64,000 bases of DNA, taken from the NCBI GenBank assembly GCA_049290235.1, contig JBATNG010000017.1:628-64627 (forward strand), given 5' to 3'. Source of the DNA: Candidatus Moraniibacteriota bacterium. GTDB taxonomy: Bacteria; Patescibacteriota; Minisyncoccia; Moranbacterales; UBA1568. Below the pieces are notes generated by a model that saw only the letters and a program-made list of their open reading frames with translations, did no database searches and was not told where the DNA came from. The translations under genes and the position numbers were made by a program. This document shows positions 1 through 64,000 of this stretch, piece by piece. Positions within the stretch are counted from its first letter, which is position 1, and every line of letters begins with the position of its first letter.

Positions 1-1
1 T

Positions 2-3000
2 CTCCAAACATCCTATAACGCTGATGCCGATGGTTCCAACACCACCATTACTCTCTCGGCCGCTGATGACGGACTCATCATCACCAACCCAACGTCGAGC
101 GGTAACAACCTCTCCGCTTTCACACTTCAAGTTTCCCAGCTCAACACCACCGCGGCCATCACGACACTTGATCTGGTCCAAGCAAGCAATGCAGCGAATG
201 GTGTAGACTTGACCGCCAATGCGATCGATACCGAAACAGCGCTCTCAGTGACGGCTAATCTCCTCACTTCCGGCAAAGCCCTCACCCTCGCCTCCTCTAG
301 TACCGCTTTCACCGGCGCACTCGAAAGCATCACCCTCTCTGGCTCGAATGCCGCCAATACCGGGAACCTCCTCCTCATCGCTGACACTGGTGCCCTCAAT
401 ACCACTACCTCCTTCAAGGTCACCGCCAATGGTGCCGCTACTCAGGTTGCGGCTCTCATCGAGAACACCGGCTCGGGTACGAGCTTCCGCGTCAATGATG
501 TCGCGAGTGATACCGATCCCTTCCTCATTGATGCCACCGGCAATGTCGGGATCGGCGACGCCACCCCCAACACTCTTCTCGATGTCCTTTCCTCCGGTGC
601 GGCGGACACCATCTTCACCCTGGCCAACACGAATGCCGGTGACTATGACCCCGTGATGAAGTTTGAGTTAACCGAAGGTACCCCGCTCTTCACTCTCGGT
701 GTCGATGACTCAGACTCCGACAAGTTCAAGATCTACTCGGGCGATGGCCTGGCCAGTGGGGATGAGTTCATCATCGATGCCAATGGCACCACCACCATCG
801 CCAACCTCAACCTGGGAGCGACAACCTTCGATGAGAATGCGGGGGCGGTGACCTGGATCGATATGTCGGTGACCTCGGCCGCCGCGGTCGATACCATCGA
901 GAGCTATGCGGCCTCAATTGATGGCAATGCCCTCCTCACGGTCTATGCCGAGAGTGATGCAGCGGGGAGCATTCAGGATCGACGCGTTGTAGTCGGCACC
1001 GGTGCCGGAGATGCTGCGACCACGACCCTTCTGTCCCTCGATGTGAAGACGCTGACTGGCAATCCCACGAATGCTGTCGAAGGAGCGATGTATTACAACG
1101 CCGCTGATGACAAGTTCCGTTGTTACCAAGCCTCTGCCTGGACCGATTGTATCGGAGCCGGTGGTTCGACGACACTTCAAACCGCTTATGATACGGATGG
1201 TGACGGCACCAACACCACCATCTCTCTCACCGCCGCCGATGACGGACTGATCATCACCAACCCAACGTCTGCCGGCAACAACCTCTCGGCCTTCACGCTC
1301 CAAGTCTCGCAGCTCAATACCACCGCGGCGATCACGACGCTTGACCTGGTCCAAGCGAGCAATGCAGCGAATGGCGTGGGTTTGACAGCGAACAGTATCG
1401 ACACAGAAACGGGGCTGGCTATCAGTGCGACCGGCCTGACGTCGGGGTATGCCGAGACGATTGCGGTCAATGCTGCGACCACCCTCACCTCCGGTGGCGC
1501 TTTGAGTATCACGGGTCCGACCGGTGCCGCGGCCCAGGCGGCGGGGTCACTGCTCAAAATTTCCACTGCCGGAGCTACCACTGGTACCGCGGGATCAGGT
1601 AACTCATTTCAAGTTAGCAGTGCATCGACGCTCGGGACGATTGCGTCAATCACCGCTTCTGGGAACATGACCACGACGGGTAATCTCCTCACCTTGGGTG
1701 GCGGCACGTCGACGACTCCGACGGGACTCTTGACCGTCAATGCTTCAACCCTGACCTCGGGCTACGCAGCTGACTTCAATGTGAATGGCGCTGCAGTTCT
1801 CACTTCTGGCGGAGCGATCAATATCGATGGTCCGACGGGGGCAGCCGCTCAAGCAGCTGGATCTCTTCTCATGATCAATACAACCGGTGCTGTTACGGGT
1901 ACTGATGGTTCTGGTAATTCGTTCCAAATAAACTCAGCCACGGCCACGGGCACCGTTGCTTCTATCTCGAGTTCTGGCACGATGACGACGACCGGGGATT
2001 TGCTCACCTTGACCGCGAACAATGCCACGACAGCCACGGGACTCCTGACGATTGACGGTGGCTCGGCTATGACATCGGGATCAGTCTTCAGTGTGGCGAG
2101 CGGCAGCACGACCTATGTCCATGGTGCGGAAACGGGGAGCCTCGTGAGCTTGGCGGTGACCGATTCGACCACAGCCGCCGTGACGAGCACGACCAATAAT
2201 CTCCTCCTCTTTCCGACCATCAATGCAGCATCGGGCGCGGCCACACGAACCATCAATGGTGTCTCCATCACCCCCGCTTTCACGGCCTGTACCGCGGGCA
2301 CCTGTGCGGTCAATGGTGTGAATATCGCCAATGTCACTGACGGCACCGGCTTTACCGGTACGGCGGTCAATATCGGGACGGGCTGGGACGTGGGTATCAA
2401 TGCCGGGACCATGACAATCGAGAATATCGGCAATACCGGCACCGACTTCATCGCCAGTACCGGTGCCCTCACTCTCGCGGGCGTCCTCACCGCCAATGGC
2501 GGCATCAGTCTCGCCGGGAGTCAGTCTTTCTCAGCCTCGGCCCTCTCGTACATGGACCTGGGCGCTATCACGCACAGCTCGACGGCCAATCAAGGACTGC
2601 GTCTCCCCAATGCGGCTTCGGCTACTCCCTCGAACCCGACCTCCGGTGAAGGTTACCTCGCTTGGGATGCGGCGGGGAATCAGCTGATTACGTACAATGG
2701 TTCTTCTTGGTCCACCCTCGCGGGCGGGAGCGGCTACAATCTAATCAAGGACGAATCGACGGGACTGACGGCGCGCACCACCCTCGCCTTCCTCGGAGCA
2801 GGTGTCACTTGTGCCGACAATGCCACTCAGACCGAGTGTACGATCAATGGTGGTACGGCTCCCAGTGATACTTTACAGAATGCCTATGATGCCGGTTCGG
2901 CCGGGGATCAGGTGGTGACGCTCGATGCGACGCAGGACTCGATCATCGTCCGTAATCCCTCATCGTCTGGAAGCGATAGCACCTTCACCTTCAAGGTAGA

Positions 3001-6000
3001 GCAGCTCAACACCGGCATCGCCAATACTGCTCTCTATGTTGACAATCGTGGCACGGGGAGTGGTCTCCGCATCGATGACGAGTCCGGCGATACGACGCCA
3101 TTCATTATTGACGGTCACGGTAGAGTCGGAATTGGAACGACAACAATTTCGGAGGATTCGTCAACTGAACGATTATTTCAAGTCGGGTCCGAGACGAACC
3201 GTGGTAATAGTGTAACTTATGGTGAGGTTGTTTCTAAAGGTCAAAAAGACCTGACAGCTTTGACTGGAATCAAAGATATTTTCGTATATGATACGACGAG
3301 CGACAGCGATGGTGGTCGTTGGATTGACTGGGCGACAACTGATCAGCTTTCCTGGTATTCTGAGTCGCTCGATGACGGCCCAAGTGATCCATGTGACATA
3401 GCCTCGGATGATCGTTGCTACAAAGCAGCGTTCCCTCGAAAGGCTATCTTGATCGTGACAACATCAGCACTCTATATATTCGATGCGCAGGATAATACGA
3501 TGTGGATGAAGTTTAGTCAGAATGCAGCTGGCTATGCTCTGGGTGTCGATACAAGTAATGACCCGTCGAGCGTCACGGCCCTTAACGGCGTTGTATATGT
3601 TGGAACAAATGGAGCGTCGGCTGGTGGGCTTTATGCCATCGACTTCGTCAATGACCGCATGTGGAATTACGATGATACCGATCGCTCAGGCGCAAATGTC
3701 GGGATTAGCAGCCGCAATGCAGCCGTAACATATGCGAGCGATAACAACACGAACTTTGACCTTGGTGGGAATACGGGATGGAAAACTATTAATGATGTCT
3801 CAGCTGCAGCCATTCAGTGGAGCAATACGGCAATCGCTGCGACCACTGGCCCAGTCAACGGAATTTCTTTTGTCGCTCTGGCGACAGATTCGGGGGTTAA
3901 TTTGATCAACCTCGCCCAGCAAAGGCTTTTTCAGTACAGTCGCATCACGGACGATAATTATGAGTCAGTCGTTATTACCAAAAGTGCGAGATTGTATGCC
4001 TTGGACAGTACACGAGATGAGCTCAACATGTGGAATAATGTCGATTCAGATGTGGCAAGCCAACTCAATGTGGCGGCGGATAAAGCATGGGATGAAGCGA
4101 CCAATCCCGCTCTGACCAAGAATACACCGGTGATCGGGACCGGTAGTCCCGATGCACTTGAGGTAATTGAACGCGCCTCACTGGCTGATGGTGGACTTAC
4201 GGCTGGTACTGCGTCGGATCTTATCTACATTGGGCATGACCAGGGATTGACCGAACTCCATGACCACGCCACTCTCGCCTCTGGCTGGGTCAAGTACTAC
4301 AATACCACTCGTCAGACGGCTATACTGCCAGCCGCGACGCGTCGGGCGCATATGATGGATGATGCTTCCGGGGACGTGACCAATCAGAGCGTCGGAACGG
4401 ATATTATGGTACCCAAAGGATCCCCGACCTACGGGGTAAATGGTGTACGTGGTAAAGCGATGAGTTTCAACGGTACCTCGCAGTATCTCTGCTCTGGAAC
4501 AGGTACTACGTGTGCCAACGATACGTCTGATAACCTCAGTACGGGCAGCTGGACTATCAGTGTCTGGTTTAAACATACGGCAGGTACCGTTACCGGTACA
4601 GATACGCTCTTCGCTCGTTGTCACAATACGACGCCAGCCGCTGCGGCGGGCTGTGTCGCAGCATCTATGGTTTCATCGGGTGTTATGACGGTTAATGTTG
4701 ACTTCGACGCTACGTTTACCATTGGTCTGACTGGTACGACAGTCTTCCATAGTAGTACCCAGACATACAATGACGGTCAGTGGCATTTCCTTATGGTGAC
4801 TCGTGCTGCAACTACGGGTGCTATAAATACGATGATCGATGGTAAGCCGATTGGTCAAACTAACGGTGTTAACACAACTCTCGATGCCTCGCAGATCCTT
4901 TCCATCGGCGCTGACTGTAGCGTCGGGGCAGCTTGTGCCACGGGTGCTAACTTCTGGGATGGGTCAATTGATGACTTTGTATTGAATGCAAACGGTAGTA
5001 CCGGTACGACAGATAACATCGCCGTTGCTGCCTTGCGTCGCGTGTACAATGATGCTCGGCCACTCGTCAATAAAAGAGTGGTAGCCGTAACCAATGCCAC
5101 AAGCGCCACAACAACAACCATAACAGATACAGGTGAGACATGGATTCCTAATGAATTCGCTGGGCAGGTGATGGCGATTACATCCGATACTGGTGCGGGT
5201 CAAACGCGTCGGGTCGTTTCTAATACGACAGATACGCTTACCGTGTCTCCAGCATTCTCAACTACCCCGGATACAACTTCAGACTTCGAAGTAGATCCTG
5301 AGGCGGTCTATGGGGCTTCAAATATTGTCACTTCTATTGGTATTACGGCTGAGTCTCCTCTAGGAGAGGCTCGACAAATGTGTATTGGAACCAATAGCAC
5401 CTCGGATACCGGTGGTGTTACTTGCTACAATCACCAAGCTGGGCCAAACCTAATCGCCGATGTTTTTCATAGCGATTCAGAACAAATGGATGATAGTAGT
5501 ACAGAATGGACTGGTACTGATTATGATGATATTCGCTCGATTGATCTTTCGGGTCGGGCGCTTGTTATGGGATCAGAGGCTCATTTCTGGACCGAAACGG
5601 AAGATGTTCGTCTTGGGCAGGGTTTGGATTATCTCGCGAATCAGCTCTTCAACATCCGACAGGAGTTGATAAATGATGCCGTTACCGCTCAGGGTAGTAT
5701 CGGTGTGGAAGTTGGATTTACTGGTGGGGCGGACTTGGCGGAGCGCTACTACTCGAATGAGCCACTTCAAGCGGGGGAAGTAGTGTCTATTGACAAGAGT
5801 CTTTCGGCCGGAGTGAAGAAAACGGCCAGTCGCTATCAGCGCGATACACTCGGTATCGTCTCGACCGAACCAGGGCTCATCCTCGGGGCCGAAGCAGAGA
5901 ACGGCTACCCAATCGCCCTTGTCGGTCGAGTACCGGTCAAAGTCACCAATGAGAATGGTCCCATCTATGCTGGCGATCGAGTGACGGCAGCGAGCCGTCC

Positions 6001-7324
6001 GGGTCATGCCATGCTCGCCACTCAGGCGGGACGGGTTATCGGTCAGGCGCTGGGCGATGCGGTGGACTGGGTGGTCTGTGAGGGCGAGGATCCGCTGAAT
6101 CATGACGCCGTGCTTTGCACGACGGTCACGGTTTTTGTGAATCTCACAGATTATTATGGCCAGCCAGTCGAGCTCGCCATGGCGGCACGTGACGCAGCGG
6201 ACGCGGCCCTGGAGGCAACGACCGGGGATGAGGAAGTTGGTCTCGCTGGCGATGGTGCTACCGTCCGGCTCGCGACCGCCGCACCGACGCGGGAGGAGAA
6301 AATCATGACGTTCCTGAAAGAAGTGCGCGATGAACGAGCGAAGATGAATGTGGCAGCCTCCGAAGTCTTCACCGACCGGGTAGCCGCCTCGACCGAAATT
6401 ATCACCCCGACCCTGATCGTGGACCAGATTTTCGCCAAGAGCATCAAGGCCGACAGTATCGAGGGGCTCCAGATATTTACCGATCAACTCTCCAGTCTTT
6501 CGGAGAAGTATGCCGGGCTCGAAGCGGCTGCGAACATTGAGAGCACTTCGTCGGAAGCATCGAATGTCGTCAAGGAACAACTGGCTGTCGCCATGAAGAA
6601 CCTTTCAGTCGATACGCTAACAGTTCAGATGGATGGGAGCGTCTTGGGCAAGCTCTCGGTGGCCGGTGCCCTCACGCTCAGTGGACCGGCAGAATTTCGC
6701 GGCGAGACGCTGTTCAGTAAACTCGCGACGTTCCTCGGCGATACGGTGTTCCAGGGCAAGGCGGTCTTCGAAAAAGCCCCGACCTTCGGATCTGATACGG
6801 CTGGCTTCGCAGTCATTGCTGAAGGGCAACAGTCGGTGGATATTGCTTTCGACGAGGAATACACCAAACAGCCGATCGTCTCGGTCAGTATCACGAGCGA
6901 TGAGAGCTCGCTCTCCAAGGAAGCTGAGACTGATGTGGATCTCGCTATGGATGTCGCCGCCGTGGAGGCAGACTTCGCTGCTGCCTATTTCGATGGGGAT
7001 ATCAAGTACATCGTCACCAAGAAGAGTGAGCGGGGCTTCACCATCGTCCTCAACAAGCCCGCGCCGCGTGAGCTCCAATTCAGTTGGGTAGCCATCGCCG
7101 TCGCTGAGGCTCGGGTATCGCGCTCAGAGGAAACAGGGACGGGGGAGGACCCGGTCGACGCTGATGAGCCGCCAGACACACCTCCAGTCACTGTGCCCAC
7201 TGAACCAGCCGAGACGACTCCTCCCGTTCCGATAGTCACCCCTCCTCCAGTTCTCGTGACCACGCCAGTGGTGGACACAACACTACCGCCAGATCAGCCA
7301 GCCGTTACCACACCAGCCACCTAA
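2..7324 (+). CDS. giant repetitive surface/adhesin-like protein (5' end lies outside window; >2440 aa); LamG/ConA-like lectin domain; Pro/Thr-rich C-terminal tail
   Basis: Frame 2 is open from position 2 with no stop; the ORF track starts at TTG 209 only because no earlier ATG/GTG/TTG occurs in frame. A large internal repeat: nt 2-240 repeats at 1175-1420 (motif LxTxYxxDxDGxNTTIxLxAADDGLIITNPTSxGNNLSAFTLQVSQLNTTAAITTLDLVQASNAANGV). A second repeat pair: 1480-1640 and 1800-1960 (LTSGGAxxIxGPTGAAAQAAGSLLxIxTxGAxTGTxGSGNSFQ). FxIDxxGxVGIGxxTP motifs appear at about 500 and 3100. The LamG-like segment reads SFNGTSQYL...WTISVWFKH...GQWHFLMVTR...IDDFVL (about nt 4450-4980). The C-terminal tail is PPDTPPVTVPTEPAETTPPVPIVTPPPVLVTTP. 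Confidence 0.6.
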   Translation, partial: LQTSYNADADGSNTTITLSAADDGLIITNPTSSGNNLSAFTLQVSQLNTTAAITTLDLVQASNAANGVDLTANAIDTETALSVTANLLTSGKALTLASSSTAFTGALESITLSGSNAANTGNLLLIADTGALNTTTSFKVTANGAATQVAALIENTGSGTSFRVNDVASDTDPFLIDATGNVGIGDATPNTLLDVLSSGAADTIFTLANTNAGDYDPVMKFELTEGTPLFTLGVDDSDSDKFKIYSGDGLASGDEFIIDANGTTTIANLNLGATTFDENAGAVTWIDMSVTSAAAVDTIESYAASIDGNALLTVYAESDAAGSIQDRRVVVGTGAGDAATTTLLSLDVKTLTGNPTNAVEGAMYYNAADDKFRCYQASAWTDCIGAGGSTTLQTAYDTDGDGTNTTISLTAADDGLIITNPTSAGNNLSAFTLQVSQLNTTAAITTLDLVQASNAANGVGLTANSIDTETGLAISATGLTSGYAETIAVNAATTLTSGGALSITGPTGAAAQAAGSLLKISTAGATTGTAGSGNSFQVSSASTLGTIASITASGNMTTTGNLLTLGGGTSTTPTGLLTVNASTLTSGYAADFNVNGAAVLTSGGAINIDGPTGAAAQAAGSLLMINTTGAVTGTDGSGNSFQINSATATGTVASISSSGTMTTTGDLLTLTANNATTATGLLTIDGGSAMTSGSVFSVASGSTTYVHGAETGSLVSLAVTDSTTAAVTSTTNNLLLFPTINAASGAATRTINGVSITPAFTACTAGTCAVNGVNIANVTDGTGFTGTAVNIGTGWDVGINAGTMTIENIGNTGTDFIASTGALTLAGVLTANGGISLAGSQSFSASALSYMDLGAITHSSTANQGLRLPNAASATPSNPTSGEGYLAWDAAGNQLITYNGSSWSTLAGGSGYNLIKDESTGLTARTTLAFLGAGVTCADNATQTECTINGGTAPSDTLQNAYDAGSAGDQVVTLDATQDSIIVRNPSSSGSDSTFTFKVEQLNTGIANTALYVDNRGTGSGLRIDDESGDTTPFIIDGHGRVGIGTTTISEDSSTERLFQVGSETNRGNSVTYGEVVSKGQKDLTALTGIKDIFVYDTTSDSDGGRWIDWATTDQLSWYSESLDDGPSDPCDIASDDRCYKAAFPRKAILIVTTSALYIFDAQDNTMWMKFSQNAAGYALGVDTSNDPSSVTALNGVVYVGTNGASAGGLYAIDFVNDRMWNYDDTDRSGANVGISSRNAAVTYASDNNTNFDLGGNTGWKTINDVSAAAIQWSNTAIAATTGPVNGISFVALATDSGVNLINLAQQRLFQYSRITDDNYESVVITKSARLYALDSTRDELNMWNNVDSDVASQLNVAADKAWDEATNPALTKNTPVIGTGSPDALEVIERASLADGGLTAGTASDLIYIGHDQGLTELHDHATLASGWVKYYNTTRQTAILPAATRRAHMMDDASGDVTNQSVGTDIMVPKGSPTYGVNGVRGKAMSFNGTSQYLCSGTGTTCANDTSDNLSTGSWTISVWFKHTAGTVTGTDTLFARCHNTTPAAAAGCVAASMVSSGVMTVNVDFDATFTIGLTGTTVFHSSTQTYNDGQWHFLMVTRAATTGAINTMIDGKPIGQTNGVNTTLDASQILSIGADCSVGAACATGANFWDGSIDDFVLNANGSTGTTDNIAVAALRRVYNDARPLVNKRVVAVTNATSATTTTITDTGETWIPNEFAGQVMAITSDTGAGQTRRVVSNTTDTLTVSPAFSTTPDTTSDFEVDPEAVYGASNIVTSIGITAESPLGEARQMCIGTNSTSDTGGVTCYNHQAGPNLIADVFHSDSEQMDDSSTEWTGTDYDDIRSIDLSGRALVMGSEAHFWTETEDVRLGQGLDYLANQLFNIRQELINDAVTAQGSIGVEVGFTGGADLAERYYSNEPLQAGEVVSIDKSLSAGVKKTASRYQRDTLGIVSTEPGLILGAEAENGYPIALVGRVPVKVTNENGPIYAGDRVTAASRPGHAMLATQAGRVIGQALGDAVDWVVCEGEDPLNHDAVLCTTVTVFVNLTDYYGQPVELAMAARDAADAALEATTGDEEVGLAGDGATVRLATAAPTREEKIMTFLKEVRDERAKMNVAASEVFTDRVAASTEIITPTLIVDQIFAKSIKADSIEGLQIFTDQLSSLSEKYAGLEAAANIESTSSEASNVVKEQLAVAMKNLSVDTLTVQMDGSVLGKLSVAGALTLSGPAEFRGETLFSKLATFLGDTVFQGKAVFEKAPTFGSDTAGFAVIAEGQQSVDIAFDEEYTKQPIVSVSITSDESSLSKEAETDVDLAMDVAAVEADFAAAYFDGDIKYIVTKKSERGFTIVLNKPAPRELQFSWVAIAVAEARVSRSEETGTGEDPVDADEPPDTPPVTVPTEPAETTPPVPIVTPPPVLVTTPVVDTTLPPDQPAVTTPAT

Positions 7325-7372
7325 ACCCTCCCCTTCGACTGGCTCAGGACCAATAGGCCGGAGGGTTTTCGT
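7325..7372 (+). terminator. possible stem-loop terminator after giant gene (ccctcc...ggaggg + TTTT), long loop
   Basis: Inverted repeat accctcccc (7325-7333) / ccggagggtttt (7358-7369). Confidence 0.25.
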
Positions 7373-7439
7373 TCGTGTTCGCTTTGCTCCTATCGGCGAG
7401 AATATCTTCCTTTCTTTTACATCCAGTGTCTGTGTCTAT

Positions 7440-7457
7440 TTCTTTTGGCAGCGAAAG
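7440..7457. repeat. inverted 18-nt fragment of the hairpin module of the interspersed element (reverse complement of 10356-10373)
   Basis: ttcttttggcagcgaaag is the exact reverse complement of ctttcgctgccaaaagaa at 10356-10373. Confidence 0.6.
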
Positions 7458-7704
7458 GCATCTGTTCATTTCTTTGTGCGTCCAAAGAAACGAACCAAAG
7501 AAAACCGCACCCGAGCTTTCGGTTCATACGGTTGCCAGCCACACCCTCCGGCGGTTTTCTCGCGAGAGACTGAGAAAACCTTCTTCCTTCAGGCGTGGGG
7601 CAACCGTCTCACCTCCCGCAATGGGTGATTGAGAAATTCAAGGCCGAAAAAATAGGTCAGATGCGAATGCATTCCATTTCCTGATACGTCCTTGGTGGCA
7701 GTCG

Positions 7705-7888
7705 AGGCCATGGTTTCCGATTGGCGGAGAGTAACTATTTCCTCAGTCCCTCGCGAGGAAATAGTCGGAGCTAATCGTGAAACTATCCGAGATGAGAACC
7801 GGGCGGCAGTTTTCCCTGCCCGAAGTGCTACATCGTTGCAGGCGGGTTTGGAACTTTCTTTTTCTGTTAAAAGAAAGTGGAAAGAACC
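7705..7888 (+). repeat. interspersed intergenic element copy A: module X (7705-7811), module Y (7812-7854), terminal hairpin (7856-7888); candidate structured RNA
   Basis: Module X (gaggccatggtttccgattggcggag...aatcgtgaaac.atccga...ccgggc.gc) recurs at 10231-10340. Its internal stem actatttcctc/gaggaaatagt in copy A becomes actattttctc/gagaaaatgg in copy B, a compensatory C-G to U-A change. The enclosing helix cgattg/caatcg is conserved. The hairpin ctttcttttt..aaaagaaagtgg is shared with copy B. Confidence 0.5.
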
Positions 7889-8058
7889 TTTGTGTATACA
7901 AAGGAATAAACAGTGATCCTTGACCTCCCATTCCGGGGGGTATCATCGGTAGGCACTTTGACAATTCCGTCGCGTGCCCGCTCACGCGATTGGCTGAATC
8001 AAACCCTGGGACTTTTTCTATTGCTCAAGATGGATTAGTCCATGCTAGACTTATTTGT

Positions 8059-9069
8059 ATGAATCCAAAAGTCTTTGCTTCTATCGTCGCGCTTGTTGGT
8101 GTCGGACTTATCGGTGGCTATTTTGCTCATGACCTCGTGGATGATCGGCGAGAGGGGAGGCATTCGCGTGATTGGTCCGAGATGAACAATACTTCGAAAC
8201 AAGTTCGCCAAATGGGGAACTATTCCTATATCAACCCTCTCCTCGAGTGTGAGGTCGCCGAGGGTACGCTGGATGCGAGAAAGGAGAACTTTCGTGATGT
8301 TCTCGAAATCCGCGTCAATCAACTGAAGAAGGAAAAAAATCTTTCAGAGGTTGCCGTGTATTATCGGGATTTGAATAATGGACCAACGTTTGGTGTCGAC
8401 GAACAAGGGGAATTCTTCCCCGCCTCACTTCTGAAGGTGCCAGTCATGATGGCCTACTATCACCTCGCTGAGCAGGATCCGTCAGTACTGGGCGTGAAGA
8501 TCGCTTATGGACAGCCGCGCGATTTTGGCATCACCCCGACGATCATGCCGCGCGAGAGCCTCGTCCCGGGCGAATCGTATACGGTCGATGATCTCATCCG
8601 GCGGATGATCATCTTTTCCGATAATCAGGCGCTCGCGCTTCTCTCCGAGCGTCTCCCACTCACGGTTCTCCAGGATCTCTTTGCGATGCTCGGGGTGGGA
8701 AGTGATGTACTCGTAAATGCCGATTCCAAGTTGACGGTGAAGGAGTATGCGGGATTCTTCCGAATACTTTTCAATAGTTCGTACCTTTCGCGGGAATCCT
8801 CGGAAAAGGCGCTCGCTCTCCTTTCTTCGACTGACTACAATGACGCGCTTCCGGCAGGTATTCCCAAGGGTGTTGTCGTCTCGCATAAGTTTGGTGAAGC
8901 AGGCACTGCCAATGTAGAACGACAACTCCACGACTGTGGGATTGTGTATTTCCCGAACCATCCCTATCTCGCCTGTATTATGACGCGCGGGCAGGATGTC
9001 GATGAGCTCAAGGACGCTATCGTCGATGTCTCCCAATTCATCTACGAGAAAATCGACGAGCAGTACTAG
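8059..9069 (+). CDS. membrane-anchored serine hydrolase, class A beta-lactamase-like fold
   Basis: ATG at 8059 precedes an N-terminal TM helix (NPKVFASIVALVGVGLIGGYF). SxxK motif at FFPASLLK, SDN motif at FSDNQA, KTG-like box HKFGEAG followed by DCGIVYFP. The ORF track start at 7990 is likely too far upstream. Confidence 0.6.
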   Translation: MNPKVFASIVALVGVGLIGGYFAHDLVDDRREGRHSRDWSEMNNTSKQVRQMGNYSYINPLLECEVAEGTLDARKENFRDVLEIRVNQLKKEKNLSEVAVYYRDLNNGPTFGVDEQGEFFPASLLKVPVMMAYYHLAEQDPSVLGVKIAYGQPRDFGITPTIMPRESLVPGESYTVDDLIRRMIIFSDNQALALLSERLPLTVLQDLFAMLGVGSDVLVNADSKLTVKEYAGFFRILFNSSYLSRESSEKALALLSSTDYNDALPAGIPKGVVVSHKFGEAGTANVERQLHDCGIVYFPNHPYLACIMTRGQDVDELKDAIVDVSQFIYEKIDEQY

Positions 9070-9107
9070 AGGCCGTACTCGGCCCGCTTGAAATTTGGTA
9101 TACTGGA

Positions 9108-9842
9108 GTGGCTATGGATAGTATCAATCGACCGAACATACCTGGACGCAGCGCGATTCCGCGCTCCGGATGGCGATTTTCTCGGGTGAGCTTTGTCCTC
9201 TCGATTCTCCTCCTCGCCGCTGTCGGCGCGGCGGGTTACTTCTATTATCAGTACCGCCAGTCGCCGAAAGTACAAAGTGCGGGAGAAGTGAAGGATCTGA
9301 AAGAAGAAATCGGTGCTATTTTTGAGCTCCCTACAGGTGAAGAACCGACGTTGGCGACCGTGACTGACCGGGACAAGCTCGCTGAGCAGCCGTTTTTTCA
9401 AAAGGCAGAAAATGGTGACAAGGTGCTCATCTATTCTACCTCTGGTCGTGCCGTCCTCTATCGCCCGAGCACGAAGAAAATCGTCGATGTAACGGCGGTC
9501 AATGTTAACCAACCAGCAGCTCCGACACCTGAAGTACCATCGGCTGCGCCGGCACCGAAAATTGCTCGCGTCGCTCTCTTGAATGGTACGACGGTGGCCG
9601 ATACGGCTGCTACGGCTGAGGTGAAGGTGAAAGCTGCGGTCCCTAATGCAGCCGTCGTCACCAAAGCAAATGCGGTAAAGCGTGACTATACCGAGACAGT
9701 CGTCGTCGATGTGACCGGTCAAAATTCAGAAATTGCTAACGGTATCGCCGCCGCGCTTAGTGGATCGGTTGCTGTCTTGCCCGTGGGTGAAACAGCGCCT
9801 TCAGATGCGGATATCCTTGTCATCCTCGGAAGTGACACCTAG
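9108..9842 (+). CDS. LytR_C (LytR/CpsA/Psr C-terminal) domain membrane protein
   Basis: N-terminal TM (VSFVLSILLLAAVGAAGYFYY). The C-terminus reads ARVALLNGTTVADTAATAEVKVKAA...TVVVDVTG...ADILVILGSDT, typical of the LytR_C domain. Confidence 0.55.
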   Translation: MAMDSINRPNIPGRSAIPRSGWRFSRVSFVLSILLLAAVGAAGYFYYQYRQSPKVQSAGEVKDLKEEIGAIFELPTGEEPTLATVTDRDKLAEQPFFQKAENGDKVLIYSTSGRAVLYRPSTKKIVDVTAVNVNQPAAPTPEVPSAAPAPKIARVALLNGTTVADTAATAEVKVKAAVPNAAVVTKANAVKRDYTETVVVDVTGQNSEIANGIAAALSGSVAVLPVGETAPSDADILVILGSDT

Positions 9843-9996
9843 CCCACTTTGTTATCGCTTTTTGGCCGCTCGGACTTTTTCCGAGCTTTTTCTTTGGTAC
9901 GGTCCCCACTATTTTCCTCACTTTGTCCGCGCAAGTTTTTGTCCCCACCTTTTTGATAATTAACTTTATGTCCCTTTCTTTTCGCGCCAAAATAAA

Positions 9997-10057
9997 GTTC
10001 CAAACCCGCCTGCAACGATGTAGCACTTCGGGCAGGGAAAGTTGCTGTCCTGTTCTC
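9997..10057 (-). repeat. interspersed element copy B, inverted partial copy (module Y plus about 20 nt of the 3' end of X)
   Basis: gttccaaacccgcctgcaacgatgtagcacttcgggcagggaa is the reverse complement of module Y at 7812-7854. Similarity continues into the reverse complement of the 3' end of X. Confidence 0.55.
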
Positions 10058-10230
10058 CGGCTTACGTTTTGTTACCCGTTCTCCCCAGTGACATCCTCGC
10101 GCTTCGGAAAGCTGAGAATGTCATGCTCCTTCGAGAACGGAACAAAAATACTCATCTCCCGGAGTGGATAGGTTTAGAATTCTCCCACAATGGATGATTT
10201 GCGCTCACTCAACCGCCCATGTTGAGAGGT

Positions 10231-10385
10231 GAGGCCATGGTTTCCGATTGGCGGAGGATCACTATTTTCTCAGTCTGTCGCGAGAAAATGGCTGGAGACA
10301 ATCGTGAAACGATCCGAACCAGAAACCCCGGGCAGCCGTTTTCTTTCTCCACTTTCTTTCGCTGCCAAAAGAAAGTGGAAATCAG
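10231..10385 (+). repeat. interspersed element copy B, direct copy of module X plus terminal hairpin, immediately upstream of dnaG; candidate structured RNA or 5' leader
   Basis: See copy A. Hairpin ccactttctttcgctgccaaaagaaagtgg at 10350-10380. It ends about 55 nt before the dnaG start. Confidence 0.5.
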
Positions 10386-10438
10386 TCCTGTATTTGAAAT
10401 GGGAGTAGAATAAGGGTAGAATAGAGCGCTATCTATAT

Positions 10439-12307
10439 ATGAGTACTACGACCGAAGACATCAAATCCCGCCTGAATATCGTCGACGTGGTCGGCCAGTA
10501 CGTGAAGCTGCAGAAGGCTGGGTCACACTGGAAGGCGAATTGCCCGTTCCATCAGGAGAAGACGCCCTCTTTCTCCGTGAACGAGGAGCGCAATATGTGG
10601 CACTGTTTCGGCTGTGGCAAGGGCGGGGATGTGTTCGCGTTTGTCATGGAGATCGAGGGGCTGGAATTCCGTGAGGCACTGAAGCTCCTCGCGGAGAAGG
10701 CGGGGGTCGAGCTGCCCGAATATCGTGGAGGTGGTGGGCAGAAGCCTGAAATGAAAGACCGAGGACTGGAAATATTGGAGCTTGCGACGAAATTCTATGA
10801 GAAACAGCTCTGGGAGAGCGAACGCGGCAAGGCGATACTCGCCTATCTCCATGAACGCGGACTGACCGACGAATCCATCCGCACCTATCGGCTGGGCTAT
10901 GCGCCGGATGGCTGGCGTTTCATTTTTGAATTTCTCCTGAAACGAGGGTATAGCGCAGACGAAATAGAACGTACTGGCCTGGTCATTCGTAAAACCAACA
11001 ACCAACAACCAACAATCAGCAACGCGGATCCCTCCCAACCCACAACCCACAACCCGCAACCTACAACCTCGGCCTACTACGATCGTTTTCGCGACCGCAT
11101 CATGTTTCCGATTGGAGACATCCTCGGCCGGCCGATCGGCTATTCGGCCCGCGTCGCCCCTGGTGGGGACGAAAGTCAAGCGAAATATATCAATACTCCA
11201 GAGACGAATTTGTACTACAAGAGTCGGGCGCTCTATGGCCTCGCCCTCGCCAAGCAGTCGATCAAAGAATCAGGCCGAGCGATCCTCGTTGAGGGCAATA
11301 TGGATGTCATCGCACTCCATCAGGCGGGGCTGGCCAATGTCGTCGCAGTGTCTGGGACGGCGCTGACCGTTGAGCAGCTCGGGATATTGAAGCGCTATGG
11401 AAAGAAACTCGCCCTGTTCTTCGATATGGACAAGGCGGGGCAGGCAGCAGCCTGGAAGAGTGCCATCCTCGCGTTTGGTCTGGACTTCGCGGTCGAAGCC
11501 GTCGCGCTCTCGAGTGGCAAGGACGCGGCTGATATGAACCGCGAAGACCCGGAGCAGTTGCGTGCCGCCGTAGCGGATGCCCAGCCGGCGATGCGGTACT
11601 TTCTCGATTCGCTCCTCCGGGATGCTGATGCCGGGAGTCAGGACGGCAAGAACCAAATCGTCGAACGCTATGCTGAGCTCTTGGCCGCGACTCAGAATGA
11701 GCTCGATCGATCGCACTGGACCAAGGAACTCGCGGCCGCCATCGGTGCTGAACCAAAGGTCGTCCAGGCAACGGTCGAAAAAGTCTTTCGCTCGCTGCAA
11801 CGCGGCGATCACTTCATCGAAAGCCGTCCGAGCGGGACCTTTCTCCCGAAGACTTTTGGCCGTCGATCGGAAGTCTTGCGTGAAGGGCTCATCGGTCTCA
11901 TGCTCGCCAGTCCGACGGCGCAAGAGGTCGTCGCGCTTGAGACAGACAGAGCTGTCTTGGACTTTCTCGCGCTCCACCCGATCGCTTTCTTCATTCGCAA
12001 TAATCCATCGGATCCGATCGCCGCGATCGAGGATCGAGCCCTTCAGAGTCTCGCGAGTGATATCTTGTTCCGGACACTCGAGCTCCCCAGTTTGCGCGCG
12101 GCCGAAGAGGAGAGAGAAACGGTCGCAGCGAATATCACAGGTGAATATCTGCGGGATCTGCGGTCCGAATTGCATGAAAAGGATGAACGTCTCGCCCTCG
12201 GGCGCGCGATTGAAGCCGCTCGACAGGCTGGTAACAAAGAGGAGGAACGCCGTCTCTTTGAGGAATTTGCTCGACTGACCAAGGGCGATGCTTCCCAGAA
12301 CGGGTGA
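10439..12307 (+). CDS. dnaG: DNA primase
   Basis: Zinc-binding motif CPFHQEKTPSFSVNEERNMWHCFGCGKGGDVFAFVM. TOPRIM region EGNMDVIALHQAGLANVVAVSGTAL...FDMDKAGQAAA. A low-complexity Q/P/T insert is encoded by a caacca-type repeat at about 10990-11080. Confidence 0.9.
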   Translation: MSTTTEDIKSRLNIVDVVGQYVKLQKAGSHWKANCPFHQEKTPSFSVNEERNMWHCFGCGKGGDVFAFVMEIEGLEFREALKLLAEKAGVELPEYRGGGGQKPEMKDRGLEILELATKFYEKQLWESERGKAILAYLHERGLTDESIRTYRLGYAPDGWRFIFEFLLKRGYSADEIERTGLVIRKTNNQQPTISNADPSQPTTHNPQPTTSAYYDRFRDRIMFPIGDILGRPIGYSARVAPGGDESQAKYINTPETNLYYKSRALYGLALAKQSIKESGRAILVEGNMDVIALHQAGLANVVAVSGTALTVEQLGILKRYGKKLALFFDMDKAGQAAAWKSAILAFGLDFAVEAVALSSGKDAADMNREDPEQLRAAVADAQPAMRYFLDSLLRDADAGSQDGKNQIVERYAELLAATQNELDRSHWTKELAAAIGAEPKVVQATVEKVFRSLQRGDHFIESRPSGTFLPKTFGRRSEVLREGLIGLMLASPTAQEVVALETDRAVLDFLALHPIAFFIRNNPSDPIAAIEDRALQSLASDILFRTLELPSLRAAEEERETVAANITGEYLRDLRSELHEKDERLALGRAIEAARQAGNKEEERRLFEEFARLTKGDASQNG

Positions 12308-12352
12308 AATTTGCTAGCCTGAGCCTACAAAACGGTAATCTCTTTGCTCACT

Positions 12353-13663
12353 ATGGCCAAAAAACCGCTGAAAAAGAAGAAGCCAACGCCGAAGAAACCG
12401 GCTTCCAAGAAGAAGTCAGCCAGGAAACCGGCTCCGAAAAAGCCGGCCAAAAAGCGACCGGTTGCCAAGAAGACGCTGCGGAAGGTGAAAAAATCAGCCC
12501 CGAAAAAGAAGCCCGTGGCCAAGAAGCAGTCGTTTCCGAAGAAGTCTGTAGCAGGGAAGAAACCCTCACGTGGGGAGTTGGCCCAAAACGCTTTTGATGA
12601 ACTGATCAGTCGGGGGAAGCAGCGCGGTTTCATCACCGAAGATGAGATCATCCATATCCTGCCGCATATCGAACAAGATCTCGACAGTCTCGAGAATCTC
12701 TATGAGCAGCTCGAAACGTCGGGTATCCGGGTAGTCGGTTCCGAGGAGATGCTGAAGGTCGGCGAGGAAAAGGAGGAAGTCGTCGAAAAGGGGAAGAAGA
12801 AAGACAAGATGATGGACCTCGGGGAGAGCGATGATGCTTCGGATCTGGTCCAGATGTATTTGAAAGAAATCGGTCGCGTGACGCTCCTCACCGGGGATGA
12901 AGAAGTGAAGCTCGCCAAGGCGATCGAAAAGGGTGATCTCGTGGCGAAACAACGTCTGACTGAGGCGAATCTCCGGCTCGTCGTCTCCATTGCCAAGAAG
13001 TATGTCGGTCGTTCCCATAATTTATCCCTGCTCGATCTCATCCAAGAGGGAAATATTGGTCTCTTCCGAGCGGTCGAGAAATTTGATTATCGCAAAGGTT
13101 TCAAGTTTTCGACCTATGCGACGTGGTGGATCCGTCAGGCGATCACGCGTGCTCTCGCTGATCAGTCTCGGACGATCCGCATCCCGGTGCACATGGTGGA
13201 GACGATCAACAAATACGCCCAGGTGACTCGGCGTCTCGTGCAGGAGCTCGGTCGGGAGCCGCTCGCCGAAGAGATCGCCGCTGAAATGAACCTGGAAGTC
13301 GACAAAATTCGCCATATCCAGAAGATTTCACAAGAAACTGTTTCGCTTGAGACGAGTGTCGGTGACAATGATGATGACTCGGTCCTCGGGGACTTCATCG
13401 AGGATACCGAGACCGTCATGCCACACCAGATGGCCGCCCGCAAGCTCTTGAAGTCACATATCGGAGCCATTCTCGATGAGCTCACGCCGCGCGAGCAGAA
13501 GATCCTTCGTATCCGGTTCGGTCTCGAAGATGGCGTGACGCATACGCTCGAGGAAGTCGGTCAGGAATTCGGTGTCACTCGCGAGCGTATCCGGCAGATC
13601 GAAGCCAAGGCGCTCGAAAAGATCCGTGAGCACGAGAGTCTGAAAAAGCTCCGGGATTACTAA
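12353..13663 (+). CDS. rpoD: RNA polymerase sigma-70 factor with lysine-rich basic N-terminal extension
   Basis: Region 2.x [40 protein letters not shown], region 3, and region 4 [38 protein letters not shown]. The N-terminal 75 aa are KKPxKK-type repeats. ATG at 12353; the ORF-track TTG at 12344 is unlikely. Confidence 0.9.
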
Positions 13664-13674
13664 AAGAGATTACA

Positions 13675-13700
13675 CCCGCCCCCATTTCGGGGGCGTTTAT
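13675..13700 (+). terminator. rho-independent terminator after rpoD
   Basis: cccgccccc-attt-cgggggcg followed by tttat. Confidence 0.6.
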
Positions 13701-13702
13701 AT

Positions 13703-14179
13703 ATGCCGCATATTCATACCGAACCCGGACAGATTGATGCCATCGCTGAGGTGTTTGTTGTCTACCAAGACCGCGTACTCATCCGTTTCCATGAGAAATA
13801 TCATATCTGGATCGCTCCGGGTGGACACATCGAACTCGATGAGACGCCGGAAGAGGCGGCTGTCCGTGAGGTCAAAGAAGAAACGGGTCTCGACGTGGCA
13901 CTCTATACCGGGAACCGACTGCCAGCAGAGCGTGGGACAGGCCGACTGCAACCGCTCACTCCACCGATGTTCATGAATGTCCATGTGGTGGATGTGAACC
14001 ATCGTCACCTCGTGTTCGTTTACTTCGCGACGGCCGAGACGGACCAGATCGTCCAACCTGAGACGCATGAGAAGACTGATTGTCGCTGGATGACCCGGGG
14101 AGAGATACTGGCGGCGACGGATAAGGAGGAGACTATCAAGTCCTACGCTCTGAAAGCACTTGAGATACTCTCGGTCTAG
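13703..14179 (+). CDS. NUDIX hydrolase
   Basis: Nudix box GGHIELDETPEEAAVREVKEETGL (Gx5Ex7REUxEExGU). Confidence 0.8.
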   Translation: MPHIHTEPGQIDAIAEVFVVYQDRVLIRFHEKYHIWIAPGGHIELDETPEEAAVREVKEETGLDVALYTGNRLPAERGTGRLQPLTPPMFMNVHVVDVNHRHLVFVYFATAETDQIVQPETHEKTDCRWMTRGEILAATDKEETIKSYALKALEILSV

Positions 14180-14261
14180 GCTCATTTGTCCGATGGGGTT
14201 GCATTTGCTAACCTACACTCTCCACTTCGGAGAGACCGTTCGTTCACAAAAGGAGGCGGCG

Positions 14262-14774
14262 ATGGATGACACCATTCGTGATAAAGAGGGTTATTCCTTG
14301 GCTCTGCGCGAGACGTATCTCGAGATGATCGAGAGCTCTCTCGGAACCAAGATTTTTCGACGGGTGTATGTTCAGAGACCGGGGGAACTGTTTGACGCGA
14401 CGAAAGATGGCAACTTTTCTTGTGCCTACTTCGTCTCTTCAATTCAATTCCATTTCCATCTCACGACCACCTGGCATGTGAATGTCGGTCTAACAGTGGA
14501 AGACATGCTGGTATCTGGGTGGTATCCGACTGATGAACCGCAAATTGGGGGCGTCATCGTTTACGGCTTCGGAAAAATTTGTTCCGACGACCAGCGCCAT
14601 CGGCACCTAGGCTTCTACATGGGAGGTGATACGGAGGACAAGGTGATCAGTAATCACCCATATCTTTGCGATCCCAGGCGTCACCCACTTCACTATATCG
14701 ATGGGAGAGATGGGAGATCTCATCGGCCAATCGAGGCAATGTACTTCCACGAGAAGTTGGTCATTCGGCCCTGA
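14262..14774 (+). CDS. hypothetical protein (Cys/His-containing, possible papain-like or NlpC-like fold; unassigned)
   Basis: ATG at 14262 is preceded by the SD-like aaaggagg (14249-14256). No family-defining motif recognised with confidence. Confidence 0.4.
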   Translation: MDDTIRDKEGYSLALRETYLEMIESSLGTKIFRRVYVQRPGELFDATKDGNFSCAYFVSSIQFHFHLTTTWHVNVGLTVEDMLVSGWYPTDEPQIGGVIVYGFGKICSDDQRHRHLGFYMGGDTEDKVISNHPYLCDPRRHPLHYIDGRDGRSHRPIEAMYFHEKLVIRP

Positions 14775-14821
14775 GGGCTCGCCATGACCATGTGTCGCTG
14801 CCCCCACCATCGTAGTCCCTT

Positions 14822-14857
14822 GGGCAACCCGCCGCGCCCGGTTGCCTTTTTTCTTTT
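14822..14857 (+). terminator. rho-independent terminator
   Basis: ggcaacc-cgccgcgccc-ggttgcc followed by ttttttcttttt. Confidence 0.6.
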
Positions 14858-14910
14858 TGTGGCTTACCATAGGCCTGTCGCTCCTCGTGGGCGATTTAAC
14901 AACCCAATAC

Positions 14911-14985
<75 letters not shown>

Positions 14986-15168
14986 ACATCAGTATTTCTC
15001 AAGCGACCGGTTCCCATCCGTGGGGAAAGGCCGGAGGGAAGGGAAGAATCGTCACGGAAGGTGGCGATTTTTCTTTCCTCTCACACCGGTTTCATTGCCG
15101 GTCGGCAATCGGATTCGAACCAGGGAAATCTGATTGTATGATATGAAATTTTTATCAACGGTATCAAT

Positions 15169-16326
15169 ATGAATAATCTCAACCCGTATTCAGCTCTATT
15201 CGATGGCGGCAAGAAACGGATCAGATACAACGGAAATAGCGTATTCCAGCCCATTGAGGACGTCAAAGAATCCGATTTCAGCGAAGGGATCACGACAGGA
15301 AGGATCGCGAAGATTTTTCAGGATCCGGAATATTTTTATCACCTTCACAAGGTAGACAATGGGATATTCTTCGGAGCGGTGGAATACTTCCGATCGATCG
15401 ATGCCGAGTGGTGCAATCTTCCCCTCACGACACTCATGATTTCATCTCCGGGAGAAGTGTACGCCGGAAAAACGCTGGATTACACGACCGATACGCTCCC
15501 GGTTGATATATCCTGGTTTGACAATAAGCGGAACGTCTTTCTTTCGGAAAGTTCACAATTCTATCTCGAGCTGAGGCTCCTGACGCAGAATATCGGTAAG
15601 GTCTTTTCCATATATAATTCGTTCAGAAAAGAAAAGGCGGACTTTTGTCATCTTTCGGAGTTCCAGCACATCGAATTCGAGGGGAAGGTTTCTTTTGACC
15701 AGAATATTGATATCTTTCTCGGTTTGATGCGTCACATCACGAAGTATCTTATAGACAATGAGAGAGAAAGCCTGGAGTACTTCATCGGGGAGGAAAAGCT
15801 GAAGGAGCTTGCCGATGCCTTTTCAGAGGGAAATATCGTTACGATTACCTTCAAGGAGGCGCTTGAAGCTCTCCATAAGGAGACCGGGGATGATATGTAC
15901 AAGGAATTCAGCCTGAAAAACTTCGGTGCATGGGAAGAAATAAGACTTACGGAGATATTCGGCAAGCACGTCATTGTGACGAAATTCCCGCTTTTGCAGA
16001 TTCCTTTCTATCACAACGAACTTGAGGAGAATGAGGACGGGGTTCCGCTCGCCGAGAATGCCGATTTCATCCTCTGTGGTTATCGGGAAACCGTCGGAAG
16101 CGGAACGAGAATTTCAAATTCGGAAGCCTTAAAGGAGAAAGCGAAGACTTTCAATCTTCCTATGTCGGATTACGATCCGTATATTCAGACCCGTCTGAGG
16201 GAAGGGTATCAAAAGACTTCCGGTTTCGGTCTCGGATGGCAGCGGTATGTGCAATGGGTATTACAGTTGCCATATATATGGGAAGCGACACATATACCGC
16301 GAGGACATCATCTCCCTAAGCCGTAA
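15169..16326 (+). CDS. AsnA-type asparagine synthetase / class II aaRS-like catalytic core without an anticodon-binding domain
   Basis: Motif-2-like FRKEKADFCHLSEFQHIEFEG, motif-3-like GSGTRI...GFGLGWQRYVQWVLQLPYIWE. The C-terminus resembles AsnA ([22 protein letters not shown]). No N-terminal OB-fold. Confidence 0.6.
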   Translation: MNNLNPYSALFDGGKKRIRYNGNSVFQPIEDVKESDFSEGITTGRIAKIFQDPEYFYHLHKVDNGIFFGAVEYFRSIDAEWCNLPLTTLMISSPGEVYAGKTLDYTTDTLPVDISWFDNKRNVFLSESSQFYLELRLLTQNIGKVFSIYNSFRKEKADFCHLSEFQHIEFEGKVSFDQNIDIFLGLMRHITKYLIDNERESLEYFIGEEKLKELADAFSEGNIVTITFKEALEALHKETGDDMYKEFSLKNFGAWEEIRLTEIFGKHVIVTKFPLLQIPFYHNELEENEDGVPLAENADFILCGYRETVGSGTRISNSEALKEKAKTFNLPMSDYDPYIQTRLREGYQKTSGFGLGWQRYVQWVLQLPYIWEATHIPRGHHLPKP

Positions 16327-16339
16327 AATCAATAAATAT

Positions 16340-17182
16340 ATGGATCAGAAGACCTTCGATAATTTTTTTCAGCCATACGCAAAAAATGTCGACAAAGCCG
16401 ACGATGTGAGCGCCTTTTGGCGACTCTCTGATGCATTGATCATGGAGATTATCAAGGAAAGTATCGGAAAGCATTGTTCCGAGCAATCAGCTGTATGTGA
16501 TGCGGGGGGTGGGACTGGACGGTGGGTGGTGAAGATGAGCATAGAGATTCCCGGAAAATTCATGGTCTACGATCGCTCGGTCGATATGCTCGCAAAAGCG
16601 AAAGAAAATATTGAAAAAGCCGGCCTTTCCGATAAGGTAACGCTCGTTCAGGGAGACTTGACCGATATGAAGAGTATTGAAAGCGAGTCGATCGATCATA
16701 TCGTGAGTATTTACAGCCCGATAAGCTTCATTTCCGAGAACGGAAAGGCAGCTTCGGAAATGTATCGTGTTCTCAAAAAAGGAGGGAGAATTCTTCTTAT
16801 GGGACACAGTTACTATAATGCGCTTGCGTCGAAAGTGAACAATTATCGGGCCGATTCCGAAGAGCTCGCGCGGCTCTCGGAAGAATATCGGGTGAAGTGG
16901 GCACCATATGTCCCTGAGCTGGTGACTTTTTCGAAGGAGAGTATGGAGTCTCTCTTGAAAACGGCTGGCTTCCGAATTGAGAAAACATACGGCGTTCCGG
17001 TGTTCGTTCAGCCCGGTCCGGAAGATTTTGATCCGGAGAACGAGAAGGTGAGCGCGGTGTCAACCTATCTGGAGAATCCGGACGTATTCAAGCAGATATT
17101 CGATTTGGAAATGGAACACAACAGCAGGGATACAGTTGCCAATCGGGGGATGAACATATTCACTCTAGCCACAAAGATATGA
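16340..17182 (+). CDS. class I SAM-dependent methyltransferase
   Basis: Motif I VCDAGGGTGRW, motif post-I VYDRSVDML, LVQGDLTDM. ATG at 16340 lies just after the upstream stop at 16324-16326. Confidence 0.7.
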   Translation: MDQKTFDNFFQPYAKNVDKADDVSAFWRLSDALIMEIIKESIGKHCSEQSAVCDAGGGTGRWVVKMSIEIPGKFMVYDRSVDMLAKAKENIEKAGLSDKVTLVQGDLTDMKSIESESIDHIVSIYSPISFISENGKAASEMYRVLKKGGRILLMGHSYYNALASKVNNYRADSEELARLSEEYRVKWAPYVPELVTFSKESMESLLKTAGFRIEKTYGVPVFVQPGPEDFDPENEKVSAVSTYLENPDVFKQIFDLEMEHNSRDTVANRGMNIFTLATKI

Positions 17183-18204
17183 AAGAGCTTATAAACCCGA
17201 AGCAACTTCAGAAGGGAGACCTCATTTCTATCGTTTCTCCATCCGCCGGACTAGGAGAACTTTTCCCTCATCGGGTAAAAGATGGTATTCGGGCTTTGGA
17301 AAGGATGAGTTTTTGTGTCAAGGTGGAGAAAAACGCGCTTGGTCGGAAGGGGTGGGTGTCCGGAACGGTTGAAGAGCGAATCGAGGATTTGCATTCAGCT
17401 TTTTCCAATCCCGAAGTGAAATGTGTCATGGCATCTATCGGCGGCGATCATAGCAACCAGCTTCTCAAGCATATCGATTACGATCTCATACGGAACAATC
17501 CGAAGATATTTATCGGTTACTCCGATATTTCCGTGCTTCATTACGCACTGCAGTCCAAGGCTGGACTCCGAACATTTTATGGACCGTGTCTCATATCGGA
17601 ATTCGGGGAATATCCGGATGTTCTTGATTATACGAAAGACTCGTTCATGAAAACTCTCGTCGATGGGTCGTTTGGAGAGATTCGCGCATCGGAAGAATGG
17701 ACTGATGATTTTTTGGACTGGTTCAATCAAGAGAACCACACAAAGAAAAGGACGCTGTATCCATCGGGCGGTTATGAATGGTGGAAAGAAGGCCGCGCGG
17801 AGGGGCGGATTCTCGGGGGATGCGTTCCATCGATCAATCACACATTGGGGACCGAGTATTGGATTGACCCTCGAGGAGCTTTGTTTTTCATTGATATCCC
17901 GGAAGGGGGGCCGGGAGAACCGATGGACATGGCCGCACTGGATTCGTTTTTTGCTGATTTGGATAACGCGAAGACGTTTGAGAATATCTCCGGTCTTATT
18001 ATCGGCAGACCGTACAGGTTTTCGGAAGAATTGCACTCCGAACTGAAGGGACTCGTCTTGAAATATGCCGGTTCATATGGTTATCCTATCCTCTATAATG
18101 CAAATATAGGGCACTGCGCGCCGAGTATCACGCTTCCGTTCGGAGCGCTTGCAGAGGCCGACTCTTCGCGGAATCTTTTTCGGATTGCTGAATCGTGGGT
18201 TTGA
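17179..18204 (+). CDS. LD-carboxypeptidase, peptidase family S66 (LdcA / microcin C7 immunity MccF family)
   Basis: Resembles S66 (LdcA/MccF) family; no specific catalytic motif could be pinned down by eye. Confidence 0.65.
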   Translation: MKELINPKQLQKGDLISIVSPSAGLGELFPHRVKDGIRALERMSFCVKVEKNALGRKGWVSGTVEERIEDLHSAFSNPEVKCVMASIGGDHSNQLLKHIDYDLIRNNPKIFIGYSDISVLHYALQSKAGLRTFYGPCLISEFGEYPDVLDYTKDSFMKTLVDGSFGEIRASEEWTDDFLDWFNQENHTKKRTLYPSGGYEWWKEGRAEGRILGGCVPSINHTLGTEYWIDPRGALFFIDIPEGGPGEPMDMAALDSFFADLDNAKTFENISGLIIGRPYRFSEELHSELKGLVLKYAGSYGYPILYNANIGHCAPSITLPFGALAEADSSRNLFRIAESWV

Positions 18205-18230
18205 TAACGTGGAATAGTGTAAAAAAATTA

Positions 18231-18266
18231 CCCGCCGTCAGATACTCGTGACGGCGGGCGTTTTTT
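18231..18266. terminator. bidirectional rho-independent terminator between convergent genes
   Basis: cccgccgtca-gatactcg-tgacggcggg flanked by aaaaaaa (18221-18227) and tttttt (18261-18266). Confidence 0.65.
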
Positions 18267-19515
18267 ATGCGAAAGGAAACGGAATGACATCGCGAACATT
18301 CTGTTTTCCTCGAGGGAGAAGGAGCATTGCGAGACGTGTCACACCGAGACCAAACCCGGAAATCGGCGGTATGCCGATTCTAAGAAGGTCCAGATACCCA
18401 GTATTTATGGGGACTTCAGATTCTTCGTGCTGCTCTTGAAGTCGCTGTCGCATAGCGCCCTCATCGTTCTCGTCTACCGACATAGTAGCGATATGCATCC
18501 CTTTAGCGACAAGTACGGCTTGGTTTGCGCGATCGTCCATGACCCTACAGAATGGATTGAATCCAGTCGGCATATCCATTATGAAGGTTGGATTGTCGAA
18601 CCGCGGGGCTATGATTTTCGTGAGCGCCTTGTATATGCTGGTGAATCCAGGCATATCTTTTGAGAAGAGATCTGGGCGCAGGCTGATCAATTCCTCGATT
18701 GAACAGCATTCTCGGCCGAAGGCCGAGGCGAGTGCCTCATTGAAGGTGGTTCGTTTCGGGGAGGCAGAAAACGCGTCACCCAATGGTTCGACTCCGACAC
18801 TACTCCTACTCGCCGCGGCGAGTTCATTGAGGATTTCGGTAATGACGTCCAGTGAGTCGTCGAGCGAGTCGCTGACCCTGTACGCTTCCAGGATGCCGAA
18901 CTCAGGATAGTGCGTTGCGTTGATGCCTTCGTTTCGGAACGAGTGAGTCATTTCATACACCCGTTCAAACCCTCCGGCAATGAGCTTTTTGAGTTTTATC
19001 TCCGATGTCATCGAGAGATGGTACTCACGGCCGTTTGCATTGCATTTTGTCGAGAAGGAATTCGCGAGACCGGCATCGAAACTATCCTGCAGGACCCCGG
19101 TATCGAATTCAAGATATCCGTTGTTCTGAAGAACTGTCCGGACGCGTCGATTCATATCGGCGATGACTTTGAAGAGGCCGAAAGAATCCTGGTTTCCAAT
19201 GAGACCGATGACGCGATTATCGTATTCCGTCCGACTGTTCACTCCGTTGTATTTGTCGGGCAGCTCGATGCGGCATATCGACACGATCTTGGCAGAATAT
19301 ACGGCTATAGACGGTGTCCCTGTGCCGCTTGTCGTACGTGTGCCTTCGATGGATATGATCGATCCCGCAGGGAGATTGGCGATTTCCCTGTAGTTTCCAA
19401 TTATTTTCTTTGTGAGAATGAACTGGGTATCCTGCTCCTGAAAGCGAACTTTTAGAAAACAGATGCCACCCATATTTCGTTTTGCGAGGATTCTCGCGTA
19501 TCCGGTGACGTCCAT
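18265..19515 (-). CDS. class IIb aminoacyl-tRNA synthetase paralogue, LysRS-like (compact, 416 aa)
   Basis: N-terminal OB-fold (GYARILAKRNMGGICFLKVRFQ...FILTK), motif 2 FRNEGINATHYPEFGILEAY, motif 3 GFGLGVTRLAMLLL. Confidence 0.7.
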   Translation of the reverse strand: MDVTGYARILAKRNMGGICFLKVRFQEQDTQFILTKKIIGNYREIANLPAGSIISIEGTRTTSGTGTPSIAVYSAKIVSICRIELPDKYNGVNSRTEYDNRVIGLIGNQDSFGLFKVIADMNRRVRTVLQNNGYLEFDTGVLQDSFDAGLANSFSTKCNANGREYHLSMTSEIKLKKLIAGGFERVYEMTHSFRNEGINATHYPEFGILEAYRVSDSLDDSLDVITEILNELAAASRSSVGVEPLGDAFSASPKRTTFNEALASAFGRECCSIEELISLRPDLFSKDMPGFTSIYKALTKIIAPRFDNPTFIMDMPTGFNPFCRVMDDRANQAVLVAKGMHIATMSVDENDEGAMRQRLQEQHEESEVPINTGYLDLLRIGIPPISGFGLGVTRLAMLLLPRGKQNVRDVIPFPFA

Positions 19516-19659
19516 GATGAAATTCTCCTCGGTTGGTTGTTAAAGTTCAACGAGGAAGTATATGTTTAAAATGATCCTTTGTCAACGGCATCTCATTGAC
19601 ACGAGGTTCTGTTTCTGATACGGATTAGATAGGTAGAAATTCTGTCCGAGGAGGATGAG

Positions 19660-20562
19660 ATGAAAATTATTCGGCAAAGTTCTTTTACATATCCGATTGG
19701 CCTAAGAGAGAAATGGCGAGACGAAGTCTTCCAGCCATTAGTTGATCACAAGTTCAGGTTGTTGCTTTCCGACGGGAATACCATCGAAGCGGGAGTATTT
19801 GAGCTTTTGGTGGACGAAACGAAAGAAATCCACGCATGCATTTCAACGCAGGCGGGATGTAAATTCGGGTGTGCCATGTGCACCTCCGGCAGGGAGGGCT
19901 TTTCAAGGAACCTCACAAAGGGAGAAATTCTTTGCCAGATACGACTCCTTTCTGGCGCGGCAGGAATCAGAATGTTCGACCATATCGTTTTTATGGGCAT
20001 AGGTGAGCCGCTTGATAATTACGACAACTTTGTCGGAAGCGTTACGGATTTGGTGAATAGCGATGCTTCTTATGCTGGTCGGCTTTCATTCGCGACCGTC
20101 GGGCTCCCTCAGAAGCTACTCCGATTGTCACGGGAACCGATCCCAGCATTCCGAATGCTTTGGATATCGCTCCATGCGCCAACGGATGAAAAGCGCGCAC
20201 AGATCATGCCGGTTGATAAAGCGTTCAGCATTCTTGAAATACTCGGAGCCGCAAAAGAATTCGCCAACCGTGTATCAACGGAAGTATGGATTAACTACAT
20301 GCTTTTCCAAGGATTCAACGACGGTGTCGATGATGCGAAATCGTTCGCGGGTCTCCTGACTGGAACGGAGAGTACTTTCTCCGTGATGATTACTGAGCCC
20401 AATAACGATCTTGCGCAGTATCGGGGAGCTGATGTTTCGGACTTGAAAAGGTTTGAGGGCTATCTCCGATCTGCAGGAGTAAAAAATCGGATCGCTCGAT
20501 TTATTGCGGCGGGGAAACAAGTGAACGCCGGTTGTGGAGAATTCGTCTTCACCCGCATGTAG
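19660..20562 (+). CDS. RlmN/Cfr-family radical SAM methyltransferase homologue, N-terminally truncated relative to RlmN/Cfr
   Basis: CxxxCxxC cluster ACISTQAGCKFGCAMCTSG. MGIGEPLDN. The C-terminal conserved Cys sits in GCGEF. Colinear with Cfr/RlmN from the radical-SAM core to the C-terminus. Confidence 0.7.
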   Translation: MKIIRQSSFTYPIGLREKWRDEVFQPLVDHKFRLLLSDGNTIEAGVFELLVDETKEIHACISTQAGCKFGCAMCTSGREGFSRNLTKGEILCQIRLLSGAAGIRMFDHIVFMGIGEPLDNYDNFVGSVTDLVNSDASYAGRLSFATVGLPQKLLRLSREPIPAFRMLWISLHAPTDEKRAQIMPVDKAFSILEILGAAKEFANRVSTEVWINYMLFQGFNDGVDDAKSFAGLLTGTESTFSVMITEPNNDLAQYRGADVSDLKRFEGYLRSAGVKNRIARFIAAGKQVNAGCGEFVFTRM

Positions 20563-20579
20563 TGTGATTTTCCGTGTTT

Positions 20580-20611
20580 GCCCCAAGGGTTTCCCTTGGG
20601 GCATTTTTTTC
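20580..20611 (+). terminator. rho-independent terminator
   Basis: gccccaaggg-ttt-cccttggggc followed by attttttt. Confidence 0.7.
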
Positions 20612-20686
20612 TTAACTCCCTTCGCAGGATCTGAAATGTAAGCTAGGATGGAGACCAACCGGAAGCGGTATTTCCGTGCTTTTTGA

Positions 20687-20714
20687 GGTGGTTCGAATCC
20701 TGCCGCCGGAGCAA
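20687..20714 (+). repeat. partial tRNA-Asn 3' end (T-arm plus acceptor 3' strand); att-like direct repeat
   Basis: ggtggttcgaatcctgccgccggagcaa versus the tRNA 3' end aggttcgaatcctgtcgccggagcca. Followed by a hairpin caaaaacaa..ttgtttttg plus T-run (20716-20760). Confidence 0.6.
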
Positions 20715-20761
20715 CAAGCAAAAACAATCCTCCTATGAGGGTTGTTTTTGTTTATTTCGGT

Positions 20762-20810
20762 GGCAGGAGTCGAAGTTTATGCCCTTTAGAGTAAATCCTG
20801 CCGCCAGAGC
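20762..20810 (+). repeat. second partial tRNA-Asn 3' fragment carrying a roughly 30-nt insertion in the T-loop position; homologous to the fragment at 24741-24836
   Basis: ggcagga-gtcgaagtttatgccctttagagtaa-atcctgcc-gccagagc. Shares aagtttatgccctttagRgtaaatcctgYcgccRgagc and the downstream caagccttgtt with the 24.8-kb copy. Confidence 0.55.
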
Positions 20811-20873
20811 TAAGAAAACAATGCCTAATCAAGCCTTGTTTTTTGTTACCCTCGAGAGGATTTGAACTGGCCC

Positions 20874-20902
20874 TTGCATTTATTTACAATAGAGTGTATA
20901 AT
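20874..20902 (+). promoter_or_regulatory. sigma-70-type promoter of the abiE operon (TTGCAT, 17 nt, TATAAT) overlapping a direct-repeat operator candidate
   Basis: ttgcat 20874-20879, tataat 20897-20902. Direct repeats caatagagtgtataat (20887-20902) and caatagagtataagt (20932-20946). AbiEi antitoxins are known to autoregulate through repeats in their promoter. Confidence 0.5.
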
Positions 20903-21003
20903 TTAGTTCAAAGGTACTCATATTTGGGTACCAATAGAGTATAAGTAATCAGTTTACCTATGGTGAGTGTAGTCGAACCAGCCGTAGTGAGCAGAGTCGA
21001 ACT

Positions 21004-21588
21004 ATGAAAAAAGACTATCTTTTAGACCTCATGCGATCCAAGAAGACGGTTTTTACGTTTAAGGACCTGGTTTTGCTTTGGGGAGAGTCTGATGTGAGTT
21101 TTGTGAAGAAGAAGATTCATCGCTATGTGAAGGCCGGTAAAATGAACGCTGTACGCAGGGGTATTTATTCTAAGGACAAGAATTATGATAAATATGAGCT
21201 GGCTACAAAAGTATATACTCCCTCATATGTCAGCATGGAAACAGCTTTAGGTGCCGCCGGAATTACGTTCCAGTTGTACGGTCAGATTTTTGTTGCTTCC
21301 TATACCACCAAAGAAATTGAGTGCGACGGACAGAGGTATTCTTATAAAAAAATAAAGGGTACCATTCTCACTAATCAGGTTGGCATAGAATCAAGAGAAA
21401 ATTATAGTATTGCTTCGCCTGAGAGAGCATTTTTGGATGTCATTTACCTCAACCAGGACTATCATTTTGACAACCTCTCGGCTTTACATTGGGAAAAGGT
21501 ATATGACATTTTACCTATATATGACGGTAATAAACGTATGGCCAGAATGGTGAAAATGTACTATGAAGCATGTAAGAAAGACTTTTAA
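21004..21588 (+). CDS. AbiEi-family type IV toxin-antitoxin antitoxin / transcriptional regulator
   Basis: Size and position immediately upstream of the AbiEii-like nucleotidyltransferase. N-terminal wHTH-like region FTFKDLVLLWGESDVSFVKKKIHRYVKAGKMNAVRRGIY. Confidence 0.5.
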   Translation: MKKDYLLDLMRSKKTVFTFKDLVLLWGESDVSFVKKKIHRYVKAGKMNAVRRGIYSKDKNYDKYELATKVYTPSYVSMETALGAAGITFQLYGQIFVASYTTKEIECDGQRYSYKKIKGTILTNQVGIESRENYSIASPERAFLDVIYLNQDYHFDNLSALHWEKVYDILPIYDGNKRMARMVKMYYEACKKDF

Positions 21589-21599
21589 AAAAATATCAT

Positions 21600-22310
21600 A
21601 TGGCTCTGGATACCGCAAAGCATAAAAATATCCTGGTAAAAATCCTGAAGGATATTTACACTGACGTCACTATCAGTCCAGCGCTGGGATTCAAAGGCGG
21701 AACAGCGGCTACTTTTTTCTATGGACTTGATCGCTTCTCGGTGGATTTGGATTTTGATTTGCTTGATGCAGAAAAGGAAATTCTTGTGTTTGAGCGAGTC
21801 AAAGTCATACTGGAGAAGTATGGCACTCTCAAAGAAGCGCGGACAAAAAGATTCAATCTTCTCTACGTGCTCTCATATAATGACAAGGACATCAATGCTC
21901 AAAACGTGAAAGTGGAAATAAATCGTCGGGAGTATGGCTCGCGATATACGGTGGAGTCATTCCTGGGTATTTCTATGCAGGTCATGGTCAAAGAAGATAT
22001 GGTGGCGCATAAGCTCTGTGCTATGCTCGAACGCATCGGTAAAACCAATCGTGATATTTTTGATGTGCAGTTTTTTCTTGCTCACGACTGGCCGGTTAAT
22101 AGGAAAATTATCGAGGATCGTATGGGCGTTTCGTATGCAGATTTTTTGAAAAAGTGTATCGATGCGATGGAAAAGTTCAATGACAACAACATTCTTTCCG
22201 GTATGGGCGAGTTACTCACCGAAAAACAGAAAGCCTGGGCCAAGGCCAAGTTGAAGCCAGAAGCATTGTTTTTACTCAGGTTGGCTTTGGAGAAGGAGAC
22301 GTATCCATAA
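21600..22310 (+). CDS. AbiEii/AbiGii-family nucleotidyltransferase toxin (DUF1814-like)
   Basis: NTase motif GFKGGTAATFFYGLDRFSVDLDFDL (hG[GS] ... DhDh). Confidence 0.6.
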   Translation: MALDTAKHKNILVKILKDIYTDVTISPALGFKGGTAATFFYGLDRFSVDLDFDLLDAEKEILVFERVKVILEKYGTLKEARTKRFNLLYVLSYNDKDINAQNVKVEINRREYGSRYTVESFLGISMQVMVKEDMVAHKLCAMLERIGKTNRDIFDVQFFLAHDWPVNRKIIEDRMGVSYADFLKKCIDAMEKFNDNNILSGMGELLTEKQKAWAKAKLKPEALFLLRLALEKETYP

Positions 22311-22517
22311 AGAAATGAAATATGACCAATCGAATCCTTTCAAAACAATTGCCTGGAAGAAAGAAGAACAGTGGATCAGAGCCATGGTTCGATGGTTGTG
22401 AAATCTGTGGAGCTGAAAGGAAAGCACGTGAAGAAGGTCGATCGCTGAAAGCATCGGAGTTGCGAGAGGCCTTCCAGAGAGCGAATAGAGCGAAGAAGTG
22501 ATAGAAAGTGGTCTACT

Positions 22518-24671
22518 ATGTCCGTGCTTACTCGACAACAGCGAGTGGATTTATTTCAATCTTTTTTTCGCGGGAGAGAAGATGTTTTTGCTATCCGCTT
22601 CCAAAAAGTAGGGACAGATATCTCCGGATATACGCCGGTATTTACCGATCGAGGAAAAACAGAATACAAAACAATCACACAGAGCGACATCGAGAACCAT
22701 CTGCTTGGTAACGTGACACTCGGTATCTATCCGCTACTAAAAGCTAATACGTCATATTTCATTGCTGCAGATTTTGATGAGAAAGAGTGGAAACGAGATG
22801 CAAAAGCCTTTTATGATACCTGTAGGAAGCACGGAATAGATGTTGCTTTGGAAGTTTCCCGATCTGGAAATGGGGCTCACATATGGTGTTTTTTCGATAG
22901 GCCCTATCCTGCTTCGAGGTCGAGAAGAATTTTTCTTACCTTGCTTCGTCAAGCGAAGTGTATTGATGATTACTTTCATGATGAGAGTTTTGATCGTTTA
23001 TTCCCGAACCAGGATATGCATTCAGGGAAGGGTCTGGGTAATCTCATCGCATTACCGCTGCAAGGGAAGTCAAGAAAAGAAAATAAAACTGAATTCATTG
23101 ATCCGAAAACATTCCTTCCATTTCCTGACCAGTGGGATTTTTTGTCTGGTCTCAAAAAGATTTCTGTAGAAAAACTGGATGAGTTGTATGAAAATCTCTG
23201 TCAAAAAGGGAATACTTTGAAAGAGCAGGCGACTTTTAGTCAAAATACCCCGATGTGTATCGAGCTTTCAGCTCTGCTGAAGATTCCGAAGCAGCAGGTT
23301 ACACCGGTGCTCATGACGTATTTACGGGAAAAGTTGAATTTTTTCAATAGCGAATATATAGCCAAGTCGAAAATCGGATTTTCGACGCATGGGGTGGAGA
23401 AGTTTTTTAAGACGGTATGCTCCGACGATGATTTTGTATATATTCCTCGCGGATACCTTGAAATGGTAACGGTCTTTCTTCGGGAGCAGGGTATCGACTT
23501 TGAGGTTGTAGACAAATATTTGGTTTTAGAGGATGTTGAGCTGGATATTTCACTTCCTTTGTATCGATATCAGCAAGAAGCAGTAGAGAGTTTCGTGGGA
23601 AAAAACCAGGGGATGCTGATCGCTCCGCCCGGGAGCGGGAAGACTCTTATGGGACTTGCTATCGCTCTTTCCAAAAAGCAGCCGACGCTCATTATTGTAC
23701 ACCGGAAGAATATCCTCGAGCAGTGGGTCGAGAGCATCCATAACTTTCTCGGGATTCAAAAAAAGGAAATCGGAAAATACGGAGGCACAACCAAGAAAAT
23801 CAAACAACCGTTCACAGTTGCCATGATGCAGACACTTGCGAGAGCAAAAGAAAAGGATGAAATACTGAAGCATTTCGGCTGTGTGATAGTGGATGAATGC
23901 CATCATGTGCCAGCCAAGATGTTCCGGAAAGTGATCTCGTGTGTTTCGTCGAAATACCTTTTCGGACTGACGGCGACGCCGAAGCGGAAATACAACGATC
24001 AGAAATTAATTTCTGCTTACCTAGGTGAGACCATCTATGAAGTTTCCGGTGCTTATCGAGAGGAAAGCAGTGCTCTGGTGAATCCGGGCTCAGCGAATAT
24101 TTCCGTTGTTGTTCTGAAAAGTGATTTTCTCATTCCTTATGAATTCGGCGCAAGGGATTTTGCACATATTTTGAAGCTCACCTCTTTCGATACGCGGAGA
24201 AATAAAATGATTGCCGACGTCATACAAAGCGAAGTTTCACAAAAAAGGAAAGTATTGGTGATAGCGGAAAGAAAATAGCACATCGAGTCGCTTCGGTATT
24301 TCTTGAAGAAGAGTGTGGATATACTGGTCATGACCGGGACTCTCTCGGCTCGACAGAAAAAGTATCGGAGCACCAGAATGGGCAATGGGACGTTTCAGGT
24401 CATACTTGCGACAGGGCAGTTCTTTGGAGAAGGGGTGGATGTGGTACATTTCGACTCGCTTTTTATTGTCTCGCCGATTTCTTTCGAAGGAAAGCTGATC
24501 CAGTACATCGGTCGGTTACAGCGAGGCAGCAGAGAGAAGAAAGTGTTCGACATCTGTGATCCCGAGGTGAAAATGCTTGAAAAGATGTTCAAGAAGAGAG
24601 TGACGGTGTATAACAAATTAGCGAAAGCTGGTCAGATAACTTTTACAGAGCAAGCGAAGGACTTGTTATGA
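22518..24671 (+). pseudogene. Prim-Pol (archaeo-eukaryotic primase-like) N-terminal domain fused to SF2 DEAD/DEAH-type helicase; reading frame interrupted by a single in-frame TAG at 24276-24278
   Basis: PrimPol-like LGIYPLLKANTSYFIAADFDEKEW...LEVSRSGNGAHIWCFF. Helicase motif I APPGSGKT, II DECHH, III LTATP. After the TAG, in the same frame: VLVATGQFFGEGVDVVHFDSLFIV..QYIGRLQRGS (motifs V-VI). The ORF track shows this as 22518-24278 and 24303-24671, both in frame 0. Confidence 0.6.
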
Positions 24672-24740
24672 GTTTTTTACAATATAGGTCCGGACTTCTT
24701 CCAACGCTCGGAGCAGAGAGTTGGTGTGGGGTATATGCCG

Positions 24741-24836
24741 CAGGTGACTGTTTATCACTTGGTCACAGGTTTACATCCAAAGGATGAAAAGTTTATGCCC
24801 TTTAGGGTAAATCCTGTCGCCGGAGCATAGAGAACG
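24741..24836 (+). repeat. third partial tRNA-Asn copy (anticodon arm to 3' end) with a roughly 36-nt insertion in the T-loop
   Basis: caggtgactgtttatcacttggtcacagg-tttacatccaaaggatgaaaagtttatgccctttagggtaaat-cctgtcgccggagca. Compare the tRNA 14937-14985. Confidence 0.6.
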
Positions 24837-24942
24837 AGGCTGTAGCAAGCCTTGTTCTCTTTATCACTTCTATTGGAGTTCGAAGCTGGTATACTTGAAT
24901 TTACAGAAAAGGTTATTACTAATTTTCTATTGTTTCTGTATG

Positions 24943-25368
24943 GCTACAATAAATCCTTGGATTAACTTCAACGGTAATGCTGAAGAGGCATTTACTTTTT
25001 ATAAATCTGTTTTTGGCGGAGAGTTTGCTAAGGTGGTGCGTTTCAAAGATATCGCGAGTGATGAATTCCCTGTGGCAGAAAAAGAAGAAAATAAAATGAT
25101 GCATATTGCTTTACCTATTGGTAACAGCACTCTGTTGATAGCCAATGATGTTCCGGAGGTTCTGGGGCGAGTAAATGAGCATGAAAATCGAAGCAAAATT
25201 TTGGTAAGTACGGAAAGTAAAGAAGAGGCGGACAGATTATTTCATGGCCTTTCGGCCGGAGGAGAAGTGGAGGGATCTATGGGTGACAGTCCGTGGGGAT
25301 CATATGCGGGTATGTTTCGAGATAAATACGGTATTGAGTGGATCATTGAATTTTCTCCTAGTAATTGA
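24943..25368 (+). CDS. VOC/glyoxalase-fold protein, PhnB-like
   Basis: MATINPWINFNGNAEEAFTFYKSVFGG is typical of the PhnB-like family. ATG at 24943. Confidence 0.6.
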   Translation, partial: ATINPWINFNGNAEEAFTFYKSVFGGEFAKVVRFKDIASDEFPVAEKEENKMMHIALPIGNSTLLIANDVPEVLGRVNEHENRSKILVSTESKEEADRLFHGLSAGGEVEGSMGDSPWGSYAGMFRDKYGIEWIIEFSPSN

Positions 25369-25405
25369 AATACGTGAGGGGATATAACAATAATCTTGCT
25401 TTTGA

Positions 25406-25455
25406 ATCACCGTTCTGACGGCCCTCTCAGGCGGGCAGGCCTTCACGATGCGGAG
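25406..25455 (+). promoter_or_regulatory. conserved 50-nt non-coding leader element, copy a (upstream of the RibD_C gene)
   Basis: atcaccgttctRacgKcYctctcaggcgggcaggcYttcaYgatgcgRag is shared with 28113-28162 at about 88 percent identity. Confidence 0.4.
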
Positions 25456-25491
25456 GGAATTAGCCTGAAAATTCTTCGTTATAATAACCCT

Positions 25492-26091
25492 ATGAGAAAA
25501 ATTATTGTCCTGTCTTTTATTACATTGGACGGTGTCATGCAGGCGCCGGGCGGACCCGAGGAAGATACCTCGGGTGGCTTCAAGTACGGTGGGTGGACGG
25601 TGCCCTATTTTGATGACTTTTCAGGAGAGGTTATGGCAGAGCAAATGGGCCGACCCTTCGATTTGTTACTGGGCAGAAAAACTTACGAGATATTTGCCGG
25701 GTATTGGCCCGAGCATAATGACGAAGGCGGAGTGCCACTCAATAATGCAATCAAATATGTGGCTTCAAACACGCTCAAAAAACTGGAATGGAATAACTCG
25801 ATACTTTTGAAAAATAATGTTGTCGAAGAAATAAAAAAACTGAAGGAACAGGACGGTCCGGATTTGCATGTTCACGGGAGCGGTAACTTTATCCAGACGC
25901 TCATGAAGCATGATTTGGTCGATGAATTTTGGCTCAAAATATTTCCTGTGACACTTGGTGCAGGCAAGCGCCTCTTTGCCGATGGTACGATTCCAGTAGC
26001 TTTCAAACTAACAGACAGCAAAATTTCACCAAGCGGAGTCATCATCGCCAATTATAAACGCGCGGGAGAAGTGAAAACCGGCTCGTTTTGA
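25492..26091 (+). CDS. dihydrofolate reductase-family protein (RibD C-terminal domain, YwjB-like)
   Basis: MRKIIVLSFITLDGVMQAPGGPEED...GRKTYEIFAGYWP...LHVHGSGNFIQTL. ATG at 25492. Confidence 0.65.
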   Translation: MRKIIVLSFITLDGVMQAPGGPEEDTSGGFKYGGWTVPYFDDFSGEVMAEQMGRPFDLLLGRKTYEIFAGYWPEHNDEGGVPLNNAIKYVASNTLKKLEWNNSILLKNNVVEEIKKLKEQDGPDLHVHGSGNFIQTLMKHDLVDEFWLKIFPVTLGAGKRLFADGTIPVAFKLTDSKISPSGVIIANYKRAGEVKTGSF

Positions 26092-26204
26092 TACGAGGTG
26101 GATATTCACTAGTGTGGACATCTGAAATTGAGGCTTACCGAGGCCTCTTTTTTGTCTGATCCGGGAGGGCGTATAATTCAGGTATAAACAGTAACCCAGG
26201 CCGT

Positions 26205-26549
26205 ATGAAAAAATTCTTGGTTTTGTATCTCGTGCCCGTGGCGACTCTTGAGGCGTGGATGAAGACTGATCCTGAAACACGGCAGGCAGAGGAGGGCAAG
26301 ATGAAAGAGGAGTGGAGTGTGTGGATGAAGGAACATGGGGCAGCCATGAAGGAAACATGGGGAGCGGGGAAAACAAAGCTAGTAACCAAAGGAGGCACGA
26401 GCGATATCAAAAACGACGTTATGCTGTTCTCAATTGTGGAAGCGGAGTCAGCGGAAGCGGCAGCGAAACCTTTTGAGAGTCATCCACATCTCGGGATCCC
26501 AGAGGCGTCGATTGAGATCATGCCCATGAATGATCTCTCAGGCATGTGA
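26205..26549 (+). CDS. hypothetical protein
   Basis: ORF with plausible start; no recognised motif. Confidence 0.35.
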   Translation: MKKFLVLYLVPVATLEAWMKTDPETRQAEEGKMKEEWSVWMKEHGAAMKETWGAGKTKLVTKGGTSDIKNDVMLFSIVEAESAEAAAKPFESHPHLGIPEASIEIMPMNDLSGM

Positions 26550-26618
26550 TTGGTTTCCACGTCAGTTGATACGATTGAGATGAAAGTTCGAACAAGGCGA
26601 TAGTCACTAACGCAGAGC

Positions 26619-26957
26619 ATGAACATCTCAAGGACAAGATTCGTTATCAGCTTCCTTATCGCTGCCTTTGCCTTCTTGTTTATCTCGAACGCGCTTTTTG
26701 GGACGGAGGCTCGACTCTTTCCTCAGCCGCCCGAGTCTTTCTTGGGCACGGATTCACCCATCGTTTGGAAGAGTATTGGGTATAAAACTCTCTTGCCGAT
26801 CAAAATTGTTTTGATCGGACCCATGCTTCCCTTTATCAATTTTTTGCGCCAAGAGCCGGATACGCCACCACCATTTTTTGTCATCGGGTTTGCGATCTAC
26901 TGGTCAATCCTTGCCCTATTCCTTCATTACCTTCTCGGTAAGAAGAAACACGCTTAA
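26619..26957 (+). CDS. small hypothetical membrane protein
   Basis: Three predicted hydrophobic helices. Confidence 0.35.
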   Translation: MNISRTRFVISFLIAAFAFLFISNALFGTEARLFPQPPESFLGTDSPIVWKSIGYKTLLPIKIVLIGPMLPFINFLRQEPDTPPPFFVIGFAIYWSILALFLHYLLGKKKHA

Positions 26958-26996
26958 CGCATCATTAGTTTCTCTCCATTAAAATCCCAGTCTAGC

Positions 26997-27473
26997 GTGA
27001 AATCTATGAAGAACAGTGAAGCAGCATTTCGCTGGATTATCGAAATATTCAAACGCCACGGACTACCTTTTGTTGTCCTCGGGGGCTTGGCGGCCCGAGC
27101 CTATGGTTCGACCCGCGAGCTGAACGATATTGATCTCGTCATTCACAGAGACAATTTCGAACGCATCCTTCCCGAGGTACGGGAGTATATCACTTTCGGG
27201 CCAGAAATGAGCCAGGATGAAGAAGCGGAAGGGTATTCTATGGTTCTTCAATACAAGGAGCAAGACATCGATATTGGAGCCGAGGAAGATTGCAAGATTT
27301 TCAACCAAGCAACTGGCCAGTGGGAACTCTTGGAAACGGACTTCAATAATGTAGACCTGAAAGAAGTCTTCGGGATCACGGTTCCTGTTATGAAGAAAGA
27401 AGCCATCATTACTGAAAAACTCAAGTTCAACCGGCCAGTGGATCACGAGGATATCAAACAAATGCAGAGTTAG
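26997..27473 (+). CDS. small nucleotidyltransferase, Lnu(A)/LinA-like
   Basis: FVVLGGLAARAYGSTRELNDIDLVIHRD compares with the Lnu(A) motif LDGGWGVDVL..REHRDIDIDFD. Size 158 aa. Confidence 0.5.
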   Translation: MKSMKNSEAAFRWIIEIFKRHGLPFVVLGGLAARAYGSTRELNDIDLVIHRDNFERILPEVREYITFGPEMSQDEEAEGYSMVLQYKEQDIDIGAEEDCKIFNQATGQWELLETDFNNVDLKEVFGITVPVMKKEAIITEKLKFNRPVDHEDIKQMQS

Positions 27474-27496
27474 AACCTGGTACGCTAGATAAACAT

Positions 27497-28078
27497 ATGC
27501 AAGAGCAATACTACAAGAGCTTAGAAACTTACGAGGACTGGGGAGCTCACAAGTCAGCAGTCTTGAGTATGATTGAGGAACAGGACAGGGAAGTTGTAGA
27601 GCAGGCGATAGGAATAGTAGAAAAGTATCACAATACTCCAAGAACTCTGTATACAGGAAACTACAATCGTCATCCCGTGAGAGTAGCAAGAATTCTGTTA
27701 GAAGAGTTTGATGTGAAGGATGCAAGAGCCGTTTTAATTGCTCTTTGCCACGACTTGGGGGAGTGGTCGGAATATGATGTGAAGAATCTCGAAAATGAAT
27801 TTGGAGCTGATGTAAAATCGGGTGTTGAAACTCTAACCTGGAATGCAGGCGATACGTGGGATTCATTCTTTCAAAGAATTGTTGCCACGAAGAACGATGA
27901 CCTCATAAAGGTCAAAATGGCGGATAAACTGGACAACAATAGGTCAGCTGTGTTTTCTAGTGAGGCTGAGAAAAAGAAGGCCAGAGAGAAGACGGAAAAA
28001 ATCCTACGACCCTTTGTGGAGAAGAACTACCCAGATTACTGGAAGAAACTTGAAGAATCCTTGCGGGCATTAGCCTAG
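27497..28078 (+). CDS. HD-domain hydrolase, RelA/SpoT hydrolase-domain-like (small alarmone hydrolase type)
   Basis: HPVRVARIL...ALCHDLGE and KMADKLDN (compare SpoT KLADRLHN). Confidence 0.55.
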   Translation: MQEQYYKSLETYEDWGAHKSAVLSMIEEQDREVVEQAIGIVEKYHNTPRTLYTGNYNRHPVRVARILLEEFDVKDARAVLIALCHDLGEWSEYDVKNLENEFGADVKSGVETLTWNAGDTWDSFFQRIVATKNDDLIKVKMADKLDNNRSAVFSSEAEKKKAREKTEKILRPFVEKNYPDYWKKLEESLRALA

Positions 28079-28112
28079 TGCAGATCTGGAATAGAGAATA
28101 GTCGTTCCTAGT

Positions 28113-28162
28113 ATCACCGTTCTAACGTCTCTCTCAGGCGGGCAGGCTTTCATGATGCGAAG
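28113..28162 (+). promoter_or_regulatory. conserved 50-nt non-coding leader element, copy b (upstream of msrAB)
   Basis: See 25406-25455. Confidence 0.4.
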
Positions 28163-28362
28163 CAACTATCACTGAAGCTTAGTGGGAGACTCTCCACGTG
28201 TTGTCCGGCGAGTTTTCTATTGAGTGAAGACTATCCCTTTTCCTTTAACAGTACCCTTGATTGGAGTTCGGACCTGGTATACTACCCAAACAGGAGAGCG
28301 GAACGGAGGGAGAGGAAGGGCATATCGGCCGTAGGATAAACAGCACATGAAAACGACAGGCT

Positions 28363-29574
28363 ATGAAACAACTCACGAGTGTCGCAGTTTTCGTCCTGGG
28401 AGGGTGTCTGCTCGTGGGTGGAATATGGTACGCGAATCAGATTTGGACCGCCGGAGTGGTCAAGATCCCAAGCATCCCCAAGCAGAGTTGTTTAGATCAT
28501 AACAACGGACAGCATATGAAAAAGACACCGGCGGAACTGGCGCAGTATGAACGAGCGTATTTCGCGGGCGGGTGTTTCTGGTGTACGGAAAGTGATCTGC
28601 AGAAAGCCGAGGGAGTCATCGAGGTGGTTTCCGGCTATGCGGGTGGTACGGTTGTGAATCCGACCTATAGTGATGTGACGAGTGAAAAGAGCGGTCATCG
28701 GGAAGCGGTCGAAATTTACTATGATGGAAAGCGGACGACCTATGAAAACCTCGTGCATTACTATCTGATGCACATCGATCCGACGGATGATGGTGGGCAA
28801 TTTTATGATCGCGGAGAAAGTTACCAAGCAGTGATATTTTACGGTTCTGAAGAAGAGCGACTCGTAGCCGAGCAGGCTCTCCGAGAATTAGACGAGGCAA
28901 AGATCTTTGACAAGCCGGTAGCGGTTAGGGTATTGCCCTACAAAAATTTTTACACCGCCGAAGAGTATCACCAGAACTATGCCGAAGAAAATACCATCAA
29001 GTACTGTGCCTATCGAGAGTCGAGTGGGCGAGATACATTCTTGAAAAAATATTTCGGTATGAAGACCTGGGAAGAACTGGTCGGGAAGAGAGTAGTCATG
29101 GGTCAGAATGACACTCAGAATGCCGACTTTTCAAAATTTATGAAGCCGAACGATGCCGAATTGCGTTCCCGGTTGACCGATATCCAATATGAGGTGACCC
29201 AAGAGGAGGGGACGGAGAAGCCGTTTCAGAATGCCTACGACAGCAATCATGCTGCCGGTATCTATGTCGATATTCTCAGTGGCGAGCCGCTGTATTCATC
29301 AGCTGATAAGTTCGACAGTGGCACCGGTTGGCCGAGTTTTGTAAAACCGATCGATACTCGCTCTATCGTCGAGAAACCAGATACGGGGTTTTTCAGTACG
29401 CGTACGGAAATCCGGAGTCGGTACGGTGATAATCATCTCGGGCATGTGTTCACCGATGGGCCGGCTGAACGGGGCGGCTTGCGCTACTGTATGAATTCGG
29501 CTGCGCTCCGCTTCATCCCCAAGGAAGAGATGGAACAAGCGGGGTATGGACAGTACCTGTCCGCCGTTGAATAA
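28363..29574 (+). CDS. msrAB: bifunctional peptide methionine sulfoxide reductase MsrA/MsrB with N-terminal membrane anchor
   Basis: MsrA motif GGCFWCTE. MsrB C-terminus GTGWPSF...RYCMNSAAL. Confidence 0.85.
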
Positions 29575-30014
29575 TGCAGGGGAATATAACAAGTGAAATA
29601 TTTATGGAAATCAATTATTGGGCTGTCGTGACGTCGGCGATTGTCAGTATGGTGATCGGTTCCATCTGGTACGGGCCACTGTTCGGGAAGCGATTTATGG
29701 AAGCGACGGGCATGAATGAATGGAGCAAAGAGAAACAGGCCGCGAGCAAGCGAGCGATGCCGAAAGCATATCTGGGACAATTCGGCGCCAGTCTGGTCAT
29801 GTTCTTCGTCTTTGCCTGGTACATCGGACTGTCTGGTCATCCGGGCGCACTGGGTGGTATCAACAACGCCTTTTGGGTCTGGATCGGGTTCGTGGTGCCG
29901 TTGGCTTTGGGGAACGCACTCTGGGGTGGGAAGATGACGGTGTTTTGGCTGAATATCGGCAATATGCTGGCGACTCTTCTCGCTGCCGGAGCCATAATCG
30001 GTGCCTGGCGATAG
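29574..30014 (+). CDS. DUF1761-like membrane protein
   Basis: Four hydrophobic helices. TAATG overlap with the msrAB stop. An alternative start is 29604. Confidence 0.45.
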   Translation: MQGNITSEIFMEINYWAVVTSAIVSMVIGSIWYGPLFGKRFMEATGMNEWSKEKQAASKRAMPKAYLGQFGASLVMFFVFAWYIGLSGHPGALGGINNAFWVWIGFVVPLALGNALWGGKMTVFWLNIGNMLATLLAAGAIIGAWR

Positions 30015-30227
30015 CATAACCTCAGAGTCTGCAGCGAGGGGGCATATCACTTCTGAAACACAGGAATTGAGACACTCGCTTTGCCATTGTCTCGAGGTTC
30101 GTCACGCGTTCAACCAAGACACAGGAAAGCGATGCCGGGGCATACTTGCGGAACGATAAGTCTAGACGTATTGAGGAAAACATGCTAGAGTGCAGGGTCC
30201 AATTGGGACGATTTCAGGGAGGGAAAC

Positions 30228-30599
30228 ATGCTCTTTAAAATAGCGGAAGGCAGTGGAAGAGGTATGGAAGGCGGTAGTGACAAAAAACATACCACTCTGC
30301 AGGGCCAGGTAGTCGAGATTATTCGGATTATCGTGTATGACGAGGCGGGGACTCCACTTCAGGAGTTTTCCGAAGAAGAAATCATGCTCGGGTTCACGAT
30401 TTCTCAAGTCATACCCAAAGATGGTAGTCCGGCTGGTGAAACTGGGTGGTGGCGCCTAACAATCGGAAGGGCCAAGGCACCCTTGATTATCGAGGGCGAA
30501 CGGGTGGAGTTCTGGGACTCGGGCGGACGCTTCGGTGATTGTGGAGTACCGATGGATGCCACCCCGTGCGGTCAGAAACCGGAGTCTCAAGTATGGTGA
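30228..30599 (+). CDS. hypothetical protein
   Basis: SD-like gggaggg upstream of the ATG. Confidence 0.4.
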   Translation: MLFKIAEGSGRGMEGGSDKKHTTLQGQVVEIIRIIVYDEAGTPLQEFSEEEIMLGFTISQVIPKDGSPAGETGWWRLTIGRAKAPLIIEGERVEFWDSGGRFGDCGVPMDATPCGQKPESQVW

Positions 30600-30626
30600 T
30601 CCATTTCTATCTACAGGAGGCACTAG

Positions 30627-31064
30627 ATGCCGAAGCTGAAGCTAACGTTACATCCGGAGTATCCAGCACTGGACCCAGAGATCGTACCCCTGGTTCGGGT
30701 GATTACGGCGATCGGCCTGCCACCGGTGTACGCCTGTGCCGGTCATGAGGAAAGGAGTCGAGGTATCCTGCAGTATGCTTACCCGATGGTCTGCATGCTA
30801 CTGGAACCAAATGATGTTAGACAGGCAAAGTGTTTTCGCCGACTAGCAGAGATGCTTGATATTTTCGATAGCTGTTGCCACAGTCGGTATGATGTGGCAT
30901 GGATGCTTAGGCTGGTGGAGAATCAGCAGGCTTGTCATCTCTGGTCTCTCAGACCGACAGACACTGGCCGTCCGCTAAGGGAACTCCACTATGGCATCCG
31001 TCTCCTGACGGATAACCTCGGGCTGATGGATGAATGGTATACCCCTATCGAAGATAAGGACTGA
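30627..31064 (+). CDS. hypothetical protein
   Basis: SD aggagg upstream. Confidence 0.4.
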   Translation: MPKLKLTLHPEYPALDPEIVPLVRVITAIGLPPVYACAGHEERSRGILQYAYPMVCMLLEPNDVRQAKCFRRLAEMLDIFDSCCHSRYDVAWMLRLVENQQACHLWSLRPTDTGRPLRELHYGIRLLTDNLGLMDEWYTPIEDKD

Positions 31065-31120
31065 CTCGCCGGCAGAACATCTGCTTCGGTAGGTCTTCTG
31101 TTTACAGCGAGGGCAGCGAC

Positions 31121-31162
31121 AAAAAAGGCGGGTGGTCAAAGCCATTCCCGCCTTTTCTTTTT
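31121..31162. terminator. bidirectional rho-independent terminator
   Basis: aaaaaa-ggcggg-tggtcaaagccatt-cccgcc-ttttcttttt. Confidence 0.7.
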
Positions 31163-31170
31163 GTCTCGAA

Positions 31171-31545
31171 CTACTTTTTCTTGGCAGCGGTCTTCTCGTG
31201 AGCTTCCGCTTTCGCCGCTCTGGCGAGTTTGCTCATCGACTTCCAATGCTTCTTCAAATCCTTGGCGATCTCTTCGATTTCGGCCTTGCCGGCGCGCTTG
31301 CCTTTGGTATATTCCTTGGCGACCGCGTCGACGATACCTTGGTAGACTGGCTCGGTGATTTCGCGGGCATGTTCGAGTTGTTCGACGACTTCGCCCTTCA
31401 TCTTGATGACCCAGGCGCGGGCATGCTTCTGATGGACTTTTCCTTTCGGTCCGAAGAAGAAGTAGGCGGTGGCGGCGATCCCGGCCAGGCTAGCGCCGAT
31501 GACCGCGAGGGTGGCGGCTTTCGATGAGTTCGATTTCTTGGGCAT
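31171..31545 (-). CDS. hypothetical membrane-anchored protein (YtxH-like?)
   Basis: N-terminal TM helix followed by a charged helical region. Confidence 0.4.
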   Translation of the reverse strand: MPKKSNSSKAATLAVIGASLAGIAATAYFFFGPKGKVHQKHARAWVIKMKGEVVEQLEHAREITEPVYQGIVDAVAKEYTKGKRAGKAEIEEIAKDLKKHWKSMSKLARAAKAEAHEKTAAKKK

Positions 31546-31729
31546 ACCGTTGATGATGAAGTAATTATCTGCAGTGATGCGGGCGATTCTGACGACGAGG
31601 GCAGGAAACGATGGAGCTCATTCGCGTTTATTCTGTGCCATACAGAGAGGGCTAGGCTTATGGCTCTAGAGTAATCCTATCTGGCGGCTTTGGCAAAGGG
31701 GTCTCTCATGGCCTCTTTTTTTGTACCCC

Positions 31730-31758
31730 TTGACATACCCCCAGGGGGGTATTAGACT
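31730..31758 (+). promoter_or_regulatory. promoter (TTGACA, 17 nt, TAGACT) with an embedded perfect 18-bp palindrome ATACCCCCAGGGGGGTAT; CsoR-type operator
   Basis: ttgaca 31730-31735. Palindrome 31735-31752 fills the spacer. -10-like tagact 31753-31758. The csoR ATG is at 31788. Confidence 0.6.
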
Positions 31759-31787
31759 ACGGTCAGAAATTCGTAATAGCAATACGT

Positions 31788-32054
31788 ATGGCCAGTCCCT
31801 CAAAGCAGAAACTCATCCGCCGACTGAAGATCATCGAGGGTCAGGTCCGGGGGCTGCAGGAGATGCTCGAAAAAGATGTCTACTGCATCGATGTCATCAC
31901 ACAGACTTCGGCTGTGAAGCAGGGACTGACCGTCGTGGAAGATGTGCTTATGGAGAGCCATCTCGGTACCTGTGCCATCGCCCAGATCAAGGGCGGGAAG
32001 GAGGCGAAGGCGAAGGAAGAAATTCTTAAGGTCTATCGATTAAAAAGAAAATAA
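31788..32054 (+). CDS. csoR: CsoR/RcnR-family copper-sensing transcriptional repressor
   Basis: Metal-site positions YCIDV...H..TC (Cys-His-Cys). Size 88 aa. Confidence 0.75.
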
Positions 32055-32056
32055 GT

Positions 32057-34360
32057 ATGAGTAATACTGCAACCTACAAAATCCGAGGGATGCACTGCGC
32101 TTCGTGTTCAGCCATTATCGAAAAGACGTTCAAGAAGGTCGATGGAGTAGAGTCGGCGGCAGCTAACTATGGGACCGAGAGCGTGAAGGTTGCTTTTGAT
32201 GCGGGGAAGACCAGTGCCCATCATCTCTCGAAAACTATCGAGCCGCTCGGCTACTCGCTCATTATCCCAGAAGAAAAATCGGCTGGAGATATGGGCATGA
32301 CAGCCGATGAACATGCGGCCCATCTCGGGATTAATCAATCAAAACGAGAAAAAATCGCTGAGCTCGCCGTACTTAAAACTCAGACGCTTTTTCTTATCCC
32401 GCTCACACTCTTCAGTATCTTTGTCATGGGCTGGGACATGCTGGCGGAGTTCGCCTTCCTTTCCGCGGCCCCCATTTTTTGGAAAGAATTCTTCCACCAC
32501 CTGCTCCCGTTGATGGCAACCTATGCGTTGTTTGTCGCGGGCAGGCCGTACCTCCTTGGCTTCTACCGATTTCTCCGCTATGGCAAAGCGAATATGGATA
32601 CCCTCATCGGTATTGGAACGTCAGCGGCCTACCTCTACAGCTTTATTGTTTCGGCGTTTGAAGAATCGCTCCGAGCATACGTTAATGTGGAATACACGTA
32701 CTATGACGTGACGATTATTGTGATCGCGTTCATCACGCTCGGGAAATACCTGGAGGCGCGTTCCAAACTGAAGACAGGGGACGCGATCGAAAAATTACTT
32801 AATCTCCAGGCGAAGACGGCGCTGGTCATCCGTGACGGAAAGGAAATCGAAGTTCCGATCGAAACGGTCAGGCTGGGTGAACTCATCGTCGTGAAGCCAG
32901 CCGGCAAGATCCCGGTCGATGGCGTGCTTACCGAGGGGGCCTCGTATGTGGACGAGAGCCTCGTGACCGGTGAGCCGATCCCGGTTGAGAAAGTGGTTGG
33001 CTCGAATGTGGTCGCTGGGACGATAAACACGACCGGAGCGTTCACGTTCCGAGCGACCAAGGTGGGTGCCGAAACACTACTCGCACGCATCATTGCGATG
33101 GTCGAGGAGGCGCAGGGGAGCAAGGCGCCGATTCAAGCTTTGGCCGACAAGATCTCGAGCGTTTTTGTGCCAACCGTACTCGTCATTGCCTTCGTGACAC
33201 TTGCTGCCTGGCTCCTCATCGGTACGTCCTACCTTGGTTTCGCCCAGGCGCTCTCATTCGGACTTGTCTCTTTTGTCGGCATCCTCGTGATCGCCTGCCC
33301 GTGTGCCCTGGGCCTGGCGACGCCGATTGGGATCATCGTGGGGGTTGGGAAGGGCGCGGGCGAAGGTATTCTCATCAAGGATGCCGAAACGCTTGAGAAG
33401 CTCCAAAAGGTGAATGTGCTCGTTTTCGATAAGACCGGGACGATCACTCGCGGAAAGCCAGAGCTCGTGTCGCTGAAGAATACCTCCCAAAAAAGTGACG
33501 ATGAAATCATCGCGCTTCTGGCAGCGCTTGAAAAGAAATCTGAACATCCGATCGCTCAGGCGATTCTCACTTATGCGAGAGAGAAGGGTATCGATGCTGC
33601 CCCGCTTGAAAGCTTCGAAGCGATCAAAGGGAAGGGCGTCAAGGGGCGAATTGCCGACAGTGAGTATTTCGCTGGCAATATTACGCTCATGAGTGATCTC
33701 GCCCTCTCATTCGATCGCTCTTCACTTGAGCTCGAGGCATCCCAGGGAAAGACGCCCGTCTTGCTGGCTTCGCGTGAGGCGGTCTTAGCGGTTGCGATGG
33801 TCGCGGATGCAATCAAACCCGAGGCCAAAGCAGCTATCAGTGCGCTCCATGCACTGGGTCTTCGAACGGTGATGCTGACGGGCGATAATCGAGAGACAGC
33901 GCAGTTCATCGCAAAACAGGTGGGCATTGATGAAGTCGTGGCCGAGGTCTTGCCCGAAGCGAAACTAGAGAAAATCAAGTCACTGCAAGCCGAGGGGAAT
34001 CAGGTGGCGATGGCAGGGGACGGCGTGAATGATGCGCCGGCACTCGCCCAGGCCGAAGTCGGACTCGCGATGGCGACCGGCACTGACGTTGCGATCGAAT
34101 CCGCCGGTATCACGCTCCTTCACGGGGATATTTCCAGGATTGTGAAGGCTATCCGGCTTTCGAAGCTCACGATGCGCGGGATCAAACAGAACCTCTTCTG
34201 GGCATTCGTCTACAATATCGTCGGCATTCCACTGGCGGCGGGCATCTTCTACCCGTTCACCGGTTGGCTGCTCTCGCCTGTTTTCGCTGGGCTCGCCATG
34301 GCCTTTTCGAGTGTTTCCGTGGTGGGGAACTCACTTCGACTTAAATCCAAAAAACTGTAA
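32057..34360 (+). CDS. copA: copper-translocating P1B-type ATPase
   Basis: HMA motif [11 protein letters not shown] motif [29 protein letters not shown]. Confidence 0.9.
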
Positions 34361-34368
34361 GTGCGAGT

Positions 34369-35388
34369 ATGACCAAGTATACGTTTCATGTTTCTGGGAT
34401 GCACTGTAACGCCTGTATCCTACTAACGGAGAGTGAGCTCCAGGAGCATCCAAAGGTGGTCTCGGCGATATCGAGCCTGAAGACTCACTCGGTTGAGGTC
34501 ACAGGTGATTTCGGAGATATTGCCCCGGCCGACATCGCTCGGGAACTCTCCGTCCTCCTCGAAAAACATGGCTATAGTCTCTCGACAGAGAAGACAGCAG
34601 CCACGAAAAACTGGTCCGATTTCAAGTATGCCTTACCGATTGCACTCGGATTCGCCGCGCTCTTTGTGATGCTCCAGAAACTGGGTATCGTCAATCTCGT
34701 GGATACCGGTTCAGTTTCCTATGGTACAGCCTTCCTCGTAGGTGTCATCGCATCGCTCTCGACGTGTATGGCGGTAGTCGGTGGCCTGGTACTGTCCATG
34801 TCGGCGACCTTTGCCAAGGAAGGTGACCGAGTGAGGCCACAGCTTTTGTTTCATGGCGGCCGGCTGGGAGCATTTTTTCTTCTCGGCGGTTTGATTGGCG
34901 CACTTGGTGCCAGCTTCACCCTGAGCATCTCGGTGACGCTTGGGCTCAGCCTGACGATTGGCCTCGTCATGCTCATCTTGGGTATCAATCTGCTCGATGT
35001 GTTTCCGTGGGCGAAGCGGTTCCAACCGACGCTACCCAAATTTCTCTCCAAGCATGCCTACGGTGTTTCGAAGCTGAATCACACTCTCACGCCGTGCTTG
35101 GTTGGTATCGCAACGTTTTTTCTGCCGTGCGGCTTTACCCAGTCGATGCAGCTCTATACCCTGTCGACCGGGAGCTTTATGGGTGGCGCCGTGACGATGT
35201 TCTCCTTTGCTCTGGGGACATTGCCGGTACTCGCGCTCATTAGCTTCAGTTCGTTCAGCATTCAGGAGAGTTCCAAAGCGGGGATATTCTTCAAGTCAGC
35301 CGGACTGATCGTGATTCTGTTTGCGCTCATGAACATTGTGAATAGCCTCGTCATCGCCGGCCTCATCCCACCGATATTTAATTTCTAG
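34369..35388 (+). CDS. HMA-domain (GMHCNAC) fused to a polytopic membrane domain (DsbD/CcdA-like transmembrane region)
   Basis: N-terminal GMHCNAC. Conserved Cys residues sit in TM helices (LSTCMAV, FFLPCGF). Confidence 0.5.
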   Translation: MTKYTFHVSGMHCNACILLTESELQEHPKVVSAISSLKTHSVEVTGDFGDIAPADIARELSVLLEKHGYSLSTEKTAATKNWSDFKYALPIALGFAALFVMLQKLGIVNLVDTGSVSYGTAFLVGVIASLSTCMAVVGGLVLSMSATFAKEGDRVRPQLLFHGGRLGAFFLLGGLIGALGASFTLSISVTLGLSLTIGLVMLILGINLLDVFPWAKRFQPTLPKFLSKHAYGVSKLNHTLTPCLVGIATFFLPCGFTQSMQLYTLSTGSFMGGAVTMFSFALGTLPVLALISFSSFSIQESSKAGIFFKSAGLIVILFALMNIVNSLVIAGLIPPIFNF

Positions 35389-35543
35389 GCTAGCGAGGTG
35401 GTCATCTACAGTGCGTCGTGCGTATCAGCGATCAGTCACACTTATCAGCGAACGCCGAGGACTGTATACTAGAAGACACCTATCGCCCCACCCAGACCGT
35501 CATGACTCGTGAAAAACATAATCCAGTAAGCCCCCCAACACCT

Positions 35544-35936
35544 ATGAAGATTGCTATTGGCCTCATCGCTCTCGTCGCGATCATTTTTTTCGGGTATTTG
35601 CTCTGGCAGATGGGAGGACCAACGCCAGAGAGTCAGTCGGCTTCAGCGAACAATGTCAGTGTCGTCGATGGACAGCAGGTCGTCACGATATCAGCCAAGG
35701 CTGGATACACGCCGCGGGTGAGCGAGGTGAAGGCAGGAGTGCCGACGATTCTCCGCGTCGATACCCAGGGGACATTCGACTGTTCCTCGCAGATCCGTGT
35801 CCCGAGCCTGAACATTAGCCAATCCCTGCCTCCCTCCGGCGTCACCGATATCGCGCTCGGAATCCTCGAGCCAGGCGTGCTGCATGGCACCTGCGGGATG
35901 GGGATGTACCCTTTCCAGCTCAATGTTCAGAGCTAG
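35544..35936 (+). CDS. membrane-anchored cupredoxin-like putative copper-binding protein
   Basis: ATG at 35544. TM helix. C-terminal motif HGTCGMGM. Confidence 0.35.
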   Translation: MKIAIGLIALVAIIFFGYLLWQMGGPTPESQSASANNVSVVDGQQVVTISAKAGYTPRVSEVKAGVPTILRVDTQGTFDCSSQIRVPSLNISQSLPPSGVTDIALGILEPGVLHGTCGMGMYPFQLNVQS

Positions 35937-36034
35937 CGGGCAGGGAAGATAGGCGACCGCAGCGTATTGATGAAAAACGAAAGAAAAGCCCCAGCATGAA
36001 TGCCAGGACTTTTCTCTTGTCGAATCGATTACGA

Positions 36035-36298
36035 TTATGAGAGATGCTTGGAGACGAGTTTCGTCATCTCAAACATGTTCACTACGTCCTTGCCGCCGAA
36101 GACTGCCTTCAGCGCCTCGTCCGCATTGATATTGCGCTTGTTCTCCGGGTCCTGGAGATTCTTGCTCTTGATATAGACCCAGAGCTGCTTCACCACTTCC
36201 GAACGGGGCATCGGACCAGCACCGACTACCACTGCGAGTTCAGCGCTGATCTTCATCGGCTTCATGAACGCGGAATTGCTCGTCGCCATAAAATCCAC
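36035..36298 (-). CDS. SWIB/MDM2-domain protein
   Basis: KPMKISAELAVVVG..PMPRSEVVKQLWVYIKSKNLQDPENKRNINADEALKAVFG is the typical SWIB signature. Confidence 0.7.
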   Translation of the reverse strand: MDFMATSNSAFMKPMKISAELAVVVGAGPMPRSEVVKQLWVYIKSKNLQDPENKRNINADEALKAVFGGKDVVNMFEMTKLVSKHLS

Positions 36299-36391
36299 TG
36301 TTAGGGGTTACGGGACCCATTATACACCTTTTCTGGAAAAAGCGATGCCTGGGGACGGTGGGGGACTTCGTGGTACAGTAAAAGCACTAAC

Positions 36392-37603
36392 TTGATCATC
36401 AATTCTATGAGCGTCGAGGAACGGATCGTCATCAACGACATGGCGGGTGAAAGTCAGATGAATTACATCATCCAGGAGGCAGCGCGGCGTGGCACTTCGG
36501 ATATTCATATCGACCCGCTGCCAGATGAGGTACTCGTCCGCTTCCGAATTGACGGTGTCCTCCAAGAGGCGAAGCGTTTCCCTCGGGAGCACCTCGACCA
36601 TATCATCAATCAACTGAAAGTCCTCTCGAACCTCGAGGTCGGGTCTGTGCGACTCCCGGAGGATGGACACTTTTCCGCCCGGCTGACCGACGACCACACC
36701 GTGGCCAATCGAGTGCTCGATGTGCGCGTTTCCATGTTCCCGAGTGTCAATGGTGCCGCGGCAGTGCTGCGTCTCCTCAATCGTTCGGATATGCTCATCT
36801 CCCTCGATGAGATATTCGTCGATCCCGATCTCCGGTCGAAAGTGCGAGAGATGACGCTCTCGAGTTATGGTATGGTCCTGACGACTGGACCGACGGGCTC
36901 GGGCAAGACGACTTCGCTGTATGCGATGCTCATGGAGACCAATCGCCAGGAGCGCAATATCCTGACGCTCGAGGATCCGGTCGAAATGTACTTCGATGAC
37001 ATGCGGCAGAGTCAGATCCATCCCGAGATCGGCTTTACATTTGCCAAAGGGATGAAGAGTATCCTCCGTCAGGATCCGGACGTCATCATGATCGGTGAGA
37101 TCCGCGATGCTGAGACGGCCGAGTACGCGGTTCAGGCCTCGCTCACTGGCCGACTCGTCTATTCGACACTGCACGCGAACACGACTATCGGTGCGATCGC
37201 CCGTATGATCGATATGGATATTGAGCGAGGACTCATCGCCTATGCCGTTCGGGGGATCATCACGCAGCGGCTCGTCCGAAAGATCTGTTCTGCCTGCAGC
37301 GCGCCGGATCCGAATCCGCGGGCGGAATTCATCGCCTTTCTCGGGCTGAGTGACATGCATATCGCATACCAGAAGGGTGCTGGTTGTGCGTCGTGTGATG
37401 GCACTGGGTATCATGGCCGTGCGGGCATCTTCGAAGTACTGACCTTTGATGACCAATTGCGCGCGTTGATCGTCGACAAAGCCTCGATGAATGATCTCCA
37501 GGCCTATGCAGTCCAATCTGGCATGCAGACACTGCGCCAGAACGCCATCAATCTCGTCTCTGCCGGGATCACGACGGTCGATGAAATCGTCCGTGTGGTC
37601 TAG
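36392..37603 (+). CDS. GspE/PilB-family secretion or pilus ATPase (compact, lacks N1 domain)
   Basis: Walker A TGPTGSGKTT. Asp box and His box present. C-terminal tetracysteine CSACS...CASCDGTG. Confidence 0.8.
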   Translation: MIINSMSVEERIVINDMAGESQMNYIIQEAARRGTSDIHIDPLPDEVLVRFRIDGVLQEAKRFPREHLDHIINQLKVLSNLEVGSVRLPEDGHFSARLTDDHTVANRVLDVRVSMFPSVNGAAAVLRLLNRSDMLISLDEIFVDPDLRSKVREMTLSSYGMVLTTGPTGSGKTTSLYAMLMETNRQERNILTLEDPVEMYFDDMRQSQIHPEIGFTFAKGMKSILRQDPDVIMIGEIRDAETAEYAVQASLTGRLVYSTLHANTTIGAIARMIDMDIERGLIAYAVRGIITQRLVRKICSACSAPDPNPRAEFIAFLGLSDMHIAYQKGAGCASCDGTGYHGRAGIFEVLTFDDQLRALIVDKASMNDLQAYAVQSGMQTLRQNAINLVSAGITTVDEIVRVV

Positions 37604-37649
37604 CGGCCAATCTCCCGAGCCGTTCGCGTGCTAAAATAGGGGAGCTTCT

Positions 37650-39011
37650 ATGTCCCGACTCCGATCGCACAGCAAGCTGAAATGGGTTGTCCGGCTCCAT
37701 TTTTGGGTCATGTTTTTTTCTTTTTTCCTGTATCTCGGCTTCGGTTTCTCGCTTGGGCCCGAATTCCTCTATCAGGATATCCGGAAGAAATTTTTTGCCT
37801 TTGCGGATGATACCATCGTCGTGACCGCGGTCGTCCCGGGTCCACCCGCCGTACCGGTCGTGACCGCGACACCGGCCTGTACCGCATTGGTACCGCGCAT
37901 CGTTCTCGATTGGGCGGATGACACGGGGACGACGCTTTGGGATATCGATCGCGATGGTTTGCCGCTCTCGACTGGACTCACGGCGTCGCAGTATCTGGAT
38001 ACGGCTGTTGTGGCCAATACGAGCTATACCTATCAGGTTACGGCCACTGGACCGATGTCACCGGGAGTGGCTGTTTCGGCGCTGGTTTCCGTGACGACAC
38101 TCGACTGTGCGAGTATCGCACCGGTGACGGTTATGATCGAAACGCTCGGGGGGAAAAACGTCACGCCAAATCATCGTCAGAATACCGATCTCTCCAAACG
38201 CCGGCCCAAGGTGACTGGGACGACCAATACCCCGTATGCCATCATCGATATCGTGGTGACCAATCCGACGATTCGTGCCCGCATCATCGCCAATGCCAAT
38301 GGGTATTTCGAATGGATCCCGCCAATCGGACTCGATACGGGGAATCATAGCCTGACGGTGACGGCCACAGATCCGAATGATCCGAGCCGGAGCGGTACGG
38401 ACAGTCTCCTCTTTTGGACCAAGAATGTGAGTGGTACCTCAACGAGAGAGACAACCCAGTCCCTGATCCCGAGTGGGAGACAGGACGCCTTCGACTTTGC
38501 CGTGGTAGTGAAGAATCCCGAGAAAGCGCTTTTTCAGGAAGAGATACTTCGGGCAGATATCGTTGCCCGTACCGGGGTTTTTCCTGAGTCGGCTGCCGGC
38601 CAGACAGTCCTCAACGATCCGACCAGGCAGGATGTACTTCAGCTCGGTCCGGTTGAGCTGAGTGGGACGGCCAAGACGACTGTCGAGACGCAGATCCCGT
38701 TTTATCTCGAGCCCGGCGAGTACCGGGTGCGGGCAGACATCACGATTGACGGTGAGACTGTCAGTCGCGAGGATACGTTCATGCTGAGGGGGCTGCCGCT
38801 CTTCACCGTCGCTGGTCGCGAGGTGACGTATGCAGAAGTCGCGAGTTATATCGGAACGCTCTTTTTTCTCCTGCTCTTCCTGTTTCTCTTTTTTCTCCTG
38901 TTCTTCATTCGTGAATACTGGCTGTATCTTCATAGCCTGCGGGCGATTACAGAGCAGCAGCTCGCTCGGCTCGGATTCTTTGGACCTGGAAAGGAGGTGA
39001 CTCGGTCATGA
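37650..39011 (+). CDS. membrane protein with Ig-like/beta-sandwich repeats and a C-terminal hydrophobic anchor
   Basis: N-terminal TM; C-terminal LFFLLLFLFLFFLLFF. Confidence 0.4.
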   Translation: MSRLRSHSKLKWVVRLHFWVMFFSFFLYLGFGFSLGPEFLYQDIRKKFFAFADDTIVVTAVVPGPPAVPVVTATPACTALVPRIVLDWADDTGTTLWDIDRDGLPLSTGLTASQYLDTAVVANTSYTYQVTATGPMSPGVAVSALVSVTTLDCASIAPVTVMIETLGGKNVTPNHRQNTDLSKRRPKVTGTTNTPYAIIDIVVTNPTIRARIIANANGYFEWIPPIGLDTGNHSLTVTATDPNDPSRSGTDSLLFWTKNVSGTSTRETTQSLIPSGRQDAFDFAVVVKNPEKALFQEEILRADIVARTGVFPESAAGQTVLNDPTRQDVLQLGPVELSGTAKTTVETQIPFYLEPGEYRVRADITIDGETVSREDTFMLRGLPLFTVAGREVTYAEVASYIGTLFFLLLFLFLFFLLFFIREYWLYLHSLRAITEQQLARLGFFGPGKEVTRS

Positions 39012-39352
39012 CAGATTTTCTCTTGCTTTTCCTCTCGTTTCTGACGGTGACGTCGTTGTTACTTTCGCTCGTATTCGTTGTCGGTATCGTTTGGCGAGTG
39101 GAATTGGAACTCGACCTATCGTTTAAATTCTTTTCCTTTGCCGTGGTTTTTCTCCTCGCCGCAGAAATCCTCGACTTTTTGCCGATGACACGTTTGGCGC
39201 CTTGGTGGCAATGGGCGCTGCCGGTCGTGAGGCTCTGCATCGCGACGAACCTCCTCCTTGGTCTCTTCTTCATGCGCGACCTCATCCGCCGGATGGACGG
39301 CGAGAAACAATCAGCGCTTCGGCCAATCTCTGACCAGGCACAACACGAATAG
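39008..39352 (+). CDS. small membrane protein
   Basis: Overlaps the upstream gene by 4 nt; three hydrophobic helices. Confidence 0.35.
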   Translation: MTDFLLLFLSFLTVTSLLLSLVFVVGIVWRVELELDLSFKFFSFAVVFLLAAEILDFLPMTRLAPWWQWALPVVRLCIATNLLLGLFFMRDLIRRMDGEKQSALRPISDQAQHE

Positions 39353-39606
39353 CGCCGGAGGATTGGCTCGGGCAATTGTCGCACTTTGGGTTGGTGCTTG
39401 TCTTCAGTGACGTGTCTTGGTATGATGGTTCCTGCGAGTTTGTTGTCCGATGGGGCAATTTTTTATTGTCGAACGCGGAGAGTACGAGGAGGACGAATCG
39501 GATGTGCTTCCCCGTACCTTGTGCCGATTGTTCGGTCGATATCGGTGATGTGTCCAAGCAGCGAGAAGGGGGTTACCTGTTGTGTCAAAATTTTTTTCGA
39601 TTGATT

Positions 39607-40038
39607 ATGCCGATCAAACACCGCCATCCAGCGCATGTCCAAGTGAAACGGACCCATATCGGGCTGGGACTTTTTGCCGTGACGGCGCTGAAGAAAGGAA
39701 CGACTGTCTTGGAATATATCGGTGAGCGGATACCGACGAGTGTCGGTGACGAACGGGACAACCGCTATATCTTCAATGTGAGTACGCGTATCGATATCGA
39801 CGGCAGTCCGCGTTGGAATACGGCGCGCTATGCCAATCACTCCTGTCGGCCCAACTGTGAGGCCATCAATCGGCGTGGCCGAATTTTCTTTGTCGCGAAG
39901 AAGTCGATCGCGAGCGGAGAGGAAATCACTCTCCATTATGGGAAGGATCACTTTGAAGGGTATATCAAACCCGTTGGCTGTCGGTGTATGAAATGCTCGC
40001 CTCTAGGCGTTGCGTCATCGAGGGCCACCCGGGGGTAG
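39607..40038 (+). CDS. SET-domain protein-lysine methyltransferase
   Basis: RYANHSCRPNC (NHSCxPN), EITLHYG (ELxxxY), post-SET CRCMKC. ATG at 39607. Confidence 0.75.
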   Translation: MPIKHRHPAHVQVKRTHIGLGLFAVTALKKGTTVLEYIGERIPTSVGDERDNRYIFNVSTRIDIDGSPRWNTARYANHSCRPNCEAINRRGRIFFVAKKSIASGEEITLHYGKDHFEGYIKPVGCRCMKCSPLGVASSRATRG

Positions 40039-40062
40039 CCGAAGCAGATGGAGTGTCACTAG

Positions 40063-40827
40063 TTGACTATGTCCCTGATCCGTGGGACGCTCTCCATCAT
40101 GGAAGAATCAATCCCATTCCCGATCCGGATTAATCGCTATCTGGCGTTACGCGGTCTCACGACGCGCAAGGCGGCCGATGGGTTGATCGTGGCCGGTCGA
40201 GTGAGTGTCAATGGTCAGACGGCGACACTCGGCATGCGGGTGAACGCTGATGATCACGTCGAAGTACGAGGGGAAGTCAGGGCCAAGCCGTATCGTTACA
40301 TCCTCTATTACAAGCCGCGTGGCATCATCACGCATTCACCGGTGAAGCGAGAAAAAAGTATCGCCGACATCTACCCAGAAAAGGGAGTCTTCCCCATCGG
40401 CCGACTCGACAAGGCGTCCGAAGGGCTCATGCTCTTGACCGATGATGGGCGCGTCACTGAGCGATTGCTCCATCCGCGGTTCGTCCATGAGAAGGAGTAC
40501 GAGGTAGTGATCCAAGAAGCGGTGCCGGCGGACATACCGGAGAAACTCGTGCGCGGCATCGAGAGTGAAGGGGAACGTCTCCAGGCCAAACGCGTGAAGG
40601 TGCTCAATCGCTCCGAACTCTCGATCGTCCTCACTGAAGGTAAAAAACATCAGATCCGACGCATGCTCTCGGCGCTCCATCTCACCGTGAAAGCCTTGAA
40701 GCGCGTCCGTATCATGGATCTCCGAATTGGATCGCTCATCCCAGGGGAGGGACGACAGCTCACCCGTCCGGAAGCAGCAGCATTTCTCGCCGCCCTCGGC
40801 ATCCCTGAGGCGGGCACCCGACGGTAA
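40063..40827 (+). CDS. pseudouridine synthase, RsuA/RluB family
   Basis: S4-like IRINRYLALRGLTTRKAADGLIVAGRVSVNG. Catalytic PIGRLDKASEGLMLLTDDG. Confidence 0.8.
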   Translation: MTMSLIRGTLSIMEESIPFPIRINRYLALRGLTTRKAADGLIVAGRVSVNGQTATLGMRVNADDHVEVRGEVRAKPYRYILYYKPRGIITHSPVKREKSIADIYPEKGVFPIGRLDKASEGLMLLTDDGRVTERLLHPRFVHEKEYEVVIQEAVPADIPEKLVRGIESEGERLQAKRVKVLNRSELSIVLTEGKKHQIRRMLSALHLTVKALKRVRIMDLRIGSLIPGEGRQLTRPEAAAFLAALGIPEAGTRR

Positions 40828-40953
40828 CCGGAGTATCGCCCGGGGCACAGGCTTGACAGAGGGAGTATAAACCTGATTAAATGGGATTCCGTCCTGAAAG
40901 AGAGACCCTGCTTCTTATTTTGTGGGATTTGGTCCCGTTTTCCGTTTTCAGTT

Positions 40954-41736
40954 ATGTCTGACCGCCGGCTCTCAGTTATCATCCCCACACTCAATGAGCG
41001 GGGGAATATCGAACCGCTCCTCCGGCGCCTGAGTGATTTTTTGACGCATCATCAGTATGTCTGTGAGGCGATTGTGGTTGATGATCGATCAACCGATGGG
41101 ACGTTTCAAAAATTAGAACGGTTGCAAGAGGAGGGTCTTCCTATCCGTCCGTTTCGAAAGATTGGTTGCCGAGGCAAGGCATACTCGCTTCTCGAAGGAT
41201 TTGAACGGGCGCAGTTTGATAACATCGCTATTTTGGACGCGGACCTCCAGTGTCCACCCGAGGCAATCGGTCCGATGTTTGAGTATCTTCTCTCGGGTAC
41301 GGACGTTATCGTTGCGAATCGGAGCAATGCTGTTGGAAACCCATGCCGTCGAATGGCGAGCTGGATTTTTCAGGAAGTCTTCGCTCGGCGGTTGAATGGC
41401 CTTCAAGTAGATTCACAGTCAGGACTGAAGCTCTTCCGCCGCTCGGTGTTAGAGTCAGTGACGCTTGCTCCATCCCCGTGGACCTTTGACATGGAATTCC
41501 TTTTGAAGGCACAGCTCGCGGGGTATGCTGTGAGAGGGTATACGGTTGATTTCTCTGAACGGAACTCTGGCGAATCGAAGATCAGTCTCTGGAGTGCTTC
41601 GGTCGAGATCGCGTGGAATGCGCTTTCCCTCTGGTATCAGCATCGGCTTCCGGTACTGGCACGTTCTGTGGGCGCCGGACTTCTGGGAAAGGGGAGGCGG
41701 CTCACGGGACTGATCAGTAATCGTCGCCTGTTTTAA
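40954..41736 (+). CDS. family 2 glycosyltransferase (polyprenyl-phosphate sugar synthase-like)
   Basis: LSVIIPTLNERGNI, DDRSTDGT, DADLQ. Confidence 0.75.
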   Translation: MSDRRLSVIIPTLNERGNIEPLLRRLSDFLTHHQYVCEAIVVDDRSTDGTFQKLERLQEEGLPIRPFRKIGCRGKAYSLLEGFERAQFDNIAILDADLQCPPEAIGPMFEYLLSGTDVIVANRSNAVGNPCRRMASWIFQEVFARRLNGLQVDSQSGLKLFRRSVLESVTLAPSPWTFDMEFLLKAQLAGYAVRGYTVDFSERNSGESKISLWSASVEIAWNALSLWYQHRLPVLARSVGAGLLGKGRRLTGLISNRRLF

Positions 41737-41749
41737 GTAACATCTTTGT

Positions 41750-42175
41750 ATGTCCAATCAACAGCCACTCGTGCTCCCGATCATCAACATTGCTCTTCCG
41801 AGGACGCTTATCCTCTACTTCTTCATTGGCTCGAGCGCAGCCCTCGTTGATGTGGTCGGGTTTTTCCTCCTGTTCAATACCTATGGGATACCGGCAGTAG
41901 TTGCGACGGCAATTTCTGTTTCCCTCGCGACGATCTACTCATTTGTGCTCAACGCGAAATATAACTTTAAGGTCAGCGATCGTCTGGGGATGCGTCTCGT
42001 CCTCTTCTCTCTGGTCAGCGGCGCTGGACTTCTCCTCTCAGCTCTCGCGCTGTATGTCGCGCATGATATGTACGGAATCAACGGAAACATCGTGAAGATC
42101 GCCTCATTGCCGGTTATTTTTGTGGTGCAGTTCTTGTTGAACAAGCATATTTCATTTAAGTCGAATACTTTATGA
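41750..42175 (+). CDS. GtrA-family small membrane protein
   Basis: Four-TM GtrA-like pattern. ATGA overlap with the next gene. Confidence 0.6.
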   Translation: MSNQQPLVLPIINIALPRTLILYFFIGSSAALVDVVGFFLLFNTYGIPAVVATAISVSLATIYSFVLNAKYNFKVSDRLGMRLVLFSLVSGAGLLLSALALYVAHDMYGINGNIVKIASLPVIFVVQFLLNKHISFKSNTL

Positions 42176-43512
42176 ACGAGACCGCTATGAAGAAATCAGT
42201 TGCTATCATCGGTGCTGGATATACTGGCCTCGTCGCTGCCTATCGCCTCGCCAAGGCTGGGCAGGCGGTTACGGTCTATGAACGAGAGTCGTATGTCGCC
42301 GGTCTCGTCTCAGGATTTTCTTTGGATGGGATTGCGATGGAGAAGATCTATCACTTTCTCTATAAGACCGATGCGGATATCCTCGGCCTCCTCGAAGAGC
42401 TGGGCGTCCGAGAGAAACTCGTCTTCCATGATAGCTCCGTCTCGACGTACTATGATGGAAAACTGTATCCATTCATGACCCCCGTGGACATCCTGCGCTT
42501 TACCCCGCTTTCATTTTTGAATCGGATCCGTTTTGGTGTTGTTGGTCTGTATTTGCAATTTTTGACCCGCTGGGAGCCCTTGACCCGTGTTACAGCCTAC
42601 GATTGGATGCTGAAATGGTCAGGCAAAGAAGTCATGGACATTATCTGGACCCCGCTGCTTAAGGGGAAGTTCTCGAAATACTATGACAAGATTGCCATGT
42701 CTTGGCTTTGGTCACGAATCCGGGTTCGGGCACGATCCAAGGAAAAGGGTGATGTCGTGGAGAAGTTAGGTTATTTTACCGGCGGTTGGCACATTGTGGC
42801 CGATCGTTTGGTCGAAGAGATTGAGAAGCTTGGTGGGGAAGTCCGTACAGGCGTACAGATCGAATCCCTTCGCTCCATCCCTGAGTCGGGGAAGGTTGAG
42901 GTGATGATTGATGGTTCTCCGATTCTTCACGATACCGTGATCGCGACTATTCCGACCCATGTCTTTGGTCGTCTCGTTGAAAATGATCCGTTGGCGACAG
43001 CTGAATACAAGTCACAGCTCGCGAGCATCGACTACATCGGTGCCGTCGTCATGCCGTTTGTTTCAACAGAACGTATCACCTCATATTACTGGCACAACAT
43101 CAACGATCCTCGCTGTCCGTTCCTCGTATTTCTCTCGCTTTCAGAGCTAGCCGGTTCGGAAAATTTTGGCGGTAAGCATGTGTATTACGTCGGTGCCTAT
43201 GTTTCGCACGACCACCCCTATTTTTCTCTCGAGAAGGAGGCTATCATGGATGAATGGAAAGCCGGACTGAAGCTGATGTTTCCGGATTTCGATGCTTCGA
43301 AGATAACCGCCACTGAGCTGTTCCGCTTCAAGAACGCACAGCATATTGTCGGAATGGGTTACAAGGAAAAGATGCCGGCGTATCAGACACCGCTTCCAGG
43401 CGTCTACCTCGCAAACTTTTCTCAGATCTACCCGGACGACCGTGGTACCAACTATGCGGTTCGTGACGGCAATGTGATTGCTGATATGGTATTGCGTAAC
43501 CTGAACGCCTGA
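42172..43512 (+). CDS. FAD/NAD(P)-binding oxidoreductase (amine oxidase / desaturase-like)
   Basis: Rossmann motif VAIIGAGYTGLVAAYRLAKAG. Confidence 0.65.
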   Translation: MNETAMKKSVAIIGAGYTGLVAAYRLAKAGQAVTVYERESYVAGLVSGFSLDGIAMEKIYHFLYKTDADILGLLEELGVREKLVFHDSSVSTYYDGKLYPFMTPVDILRFTPLSFLNRIRFGVVGLYLQFLTRWEPLTRVTAYDWMLKWSGKEVMDIIWTPLLKGKFSKYYDKIAMSWLWSRIRVRARSKEKGDVVEKLGYFTGGWHIVADRLVEEIEKLGGEVRTGVQIESLRSIPESGKVEVMIDGSPILHDTVIATIPTHVFGRLVENDPLATAEYKSQLASIDYIGAVVMPFVSTERITSYYWHNINDPRCPFLVFLSLSELAGSENFGGKHVYYVGAYVSHDHPYFSLEKEAIMDEWKAGLKLMFPDFDASKITATELFRFKNAQHIVGMGYKEKMPAYQTPLPGVYLANFSQIYPDDRGTNYAVRDGNVIADMVLRNLNA

Positions 43513-43528
43513 GACAGCATTCTCACCT

Positions 43529-46354
43529 ATGCCCAAGCTTGACCTCACTATCCTCCTACCGACCTATAACGAAGCGGCCAACATCGCTCCGTTGCTTCGG
43601 GCTGTCGCTCGCTCGCTTGAAGAGAGCGATGTGCGGTATGAAATCGTCTTTGTCGACGATAGTTCGGACATGACACCGGATGTCATCACTCGGATGCGAG
43701 AGGTTTACAAGGATGTCCGGCTAATTCGTCGAGCACCCGAAGAACGAACAGGTCTCGCAACAGCGCTCATCGCAGGCTTCGCAGCGGCGAAGGGCGAATA
43801 CATCCTCTGTATGGATTCCGATCTCCAACACCCACCCTATGCCATACCGGAGCTTATTGCGAAACTTCGCGAGACGGGCGCTGATGTGACCGTCGCGACG
43901 CGGTATGCTGCCGGCGGGAGCGCCGAGGGACTTGGTACGTTGTACCGTCGAGCCGTCTCCCACCTGTGTCGATTTGCGGCGTGGGCGATCATTCCGCAGA
44001 CGCACAAGACCACCGACCCGGGGAGCGGCTTCTTTGTGTTTCGGAAATCTATTGTCGAGAATCTTAATTTTCAGGGCCTTCAAGGATTCAAGATCCTGAT
44101 CGATATCCTCGCCCGGACCAAGAAGCTCCGAGTTTCTGAAGTTCCCTATACTTTCCGAAAGCGAATCAATAATGAAAGCAAGGCGACCGTCGAACAGGGG
44201 ATCGCCTTCCTTCGGCACCTTGTTCTTTTGAAGTGGCAGAGTCTCGTGCCTGAGGCAACAGGTCCGAAAAGTATCGAAAGCGCTATCCCGGCGCGTCGAG
44301 AGCCCCGGAACTGGGGTCGCATCTCTCAGACGCTTTTGATCGACGGCGCTATCGCCCTCGCGATTGGTCTGGTGGGGTGGTACCTGGTTGGTTACTACGC
44401 CGCCTTCAATTATTTGTACACGGGCTATGAGGACTGGATCTACCATGCGTTCCGAGTGAAGTCGCTGCAGGACCATGGGCTGGTCGCCTGGGACCATATC
44501 TGGAGTAACGGTATCGGTTATTGGAAACTGTACCAGTATGTGGCGCACTACATCATGCTCGGCGTCGTCGAGCTCACGGGTCTCCCAATTACCAAGGTGC
44601 TGCTGCTTTCTCTCGTTGTTCTCTACATCGGTCTTCGGGTGGCATTGTACGGCATCCTCCGTCTCCTCGGCGCGAATCGGATTTTTGCCGTGTTGCCAGT
44701 GATCGCTTCGTACACCATCGTCCAGGAGTGGGGTTCCATGCAGGATTACTCAATCTACATCGCTTTCATCGCCTTTCCCCTCCATCTCCTGCTTTGGATC
44801 ATGGCTTTTCGTGATCTCAAGTGGATTTATGTCTTGGCGGCGGTCACCGGTGCTGTCTGGACTTTTCATCCCGTATTTGGTTTCAATGCCTCAATCCTGC
44901 TTGGACTCCTCGTTGTCTTTTCAAAACTGAAATCCGATTTCTCAAAAATCTTCCGGGTAGGCATCGTCTATTTCATCGCAGCGGCACCATTTTTAACCTC
45001 GTACTTTACGGCCGGTTACTTCTTCACTAACCCGCTCTTCAAATCGTACATCTACCTCTCGACATCGGTACTGGCTCCGTACGGCGGCCTCAGTATGCTC
45101 TATTGGCTCCTTTTCGGGATTATCTGGCTTTTGGTTATCTGGCGCTCACAACTCGTCCCGACCTGGACCAAGGTGCTGCTGGTCTACGCGAGCGTTTATC
45201 TCGTACTCATTTACCTTGGACAGAAGGATTATCTTCCGAATTTCCTCGTCCAGTTCCAGTTCTCACGCGGCATCACAGCGGTCGCATTTGCTCTCGTCCT
45301 CGTTTTTGGTGTCGTGCTCCAGCGGACGCTCGGCGCGGTACAGGGACTTGGTATCAAGCTTGTCGCTACTGTTCTCATCGCTGCAGGCATCGTCCATGCT
45401 GTTGATATCGCTTCGCGTTACTACGTTTCACCGCCGGTCAATGAAATCCAGAATGCCGTTGCTGAGTATTTCACCGATCATGACTTGCCGAAGGGCAGTG
45501 TCTTTACAGAAAACGTTTCTGAAGCAACCTACTTTGCTCCGGCTGGCGTACGGTACGTCACGTCATACAATGAGCATATGCAGCCGCATCCCTATTCGAC
45601 GCGTCTTCGCGTTCTCATGAATAGTCGGCTCGGTTACACGGGTATTTCACAGGCCCATCTCCGGAACATCGAGAATTACGCCACCGTTCTTGGTATCGAA
45701 TATCTCTTTTTGCCCGCAGCCTCACCGTTGGTCACGGGGCTGACTTCCAAGGACGGAGCAATGTTCGAGTTGGTTGCGCTTGAGAATAGCGAACCGCTGA
45801 CCGACGCGATTGCTGTGCTCCGTAATACGTCGCCAATCATATCAGCCTTTGCTGTTTCGCGCTCGGAAATTTCTGACCGCCTCCTTAGTGATGAGCTTCC
45901 ATTGCCAACGATTCATATTGCCTCCTACAAGCCGTGGGATGAACGGATTGCTGAGATGGCAGAGATCGTGCGTTCCTCGGCCATTGTGCCGATCGAAGTC
46001 GGATTTGTTCCGACCAATGTACTGGAGATTGGTGGCGAGTCATTTCCCAAGTTGGATACGATGAATGATCCAATCATCCTCGTCAATCAGAGCTATGATG
46101 CGAAATGGCAGGTAGTTTCTCCTCAGGCGGGCGCATGGTCTGTTCAGCCATCGACACTTCGGCTTATGGTGTTGGAAAAATCGGGGAGTGTCCCGGTTCA
46201 GGCCTTTGAATTACGCAATGATTGGCCGTGGTGGTACTGGCCGGTGCAGTCCCTCGGGGTCGTGATGACTCTTGTGGCTGTGCTTTGGACTATGAAGACG
46301 CATGGTCTTATCCGAATTTCGTTCAGGAAACTCTCCAGCTATGTCAACAAATAA
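43529..46354 (+). CDS. GT2 glycosyltransferase fused to a large polytopic membrane domain (GT-C/YfhO-like)
   Basis: N-terminal LTILLPTYNEAANI..DDSSD..DSDLQ, then more than 12 predicted TM helices and a C-terminal soluble domain. Confidence 0.6.
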   Translation: MPKLDLTILLPTYNEAANIAPLLRAVARSLEESDVRYEIVFVDDSSDMTPDVITRMREVYKDVRLIRRAPEERTGLATALIAGFAAAKGEYILCMDSDLQHPPYAIPELIAKLRETGADVTVATRYAAGGSAEGLGTLYRRAVSHLCRFAAWAIIPQTHKTTDPGSGFFVFRKSIVENLNFQGLQGFKILIDILARTKKLRVSEVPYTFRKRINNESKATVEQGIAFLRHLVLLKWQSLVPEATGPKSIESAIPARREPRNWGRISQTLLIDGAIALAIGLVGWYLVGYYAAFNYLYTGYEDWIYHAFRVKSLQDHGLVAWDHIWSNGIGYWKLYQYVAHYIMLGVVELTGLPITKVLLLSLVVLYIGLRVALYGILRLLGANRIFAVLPVIASYTIVQEWGSMQDYSIYIAFIAFPLHLLLWIMAFRDLKWIYVLAAVTGAVWTFHPVFGFNASILLGLLVVFSKLKSDFSKIFRVGIVYFIAAAPFLTSYFTAGYFFTNPLFKSYIYLSTSVLAPYGGLSMLYWLLFGIIWLLVIWRSQLVPTWTKVLLVYASVYLVLIYLGQKDYLPNFLVQFQFSRGITAVAFALVLVFGVVLQRTLGAVQGLGIKLVATVLIAAGIVHAVDIASRYYVSPPVNEIQNAVAEYFTDHDLPKGSVFTENVSEATYFAPAGVRYVTSYNEHMQPHPYSTRLRVLMNSRLGYTGISQAHLRNIENYATVLGIEYLFLPAASPLVTGLTSKDGAMFELVALENSEPLTDAIAVLRNTSPIISAFAVSRSEISDRLLSDELPLPTIHIASYKPWDERIAEMAEIVRSSAIVPIEVGFVPTNVLEIGGESFPKLDTMNDPIILVNQSYDAKWQVVSPQAGAWSVQPSTLRLMVLEKSGSVPVQAFELRNDWPWWYWPVQSLGVVMTLVAVLWTMKTHGLIRISFRKLSSYVNK

Positions 46355-47867
46355 CACTCAAAAACCAGAACGCTTTCTCGCCTCGACACGGATCGATAAT
46401 CTGACGATTGTCTTTCTGCTCTCGGCACCGTTTGTCGTAGTCTTCTACGCTTCTTTCGTCTTCAATCCAGCCAATGCCGATCACCTCGTGCTCTATGCTT
46501 TCCAGGTGTTGGCGGATGCGATCAGTATCACGGTACTCGCCGGACTCTGGGTGACCGTCCTTCTCGATGTCGTTGTTGAGTGGCATCATCGTTTGAAGCG
46601 TGTCTGGGATGCCTCATTTCTCGAGACGAGCCCAACGATAGACTGTATCGTAACGACATATAATGAGCCGATTCCAGTGATCCGCAGGACGCTCAAGGCC
46701 GTCATCTCGATGGAGTATCCCCATACGACGTATGCCTTTGACGACGGACAATCGGCTGAAGTTGCAGCACTCGCGAAGGAGCTTGGAGTCCGCTACGTGA
46801 CGCGCGAGAGCCGTCAGCATGCGAAAGCGGGGAATTTGAACAATGGCCTTCAGCAATGCGAAGGAGACTTTTTTGCGGTCTTTGATGCCGATCAGGTGCC
46901 AAAGCCAGACTTTATCACGACACTCCTCCCCTATATGGCCAATGCTCGTGTCGCGATGGTTCAATCGCCGCAGCACTACGCGAATACCGAACACTTTATC
47001 GCCTCTGGCGCAGCCCAGGCGCAGGAAGTTTTTTACCGCTATGTCTGCCCGTCAAAGAACATCTCGAATTCAGCCTTTTGCGTTGGGACGAACATGATTT
47101 TCCGTCGGGCGGCGATCGATAGCATTGGTGGAATCGCGTTCAATAAATCAGAGGACATCTGGACCTCGCTCAAGCTTCATGAGGGCGGCTGGCAGACTAT
47201 TTTCGTGAACCGTATCCTCGCTATCGGACAGGCGCCTGATACAGTCGTCTCGTATTTCAAGCAGCAGCTCCGCTGGGCCCGTGGTGGACTCGAGATGTTG
47301 TTCTATCATAACCCACTGCGTTCTACTCGACTTCAGCTCGACCAGCGTATCCAATACTTCATGTCGAATTCATTCTTCTTGGTCGGGATTTCGATTTTCG
47401 TCTACCTCATTTTTCCGCTCCTCTATCTCCTCTTCTCCATCAAGCCGCTCGAGTCGCTATCGCCATTTACCTGGCTCGTCCACTACGTTCCGTTCTTCCT
47501 CCTCTATTACTCCCTCACGTGGCTGTTGACTGGCCGACTCCATCTCTCGACCCTCGCGACTGCGCTTGCGACATTCTACCCGTACCTCATGGCACTCCTC
47601 TCTGTATTCTTTGACAAGGAGCATGAGTGGACCGCGACGACGTCGAAGAAAAGCTCCCAGGACTACTTTATGAAGTGGGCGTGGCCGCATGCTTTTATCA
47701 TGTTCCTCACGCCGCTCGCGCTTATAGTTGGTTGGTATAATAATTACGATTTCTGGTCGACACTCTTCTATTCTGTCTGGTCTGTCGTGAACATGCTCCT
47801 CCTCTATGTGTTTCTCACCGGTGAAGGTCGCACCGGGAGCGGTCCGCGAAAAGAATCAGAAGCCTAA
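46341..47867 (+). CDS. processive family 2 beta-glycosyltransferase (cellulose/curdlan/chitin synthase-like; QxxRW)
   Basis: DDGQS, FDADQVP (DxD), QQLRWARG (QxxRW), and TM helices at both ends. Confidence 0.75.
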   Translation: MSTNNTQKPERFLASTRIDNLTIVFLLSAPFVVVFYASFVFNPANADHLVLYAFQVLADAISITVLAGLWVTVLLDVVVEWHHRLKRVWDASFLETSPTIDCIVTTYNEPIPVIRRTLKAVISMEYPHTTYAFDDGQSAEVAALAKELGVRYVTRESRQHAKAGNLNNGLQQCEGDFFAVFDADQVPKPDFITTLLPYMANARVAMVQSPQHYANTEHFIASGAAQAQEVFYRYVCPSKNISNSAFCVGTNMIFRRAAIDSIGGIAFNKSEDIWTSLKLHEGGWQTIFVNRILAIGQAPDTVVSYFKQQLRWARGGLEMLFYHNPLRSTRLQLDQRIQYFMSNSFFLVGISIFVYLIFPLLYLLFSIKPLESLSPFTWLVHYVPFFLLYYSLTWLLTGRLHLSTLATALATFYPYLMALLSVFFDKEHEWTATTSKKSSQDYFMKWAWPHAFIMFLTPLALIVGWYNNYDFWSTLFYSVWSVVNMLLLYVFLTGEGRTGSGPRKESEA

Positions 47868-47896
47868 TCACGATTTCTCTCTAATCTCTCACCTCT

Positions 47897-48790
47897 ATGT
47901 CGCAATCAACCAATCGCTCAATCAAGACGCTTGTCGTCAACGGCCTCTACCTCGGTGCTGCTTTTCTGTTTGCGTTTATGATCGCGACACAGGCACTGAT
48001 GCACAAGATCAATAACTACGAACTCAACAAGAGCCTTATTTTCCTTACGGTAAAGAAGGAGCGAGTGGATGTTTCAACCACTGTTGCTGGCCGGATTGAA
48101 GAGATTCTGGTCCGACAGGGGTCATCGGTAAAAGAAGGTGAAATCGTTGCTCGATTGAAAGATGAGGGGAGAGTGTTAAAAATTGCCGCACTACGTCCAG
48201 TCGCTGGGGCAAACCTCTCCGCTCGTACCGAGCTCGAGCTGCTTTTGGCACAGGAGGATGAGTTCGAGATTCGTGCTCCGCGCTCTGGTGTCGTAGAGAA
48301 GGTCCATTCGACCAAGGGTACTTCCGTTATCGAGGGGTCTGTCCTACTCACGGTGTATGCCAATGATGATCTTGAACTCGTCGGCACTATTCGCCCAGAG
48401 CAATATAACCTCATCGACAAGCACCGGAGCATCAGTGTCTTTAACCCGCGGCTCGGCCAGGCCTTCACTGCTTCGTTCCAGGGTATCACTGGTGTCCGTG
48501 ACGATCTCTTGCCAGATGGGACCATCGCACCAGTCCAGAATGACGCGGTAAAGAAAAACGAGATGTACGAAATTCGGTTCTCGCTCAATGAAAAGGAAGA
48601 AGGAGGATCCTTTATTGAAGGAGAGAAGCTCGAGGTCATCTCGGAAAACGCTGATGTCGAGCAGTTGAAGCCTCTCTATCGTCTGGCGCGGATGTGGAAC
48701 AGCCTGATCCTCGGGACAGATTTCGACGCGCTCCGTAAATACAATGAAGGAAATAATAATGACATTCCCAAGACTGAAGAATCTCAGTAA
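47897..48790 (+). CDS. HlyD-like membrane-fusion / periplasmic adaptor-type protein
   Basis: N-terminal TM; lipoyl-like hairpins GEIVARL and GSVLLTV. Confidence 0.5.
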   Translation: MSQSTNRSIKTLVVNGLYLGAAFLFAFMIATQALMHKINNYELNKSLIFLTVKKERVDVSTTVAGRIEEILVRQGSSVKEGEIVARLKDEGRVLKIAALRPVAGANLSARTELELLLAQEDEFEIRAPRSGVVEKVHSTKGTSVIEGSVLLTVYANDDLELVGTIRPEQYNLIDKHRSISVFNPRLGQAFTASFQGITGVRDDLLPDGTIAPVQNDAVKKNEMYEIRFSLNEKEEGGSFIEGEKLEVISENADVEQLKPLYRLARMWNSLILGTDFDALRKYNEGNNNDIPKTEESQ

Positions 48791-50732
48791 GTACATCCTC
48801 GGGGCGGCCGTTATCGGCAGTTCCGTTCTTTGGTTTGTCTGGTCACAGAAGTCGGCTGATCCGATAGTCACTCCAAAACACGAAGAAGTAACCGTTTATA
48901 CCCCGAAAGAGCGAAGCGTCGGGGAGCGGACCAATACCTGGTTTTCCAGCCTGTACCGAAGTTTCCCGTCCGCACCACTTTTTGTCTTCCCAGGATCCTA
49001 TCAGTTTACGGAAAGCGGGCTATCCATCAGTGATTCGCAGCTTGTCCCGACTGAAAAAACGCTGTACGGGAGTTTCAACCCGGTATGCACAGTGAATGGC
49101 ACCAACTCGGTCAAGAACATCACGGTGGAACGCTATGGAGACTGGGATGTTTCCGTCGCGGTTGAGCCATCAGTGGGGGATTCTTGGAGCGTGCAGCTCG
49201 TCCAGGGTTCGCCGATCGTGAATATCTCGGACTTTGTTTCCGATATGAAACCAGCCTGTGGAGATGGTGTCCAGCCGTCAAGATATCGGCAGGACGCGAT
49301 TCTCGTAAAGCGCGGCGACCAGCCGGTGCTTCTTATCCAGGCGATGGATGCCGAAGCAACAGAGGGTATCGTTCTCCGGTCTGAATCTGACCGGTACCGA
49401 GTGATCCAGCTCCCAATCTCTACCGACCAATCACTCGATTTCTTCCTCGATCTCGCTTGGGATCGAGTTCTGGATACCCAGTACGACTGGTCCGAAGATC
49501 AGAGTACTGAACGTATCAGACTCGTCACGCTCACCGAGAGTGGTCAGTCGTCTCTCACCACCGTCTGGCCACATCACCGTCTGGCGGGTGTGAGTATGAC
49601 ATCATTTGGGAGCTATTCGACGGTGTATGGTCGTCTTGATCTCGTCCGTTCCGATCGGATCGAATTCCGCCAGTCACGACCCGAGCTCCCGATCGGATTC
49701 AAGCCGGTAAGCGACGAGGCTGAACGGGCTAAAATCGAGGAATCTCTCCGCACGGACAGCCTGCGGTATCAAACGGAGACACCTCCATCCGGAGTGTATT
49801 TCCGTGGCGCCTGGTTTGGCGGCTTAGCGAGTCTCATCCTCTTGGCGGATGCGTACGGGCTTGAGGATGAGCGATCGAAACTGCTTGATCTACTCGAGAC
49901 ACATTTCCGTCCCGCGCTCGTTGACTTTGCGTATGATGATGCAAAGAAAATGCTCATTGCTGCGAAGAATTCGGAATTCGGCAACGAAAAGGGGAATGAT
50001 CACCATTTTCATTACGGCTACTATCTCCGCTCGGGTGCCGTGCTCGTCCAGTATCGTCCAGAGATCCGGGGAGAGCTCGTGCCGATTCTGAACGAAATGG
50101 CGCTCGATATCGCGAATACCGATCGATCATCTGATCGTTATCCGTTCCTGCGCCACTTCTCGCCGTACGCCGGTCATTCGTGGGCGGATGGGGAAGCGCT
50201 CTTTCAGGATGGCAACAATCAAGAATCAAGCTCGGAGGCGTTGAACGCTTGGTATGCCCTCTCGCTTTGGGGGAGTGTGACCGGCCAAGAAGTCTATGCT
50301 ACTACGGGGCGGAATCTCTACGCGCACGAACTCCTCGGCATCCGGTCATATTGGTTTGGCGAAGGGAATGCGTTTCCGTCTGAATACCGTCACCCGATCG
50401 TTTCACTCGTCTGGGGTGGAAAGCGTGACTACGCGACCTGGTTCAGCGCTGACCCGATGCATATCCAGGGGATACAGTGGCTGCCGATGACACCGGCATC
50501 GACCTACCTCGGCCGACTCCCGGGCCATGAGGCACGGATGCGTGATCTGGGATCGAGTGGAGCTCTTGCAGCGACTCATGAGTGGGGCGACCTCTATATC
50601 GCGTATCTGTCGTATCATGATCCGGCGGAAGCGCTCCGGAATCTCGAGTTGGCCGTCCCACGCCAGGCAATCAAATCAACCGCACTCCTCCGGCACATTG
50701 TCTACACGAACTCGTCCTCAGGTAATCGCTGA
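48759..50732 (+). CDS. secreted glycoside hydrolase, probably GH81 endo-beta-1,3-glucanase
   Basis: NDHHFHYGYYL and QESSSEALNAWYALSLWG resemble the GH81 signature blocks as I recall them. N-terminal signal/TM. Confidence 0.5.
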   Translation: MTFPRLKNLSKYILGAAVIGSSVLWFVWSQKSADPIVTPKHEEVTVYTPKERSVGERTNTWFSSLYRSFPSAPLFVFPGSYQFTESGLSISDSQLVPTEKTLYGSFNPVCTVNGTNSVKNITVERYGDWDVSVAVEPSVGDSWSVQLVQGSPIVNISDFVSDMKPACGDGVQPSRYRQDAILVKRGDQPVLLIQAMDAEATEGIVLRSESDRYRVIQLPISTDQSLDFFLDLAWDRVLDTQYDWSEDQSTERIRLVTLTESGQSSLTTVWPHHRLAGVSMTSFGSYSTVYGRLDLVRSDRIEFRQSRPELPIGFKPVSDEAERAKIEESLRTDSLRYQTETPPSGVYFRGAWFGGLASLILLADAYGLEDERSKLLDLLETHFRPALVDFAYDDAKKMLIAAKNSEFGNEKGNDHHFHYGYYLRSGAVLVQYRPEIRGELVPILNEMALDIANTDRSSDRYPFLRHFSPYAGHSWADGEALFQDGNNQESSSEALNAWYALSLWGSVTGQEVYATTGRNLYAHELLGIRSYWFGEGNAFPSEYRHPIVSLVWGGKRDYATWFSADPMHIQGIQWLPMTPASTYLGRLPGHEARMRDLGSSGALAATHEWGDLYIAYLSYHDPAEALRNLELAVPRQAIKSTALLRHIVYTNSSSGNR

Positions 50733-50754
50733 AGTGGCGAGGAGAAGCTGAGAC

Positions 50755-50793
50755 AATAAAAAAATCAATCCGCCAACTGGCGGATTGATTTTT
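50755..50793. terminator. bidirectional rho-independent terminator
   Basis: aaaaaaa-aatcaatccgcc-aact-ggcggattgatt-tttt. Confidence 0.7.
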
Positions 50794-51319
50794 TAGTGAG
50801 GTGGGGGACTCTCTTACAAGAGCCCGACCTGACCGAAGAAAGTGAGGGTGAGGACTGGCACGAGAGCGAGGAGGAACGCCATAGACGTTTCCTGGCTTTG
50901 CGCCTGTTCTTGGGCGACTTTGGCACAGTTCTCACACGAAGGGCCGCTGCACGGAGCCTCCATGACGGGCTCGTTTCCCTTGGTCTCCATAGGAGTTTTT
51001 GTTTTTATTTTTTATTAAAACGACCTTGCCGAAAGAAAAAAACGGGGGGCAGAGCCACCCGTTTCTCTCACTTCAACATATTTAGTATACTCCCGTTTTT
51101 GGTAAAAGTCAAGACCTGTTAGAGGTTTAATGAAGTATGTTCAAAAGAATCCTAGCGGTCCTTCATCGATGGCGGGTGTTCAAAGAAGTTCTTCCTGACT
51201 TCTAACAGGGTCAGACCCCTGCTCGGACAGAAGGTCGTTCGGGGAATGCTGAAACATATGATTGTCATCAGCATCGGGTAGAAGATTTGGCGAGAATGTT
51301 GTACACTAGAAAACAACAT

Positions 51320-52057
51320 ATGGCAGAGCGGAAACAACAACTCGTTATCTCGATCGCACTCCTTGGTTCGGCAATGCTCCTCTTGGCGGGCTGTTCATGG
51401 GAGAGTTCGCCGGTGGTGAAGGATGCTAAGCCGGCTGAGTTGCCACTCGATAAATTGAAGCGGGCTGAGACGGACCGAGTGCTCGCTGAAGAAAACAAGA
51501 AGAAGGAAGTCACTAAACCAGTAACCCCAGCACCGGCTATGAATCAGAAACAATATCCGTCGGCACCCGCCATGAGTATCGATCCGGCCAAGCAGTATGT
51601 CGCCACGCTGCATACGGAAAAAGGTGACATCGAGATTGAGCTCGCTGCCAGTGCGACCCCAATTACCGTGAATAACTTTGTGTTCCTCGCGCGGGAGAAG
51701 TTCTATGACGATGTTGTTTTCCATAGAACCATTCCGGGTTTTATGATCCAAGGTGGGGATCCAACGGGTACTGGTTCGGGCGGCCCGGGGTATCGTTTCG
51801 ATGATGAAGTATTTACAGGAAGCTATAAACGAGGGACAGTGGCGATGGCGAATGCGGGACCAGATACGAACGGGAGTCAATTTTTCATCATGCATGCTGA
51901 CTATGCCTTGCCGCCGAACTATGTCATCTTCGGCCAAGCGACGAAAGGACTCGAGGCAGTTGATGCGATCGCGACTGCCCCGACCCAGCCTGGCGGTGAA
52001 GGATCGGCACCCACGACCCCAGTGAAGATCACCTCCGTCGAGGTAGTCGAACAGTAG
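51320..52057 (+). CDS. ppiB: cyclophilin-type peptidyl-prolyl cis-trans isomerase, lipoprotein
   Basis: Lipobox LLLAGCS. HRTIPGFMIQGGDPTGTGSGG. Confidence 0.85.
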   Translation: MAERKQQLVISIALLGSAMLLLAGCSWESSPVVKDAKPAELPLDKLKRAETDRVLAEENKKKEVTKPVTPAPAMNQKQYPSAPAMSIDPAKQYVATLHTEKGDIEIELAASATPITVNNFVFLAREKFYDDVVFHRTIPGFMIQGGDPTGTGSGGPGYRFDDEVFTGSYKRGTVAMANAGPDTNGSQFFIMHADYALPPNYVIFGQATKGLEAVDAIATAPTQPGGEGSAPTTPVKITSVEVVEQ

Positions 52058-52159
52058 CAAAGCCATCTTGACCTGCACCGGGTTTCGAGCTATACTGTGA
52101 AGGCTCAAATCGAAAGGCGGCAACGCCTTTTTTCGATACTAAACGTTCGTGAATGCTTT

Positions 52160-53950
52160 ATGGAAACCAGAAATGTCGCAATCATCGCACACGTCGACCA
52201 CGGCAAGACAACCTTGACCGATGCGCTCATGCGTCAGACGGGGGTCGCTATGGCCGCGGGTGCATCGATGGATTCGAATGCGCTCGAACAGGAACGTGGC
52301 ATCACCATCTATGCCAAGAACTGCTCGCTTTTCTATAAGGACACCAAGATCAATATCGTCGACACGCCGGGGCATGCCGATTTCGGTTCCGAGGTAGAGC
52401 GCGTGCTCCGCTCCATCGATGATGTCATCCTCGTCGTCGATGCACAGGAAGGCCCGATGCCGCAGACGCGCTTCGTTTTGAAGAAGTCGCTTGAGCTCGG
52501 ACTCCGCCCGATTGTCGTCATCAACAAGATCGACAAGCCGGCGGCTCGTCCGGACGATGTGAAAGAAATGGTCTATGAACTCTTCCTCGACCTCGGTGCC
52601 GATGACCATCAGCTGGAATTCCCAGTCGTCTATGCGATTGCCCGTGAAGCGGTCGCGATGAAGGAGTTGGCTGATCCGCGCACCGATCTCTCGCCGCTCC
52701 TGGATACGATTCTCGAGCGCGTCACTCCTGCTGAACATGATGTGAACAAGCCGCTGCGTGCTCAGCCGTTCAATCTCGGCTATGACAATTTCGTCGGTCG
52801 TCTCGCGATCGCCCGTGTCTATGATGGCCGTCTCGCAGTCAATGACTCGGTGATGCTCCGCAATGTGAATGGCAAGCAGTCGAGTGGCCGAATCGTCAAA
52901 CTCTTTACTTTCAAGGGGATGGAACGCGTGGAGAGCGAAATCGTCGAGGCGGGGGACATCGTCATGATCGCTGGCCTGCCGGATGTCGAGATCGGGGACA
53001 CGATCACAACGGATGTGAATGCTGAGCTTTTGCCCGCGATCGCGATCGATGAGCCGACTATTTCGCTCGACTTTATGGTGAATGACTCTCCCTTTGCCGG
53101 ACGCGAGGGCAAGTTCGTCACAAACAAACAGATCCGCGAGCGCCTCGAGAAAGAGCTTGAGATCAATGTCGGTCTCCGCATCGAATTTGCGGATGATCAC
53201 TACAAGGTCGATGGCCGCGGCGAGCTGCACATCTCCATCCTCCTGGAAAACATGCGCCGCGAAGGCTACGAGGTCCAGGTGTCCCAGCCGCAAGTCATCA
53301 TCAAGGATGTCGATGGCGTGAAGTCTGAACCGTTCGAGGAAGTGACGGTGGAGTGTCCGATGGAAGTGACCGGTCCGGTCATCGAGAAGCTCGGCAAGCG
53401 CAAAGGCATCATGATGGACATGCGCGAAGGTTCGGGCGGCTACCAACGACTGCTCTTTGAAATCCCGACGCGCGGCCTCCTGGGCTATCGCGGCGAATTT
53501 ATGGTGGATACGCGGGGCGAAGGGACACTCTATACTCGCGTCCTCGGTTTCCGTCCATACGCCGGACTGATTGACCACAAGGATGTCGGTGCCATGATCT
53601 CCATGGAAACCGGCAAGGCGGCCGCCTTCTCGCTCGACAATCTCCAGACTCGCGGGACGCTCTATATCGGCCATGCGGCTGAAGTATACGAGGGGATGGT
53701 CATCGGCAACGCCACCAAGGGCGAAGATATGTCGGTGAATCCGACCAAAGGTAAAGCGATGAGCAATATGCGCTCATCGGGGGCCGATGAAGCGATCAAG
53801 CTGACCCCGCCGTGGGAGCTGAATATCGAACGCGGCCTGGAAGTTATGAACGCGGACGAGTACCTTGAGATCACTCCGCTCTCGGTTCGGCTCCGCAAGC
53901 AATTTCTGAAAGAGACTGACAGAATACGGGCGACTCGAAGTAAAAAATAA
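52160..53950 (+). CDS. typA: translational GTPase TypA/BipA
   Basis: [28 protein letters not shown] at 52160. Confidence 0.9.
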
Positions 53951-53958
53951 GATAGGTG

Positions 53959-53986
53959 AAAGCCCCGAGAGCCGGGGCTTTTTTCT
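53959..53986. terminator. bidirectional rho-independent terminator
   Basis: aagccccg-agag-ccggggctttttt. Confidence 0.7.
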
Positions 53987-54014
53987 ATGTATTGAATGGA
54001 AAGAGGATGAAGAT

Positions 54015-55856
54015 CTATTTCTCAACTCGGAAGACTTTCACATAGTTGCCCGGACGGTCATCGAGCTCGAGCGACCAGACGGGTGGGATAGCGGTTTGGC
54101 GGTAGTAGCGATGGGCGGTCAGTCCGGAGAGGCGTTCCCAGCGAGTGAAGCGCGACATGTAGCGGGCTTCACCGCGGCGGGTGAGGACATAATAGTCCGG
54201 TTTGATTTCATTGCCATCAAATGTGTAAGCGGTGAGGCAGTGGCCCACAAAGAATTCGCAGACACCGTAGTAGTCGCTCCAGACGGTGAGTGCGGAAGCG
54301 TTCGGGAGCGTGTTTAGGTATTGGGCGGCTTCATAACCACCATAGCCCCAGGCATCAGCGATGAGAGCGTTTTTCGGCAGGAGGGTATTGGCGTAGTTTG
54401 CATAGAACGGGTAGATGGCACAGAGCGAAACGGCCGAAGCGATGATCACGACGAGCGCGATACCCTTCCGGAAGTTGGGCCACTTCGTTTCACCCCAAGC
54501 GGCGCATTCCCGCAGACCGAGCGCGCCGAGGACAGCGAGAAGTGGGAAGAGGATAATGGCGTAGCGCGCGGTGGCGAGGATATTGGAGTGGATCAGGATG
54601 AACGTGAAACCGAGCATGAAGAGTGACAGTGTGAGAATAATAGATCCGTCAGTGATTGCTCGACGCCGGAGCGCGATAATCCCAAGTCCGAAGAGGCTCA
54701 GGAGAAGCACTGGCGGGAGCGAGAAGACAATGGCATTCCATTCGAGGAAGAAGGCTTCGAGAAAGTTCGGTACACTCGCATGGTAACGGGCGTCGGTCAG
54801 GTCTTTGATGTCGAAGGGGATCGCATAGATGTTCCAGCCGGGGAAGGCATACCGGCTGATGATGACAGCAGTGAAGAGGAAGAGGAAGAAGATCGGTACG
54901 AGTTTGACGCTTGGCGCAGCCTTTCGGAGAAGGTAGCGGAGCTTCAGAAGGCACCGGGACTTGAGGAGGAAGAGATCAATGAGAAAGAGCAGCACGACCG
55001 GAGCGAAGGAATAAAGAAGGACTTCTTTGTCAGGGACGGTCGCGAGATACTCGGCCAGATATTTTCGGTCAAGGAAGAAGGCGGGGACGGCAGCGAGGAC
55101 AAGGACGACGGAGGCTGCAGCGATCATGACGAGACGGTAGAAACCGGTCGAGAGTTGCGTGCGGAGCGAATCAAGAGTCTCCTCTTCCGAAGCAGCGATG
55201 AAGTGGATGATGTACGCTAAGCCGAAAGCTGGGAATAGGATAAGCGCAGTGTATTTCGAAAGGAGTGCCAGCGTGGTGAACAGGAGAGTCGCGAAGAGGT
55301 CGCGCCGAGTGTCGAATCTGAGCAGCGCGAAATAGGAAAGAAAAGCGGCGGTCGAAGTTGACCAGAGAAGGGCATCGGGGTTTACGATTTGTGTCATGCC
55401 AAGAAGCACTGGCGAGAGCGCGGTGAGGCCCGAAGCGAAGAGTGCGGTCCACGGATCGAAGAGCCGGGCGAGGAGGAAAAAGATGTAGATGAGAATGAGG
55501 CCGTTCGCGAGGAGGAGCGGTAACCGGAAGGCGAGGAGGAGCGGCGCAGTTTCATCGACCTGGCACTGGTACAGCCGATTGTCTTGCTCCACGCAGTGTG
55601 TGGCCGTGTCAGGGAGGGCGAGGAGGGCTGGGCCAGTGATGAGGGCGAGCGAGACTCCGGGTTTGTCATTGATGAAGGTTTTTCGAAGCTCCCAGTCACC
55701 CCAGGCATTCCAATATTTCGGTACCCGCTCGTAAAGCCAGTAGTGTTCGTCCGCGGTCAGAAACTGAGTCAGGTGGAGCGAGCTGAAGAGCGCATAGAGC
55801 CCCATGACCAGGACGAAAAGCGGCTTGGGTTGGAGGAGGTTGGTGAGGAAGGACAT
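54015..55856 (-). CDS. GT-C family glycosyltransferase (GT39/ArnT/PMT-like)
   Basis: About 13 TM helices and a C-terminal soluble domain. Confidence 0.6.
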   Translation of the reverse strand: MSFLTNLLQPKPLFVLVMGLYALFSSLHLTQFLTADEHYWLYERVPKYWNAWGDWELRKTFINDKPGVSLALITGPALLALPDTATHCVEQDNRLYQCQVDETAPLLLAFRLPLLLANGLILIYIFFLLARLFDPWTALFASGLTALSPVLLGMTQIVNPDALLWSTSTAAFLSYFALLRFDTRRDLFATLLFTTLALLSKYTALILFPAFGLAYIIHFIAASEEETLDSLRTQLSTGFYRLVMIAAASVVLVLAAVPAFFLDRKYLAEYLATVPDKEVLLYSFAPVVLLFLIDLFLLKSRCLLKLRYLLRKAAPSVKLVPIFFLFLFTAVIISRYAFPGWNIYAIPFDIKDLTDARYHASVPNFLEAFFLEWNAIVFSLPPVLLLSLFGLGIIALRRRAITDGSIILTLSLFMLGFTFILIHSNILATARYAIILFPLLAVLGALGLRECAAWGETKWPNFRKGIALVVIIASAVSLCAIYPFYANYANTLLPKNALIADAWGYGGYEAAQYLNTLPNASALTVWSDYYGVCEFFVGHCLTAYTFDGNEIKPDYYVLTRRGEARYMSRFTRWERLSGLTAHRYYRQTAIPPVWSLELDDRPGNYVKVFRVEK

Positions 55857-55942
55857 AGGTTGGGATCGGATGACAGTTGTATATGTAGCATAGCATCCAC
55901 TTTCGAGCGAGACTCCTCGGGAGTAGGGTACAATAGGGATAT

Positions 55943-56521
55943 ATGCTCATCGAATGGATCATTCAATTCGGACCGATTACAAGCTTCTTCCTTGTTTTTG
56001 AAGCATCAGGATGGAATTTTTTTGCGGCGACTGCGGTACTCATGGCGACGGTCGTCCTTGCGACTGCTGCGAGCTGGTATCGGTCGAAGCAGGTGGCTTG
56101 GTTTCCGCTTTGGAGTGCTGGCTTCAGCCTCGTCTTTGGCGGCGCGACACTCTATTATGCGGACCCGCAGTGGCTCATCCTGAAGGACACACTCTATGAT
56201 GGCCTCTTCGGGCTGATGTTGCTGTTCGGGCTGGCGTTTCGGAAAAACTTGCTTCGGAAATTCTTCATGCCACTCTTTGCGATTACCGATCGCGGGTGGC
56301 ACATACTCGCGGTCCGCTGGGCGCTTTTTTTCCTTGTTTCGGCGACCCTGAATGAGGTGGTCCGACATTGGGTCACCCCGGAAATTTGGGTGCATTATAA
56401 GATTGCCAATACGGTTGCCTTTATCACCTTCGGACTCTATCAGCTGCGTCTCACAGGGCGGGAACGGCTGGCGACGGAAGCCAATCGGCTCGGCATGCGA
56501 CTCACTCATTATAAGAAATAA
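55943..56521 (+). CDS. yciB: inner-membrane septation-associated protein YciB/IspZ family
   Basis: Size and a five-TM pattern. Confidence 0.55.
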   Translation: MLIEWIIQFGPITSFFLVFEASGWNFFAATAVLMATVVLATAASWYRSKQVAWFPLWSAGFSLVFGGATLYYADPQWLILKDTLYDGLFGLMLLFGLAFRKNLLRKFFMPLFAITDRGWHILAVRWALFFLVSATLNEVVRHWVTPEIWVHYKIANTVAFITFGLYQLRLTGRERLATEANRLGMRLTHYKK

Positions 56522-56527
56522 TGTACT

Positions 56528-57328
56528 ATGGCTGATTTCATTGATGTGGTACGGTTTTCTGCGCTGCTGCTTTCCCTGTACCTCACGCTGGTGTTGGTTG
56601 TTGCCCTTTGTCGTGAGGACAACGGTATCATGGACATCGCCTACGGTGCGGGCTTCGTCCTCATCGCTTGGTGTCTGGCCTTCATGTGGCCGGATTGGAC
56701 TGATCGCCAGATGATTGTCCTCGCCTGCGTGACTCTCTGGGGAGTGCGTCTCGCGACGCGGATTCTTCTCAAGAACTGGAGCAAACCCGAGGACTTCCGC
56801 TATCACACCTGGCGTGAAGAGTGGAAGAAGAAAGGCATGCTCTATTTCTTTTTCCGCAGTCTCGGCCAGATCTATCTGCTTCAGGGTGCGATCATTCTCA
56901 TCGTCTCGCTACCAGTAATGATCGTGTTCGCGACGACACAGGCGCCAATCGAATGGTACAACTGGTTGGGCATCGGCCTCTGGTGTGTTGGTTTTATATT
57001 TGAGTTCGTGGGAGATTTCCAGCTCGACCGGTTCATCGGGAACAAAGACAATACTGGGAAAATCATGATGACTGGTCTGTGGAAGTATACGAGGCATCCG
57101 AACTATTTCGGCGAGGCGACGATGTGGTGGGGACTTTTCCTCGTTGTCTTTGGTCTACCATTTTCTCGCTTCGCTCTCGCAAGTCCTATCCTCATCACGT
57201 TTCTCCTCACTCAGGTCTCTGGTATCCCGATGCTCGAAAAGCGCTGGGCCGGCCGGCCAGATTGGGAAACCTACAGGGCCAAAACCAGTGCTTTCTTTCC
57301 CTGGATTCCAAAAAAAGCCTCGGAATGA
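56528..57328 (+). CDS. DUF1295 / steroid 5-alpha-reductase-like membrane protein
   Basis: C-terminal motif RHPNYFGE. Confidence 0.6.
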   Translation: MADFIDVVRFSALLLSLYLTLVLVVALCREDNGIMDIAYGAGFVLIAWCLAFMWPDWTDRQMIVLACVTLWGVRLATRILLKNWSKPEDFRYHTWREEWKKKGMLYFFFRSLGQIYLLQGAIILIVSLPVMIVFATTQAPIEWYNWLGIGLWCVGFIFEFVGDFQLDRFIGNKDNTGKIMMTGLWKYTRHPNYFGEATMWWGLFLVVFGLPFSRFALASPILITFLLTQVSGIPMLEKRWAGRPDWETYRAKTSAFFPWIPKKASE

Positions 57329-57366
57329 GGCTTTGGACGGGTTAGGTATTGGGGCGAAGGGGACTC

Positions 57367-60300
57367 TTAGACCAGCTGGGTCTGGACGCTGGGCTCCTCG
57401 CCCGTTTTCACATCAAACCACATCTCGTAGATGACGGGGATGAAGAAGAGTTTGGCGACGCCAGAGAACGAAAGTCCGGCGATGATCGCGCCGCCGAGGC
57501 CCTGCCAGATCGGATCCGACAGTGTGATCGGGATGAGACCGACGATGGTCGTGAGGGCAGTGAGGAGGATCGGTTCGAGCCGGCTGGTGGCACCTTCGAC
57601 TACGGCTTCACGGACTGGGAGCCCGAGGTCGAGATTCTTGTTGATCTTGTCGACCATGATGATGGAGTTGTTCACCACGATGCCGAAGAGCGCCAGGACG
57701 CCGATCAAGGCGGGGAACGAGAGCGGAATGCCGAAGAGCGCGAAGATGACGAACACGCCAGAGACCGCGATCGGAATCACGAGGAGGACGATGAGGGCCT
57801 TGCGGTAGGAATTGAATTGGATCACCATGGTGGCGAAGATGAGAATGGCGGAGAGGAGCATCGCGTACATGATCGACTGAACAGACTTGTTGTTTTCCTC
57901 GTTGACCCCGCCGGTCTTCCAGCTATAGCCATCGGGGAGGTCGAGCTCACCATCGGCAAACTGTTCGAGGGCCGCGTTGAGCTCGGTCACCGAGTAGCCT
58001 TCATTCACGGCGGCTGAGATGGAGATGCTGCGTTGTTCGTCTTCACGTGTGATGAGCGTCGGGTTCTTGCGGAGTTCAAGCGCCCCGAGGGCGAGCAAGG
58101 GTACCGGTTCGCCCGACCGAGTCATTACCGACAATCGCCCGATATCCTCGGGTGATGCGAAGTTTTCAGCGGTGAGTCGGAGCACGATATCGCGCTTGTC
58201 TTCACCAAAACGTACATCCTCTTTCACGGTGAAACCATTGCCGAGTGTTCGGATATAGATCCCTGTGTCGGCACCGGACAGTCCGGCCGCCGTGAGGGCA
58301 GCGTCATTGGGGATGAAGGAGAGCTTTTTCCCGGCGCTCGACAGCGAGACCGAGACATTGCTCGTGCCTGTCATACCTTGGAGATGCTGCTTGGTCTTTT
58401 CGGCAAAGGCTTCAAGAGTGTCCAGGTCCGAACCGAGAAGCTTCAACTGGAGGTCGGCCCCAGCCGGTGGACCACCCGAGAGCTGAGAAGCGGTGATGAT
58501 GCCGCCGTTCCAGTCGGCGAATGAACGATTGAGTTCTGTCACGATCGCACTCGATTTTTTGTCGCGCTCCTTGGCTTTGATGAGGTGGAGCGTGAAGAGG
58601 ATATGACTGAAGTCTTTGCCCGTGGCACTCAGAGCGCTATCGGTCGGCGCCGTGGCACCGATTTCCGCGAGCACGAAGTCGAGTTCGGAGAGGTGCTGGA
58701 AGCGTGGCAGGAGTTCCTGTGCGGCCGCAGTCGCTTGATCTGGGGTCGTTCCCGTCGGCAATTCCGCCCCAACATAGATGATGTCGATATCGTCGCCGGG
58801 GAAGAATTCATTGACCACGAAGCCGAGCGGAACGAGGGCGTACGATGCGAGGGTGAAGACGATGAGGAAAACGATCGTCAGCCGGCGGGCTTGGCGCGAA
58901 GATAGAATCCGTTCGATGAGCACCGCATACCAGAGACTGAGACGGTCAAAGGAGAGAAGGCCATGATCCTGGAATTGGGTCCAGGCACCACCGAGACGGG
59001 TCGTCTTCCACGCCGTGACGGTTCGGAAGAAAGAGCGAGTGAGGCGGAAGGCGAGGCCGAGCAAAACGGCCGCCGCCAGAAACAGTGGCCACTTCATCGG
59101 TCCGATGGGCATGACGAAGAAGACAGCGACGAGGATCAGGACGTAGAGGAGCACTCGGAGGAAGAGAATGACTCGGCGTGGGAAGTGGCCTTCGAGGAAG
59201 ACGGCCATGTAGGGGATGACGAGGAAGAGAGCGGTCGCGGCGGAGAGAGCCAGGGCGGAAGAGACCACTACCGGGATCGGTCGGATGAATTCACCGATGA
59301 TGCCGGTGGCGAGGAGGAGGGGGACGAAGGCCCAAACGGTCGTGATCGTCGTGGTGGTGATGACGCCGCTGAAATCACGGAACACGAGGAGCACGGTCTC
59401 GCTCGGAGTGAATTTCCCAGAGCGGTGGTAGCTGGCGATGGCCGAGATGACGACGATCGCATTGTCGACGAGGATGCCGAGAGCGAGGAGGAGTGAGAAG
59501 AGTGAGATGAAGTTGATCGAGATACCGACGGAGCGCATCACGACGAAGGTCGCGAGGAAGGTGAAGGGGATCGCAAAGGCGGCGATGAGCGACTGACGTA
59601 CTCCGAAGAAGAGGAGCAGCATGATGAAGACGAGTCCGAAGGTGATGAGGAAATCACGTTGGAGTTGACTGAAGCTTCGATCGATTTCTTCTGAGCCATT
59701 GAAATAAGTCGAGACTGTGAAGGCGACGGGCGAGATGGCCCGGTACTCAGCGATCGCGGATTCGATACTTTCGATGGTGACCCGGGTGTCGGCGCTCTCG
59801 GTCTGATAGGCGGCGAAGAAAATAGCGCGCGAGGCATCGTGGGCATGACTCAAGACGAAAGCGGGGAGCGTCCCGGGCTGCTCGCGTTCAACGATCTCGG
59901 CGAGGCTACCGAGCGGCACGGTCTGGCCGGCGAGGGTAACCGGGAGGGTGCGGAGCGCAGCGACGGAACGAACGCTTTTCTCTTGATCGAGCGAGAGGGC
60001 GGTCCCGGAGGCAGCGAGTGTCCCTCCGGGGAAGTTTCCGAGCGCCGTCTCGATGGTTCGGGCGAGGAGGGGGATGTTCAAATTATGGGCCGCGATGGAT
60101 TCGGGTGAGAGGAGGATTGAAATCTCTGGATCACGCCGATAGGTGAGATCGACTTTCTCGACGGCGGGCAGGGCTTTGATCCGATCGAGGAGTTCGTCGG
60201 CGATGATAGGGAGGGCGCTCTCATCATCGGGCGCGGAGAGAGCGAAGAGCATCACGGGTTGGTTTTGGAAGTCGATGACCTCGACCGATGGATCTTGGCT

Positions 60301-60717
60301 GGCATCGGGGAGGGTGGTGACGCGGTCGACCGCATTTTGGACATCACTCTTGGCTTTCTCTGGATCGACAGTCGAAGAGAATTCCACGACGATGCTTGAA
60401 AAACTTTCCTGCGAGTTGGAGGTGACTCGGGTGACGTCGGACAGGCCGTTCACTGCGTCCTCGATCGGGATTGTCACGAGGTCTTCGATATCTTCGGGTC
60501 CGGCCCCCGGAAAAGCCGTACCGATGATGACCGTCGGGATCTGGATATCCGGATTGAGCTCCTTCTTCAGTGAGATGTACGAAACGGTCCCCGCGATGAT
60601 GAGGGTCGCGGTGATGAGGATGATGGCCCGGGTGCTCTGGAAATAGCGCCCAACGAGTCCATTCCGGAGCGATTCGTCGAAGTGTAACCGGTCGAAGAAA
60701 TTTTTCGTATATGTCAT
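57367..60717 (-). CDS. RND-superfamily efflux transporter permease (AcrB-like)
   Basis: 1116 aa, twelve TM helices and two large periplasmic loops. Confidence 0.8.
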   Translation of the reverse strand: MTYTKNFFDRLHFDESLRNGLVGRYFQSTRAIILITATLIIAGTVSYISLKKELNPDIQIPTVIIGTAFPGAGPEDIEDLVTIPIEDAVNGLSDVTRVTSNSQESFSSIVVEFSSTVDPEKAKSDVQNAVDRVTTLPDASQDPSVEVIDFQNQPVMLFALSAPDDESALPIIADELLDRIKALPAVEKVDLTYRRDPEISILLSPESIAAHNLNIPLLARTIETALGNFPGGTLAASGTALSLDQEKSVRSVAALRTLPVTLAGQTVPLGSLAEIVEREQPGTLPAFVLSHAHDASRAIFFAAYQTESADTRVTIESIESAIAEYRAISPVAFTVSTYFNGSEEIDRSFSQLQRDFLITFGLVFIMLLLFFGVRQSLIAAFAIPFTFLATFVVMRSVGISINFISLFSLLLALGILVDNAIVVISAIASYHRSGKFTPSETVLLVFRDFSGVITTTTITTVWAFVPLLLATGIIGEFIRPIPVVVSSALALSAATALFLVIPYMAVFLEGHFPRRVILFLRVLLYVLILVAVFFVMPIGPMKWPLFLAAAVLLGLAFRLTRSFFRTVTAWKTTRLGGAWTQFQDHGLLSFDRLSLWYAVLIERILSSRQARRLTIVFLIVFTLASYALVPLGFVVNEFFPGDDIDIIYVGAELPTGTTPDQATAAAQELLPRFQHLSELDFVLAEIGATAPTDSALSATGKDFSHILFTLHLIKAKERDKKSSAIVTELNRSFADWNGGIITASQLSGGPPAGADLQLKLLGSDLDTLEAFAEKTKQHLQGMTGTSNVSVSLSSAGKKLSFIPNDAALTAAGLSGADTGIYIRTLGNGFTVKEDVRFGEDKRDIVLRLTAENFASPEDIGRLSVMTRSGEPVPLLALGALELRKNPTLITREDEQRSISISAAVNEGYSVTELNAALEQFADGELDLPDGYSWKTGGVNEENNKSVQSIMYAMLLSAILIFATMVIQFNSYRKALIVLLVIPIAVSGVFVIFALFGIPLSFPALIGVLALFGIVVNNSIIMVDKINKNLDLGLPVREAVVEGATSRLEPILLTALTTIVGLIPITLSDPIWQGLGGAIIAGLSFSGVAKLFFIPVIYEMWFDVKTGEEPSVQTQLV

Positions 60718-60732
60718 AGCGTCGGATGGGGA

Positions 60733-61926
60733 CTAGCGGATGGGTTCAATCGTTTCCCCGGGGAGGACGGCCGCGTTCAAGACGAGGGTATCGCTCGGCT
60801 CCAAACCACTCTGGACGACGACCGAGGCCCCGATCGTTTCACCGAGTGTGACGGGTTGGCCACGCGTGACATGGTCAGCCTCCATGATGACCACGGAGGT
60901 CGCGACCGAGGTCGAACGGATGGCATCGATCGGCACGAGGTAGCTGTCTCGGTATTTCGGTACGAGCGGCACAGACAAGGTGACATAGTCATGTTGCGCG
61001 AGCTGATCAGACAGGTCGTGAGGGAGCGGATAGGTGACGATGACGAGCCCGGCAGCATTCTCGCTCCTGGCCTGATAGCCTGAGGAGAGCGTGTAGGATG
61101 CAGTACCAATCTGGAGTTCGGCGCTACCGGAATCCAAAAGCGCATCGGCGAGTTTTTTCGGGAAAGCAGCTTCGAGAGTACTGCTCCCGGCGGTAGCATG
61201 GAGTGTCATGAGGACGGTGCCGGGGGTGACGACATCACCTGGGCGGACTGCGATATGCTCGACGGTCCCGCGGACGAGGGACTTGGGGTGGAGAGCCGCG
61301 TCACTACGCTCGGCGAGTGCTAGGTCGAGTCGTGCCGTTTCCCGATCAGCTTTCAAACGTTTCAGATCAAGCTCCGCCTGCCGGGAGGCCGCCTTTCCCT
61401 CGCGGTCGGTCTTGGTCGGATCGGCCTTGGTGATTTTCTTTTGGAGATCGATAATTTCTTTCTCGAGCTGGTAGCTCCGCTCAGTGAGACTGGTCTGCAG
61501 GGCCGCCCGCTCTTCACTCAGGGCCGCCACTCCGCTCGCATAGTCAGCCGTCAGTATCGCCACACTCTGGCCGCTCACGACGTTTTGGCCTGGCCGGACG
61601 GCGAGACTTTGTACGATACTCGGCACGAGTGCGACGATGTCAATGGTGTCAGACTTCTTGACCCGGGCTGAGACAGACATCCGGCTCTCGTCCGCGCCCG
61701 CGACGAAGAGCAGCGAGGTTTTGGCGGTCGGTGCCGGCGGGGCCAGGGCCTCGTCCGGGGCCCGCAGAGTACTCGCGAGGGCGATTACTCCGAAGAGCAC
61801 CGCGAGCACGACAATAAAGCTCACAACCGGGCGTTTTTCGAGGCGGGCGAAGAGCGATCGGAACATAGAAATAAGGGTGAAAAATGAATAAAGGGTTTCG
61901 CTCGAAAATAGCAGGAAAAGAGCCAA
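60733..61926 (-). CDS. efflux RND periplasmic adaptor (membrane fusion protein)
   Basis: TM, coiled coil (LQKKITKADPTKTDREGKAASRQAELDLKRLKADRETARLDLALAE) and a beta-barrel region. 15-nt gap to the RND permease gene. Confidence 0.75.
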   Translation of the reverse strand: MALFLLFSSETLYSFFTLISMFRSLFARLEKRPVVSFIVVLAVLFGVIALASTLRAPDEALAPPAPTAKTSLLFVAGADESRMSVSARVKKSDTIDIVALVPSIVQSLAVRPGQNVVSGQSVAILTADYASGVAALSEERAALQTSLTERSYQLEKEIIDLQKKITKADPTKTDREGKAASRQAELDLKRLKADRETARLDLALAERSDAALHPKSLVRGTVEHIAVRPGDVVTPGTVLMTLHATAGSSTLEAAFPKKLADALLDSGSAELQIGTASYTLSSGYQARSENAAGLVIVTYPLPHDLSDQLAQHDYVTLSVPLVPKYRDSYLVPIDAIRSTSVATSVVIMEADHVTRGQPVTLGETIGASVVVQSGLEPSDTLVLNAAVLPGETIEPIR

Positions 61927-61958
61927 AAGTCAACCAGTGATCCCTGCCGTGATACCAT

Positions 61959-63716
61959 ATGAATATGATTCGATTCATCCGAGAAAACCCAGCGAGTTTG
62001 GCCCTCCTCGCCCTTTTGGTTTTGGGACTTACCTGGCGACAGCCGTGGCCGTATATCGTGGCCATCGTGGCGGGGCTCGTCATACTCGGGACCCAGTCCT
62101 TCGAACGGATCCGGATCGGCAAATGGGACCTCGACTATATCGCGCTCCTGACCTTGGTCACGGCCTTGTTCCTCGGCGAGTGGCTGGCAGGGGCGATCAT
62201 CGCGCTCATGATTTCGCTCTCGCGGGCGCTGGAGCAGTACGGGACGCGCCGGGCCGAAGCCTCACTCGAGGAGCTCTTTCGGCTGCTTCCGAAAATGGCA
62301 CTCGTCGAACGTGATGGGACATTCATCGAAGTCCCACTGCAGGAAATCCAGATCGGTGAAACCGTCTCGGTCCGGCATCGGGAGATGGTGCCTTTGGATG
62401 GGACATTGCTCTCTGCTGGTGGCCTCTTTAGCGAAGCAAATCTGACTGGTGAGATGGAACCGGTCGAATACCGCGCAGGCAAACGTCTGCGGAGCGGTAG
62501 TGTGAACATGGGTGAGGCCGTGACACTCTCGGTGACCGGGGACTTCGGCCACTCGACGTATCAGAGCATGCTCGGCATCGTCATGGCTGGGAAACGCGAG
62601 CCGTCGCATCTGGTCCGATTGGCCGGACAGCTCAATTGGCCATTCACTCTCGTCACCCTCATCCTCTCCATCGGTACCTATCTCGTGACGGGCGATATGG
62701 AGCGTTTCCTCGCGGTCCTCGTCGTGGCGACACCGTGTCCGCTTCTCATCGCTGCTCCGATCGCCTTCCTCGGTGGACTCTCCAAGGCGGCGCGCCGGCA
62801 CATCATCATCAAGACGCCCGAGACCCTCGAGCGACTCGCTAAGACAACCACGATTTTCTTCGACAAGACTGGGACGCTCACCCTCGGCATCCCGGCGCTG
62901 CGAACGATCGTCCCCCTCGATGTCGCTGTCCCCGAGACCCAAGCCCTGGCCCTCGCTTCAGCGCTCGAAGAACACTCGCTGCACCCATTGGCCCGAGCGT
63001 TGGTCTCGGCCAATCGTGAACGACACGGTGAGGATCTCGATGCGACTGGTGTCACTGAGAAACTCGGCGAAGGCATCCGGGGTGAGGTGAGCGGGGAGCG
63101 GTACCGGATTGAAAAGAGTCTTTCGACCGAAGGGATGGCGGTGGAGCTGGTCGGGCTGGCGGGGCCGATCGCGCGCTTTGTCTTTGACGATGTCCCCAAG
63201 CCGGGTATCACTGTGACCTTTGACTATCTGAAGGCACGCGGGTTCACCCTGTCAGTCCTGACCGGGGACAAAGCAGCCAACGCTCATCGTGTCCTCGATC
63301 AGTATGGTTTACCGATCATCGCGGAGTGCGACCCCGAACGGAAAGTCGCCACCGTGAAAGCAGCTCAAGCGCGCGGGGAGGTGGTCGCCATGGTGGGCGA
63401 TGGTGTGAATGATGCGCCGGCCCTCGCTCTCGCTGATGTCGGGGTCGTCTATTCGGGGACCGAGAACAGTCTCTCACTCGAAGCGGCGGATGCCGTTATC
63501 TTGAAGCGTGACATCGGGCTCTTCCAAGAGCTCATCCACATCAGTCGTCGATCGTATCGCATCGCACGGGAGAGTATGGTCGTCGGGATTGGACTGTCGA
63601 TCGTCGGTATGGTTGCCGGCGCCCTCGGCTATCTCCCGCCGGTCCATGGCGCCATCCTCCAGGAGGGAATCGACGCGCTCGTCATCGTGAACGCGCTCCG
63701 GGCAGCGTATCGGTAG
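61959..63716 (+). CDS. P1B-type heavy-metal ATPase, compact form without N-terminal HMA domain
   Basis: TM motif VVATPCPLLIAAP (xPC), [17 protein letters not shown]. Confidence 0.7.
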   Translation: MNMIRFIRENPASLALLALLVLGLTWRQPWPYIVAIVAGLVILGTQSFERIRIGKWDLDYIALLTLVTALFLGEWLAGAIIALMISLSRALEQYGTRRAEASLEELFRLLPKMALVERDGTFIEVPLQEIQIGETVSVRHREMVPLDGTLLSAGGLFSEANLTGEMEPVEYRAGKRLRSGSVNMGEAVTLSVTGDFGHSTYQSMLGIVMAGKREPSHLVRLAGQLNWPFTLVTLILSIGTYLVTGDMERFLAVLVVATPCPLLIAAPIAFLGGLSKAARRHIIIKTPETLERLAKTTTIFFDKTGTLTLGIPALRTIVPLDVAVPETQALALASALEEHSLHPLARALVSANRERHGEDLDATGVTEKLGEGIRGEVSGERYRIEKSLSTEGMAVELVGLAGPIARFVFDDVPKPGITVTFDYLKARGFTLSVLTGDKAANAHRVLDQYGLPIIAECDPERKVATVKAAQARGEVVAMVGDGVNDAPALALADVGVVYSGTENSLSLEAADAVILKRDIGLFQELIHISRRSYRIARESMVVGIGLSIVGMVAGALGYLPPVHGAILQEGIDALVIVNALRAAYR

Positions 63717-63820
63717 TGGCGTTGTCGACTTGGGCCGAGTCTGGCAGAAAATGGTATATTTAGAGAAGACCGATAGTACAATTTTCAATGGCCAATGATC
63801 GATTTTCATTGAATTTCCAA

Positions 63821-64000
63821 TGCCTGAATTATCAAGCAGTAAAAGAGCCTATGATCTCGAGGAACGGACTGCACGTTTCGGCGAGGCGGTTGTCGTTTTC
63901 TGCAAAAGCATCGAGAAAGAAAAACTCACCCAAGCCCTGACACTGCAACTCATCCGTTCTGGTACGAGTATCGGTGCGAATTATTGCGAAGCGAACAATG
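63821..64000 (+). CDS. four-helix-bundle protein (TIGR02436 / 23S rRNA intervening-sequence-protein family), 3' end beyond window
   Basis: MPELSSSKRAYDLEERTARFGEAVVVFCK...LIRSGTSIGANYCEA carries the signature SIGANxxEA motif. Confidence 0.55.

Follow-up and report, generated by a model that had tools for sequence, protein, structure and literature searches.

Three consecutive genes of a Candidatus Moraniibacteriota bacterium encode a predicted processive glucan synthase, a short adaptor of the HlyD type and a homologue of GH81 endo-β-1,3-glucanases, and this trio is the core of a conserved, co-evolving module found in two phyla, Patescibacteria and Actinomycetota; its co-location is no accident of this one genome. 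We consider it likely that the operon encodes a synthase-dependent machine for a β-1,3-glucan surface polymer in single-membrane cells, the linkage being taken from the family of the neighbouring hydrolase. The conservation of the trio is a new result, and no description of the synthase, adaptor and GH81 as a system was found in the literature.

Layout of the operon

The host is a CPR bacterium (Moranbacteria) with a tiny genome, and the window referred to here is the whole 64,000-nucleotide stretch of its DNA that was analysed. Seven + strand genes between 40954 and 50732 form a single tight operon with intergenic gaps of −47 to +29 nt. An earlier note made from the sequence had described four consecutive + strand genes, and four co-directional ORFs do occupy exactly the region from 43529 to 50732: ORF1 (43529–46354, 941 aa), ORF2 (46302–47867, 521 aa), ORF3 (47897–48790, 297 aa) and ORF4 (48744–50732, 662 aa). 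The features of the operon are as follows.

40954–41736, + strand: GT2a, a predicted soluble polyprenyl-phosphate glycosyltransferase of the DPMS/GtrB/ArnC class (260 aa; PF00535, 3.6e-25)
41750–42175, + strand: GtrA-family small membrane protein (141 aa; PF04138)
42172–43512, + strand: FAD-dependent amine-oxidase/phytoene-desaturase-like oxidoreductase (446 aa; PRK07233)
43529–44248, + strand: N-terminal DPMS-like GT2 of ORF1, a predicted polyprenyl-phosphate sugar synthase (PF00535, PDB 5mlz)
44309–46354, + strand: C-terminal 681 aa of ORF1, a polytopic membrane glycosyltransferase with a predicted GT-C fold (AlphaFold2 and Foldseek)
46341–47867, + strand (ORF opens at 46302): predicted processive BcsA-type GT2 glucan synthase (508 aa from the deposited start)
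47897–48790, + strand: short HlyD/MFP-type adaptor (297 aa; HlyD_3, Biotin_lipoyl)
48744–50732, + strand (deposited start 48759, 657 aa): GH81 endo-β-1,3-glucanase homologue with an N-terminal signal-anchor (PF17652)
50759–50794, no strand assigned: terminator-like hairpin at the operon end (perfect 16-bp palindrome between A6 and T6)

The hairpin, a strong one, starts 27 nt past the GH81 stop and was the best-ranked terminator-like site in the scan. It is followed by a PPIase gene, typA and, on the minus strand, a PMT_2/ArnT-like gene (54015–55856). This last gene, which the earlier note had listed downstream as GT39/ArnT-like, lies outside the unit and is unrelated to it. The GT2, GtrA and oxidoreductase genes that the same note had placed upstream were recovered by Pfam and NCBIfam matches, and the motifs it quoted were found in the translations of ORF2 (QQLRWARG) and ORF4 (NDHHFHYGY and QESSSEA).

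Predicted products of the operon genes

Analysis of ORF2 revealed matches to the Pfam GT2 and Cellulose_synt families, to TIGR03030 CelA (247 bits, 3.7e-73, under the 699-bit cut-off), to PRK11498 (195 bits against 992) and to the PDB structures of BcsA, 4hg6/5ej1 (about 1e-47 over residues 108–504). These matches, and the motifs HAKAGN, DAD (FDADQ), SED and QQLRW seen in the sequence, agree with the D,D,D,QxxRW signature of a processive GT2 synthase that had been proposed for this ORF. A gating-loop-like WTATTSK, which aligns with FAVTAK of BcsA, was also present. Hydrophobic segments flank the GT domain on both sides and the C-terminus lies ~16 aa past the last of them, without a PilZ or other C-terminal regulatory domain. 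NodC and PgaC matched at only 41 bits and 74 bits respectively, which indicates that the synthase does not group with the chitin-type enzymes, a placement that would have spoken against the original proposal; no hyaluronan synthase was present among its general database matches. Judged by these features, ORF2 is predicted to be a PilZ-less processive glucan synthase of the BcsA/BgsA type. It is 100% identical to a GenBank entry named “glycosyltransferase” (QQR78651.1). Assignment to BcsA proper, the UDP-forming cellulose synthase subunit, was rejected, as both TIGR03030 and PRK11498 scored under their cut-offs, PilZ is absent and no BcsB-like gene was found in the window. The synthase shared 31–33% identity with BgsA by tblastn (~28% in a trimmed alignment) and 24% with E. 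coli BcsA, values at which sequence alone cannot tell curdlan from mixed-linkage glucan or cellulose. In a tree, its clade lay apart from the BgsA group, which had 99% bootstrap support.

ORF3 had been called an HlyD-like adaptor, and its matches to Pfam HlyD_3 (39 bits, cut-off 22.2) and Biotin_lipoyl (40.7 bits, cut-off 22.1) confirm this. A profile of 16 homologues matched MacA (7.5e-15), EmrA, RND MFPs, LipC and HlyD. The protein consists of an N-terminal membrane anchor, a split lipoyl domain and a beta-barrel domain; there is one N-terminal TM segment, seen as a hydrophobic segment at residues 9–35 and as a TM helix at residues 3–43 of a structure model with a pLDDT of 39. The two lipoyl halves, at profile positions 31–107 and 98–204 (overlapping), are nearly contiguous, whereas those of the matched MFP chains are 40 to >100 residues apart (7–89 and 132–237 in the MacA chain, with a wider separation in HlyD). 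Between the halves lie ~30 aa in Patescibacteria and fewer in Actinomycetota, and the long TolC-contacting alpha-hairpin of the HlyD/MFP family is essentially missing.

The identification of ORF4 as a GH81 enzyme was upheld by Pfam PF17652 Glyco_hydro81C (157.8 bits, cut-off 25.6; 6e-46) and by the PDB structures CtLam81A (6fop, 6e-57), BH0236 (1.6e-45) and RmLam81A (2.7e-23); it did not classify outside the family. Alignment of ORF4 (residues 61–639) with the BH0236 chain (49–663) covered the N-terminal beta-sandwich, the linker and the catalytic (alpha/alpha)6 barrel. The CBM modules of BH0236 are missing from ORF4 and from the other synthase-linked GH81s. The proposed Asp/Glu/Glu triad corresponds to D419 of NDHH and E494 and E498 of QESSSE, and N418, D419, H420, H421, E494, S495, S497 and E498 are invariant among 14 synthase-linked homologues. 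E494 aligns with the Glu that is changed in PDB 5t4c (E to Q) and 6fop (E to A), replacements which we read as deliberate inactivation. The N-terminus is hydrophobic in all aligned homologues, as a signal-anchor in Patescibacteria and lipobox-like in the aligned Actinomycetota copies. By sequence, ORF4 belongs to GH81 with its catalytic motifs intact and is, by family, a predicted endo-β-1,3-glucanase. No other activity has been reported for GH81, and mixed-linkage barley glucan, CM-cellulose and pustulan are cleaved marginally or not at all (PMC9609564).

ORF1 had been described as a GT2 domain fused to a large GT-C/YfhO-like domain. The GT2 part stands: residues 7–177 matched PF00535 (1.2e-29), and residues 4–240 matched dolichol monophosphate mannose synthase (PDB 5mlz, 1e-41), followed by ArnC (5.5e-15) and the GtrB-type sll0501 (2.5e-12); the GenBank name of the protein is “polyprenol monophosphomannose synthase”. 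The GT-C part is supported by structure prediction. An AlphaFold2 model of the C-terminal part, built with a 33-sequence alignment (pLDDT 89.9, pTM 0.88), has an extracytoplasmic beta-rich domain, and Foldseek against the PDB matched it to AftD (6w98, E 6.7e-7), AftA (8if8), the DPY19 C-mannosyltransferase (7zlh), PglB, AglB and Pmt4 with a probability of 1.00 and query TM-scores of 0.35–0.48. The likeness to YfhO holds for the GT-C fold but not for sequence: the C-terminal 681 aa gave no Pfam match at E = 1, YfhO (PF09586) included. The 33 ORF1 homologues likewise gave no Pfam match at E = 1 outside their GT2 domains and, as judged by these searches, the C-terminal part falls in no described sequence family. 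A near-invariant D42, in the stretch YEDWIYHAFR, is placed by sequence and model just past the first helix of this part.

The three upstream genes are consistent with donor supply. GT2a matched dolichol-P-mannose synthase (5mlz, 3.5e-22), the GtrB-type sll0501 (5.7e-16) and ArnC (5e-13). The GtrA protein (PF04138 GtrA_DPMS_TM, 8.4e-18, 65 bits, cut-off 26.1) has four to five hydrophobic segments and is a putative flippase or partner for a polyprenyl-P-sugar. The FAD oxidoreductase (NCBIfam PRK07233, 440 bits, cut-off 252; Pfam Amino_oxidase, 4.4e-25) is encoded by a gene that overlaps gtrA by 4 nt, and the two occur together in loci L001–L008, L013, L020 and L030.

Conservation of the trio and the nature of its polymer

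Synteny was analysed in both directions, with 80 GTDB genome loci found via the synthase (forward) and 80 metagenome loci found via GH81 (reverse). The adaptor gene follows the synthase gene in 75 of the 80 forward loci, all five absences being at contig ends, and GH81 is present in 71, each absence again being at a contig end. These loci came from Moranii-, Woese-, Levy-, Gottesman-, Berkel-, Dojka- and Peribacteria and, in the Actinomycetota, from Microbacteriaceae, Cellulomonas (including C. fimi), Demequina and Nakamurella, a breadth that is partly label-based as the taxonomy was taken in part from record labels and many MAG record titles look unreliable. In the reverse set, 40/80 GH81s were linked to a synthase or adaptor, six were clearly stand-alone and 34 had flanks too short to be informative. 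A neighbour-joining tree of these GH81s placed all six stand-alone copies in a clade that contained none of the 40 synthase-linked copies, which form clades of their own. Thus, the trio is retained in Patescibacteria and Actinomycetota wherever the contig is long enough, and the earlier note's statement that such production and trimming is uncommon outside a few proteobacteria is wrong for this module, which is widespread in both phyla.

This distribution bears on whether the GH81 might instead forage on external β-1,3-glucans (laminarin, fungal walls or callose) and sit by coincidence beside a synthase of an unrelated polymer. The bacterial GH81s characterised to date are indeed secreted biomass-degrading enzymes (PMC9609564), and the clade with stand-alone genes is large. 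However, the genes are almost always linked, whether the search started from the synthase or from GH81 and in both phyla, with conserved gene order and overlapping genes; linked and stand-alone enzymes fall in separate clades; the linked ones are membrane-tethered and lack the BH0236 CBM modules; and no sugar-uptake genes were found within the operon. A foraging role with chance co-location is strongly disfavoured and, in our estimation, highly improbable.

Of 43 Patescibacteria loci, 42 have a GT-C homologue, stand-alone or fused, directly 5′ of the synthase gene and the remaining one is truncated at a contig end; the stop and start of the two genes often overlap. This coupling could mean that the main product, for instance a glycan anchored to lipid or protein, comes from a branch formed by the GT-C and its polyprenyl-phosphate donors, with the BcsA-like enzyme and GH81 acting in remodelling of the wall and not in making a free exopolysaccharide. 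The fusion of the GT-C to a DPMS-like domain in the window, the GT2, GtrA and oxidoreductase genes that precede it and the resemblance of its fold to arabinan, mannan and protein glycosyltransferases fit such a branch. The Actinomycetota loci, in contrast, retain synthase, adaptor and GH81 without a GT-C gene, so the trio works without it, and GT2a, GtrA and the oxidoreductase adjoin the core in no loci other than those of the closest Moranbacteria. We regard this explanation as distinctly unlikely.

Cellulomonas offers a link to a known polymer. Cellulomonas spp. make a curdlan-type β-1,3-glucan, and all sequenced cellulomonads carry exactly two GT2s resembling CrdS of Agrobacterium (35–39% identity) together with exactly two GH81s (PMC3544764, Table S2). 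In C. fimi ATCC 484, GT2 (576), MFP (243) and GH81 (714) genes were found in this order at 3.86 Mb; the locus is likely Celf_3456, matched by genome position alone. The link between the trio and curdlan is correlative, the locus having been read in C. fimi while the strong producer is C. flavigena.

The same machine might also make cellulose or a strictly alternating β-1,3/1,4-glucan like that of BgsA, the specificity of the GH81 subclade having shifted. The linkage is unreadable from GT2 motifs, the closest annotated relatives that could be retrieved are BgsA orthologues, which make the alternating glucan and are paired with HlyD proteins, and mixed-linkage glucan is a demonstrated product of a BcsA-like enzyme from a Gram-positive bacterium (PMC10374906). 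The separate clades of the linked GH81s make a change of specificity conceivable. Against this, characterised GH81s are all endo-β-1,3-glucanases that act marginally, if at all, on mixed-linkage glucan and CM-cellulose (PMC9609564), the linked enzymes carry invariant catalytic and flanking motifs that are the same as in solved β-1,3-glucanases, the clade of the synthase stands apart from the BgsA group, and the module is present in Cellulomonas, for which curdlan is the known glucan. We therefore consider a cellulose or mixed-linkage product unlikely. Together, the sole reported activity of GH81 and the curdlan of Cellulomonas make export and trimming of a β-1,3-glucan the best reading, and the production and trimming first suggested by the pairing of synthase and glucanase is supported by the family assignments and the conserved gene linkage, with the glycosidic linkage predicted from the hydrolase.

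In a β-1,3-glucan machine of this kind, the synthase would polymerise glucose, presumably from UDP-glucose, at the cytoplasmic face and export the chain via a transmembrane channel of its own. As there is no PilZ/c-di-GMP module, control is probably transcriptional or via partner proteins. The adaptor, without a TolC-docking hairpin, is probably located at the outer side of the synthase, where it would act as co-polymerase or guide, a role likened to that of BgsB, the cyanobacterial HlyD-like partner and Alg44. The membrane-tethered GH81 would cut the emerging or deposited chain, which might control chain length, free the polymer, remove stalled chains or open up the layer when the cell divides; an equivalent role is played by BcsZ on cellulose and by Eng1 at fungal septa. 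In Patescibacteria, the GT-C protein may take sugar from a polyprenyl-phosphate donor and, outside the membrane, either attach it to the glucan as side residues, a possible decoration, or join the glucan to an acceptor. In the window genome the GT2 predicted to make the donor is fused to the GT-C, and GT2a, GtrA and the FAD oxidoreductase would complete a Gtr-type donor supply.

Comparison with known systems

The BgsBA(-TolC) system of Sinorhizobium/Rhizobium likewise places a PilZ-less BcsA-family synthase beside an HlyD-type membrane fusion protein gene. Searches of a plasmid collection with the window synthase returned bgsBA-type and bcsA loci only, and BgsA orthologues were its best-scoring annotated relatives there (31–33% over 80% of the length). 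The gene order of synthase and MFP in bgsBA is opposite to that of the window, and the rhizobial loci have neither a GH81 nor a GT-C gene. The lineages that carry the module, Patescibacteria and Actinomycetota, are thought to have a single membrane. BgsB is required in an export machine in which it acts with TolC (PMC13438883). The annotated rhizobial HlyD partners are 397–455 aa, whereas the adaptor family here is 240–300 aa and essentially hairpin-less. BgsA, at 617 aa, is ~110 aa longer than the 508-aa window synthase and its C-terminal peptide binds c-di-GMP (PMC5567048; PMC10374906); the short tail of the window synthase leaves no space for such a domain. Membership of the BgsA/BgsB system was rejected on the ~28% identity, the separate clade, the lack of a C-terminal extension and the adaptor without a hairpin insert.

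Bcs systems (BcsA-BcsB-BcsZ-BcsC) also combine a processive GT2 that has its own channel with a dedicated, operon-encoded endoglucanase. Compared to these and to the clostridial Ccs, the window lacks BcsB, PilZ and an outer-membrane component, and its hydrolase is a GH81 (β-1,3) instead of a BcsZ-type endoglucanase, which is a GH8 enzyme. A cyanobacterial BcsA/BcsZ variant has an HlyD-like protein and a TolC-like protein in place of BcsB and BcsC, and Alg44 is a further precedent for an HlyD-type partner of a synthase (PMC8892547).

CrdASC of Agrobacterium, compared here by description, has in common with the window a BcsA-like synthase and the predicted product class, a linear β-1,3-glucan. 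Its accessory genes encode CrdA and CrdC rather than an MFP and a GH81, and crdASC is not known to contain a hydrolase gene. The actinobacterial GT2s reported to share 35–39% identity with CrdS (PMC3544764) are likely of the window family, as judged by genome position in C. fimi.

Gtr-type systems (GtrB/GtrA/GtrC; CsbB/GtcA/YfhO; PgfS/PgfM) co-encode a polyprenyl-P GT2, a GtrA-family protein and a GT-C, as does the window. In the window, however, a single 941-aa protein combines GT2 and GT-C, the GT-C part has no match to YfhO, PMT or any other Pfam family, and the set is coupled to a synthase-dependent glucan operon instead of O-antigen or teichoic acid. Fungal β-1,3-glucan synthase and the GH81 enzymes Eng1/Eng2 differ from the window in that the fungal synthase Fks1, a GT48 enzyme, is unrelated to the window synthase and the fungal genes are unclustered. 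The logic is nevertheless shared, as a synthase deposits a glucan that a GH81 endoglucanase opens, and Eng1 and CaENG1 are cell-separation enzymes (cited in PMC9609564).

Organisation of the operon and its surroundings

The four consecutive + strand ORFs that the earlier note had read as a four-gene beta-1,3-glucan synthesis and remodelling cluster were located where it had placed them (43529-50732), and all of the peptide blocks it cited were found in the translated ORFs. These four genes are real; the unit to which they belong was larger than claimed, with seven genes between 40954 and 50732 and intergenic distances between -47 and +29 nt. The stop codon of the GH81 gene was followed by a perfect 16-bp palindrome, flanked by A6 and T6. 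The genes 5′ of 40954 were unrelated and encoded a pseudouridine synthase, a SET-domain protein and a T2SS-type ATPase; 3′ of the operon were a PPIase gene and typA, with a PMT_2 gene beyond them in the reverse orientation. This PMT_2 gene (54015-55856, minus strand) does lie downstream, as the earlier note reported, but it was rejected as a cluster member as it is on the opposite strand, past the terminator, the PPIase gene and typA, and is seldom conserved.

The seven genes formed two sub-modules. Sub-module (a), for the supply of lipid-linked sugar, comprised two GT2 domains, GtrA, a FAD oxidoreductase and the C-terminal 681 residues of ORF1 (ORF1_C). Sub-module (b) comprised the synthase (ORF2), the adaptor (ORF3) and the GH81 protein (ORF4), here called the trio. 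Three of the seven genes are positioned as follows:

42172-43512, + strand: FAD oxidoreductase (NCBIfam PRK07233, 'hypothetical protein', 440 bits)
46341 (deposited start), + strand: synthase, 508 aa
48759 (deposited start), + strand: GH81, 657 aa

Public annotation for the operon genes is generic: ORF1 was deposited as 'polyprenol monophosphomannose synthase', the synthase as 'glycosyltransferase', the adaptor as 'HlyD family efflux transporter periplasmic adaptor subunit' and the GH81 gene as 'hypothetical protein' or 'glycosyl hydrolase'. A second copy of the locus was found on a 1.217-Mb contig, with ORF1, synthase and adaptor identical in sequence and a GH81 in the same 90% cluster. The source organism belongs to Candidatus Moraniibacteriota, within the Patescibacteria (CPR). 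At ~10 kb, the operon takes up close to 1% of a 1.2-Mb genome; CPR genomes are ~1 Mb in size and CPR bacteria are mostly uncultured.

Several other features of the window were recorded. A copper-handling set 5′ of the operon (32057-35936, + strand) encoded a P-type ATPase with an HMA domain, a DsbD_2 protein with HMA and a cupredoxin, and the SET-domain protein (39376-40038, + strand), also 5′ of the operon, is of the bacterial type. The stretch between 20000 and 28000 had a low GC content (0.43-0.46, compared with 0.52-0.59 elsewhere) and is probably an acquired defence island; the gene at 22518-24278 (+ strand) encoded a ResIII/DEAD helicase joined to an AEP primase domain of the TOTE conflict system (PF22548, 8.6e-74). 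An ORF of 2371 aa (209-7324, + strand) had no Pfam match at 1e-4 and may encode a giant surface protein, a class typical of CPR genomes. Downstream of a tRNA-Asn gene (14911-14985) were two paralogous genes for class-II aminoacyl-tRNA synthetases of the Asp/Lys/Asn type, one on each strand (15169-16326, +; 18265-19515, -).

Proteins encoded by the operon

ORF2 was a GT2 of the cellulose-synthase type, consistent with the processive GT2 that had been claimed. It scored 247 bits against TIGR03030 CelA, for which the equivalog cut-off is 699, and 41 and 74 bits against NodC and PgaC respectively. Residues 108-504 aligned with the BcsA of R. sphaeroides and E. coli (~1e-47), and the motifs HAKAGN, DAD, SED, QQLRW and a gating-loop-like WTATTSK were identified. 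The chain stops ~16 residues after the last hydrophobic segment and the synthase therefore has neither a PilZ domain nor a BgsA-like C-terminal regulatory domain. Its nearest annotated relatives that could be retrieved were BgsA proteins (31-33% identity by tblastn, ~28% in a trimmed alignment), and E. coli BcsA showed 24% identity. In a neighbour-joining tree that included the BgsA group and E. coli BcsA but not CrdS, and which speaks only to separation from those two, the GH81-linked synthases formed a clade distinct from both. In a tblastn search of the plasmid collection, aimed at curdlan synthases, all matches were to loci of the bgsBA type, to others with a linked HlyD gene or to bcsA loci. 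An R. leguminosarum record titled 'Curdlan synthase' was rejected as a CrdS, as 'hemolysin D' directly 5′ of it identifies a bgsBA locus. The synthase sequence alone does not decide the glucan linkage.

ORF3 was an HlyD_3/Biotin_lipoyl protein, in agreement with its earlier description as HlyD-like, and has a single N-terminal membrane helix. Its architecture was taken from a search of a 16-sequence profile against PDB; a single-sequence model (pLDDT 39, confident in the N-terminal helix alone) was set aside. The profile matched MacA, EmrA, RND adaptors, LipC and HlyD. In these proteins an alpha-hairpin separates the lipoyl half-domains, whereas in the adaptor profile they were nearly contiguous, and the adaptor is therefore a hairpin-less MFP. 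Loss of the hairpin would fit the envelopes of CPR bacteria and Actinomycetota, which are not known to have a TolC-bearing outer membrane. The window also encoded an AcrB-family RND pump (57367-60717, - strand; 1.4e-154) with an adjoining HlyD-type adaptor gene (60733-61926, - strand), a curious pair for a presumed single-membrane organism; this second adaptor has the ordinary length of 397 aa, compared with 297 aa for the hairpin-less adaptor of the operon.

The assignment of ORF4 to GH81 was borne out by a match to the GH81 C-domain (157.8 bits) and an alignment to BH0236 that spans all three domains; judged by its sequence, ORF4 has every testable feature of the family. The catalytic motifs were intact, with N418, D419, H420, H421, E494, S495, S497 and E498 invariant among the linked GH81s (those encoded near a synthase or adaptor). 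E494 corresponds to the Glu that is replaced by Gln in 5t4c and by Ala in 6fop. Every linked GH81 had a hydrophobic N-terminus, and in the aligned Actinomycetota proteins this stretch ended in a lipobox-like L-[AT]-[AG]-C. Because of these N-termini, the linked GH81s are membrane-tethered and stay at the cell surface.

A family search confirmed that the N-terminus of ORF1 is a GT2. Both this domain (residues 1-240) and the one encoded at 40954-41736 belonged to the polyprenyl-phosphate glycosyltransferase class and matched the PDB dolichol-P-mannose synthase 5mlz (1e-41 and 3.5e-22 respectively), with further matches to ArnC and the GtrB-type sll0501. The 681 residues of ORF1_C had no Pfam match and belonged to no sequence family, which rules out the earlier description 'YfhO-like' by sequence. 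An AlphaFold2 model built with 33 homologues (pLDDT 89.9, pTM 0.88) was assigned by Foldseek to the GT-C fold, with AftD (6.7e-7) followed by AftA, DPY19, PglB, AglB and Pmt4. As modelled, ORF1_C is thus a GT-C protein at the level of the fold, and it is only at that level that YfhO-like holds. The FAD oxidoreductase gene sits between gtrA, which it overlaps by 4 nt, and the DPMS-GT-C fusion, and the oxidoreductase and GtrA occur together in loci L001-L008, L013, L020 and L030 of the genome set (L001-L080, found via the synthase). That the oxidoreductase could act on the lipid-linked (polyprenyl-P) sugar or on the lipid carrier is pure speculation.

Conservation of the trio

A synthase alignment was searched against one genome per GTDB species, and the 10-kb flanks of 80 loci, the best 80 of >537 matches, were screened with HMMs of the adaptor and GH81 made from the matches. 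As the earlier note had proposed to check in relatives, both genes recurred beside the synthase: within this best-scoring set the adaptor was directly 3′ of the synthase in 75/80 loci and GH81 was present in 71/80, and all loci lacking either gene were broken by a contig end. One locus of the set (L023) was explained only by an alternative order with GH81 upstream. The Patescibacteria titles included Moranii-, Woese-, Levy-, Gottesman-, Berkel-, Dojka-, Peri- and Paceibacteria, and the Actinomycetota were Salinibacterium, Microbacterium, Leifsonia, Cellulomonas, Demequina and Nakamurella, with synthases sharing 36-39% identity with that of the window.

Again among the best 80 of >537, a GT-C gene was immediately 5′ of the synthase in 42/43 Patescibacteria loci and in 0 Actinomycetota loci; its fusion to a DPMS-like domain and the adjoining GtrA and oxidoreductase genes were confined to the closest Moranbacteria. 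An HMM of 41 ORF1_C homologues had no match in L044-L080, and BLASTP against the long upstream ORFs of Leifsonia, which look like high-GC artefacts, found no counterpart. That the product is a glycoconjugate centred on the GT-C enzyme, as its near-constant position in Patescibacteria might suggest, is distinctly unlikely; the trio recurs in Actinomycetota with no GT-C gene 5′ of the synthase.

In the reverse direction, a GH81 alignment was searched against metagenome contigs. Of the best-scoring 80 loci, 40 were linked to a synthase or adaptor, six were clearly stand-alone with ample flanks and 34 were uninformative owing to short flanks. In a neighbour-joining tree, based like the other on a small sample, 0/40 linked GH81s fell inside the clade that held all six stand-alone ones, indicating that the synthase and its GH81 branch travel and evolve together. 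Stand-alone GH81s do occur, as would fit a co-location by coincidence with GH81 used for foraging; given this conserved linkage that reading is very improbable, and the association of synthase and GH81 cannot be chance.

MAG titles were partly unreliable. The titles 'TPA_asm uncultured Bdellovibrionales / Gammaproteobacteria / Pseudomonadales' (L001-L005, L008, L009, L011, L017, L018, L021, L023, L025 and others) conflicted with the content, and the near-identical synteny of the Bdellovibrionales and Gammaproteobacteria bins suggests mislabelled taxonomy; L008 shared 93-96% identity with the window over the whole operon through typA. A locus labelled Candidatus Saccharibacteria (L053, CAYQTN010000044.1, synthase at 4130-5785) nested in the Actinomycetota clade with 100% bootstrap, apart from other Patescibacteria, which reflects either gene transfer between Saccharibacteria and an actinobacterial host or a mislabelled bin. 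Metagenome contigs L092-L098 and L102 (GC ~0.50) and locus L162 (GC 0.35), from further, unassigned lineages, carried the trio in its usual order but no GT-C gene; the synthases there shared ~33-36% identity with that of the window.

The trio of Cellulomonas fimi was positioned as follows:

3.856-3.869 Mb of C. fimi ATCC 484 (CP002666): GT2 (576 aa), MFP (243 aa), GH81 (714 aa)

This position is consistent with Celf_3456. In Cellulomonas sp. S1-8 (L169/L170, CP110806.1, ~3.97-3.985 Mb) the synthase-MFP pair was duplicated in tandem ahead of one GH81, and two convergent GT87-family (GT-C) genes lay 3′ of the trio. The GT87 neighbour was kept within Cellulomonas only (L049, L054 and a homologous 433-aa C. 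fimi gene without a Pfam call), and this gene type, convergent and 3′ of GH81, was for that reason rejected as a module member. Cellulomonas species produce curdlan, C. flavigena abundantly, and every sequenced species has two GT2s with 35-39% identity to the Agrobacterium curdlan synthase and two GH81 genes (PMC3544764). The Cellulomonas trio thus gives correlative backing for beta-1,3-glucan as the product of the synthase family and is a candidate curdlan machinery for the genus. How C. flavigena might recycle the curdlan it makes was a question left by the C. fimi genome paper (PMC3544764); a possible answer is that GH81 may be encoded directly behind the synthase.

Predicted product and relationship to known systems

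Endo-beta-1,3-glucanase is the sole activity reported for GH81, with little or no cleavage of pustulan, CMC or the mixed-linkage glucan of barley (PMC9609564). Synthase-dependent operons generally encode a hydrolase for their own polymer, examples being BcsZ and the clostridial CcsZ (PMC8892547), and by this rule the polymer should hold runs of beta-1,3-glucose. The product is probably a beta-1,3-glucan, linear or decorated. That it is another beta-glucan to which GH81 has adapted is unlikely; the nearest annotated relative, BgsA, makes an alternating 1,3/1,4 glucan, and the reported GH81 specificity speaks for the beta-1,3-glucan.

For a beta-1,3-glucan, the synthase would polymerise the chain and translocate it, and GH81 would trim, release or remodel it. 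The adaptor may assemble at the outer face and serve there as a co-polymerase or guide, a role already suggested for BgsB, Alg44 and the HlyD-like partner of cyanobacteria. For Patescibacteria, a polyprenyl-P-sugar may be the donor with which the GT-C enzyme decorates the polymer, or anchors it, on the outside of the membrane.

A broader reading, possible but on the whole doubtful, would join these parts into a Patescibacteria-wide envelope layer of GT-C-decorated beta-1,3-glucan, a wall or sheath polymer of a 'fungus-like' kind, for which a machine of four proteins (GT-C, PilZ-less synthase, hairpin-less MFP and tethered GH81) would be responsible. The layer might serve in host attachment, with GH81 acting in cell separation or release; the trio would be shared with Actinomycetota through ancient exchange between CPR bacteria and their Gram-positive hosts, and in Actinomycetota would represent the curdlan machinery long sought in Cellulomonas.

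To our knowledge, almost nothing is known of CPR envelope chemistry. That many CPR phyla have kept a ~10-kb operon suggests that the surface polymer is important, and a surface beta-1,3-glucan is a concrete prediction, testable with beta-1,3-glucan probes. If true, synthase-dependent polysaccharide secretion would here take a minimal form suited to a single membrane, in which an MFP-type partner minus the TolC-docking hairpin would be informative on the actual role of MFP co-polymerases; new beta-1,3-glucan synthases with matched glucanases may also find applications. In the literature on CPR/Patescibacteria glucan synthases, GH81 and the actinobacterial curdlan synthase, no description was found of a PilZ-less synthase combined with a hairpin-less MFP and a tethered GH81 (plus GT-C in CPR).

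The system operates in the manner of the Bcs and BgsBA machines for synthase-dependent exopolysaccharides. It differs from BcsA proper in that the synthase scores below the cut-off and has no PilZ domain and in that there is no BcsB, and from BgsBA in the separate clade of its synthase, which has no C-terminal domain, and in its hairpin-less MFP. The logic proposed for the GT-C and donor genes, by which the fused and free DPMS-like GT2s would make the polyprenyl-P-sugar and GtrA would handle it, is that of the Gtr or CsbB/GtcA/YfhO systems.
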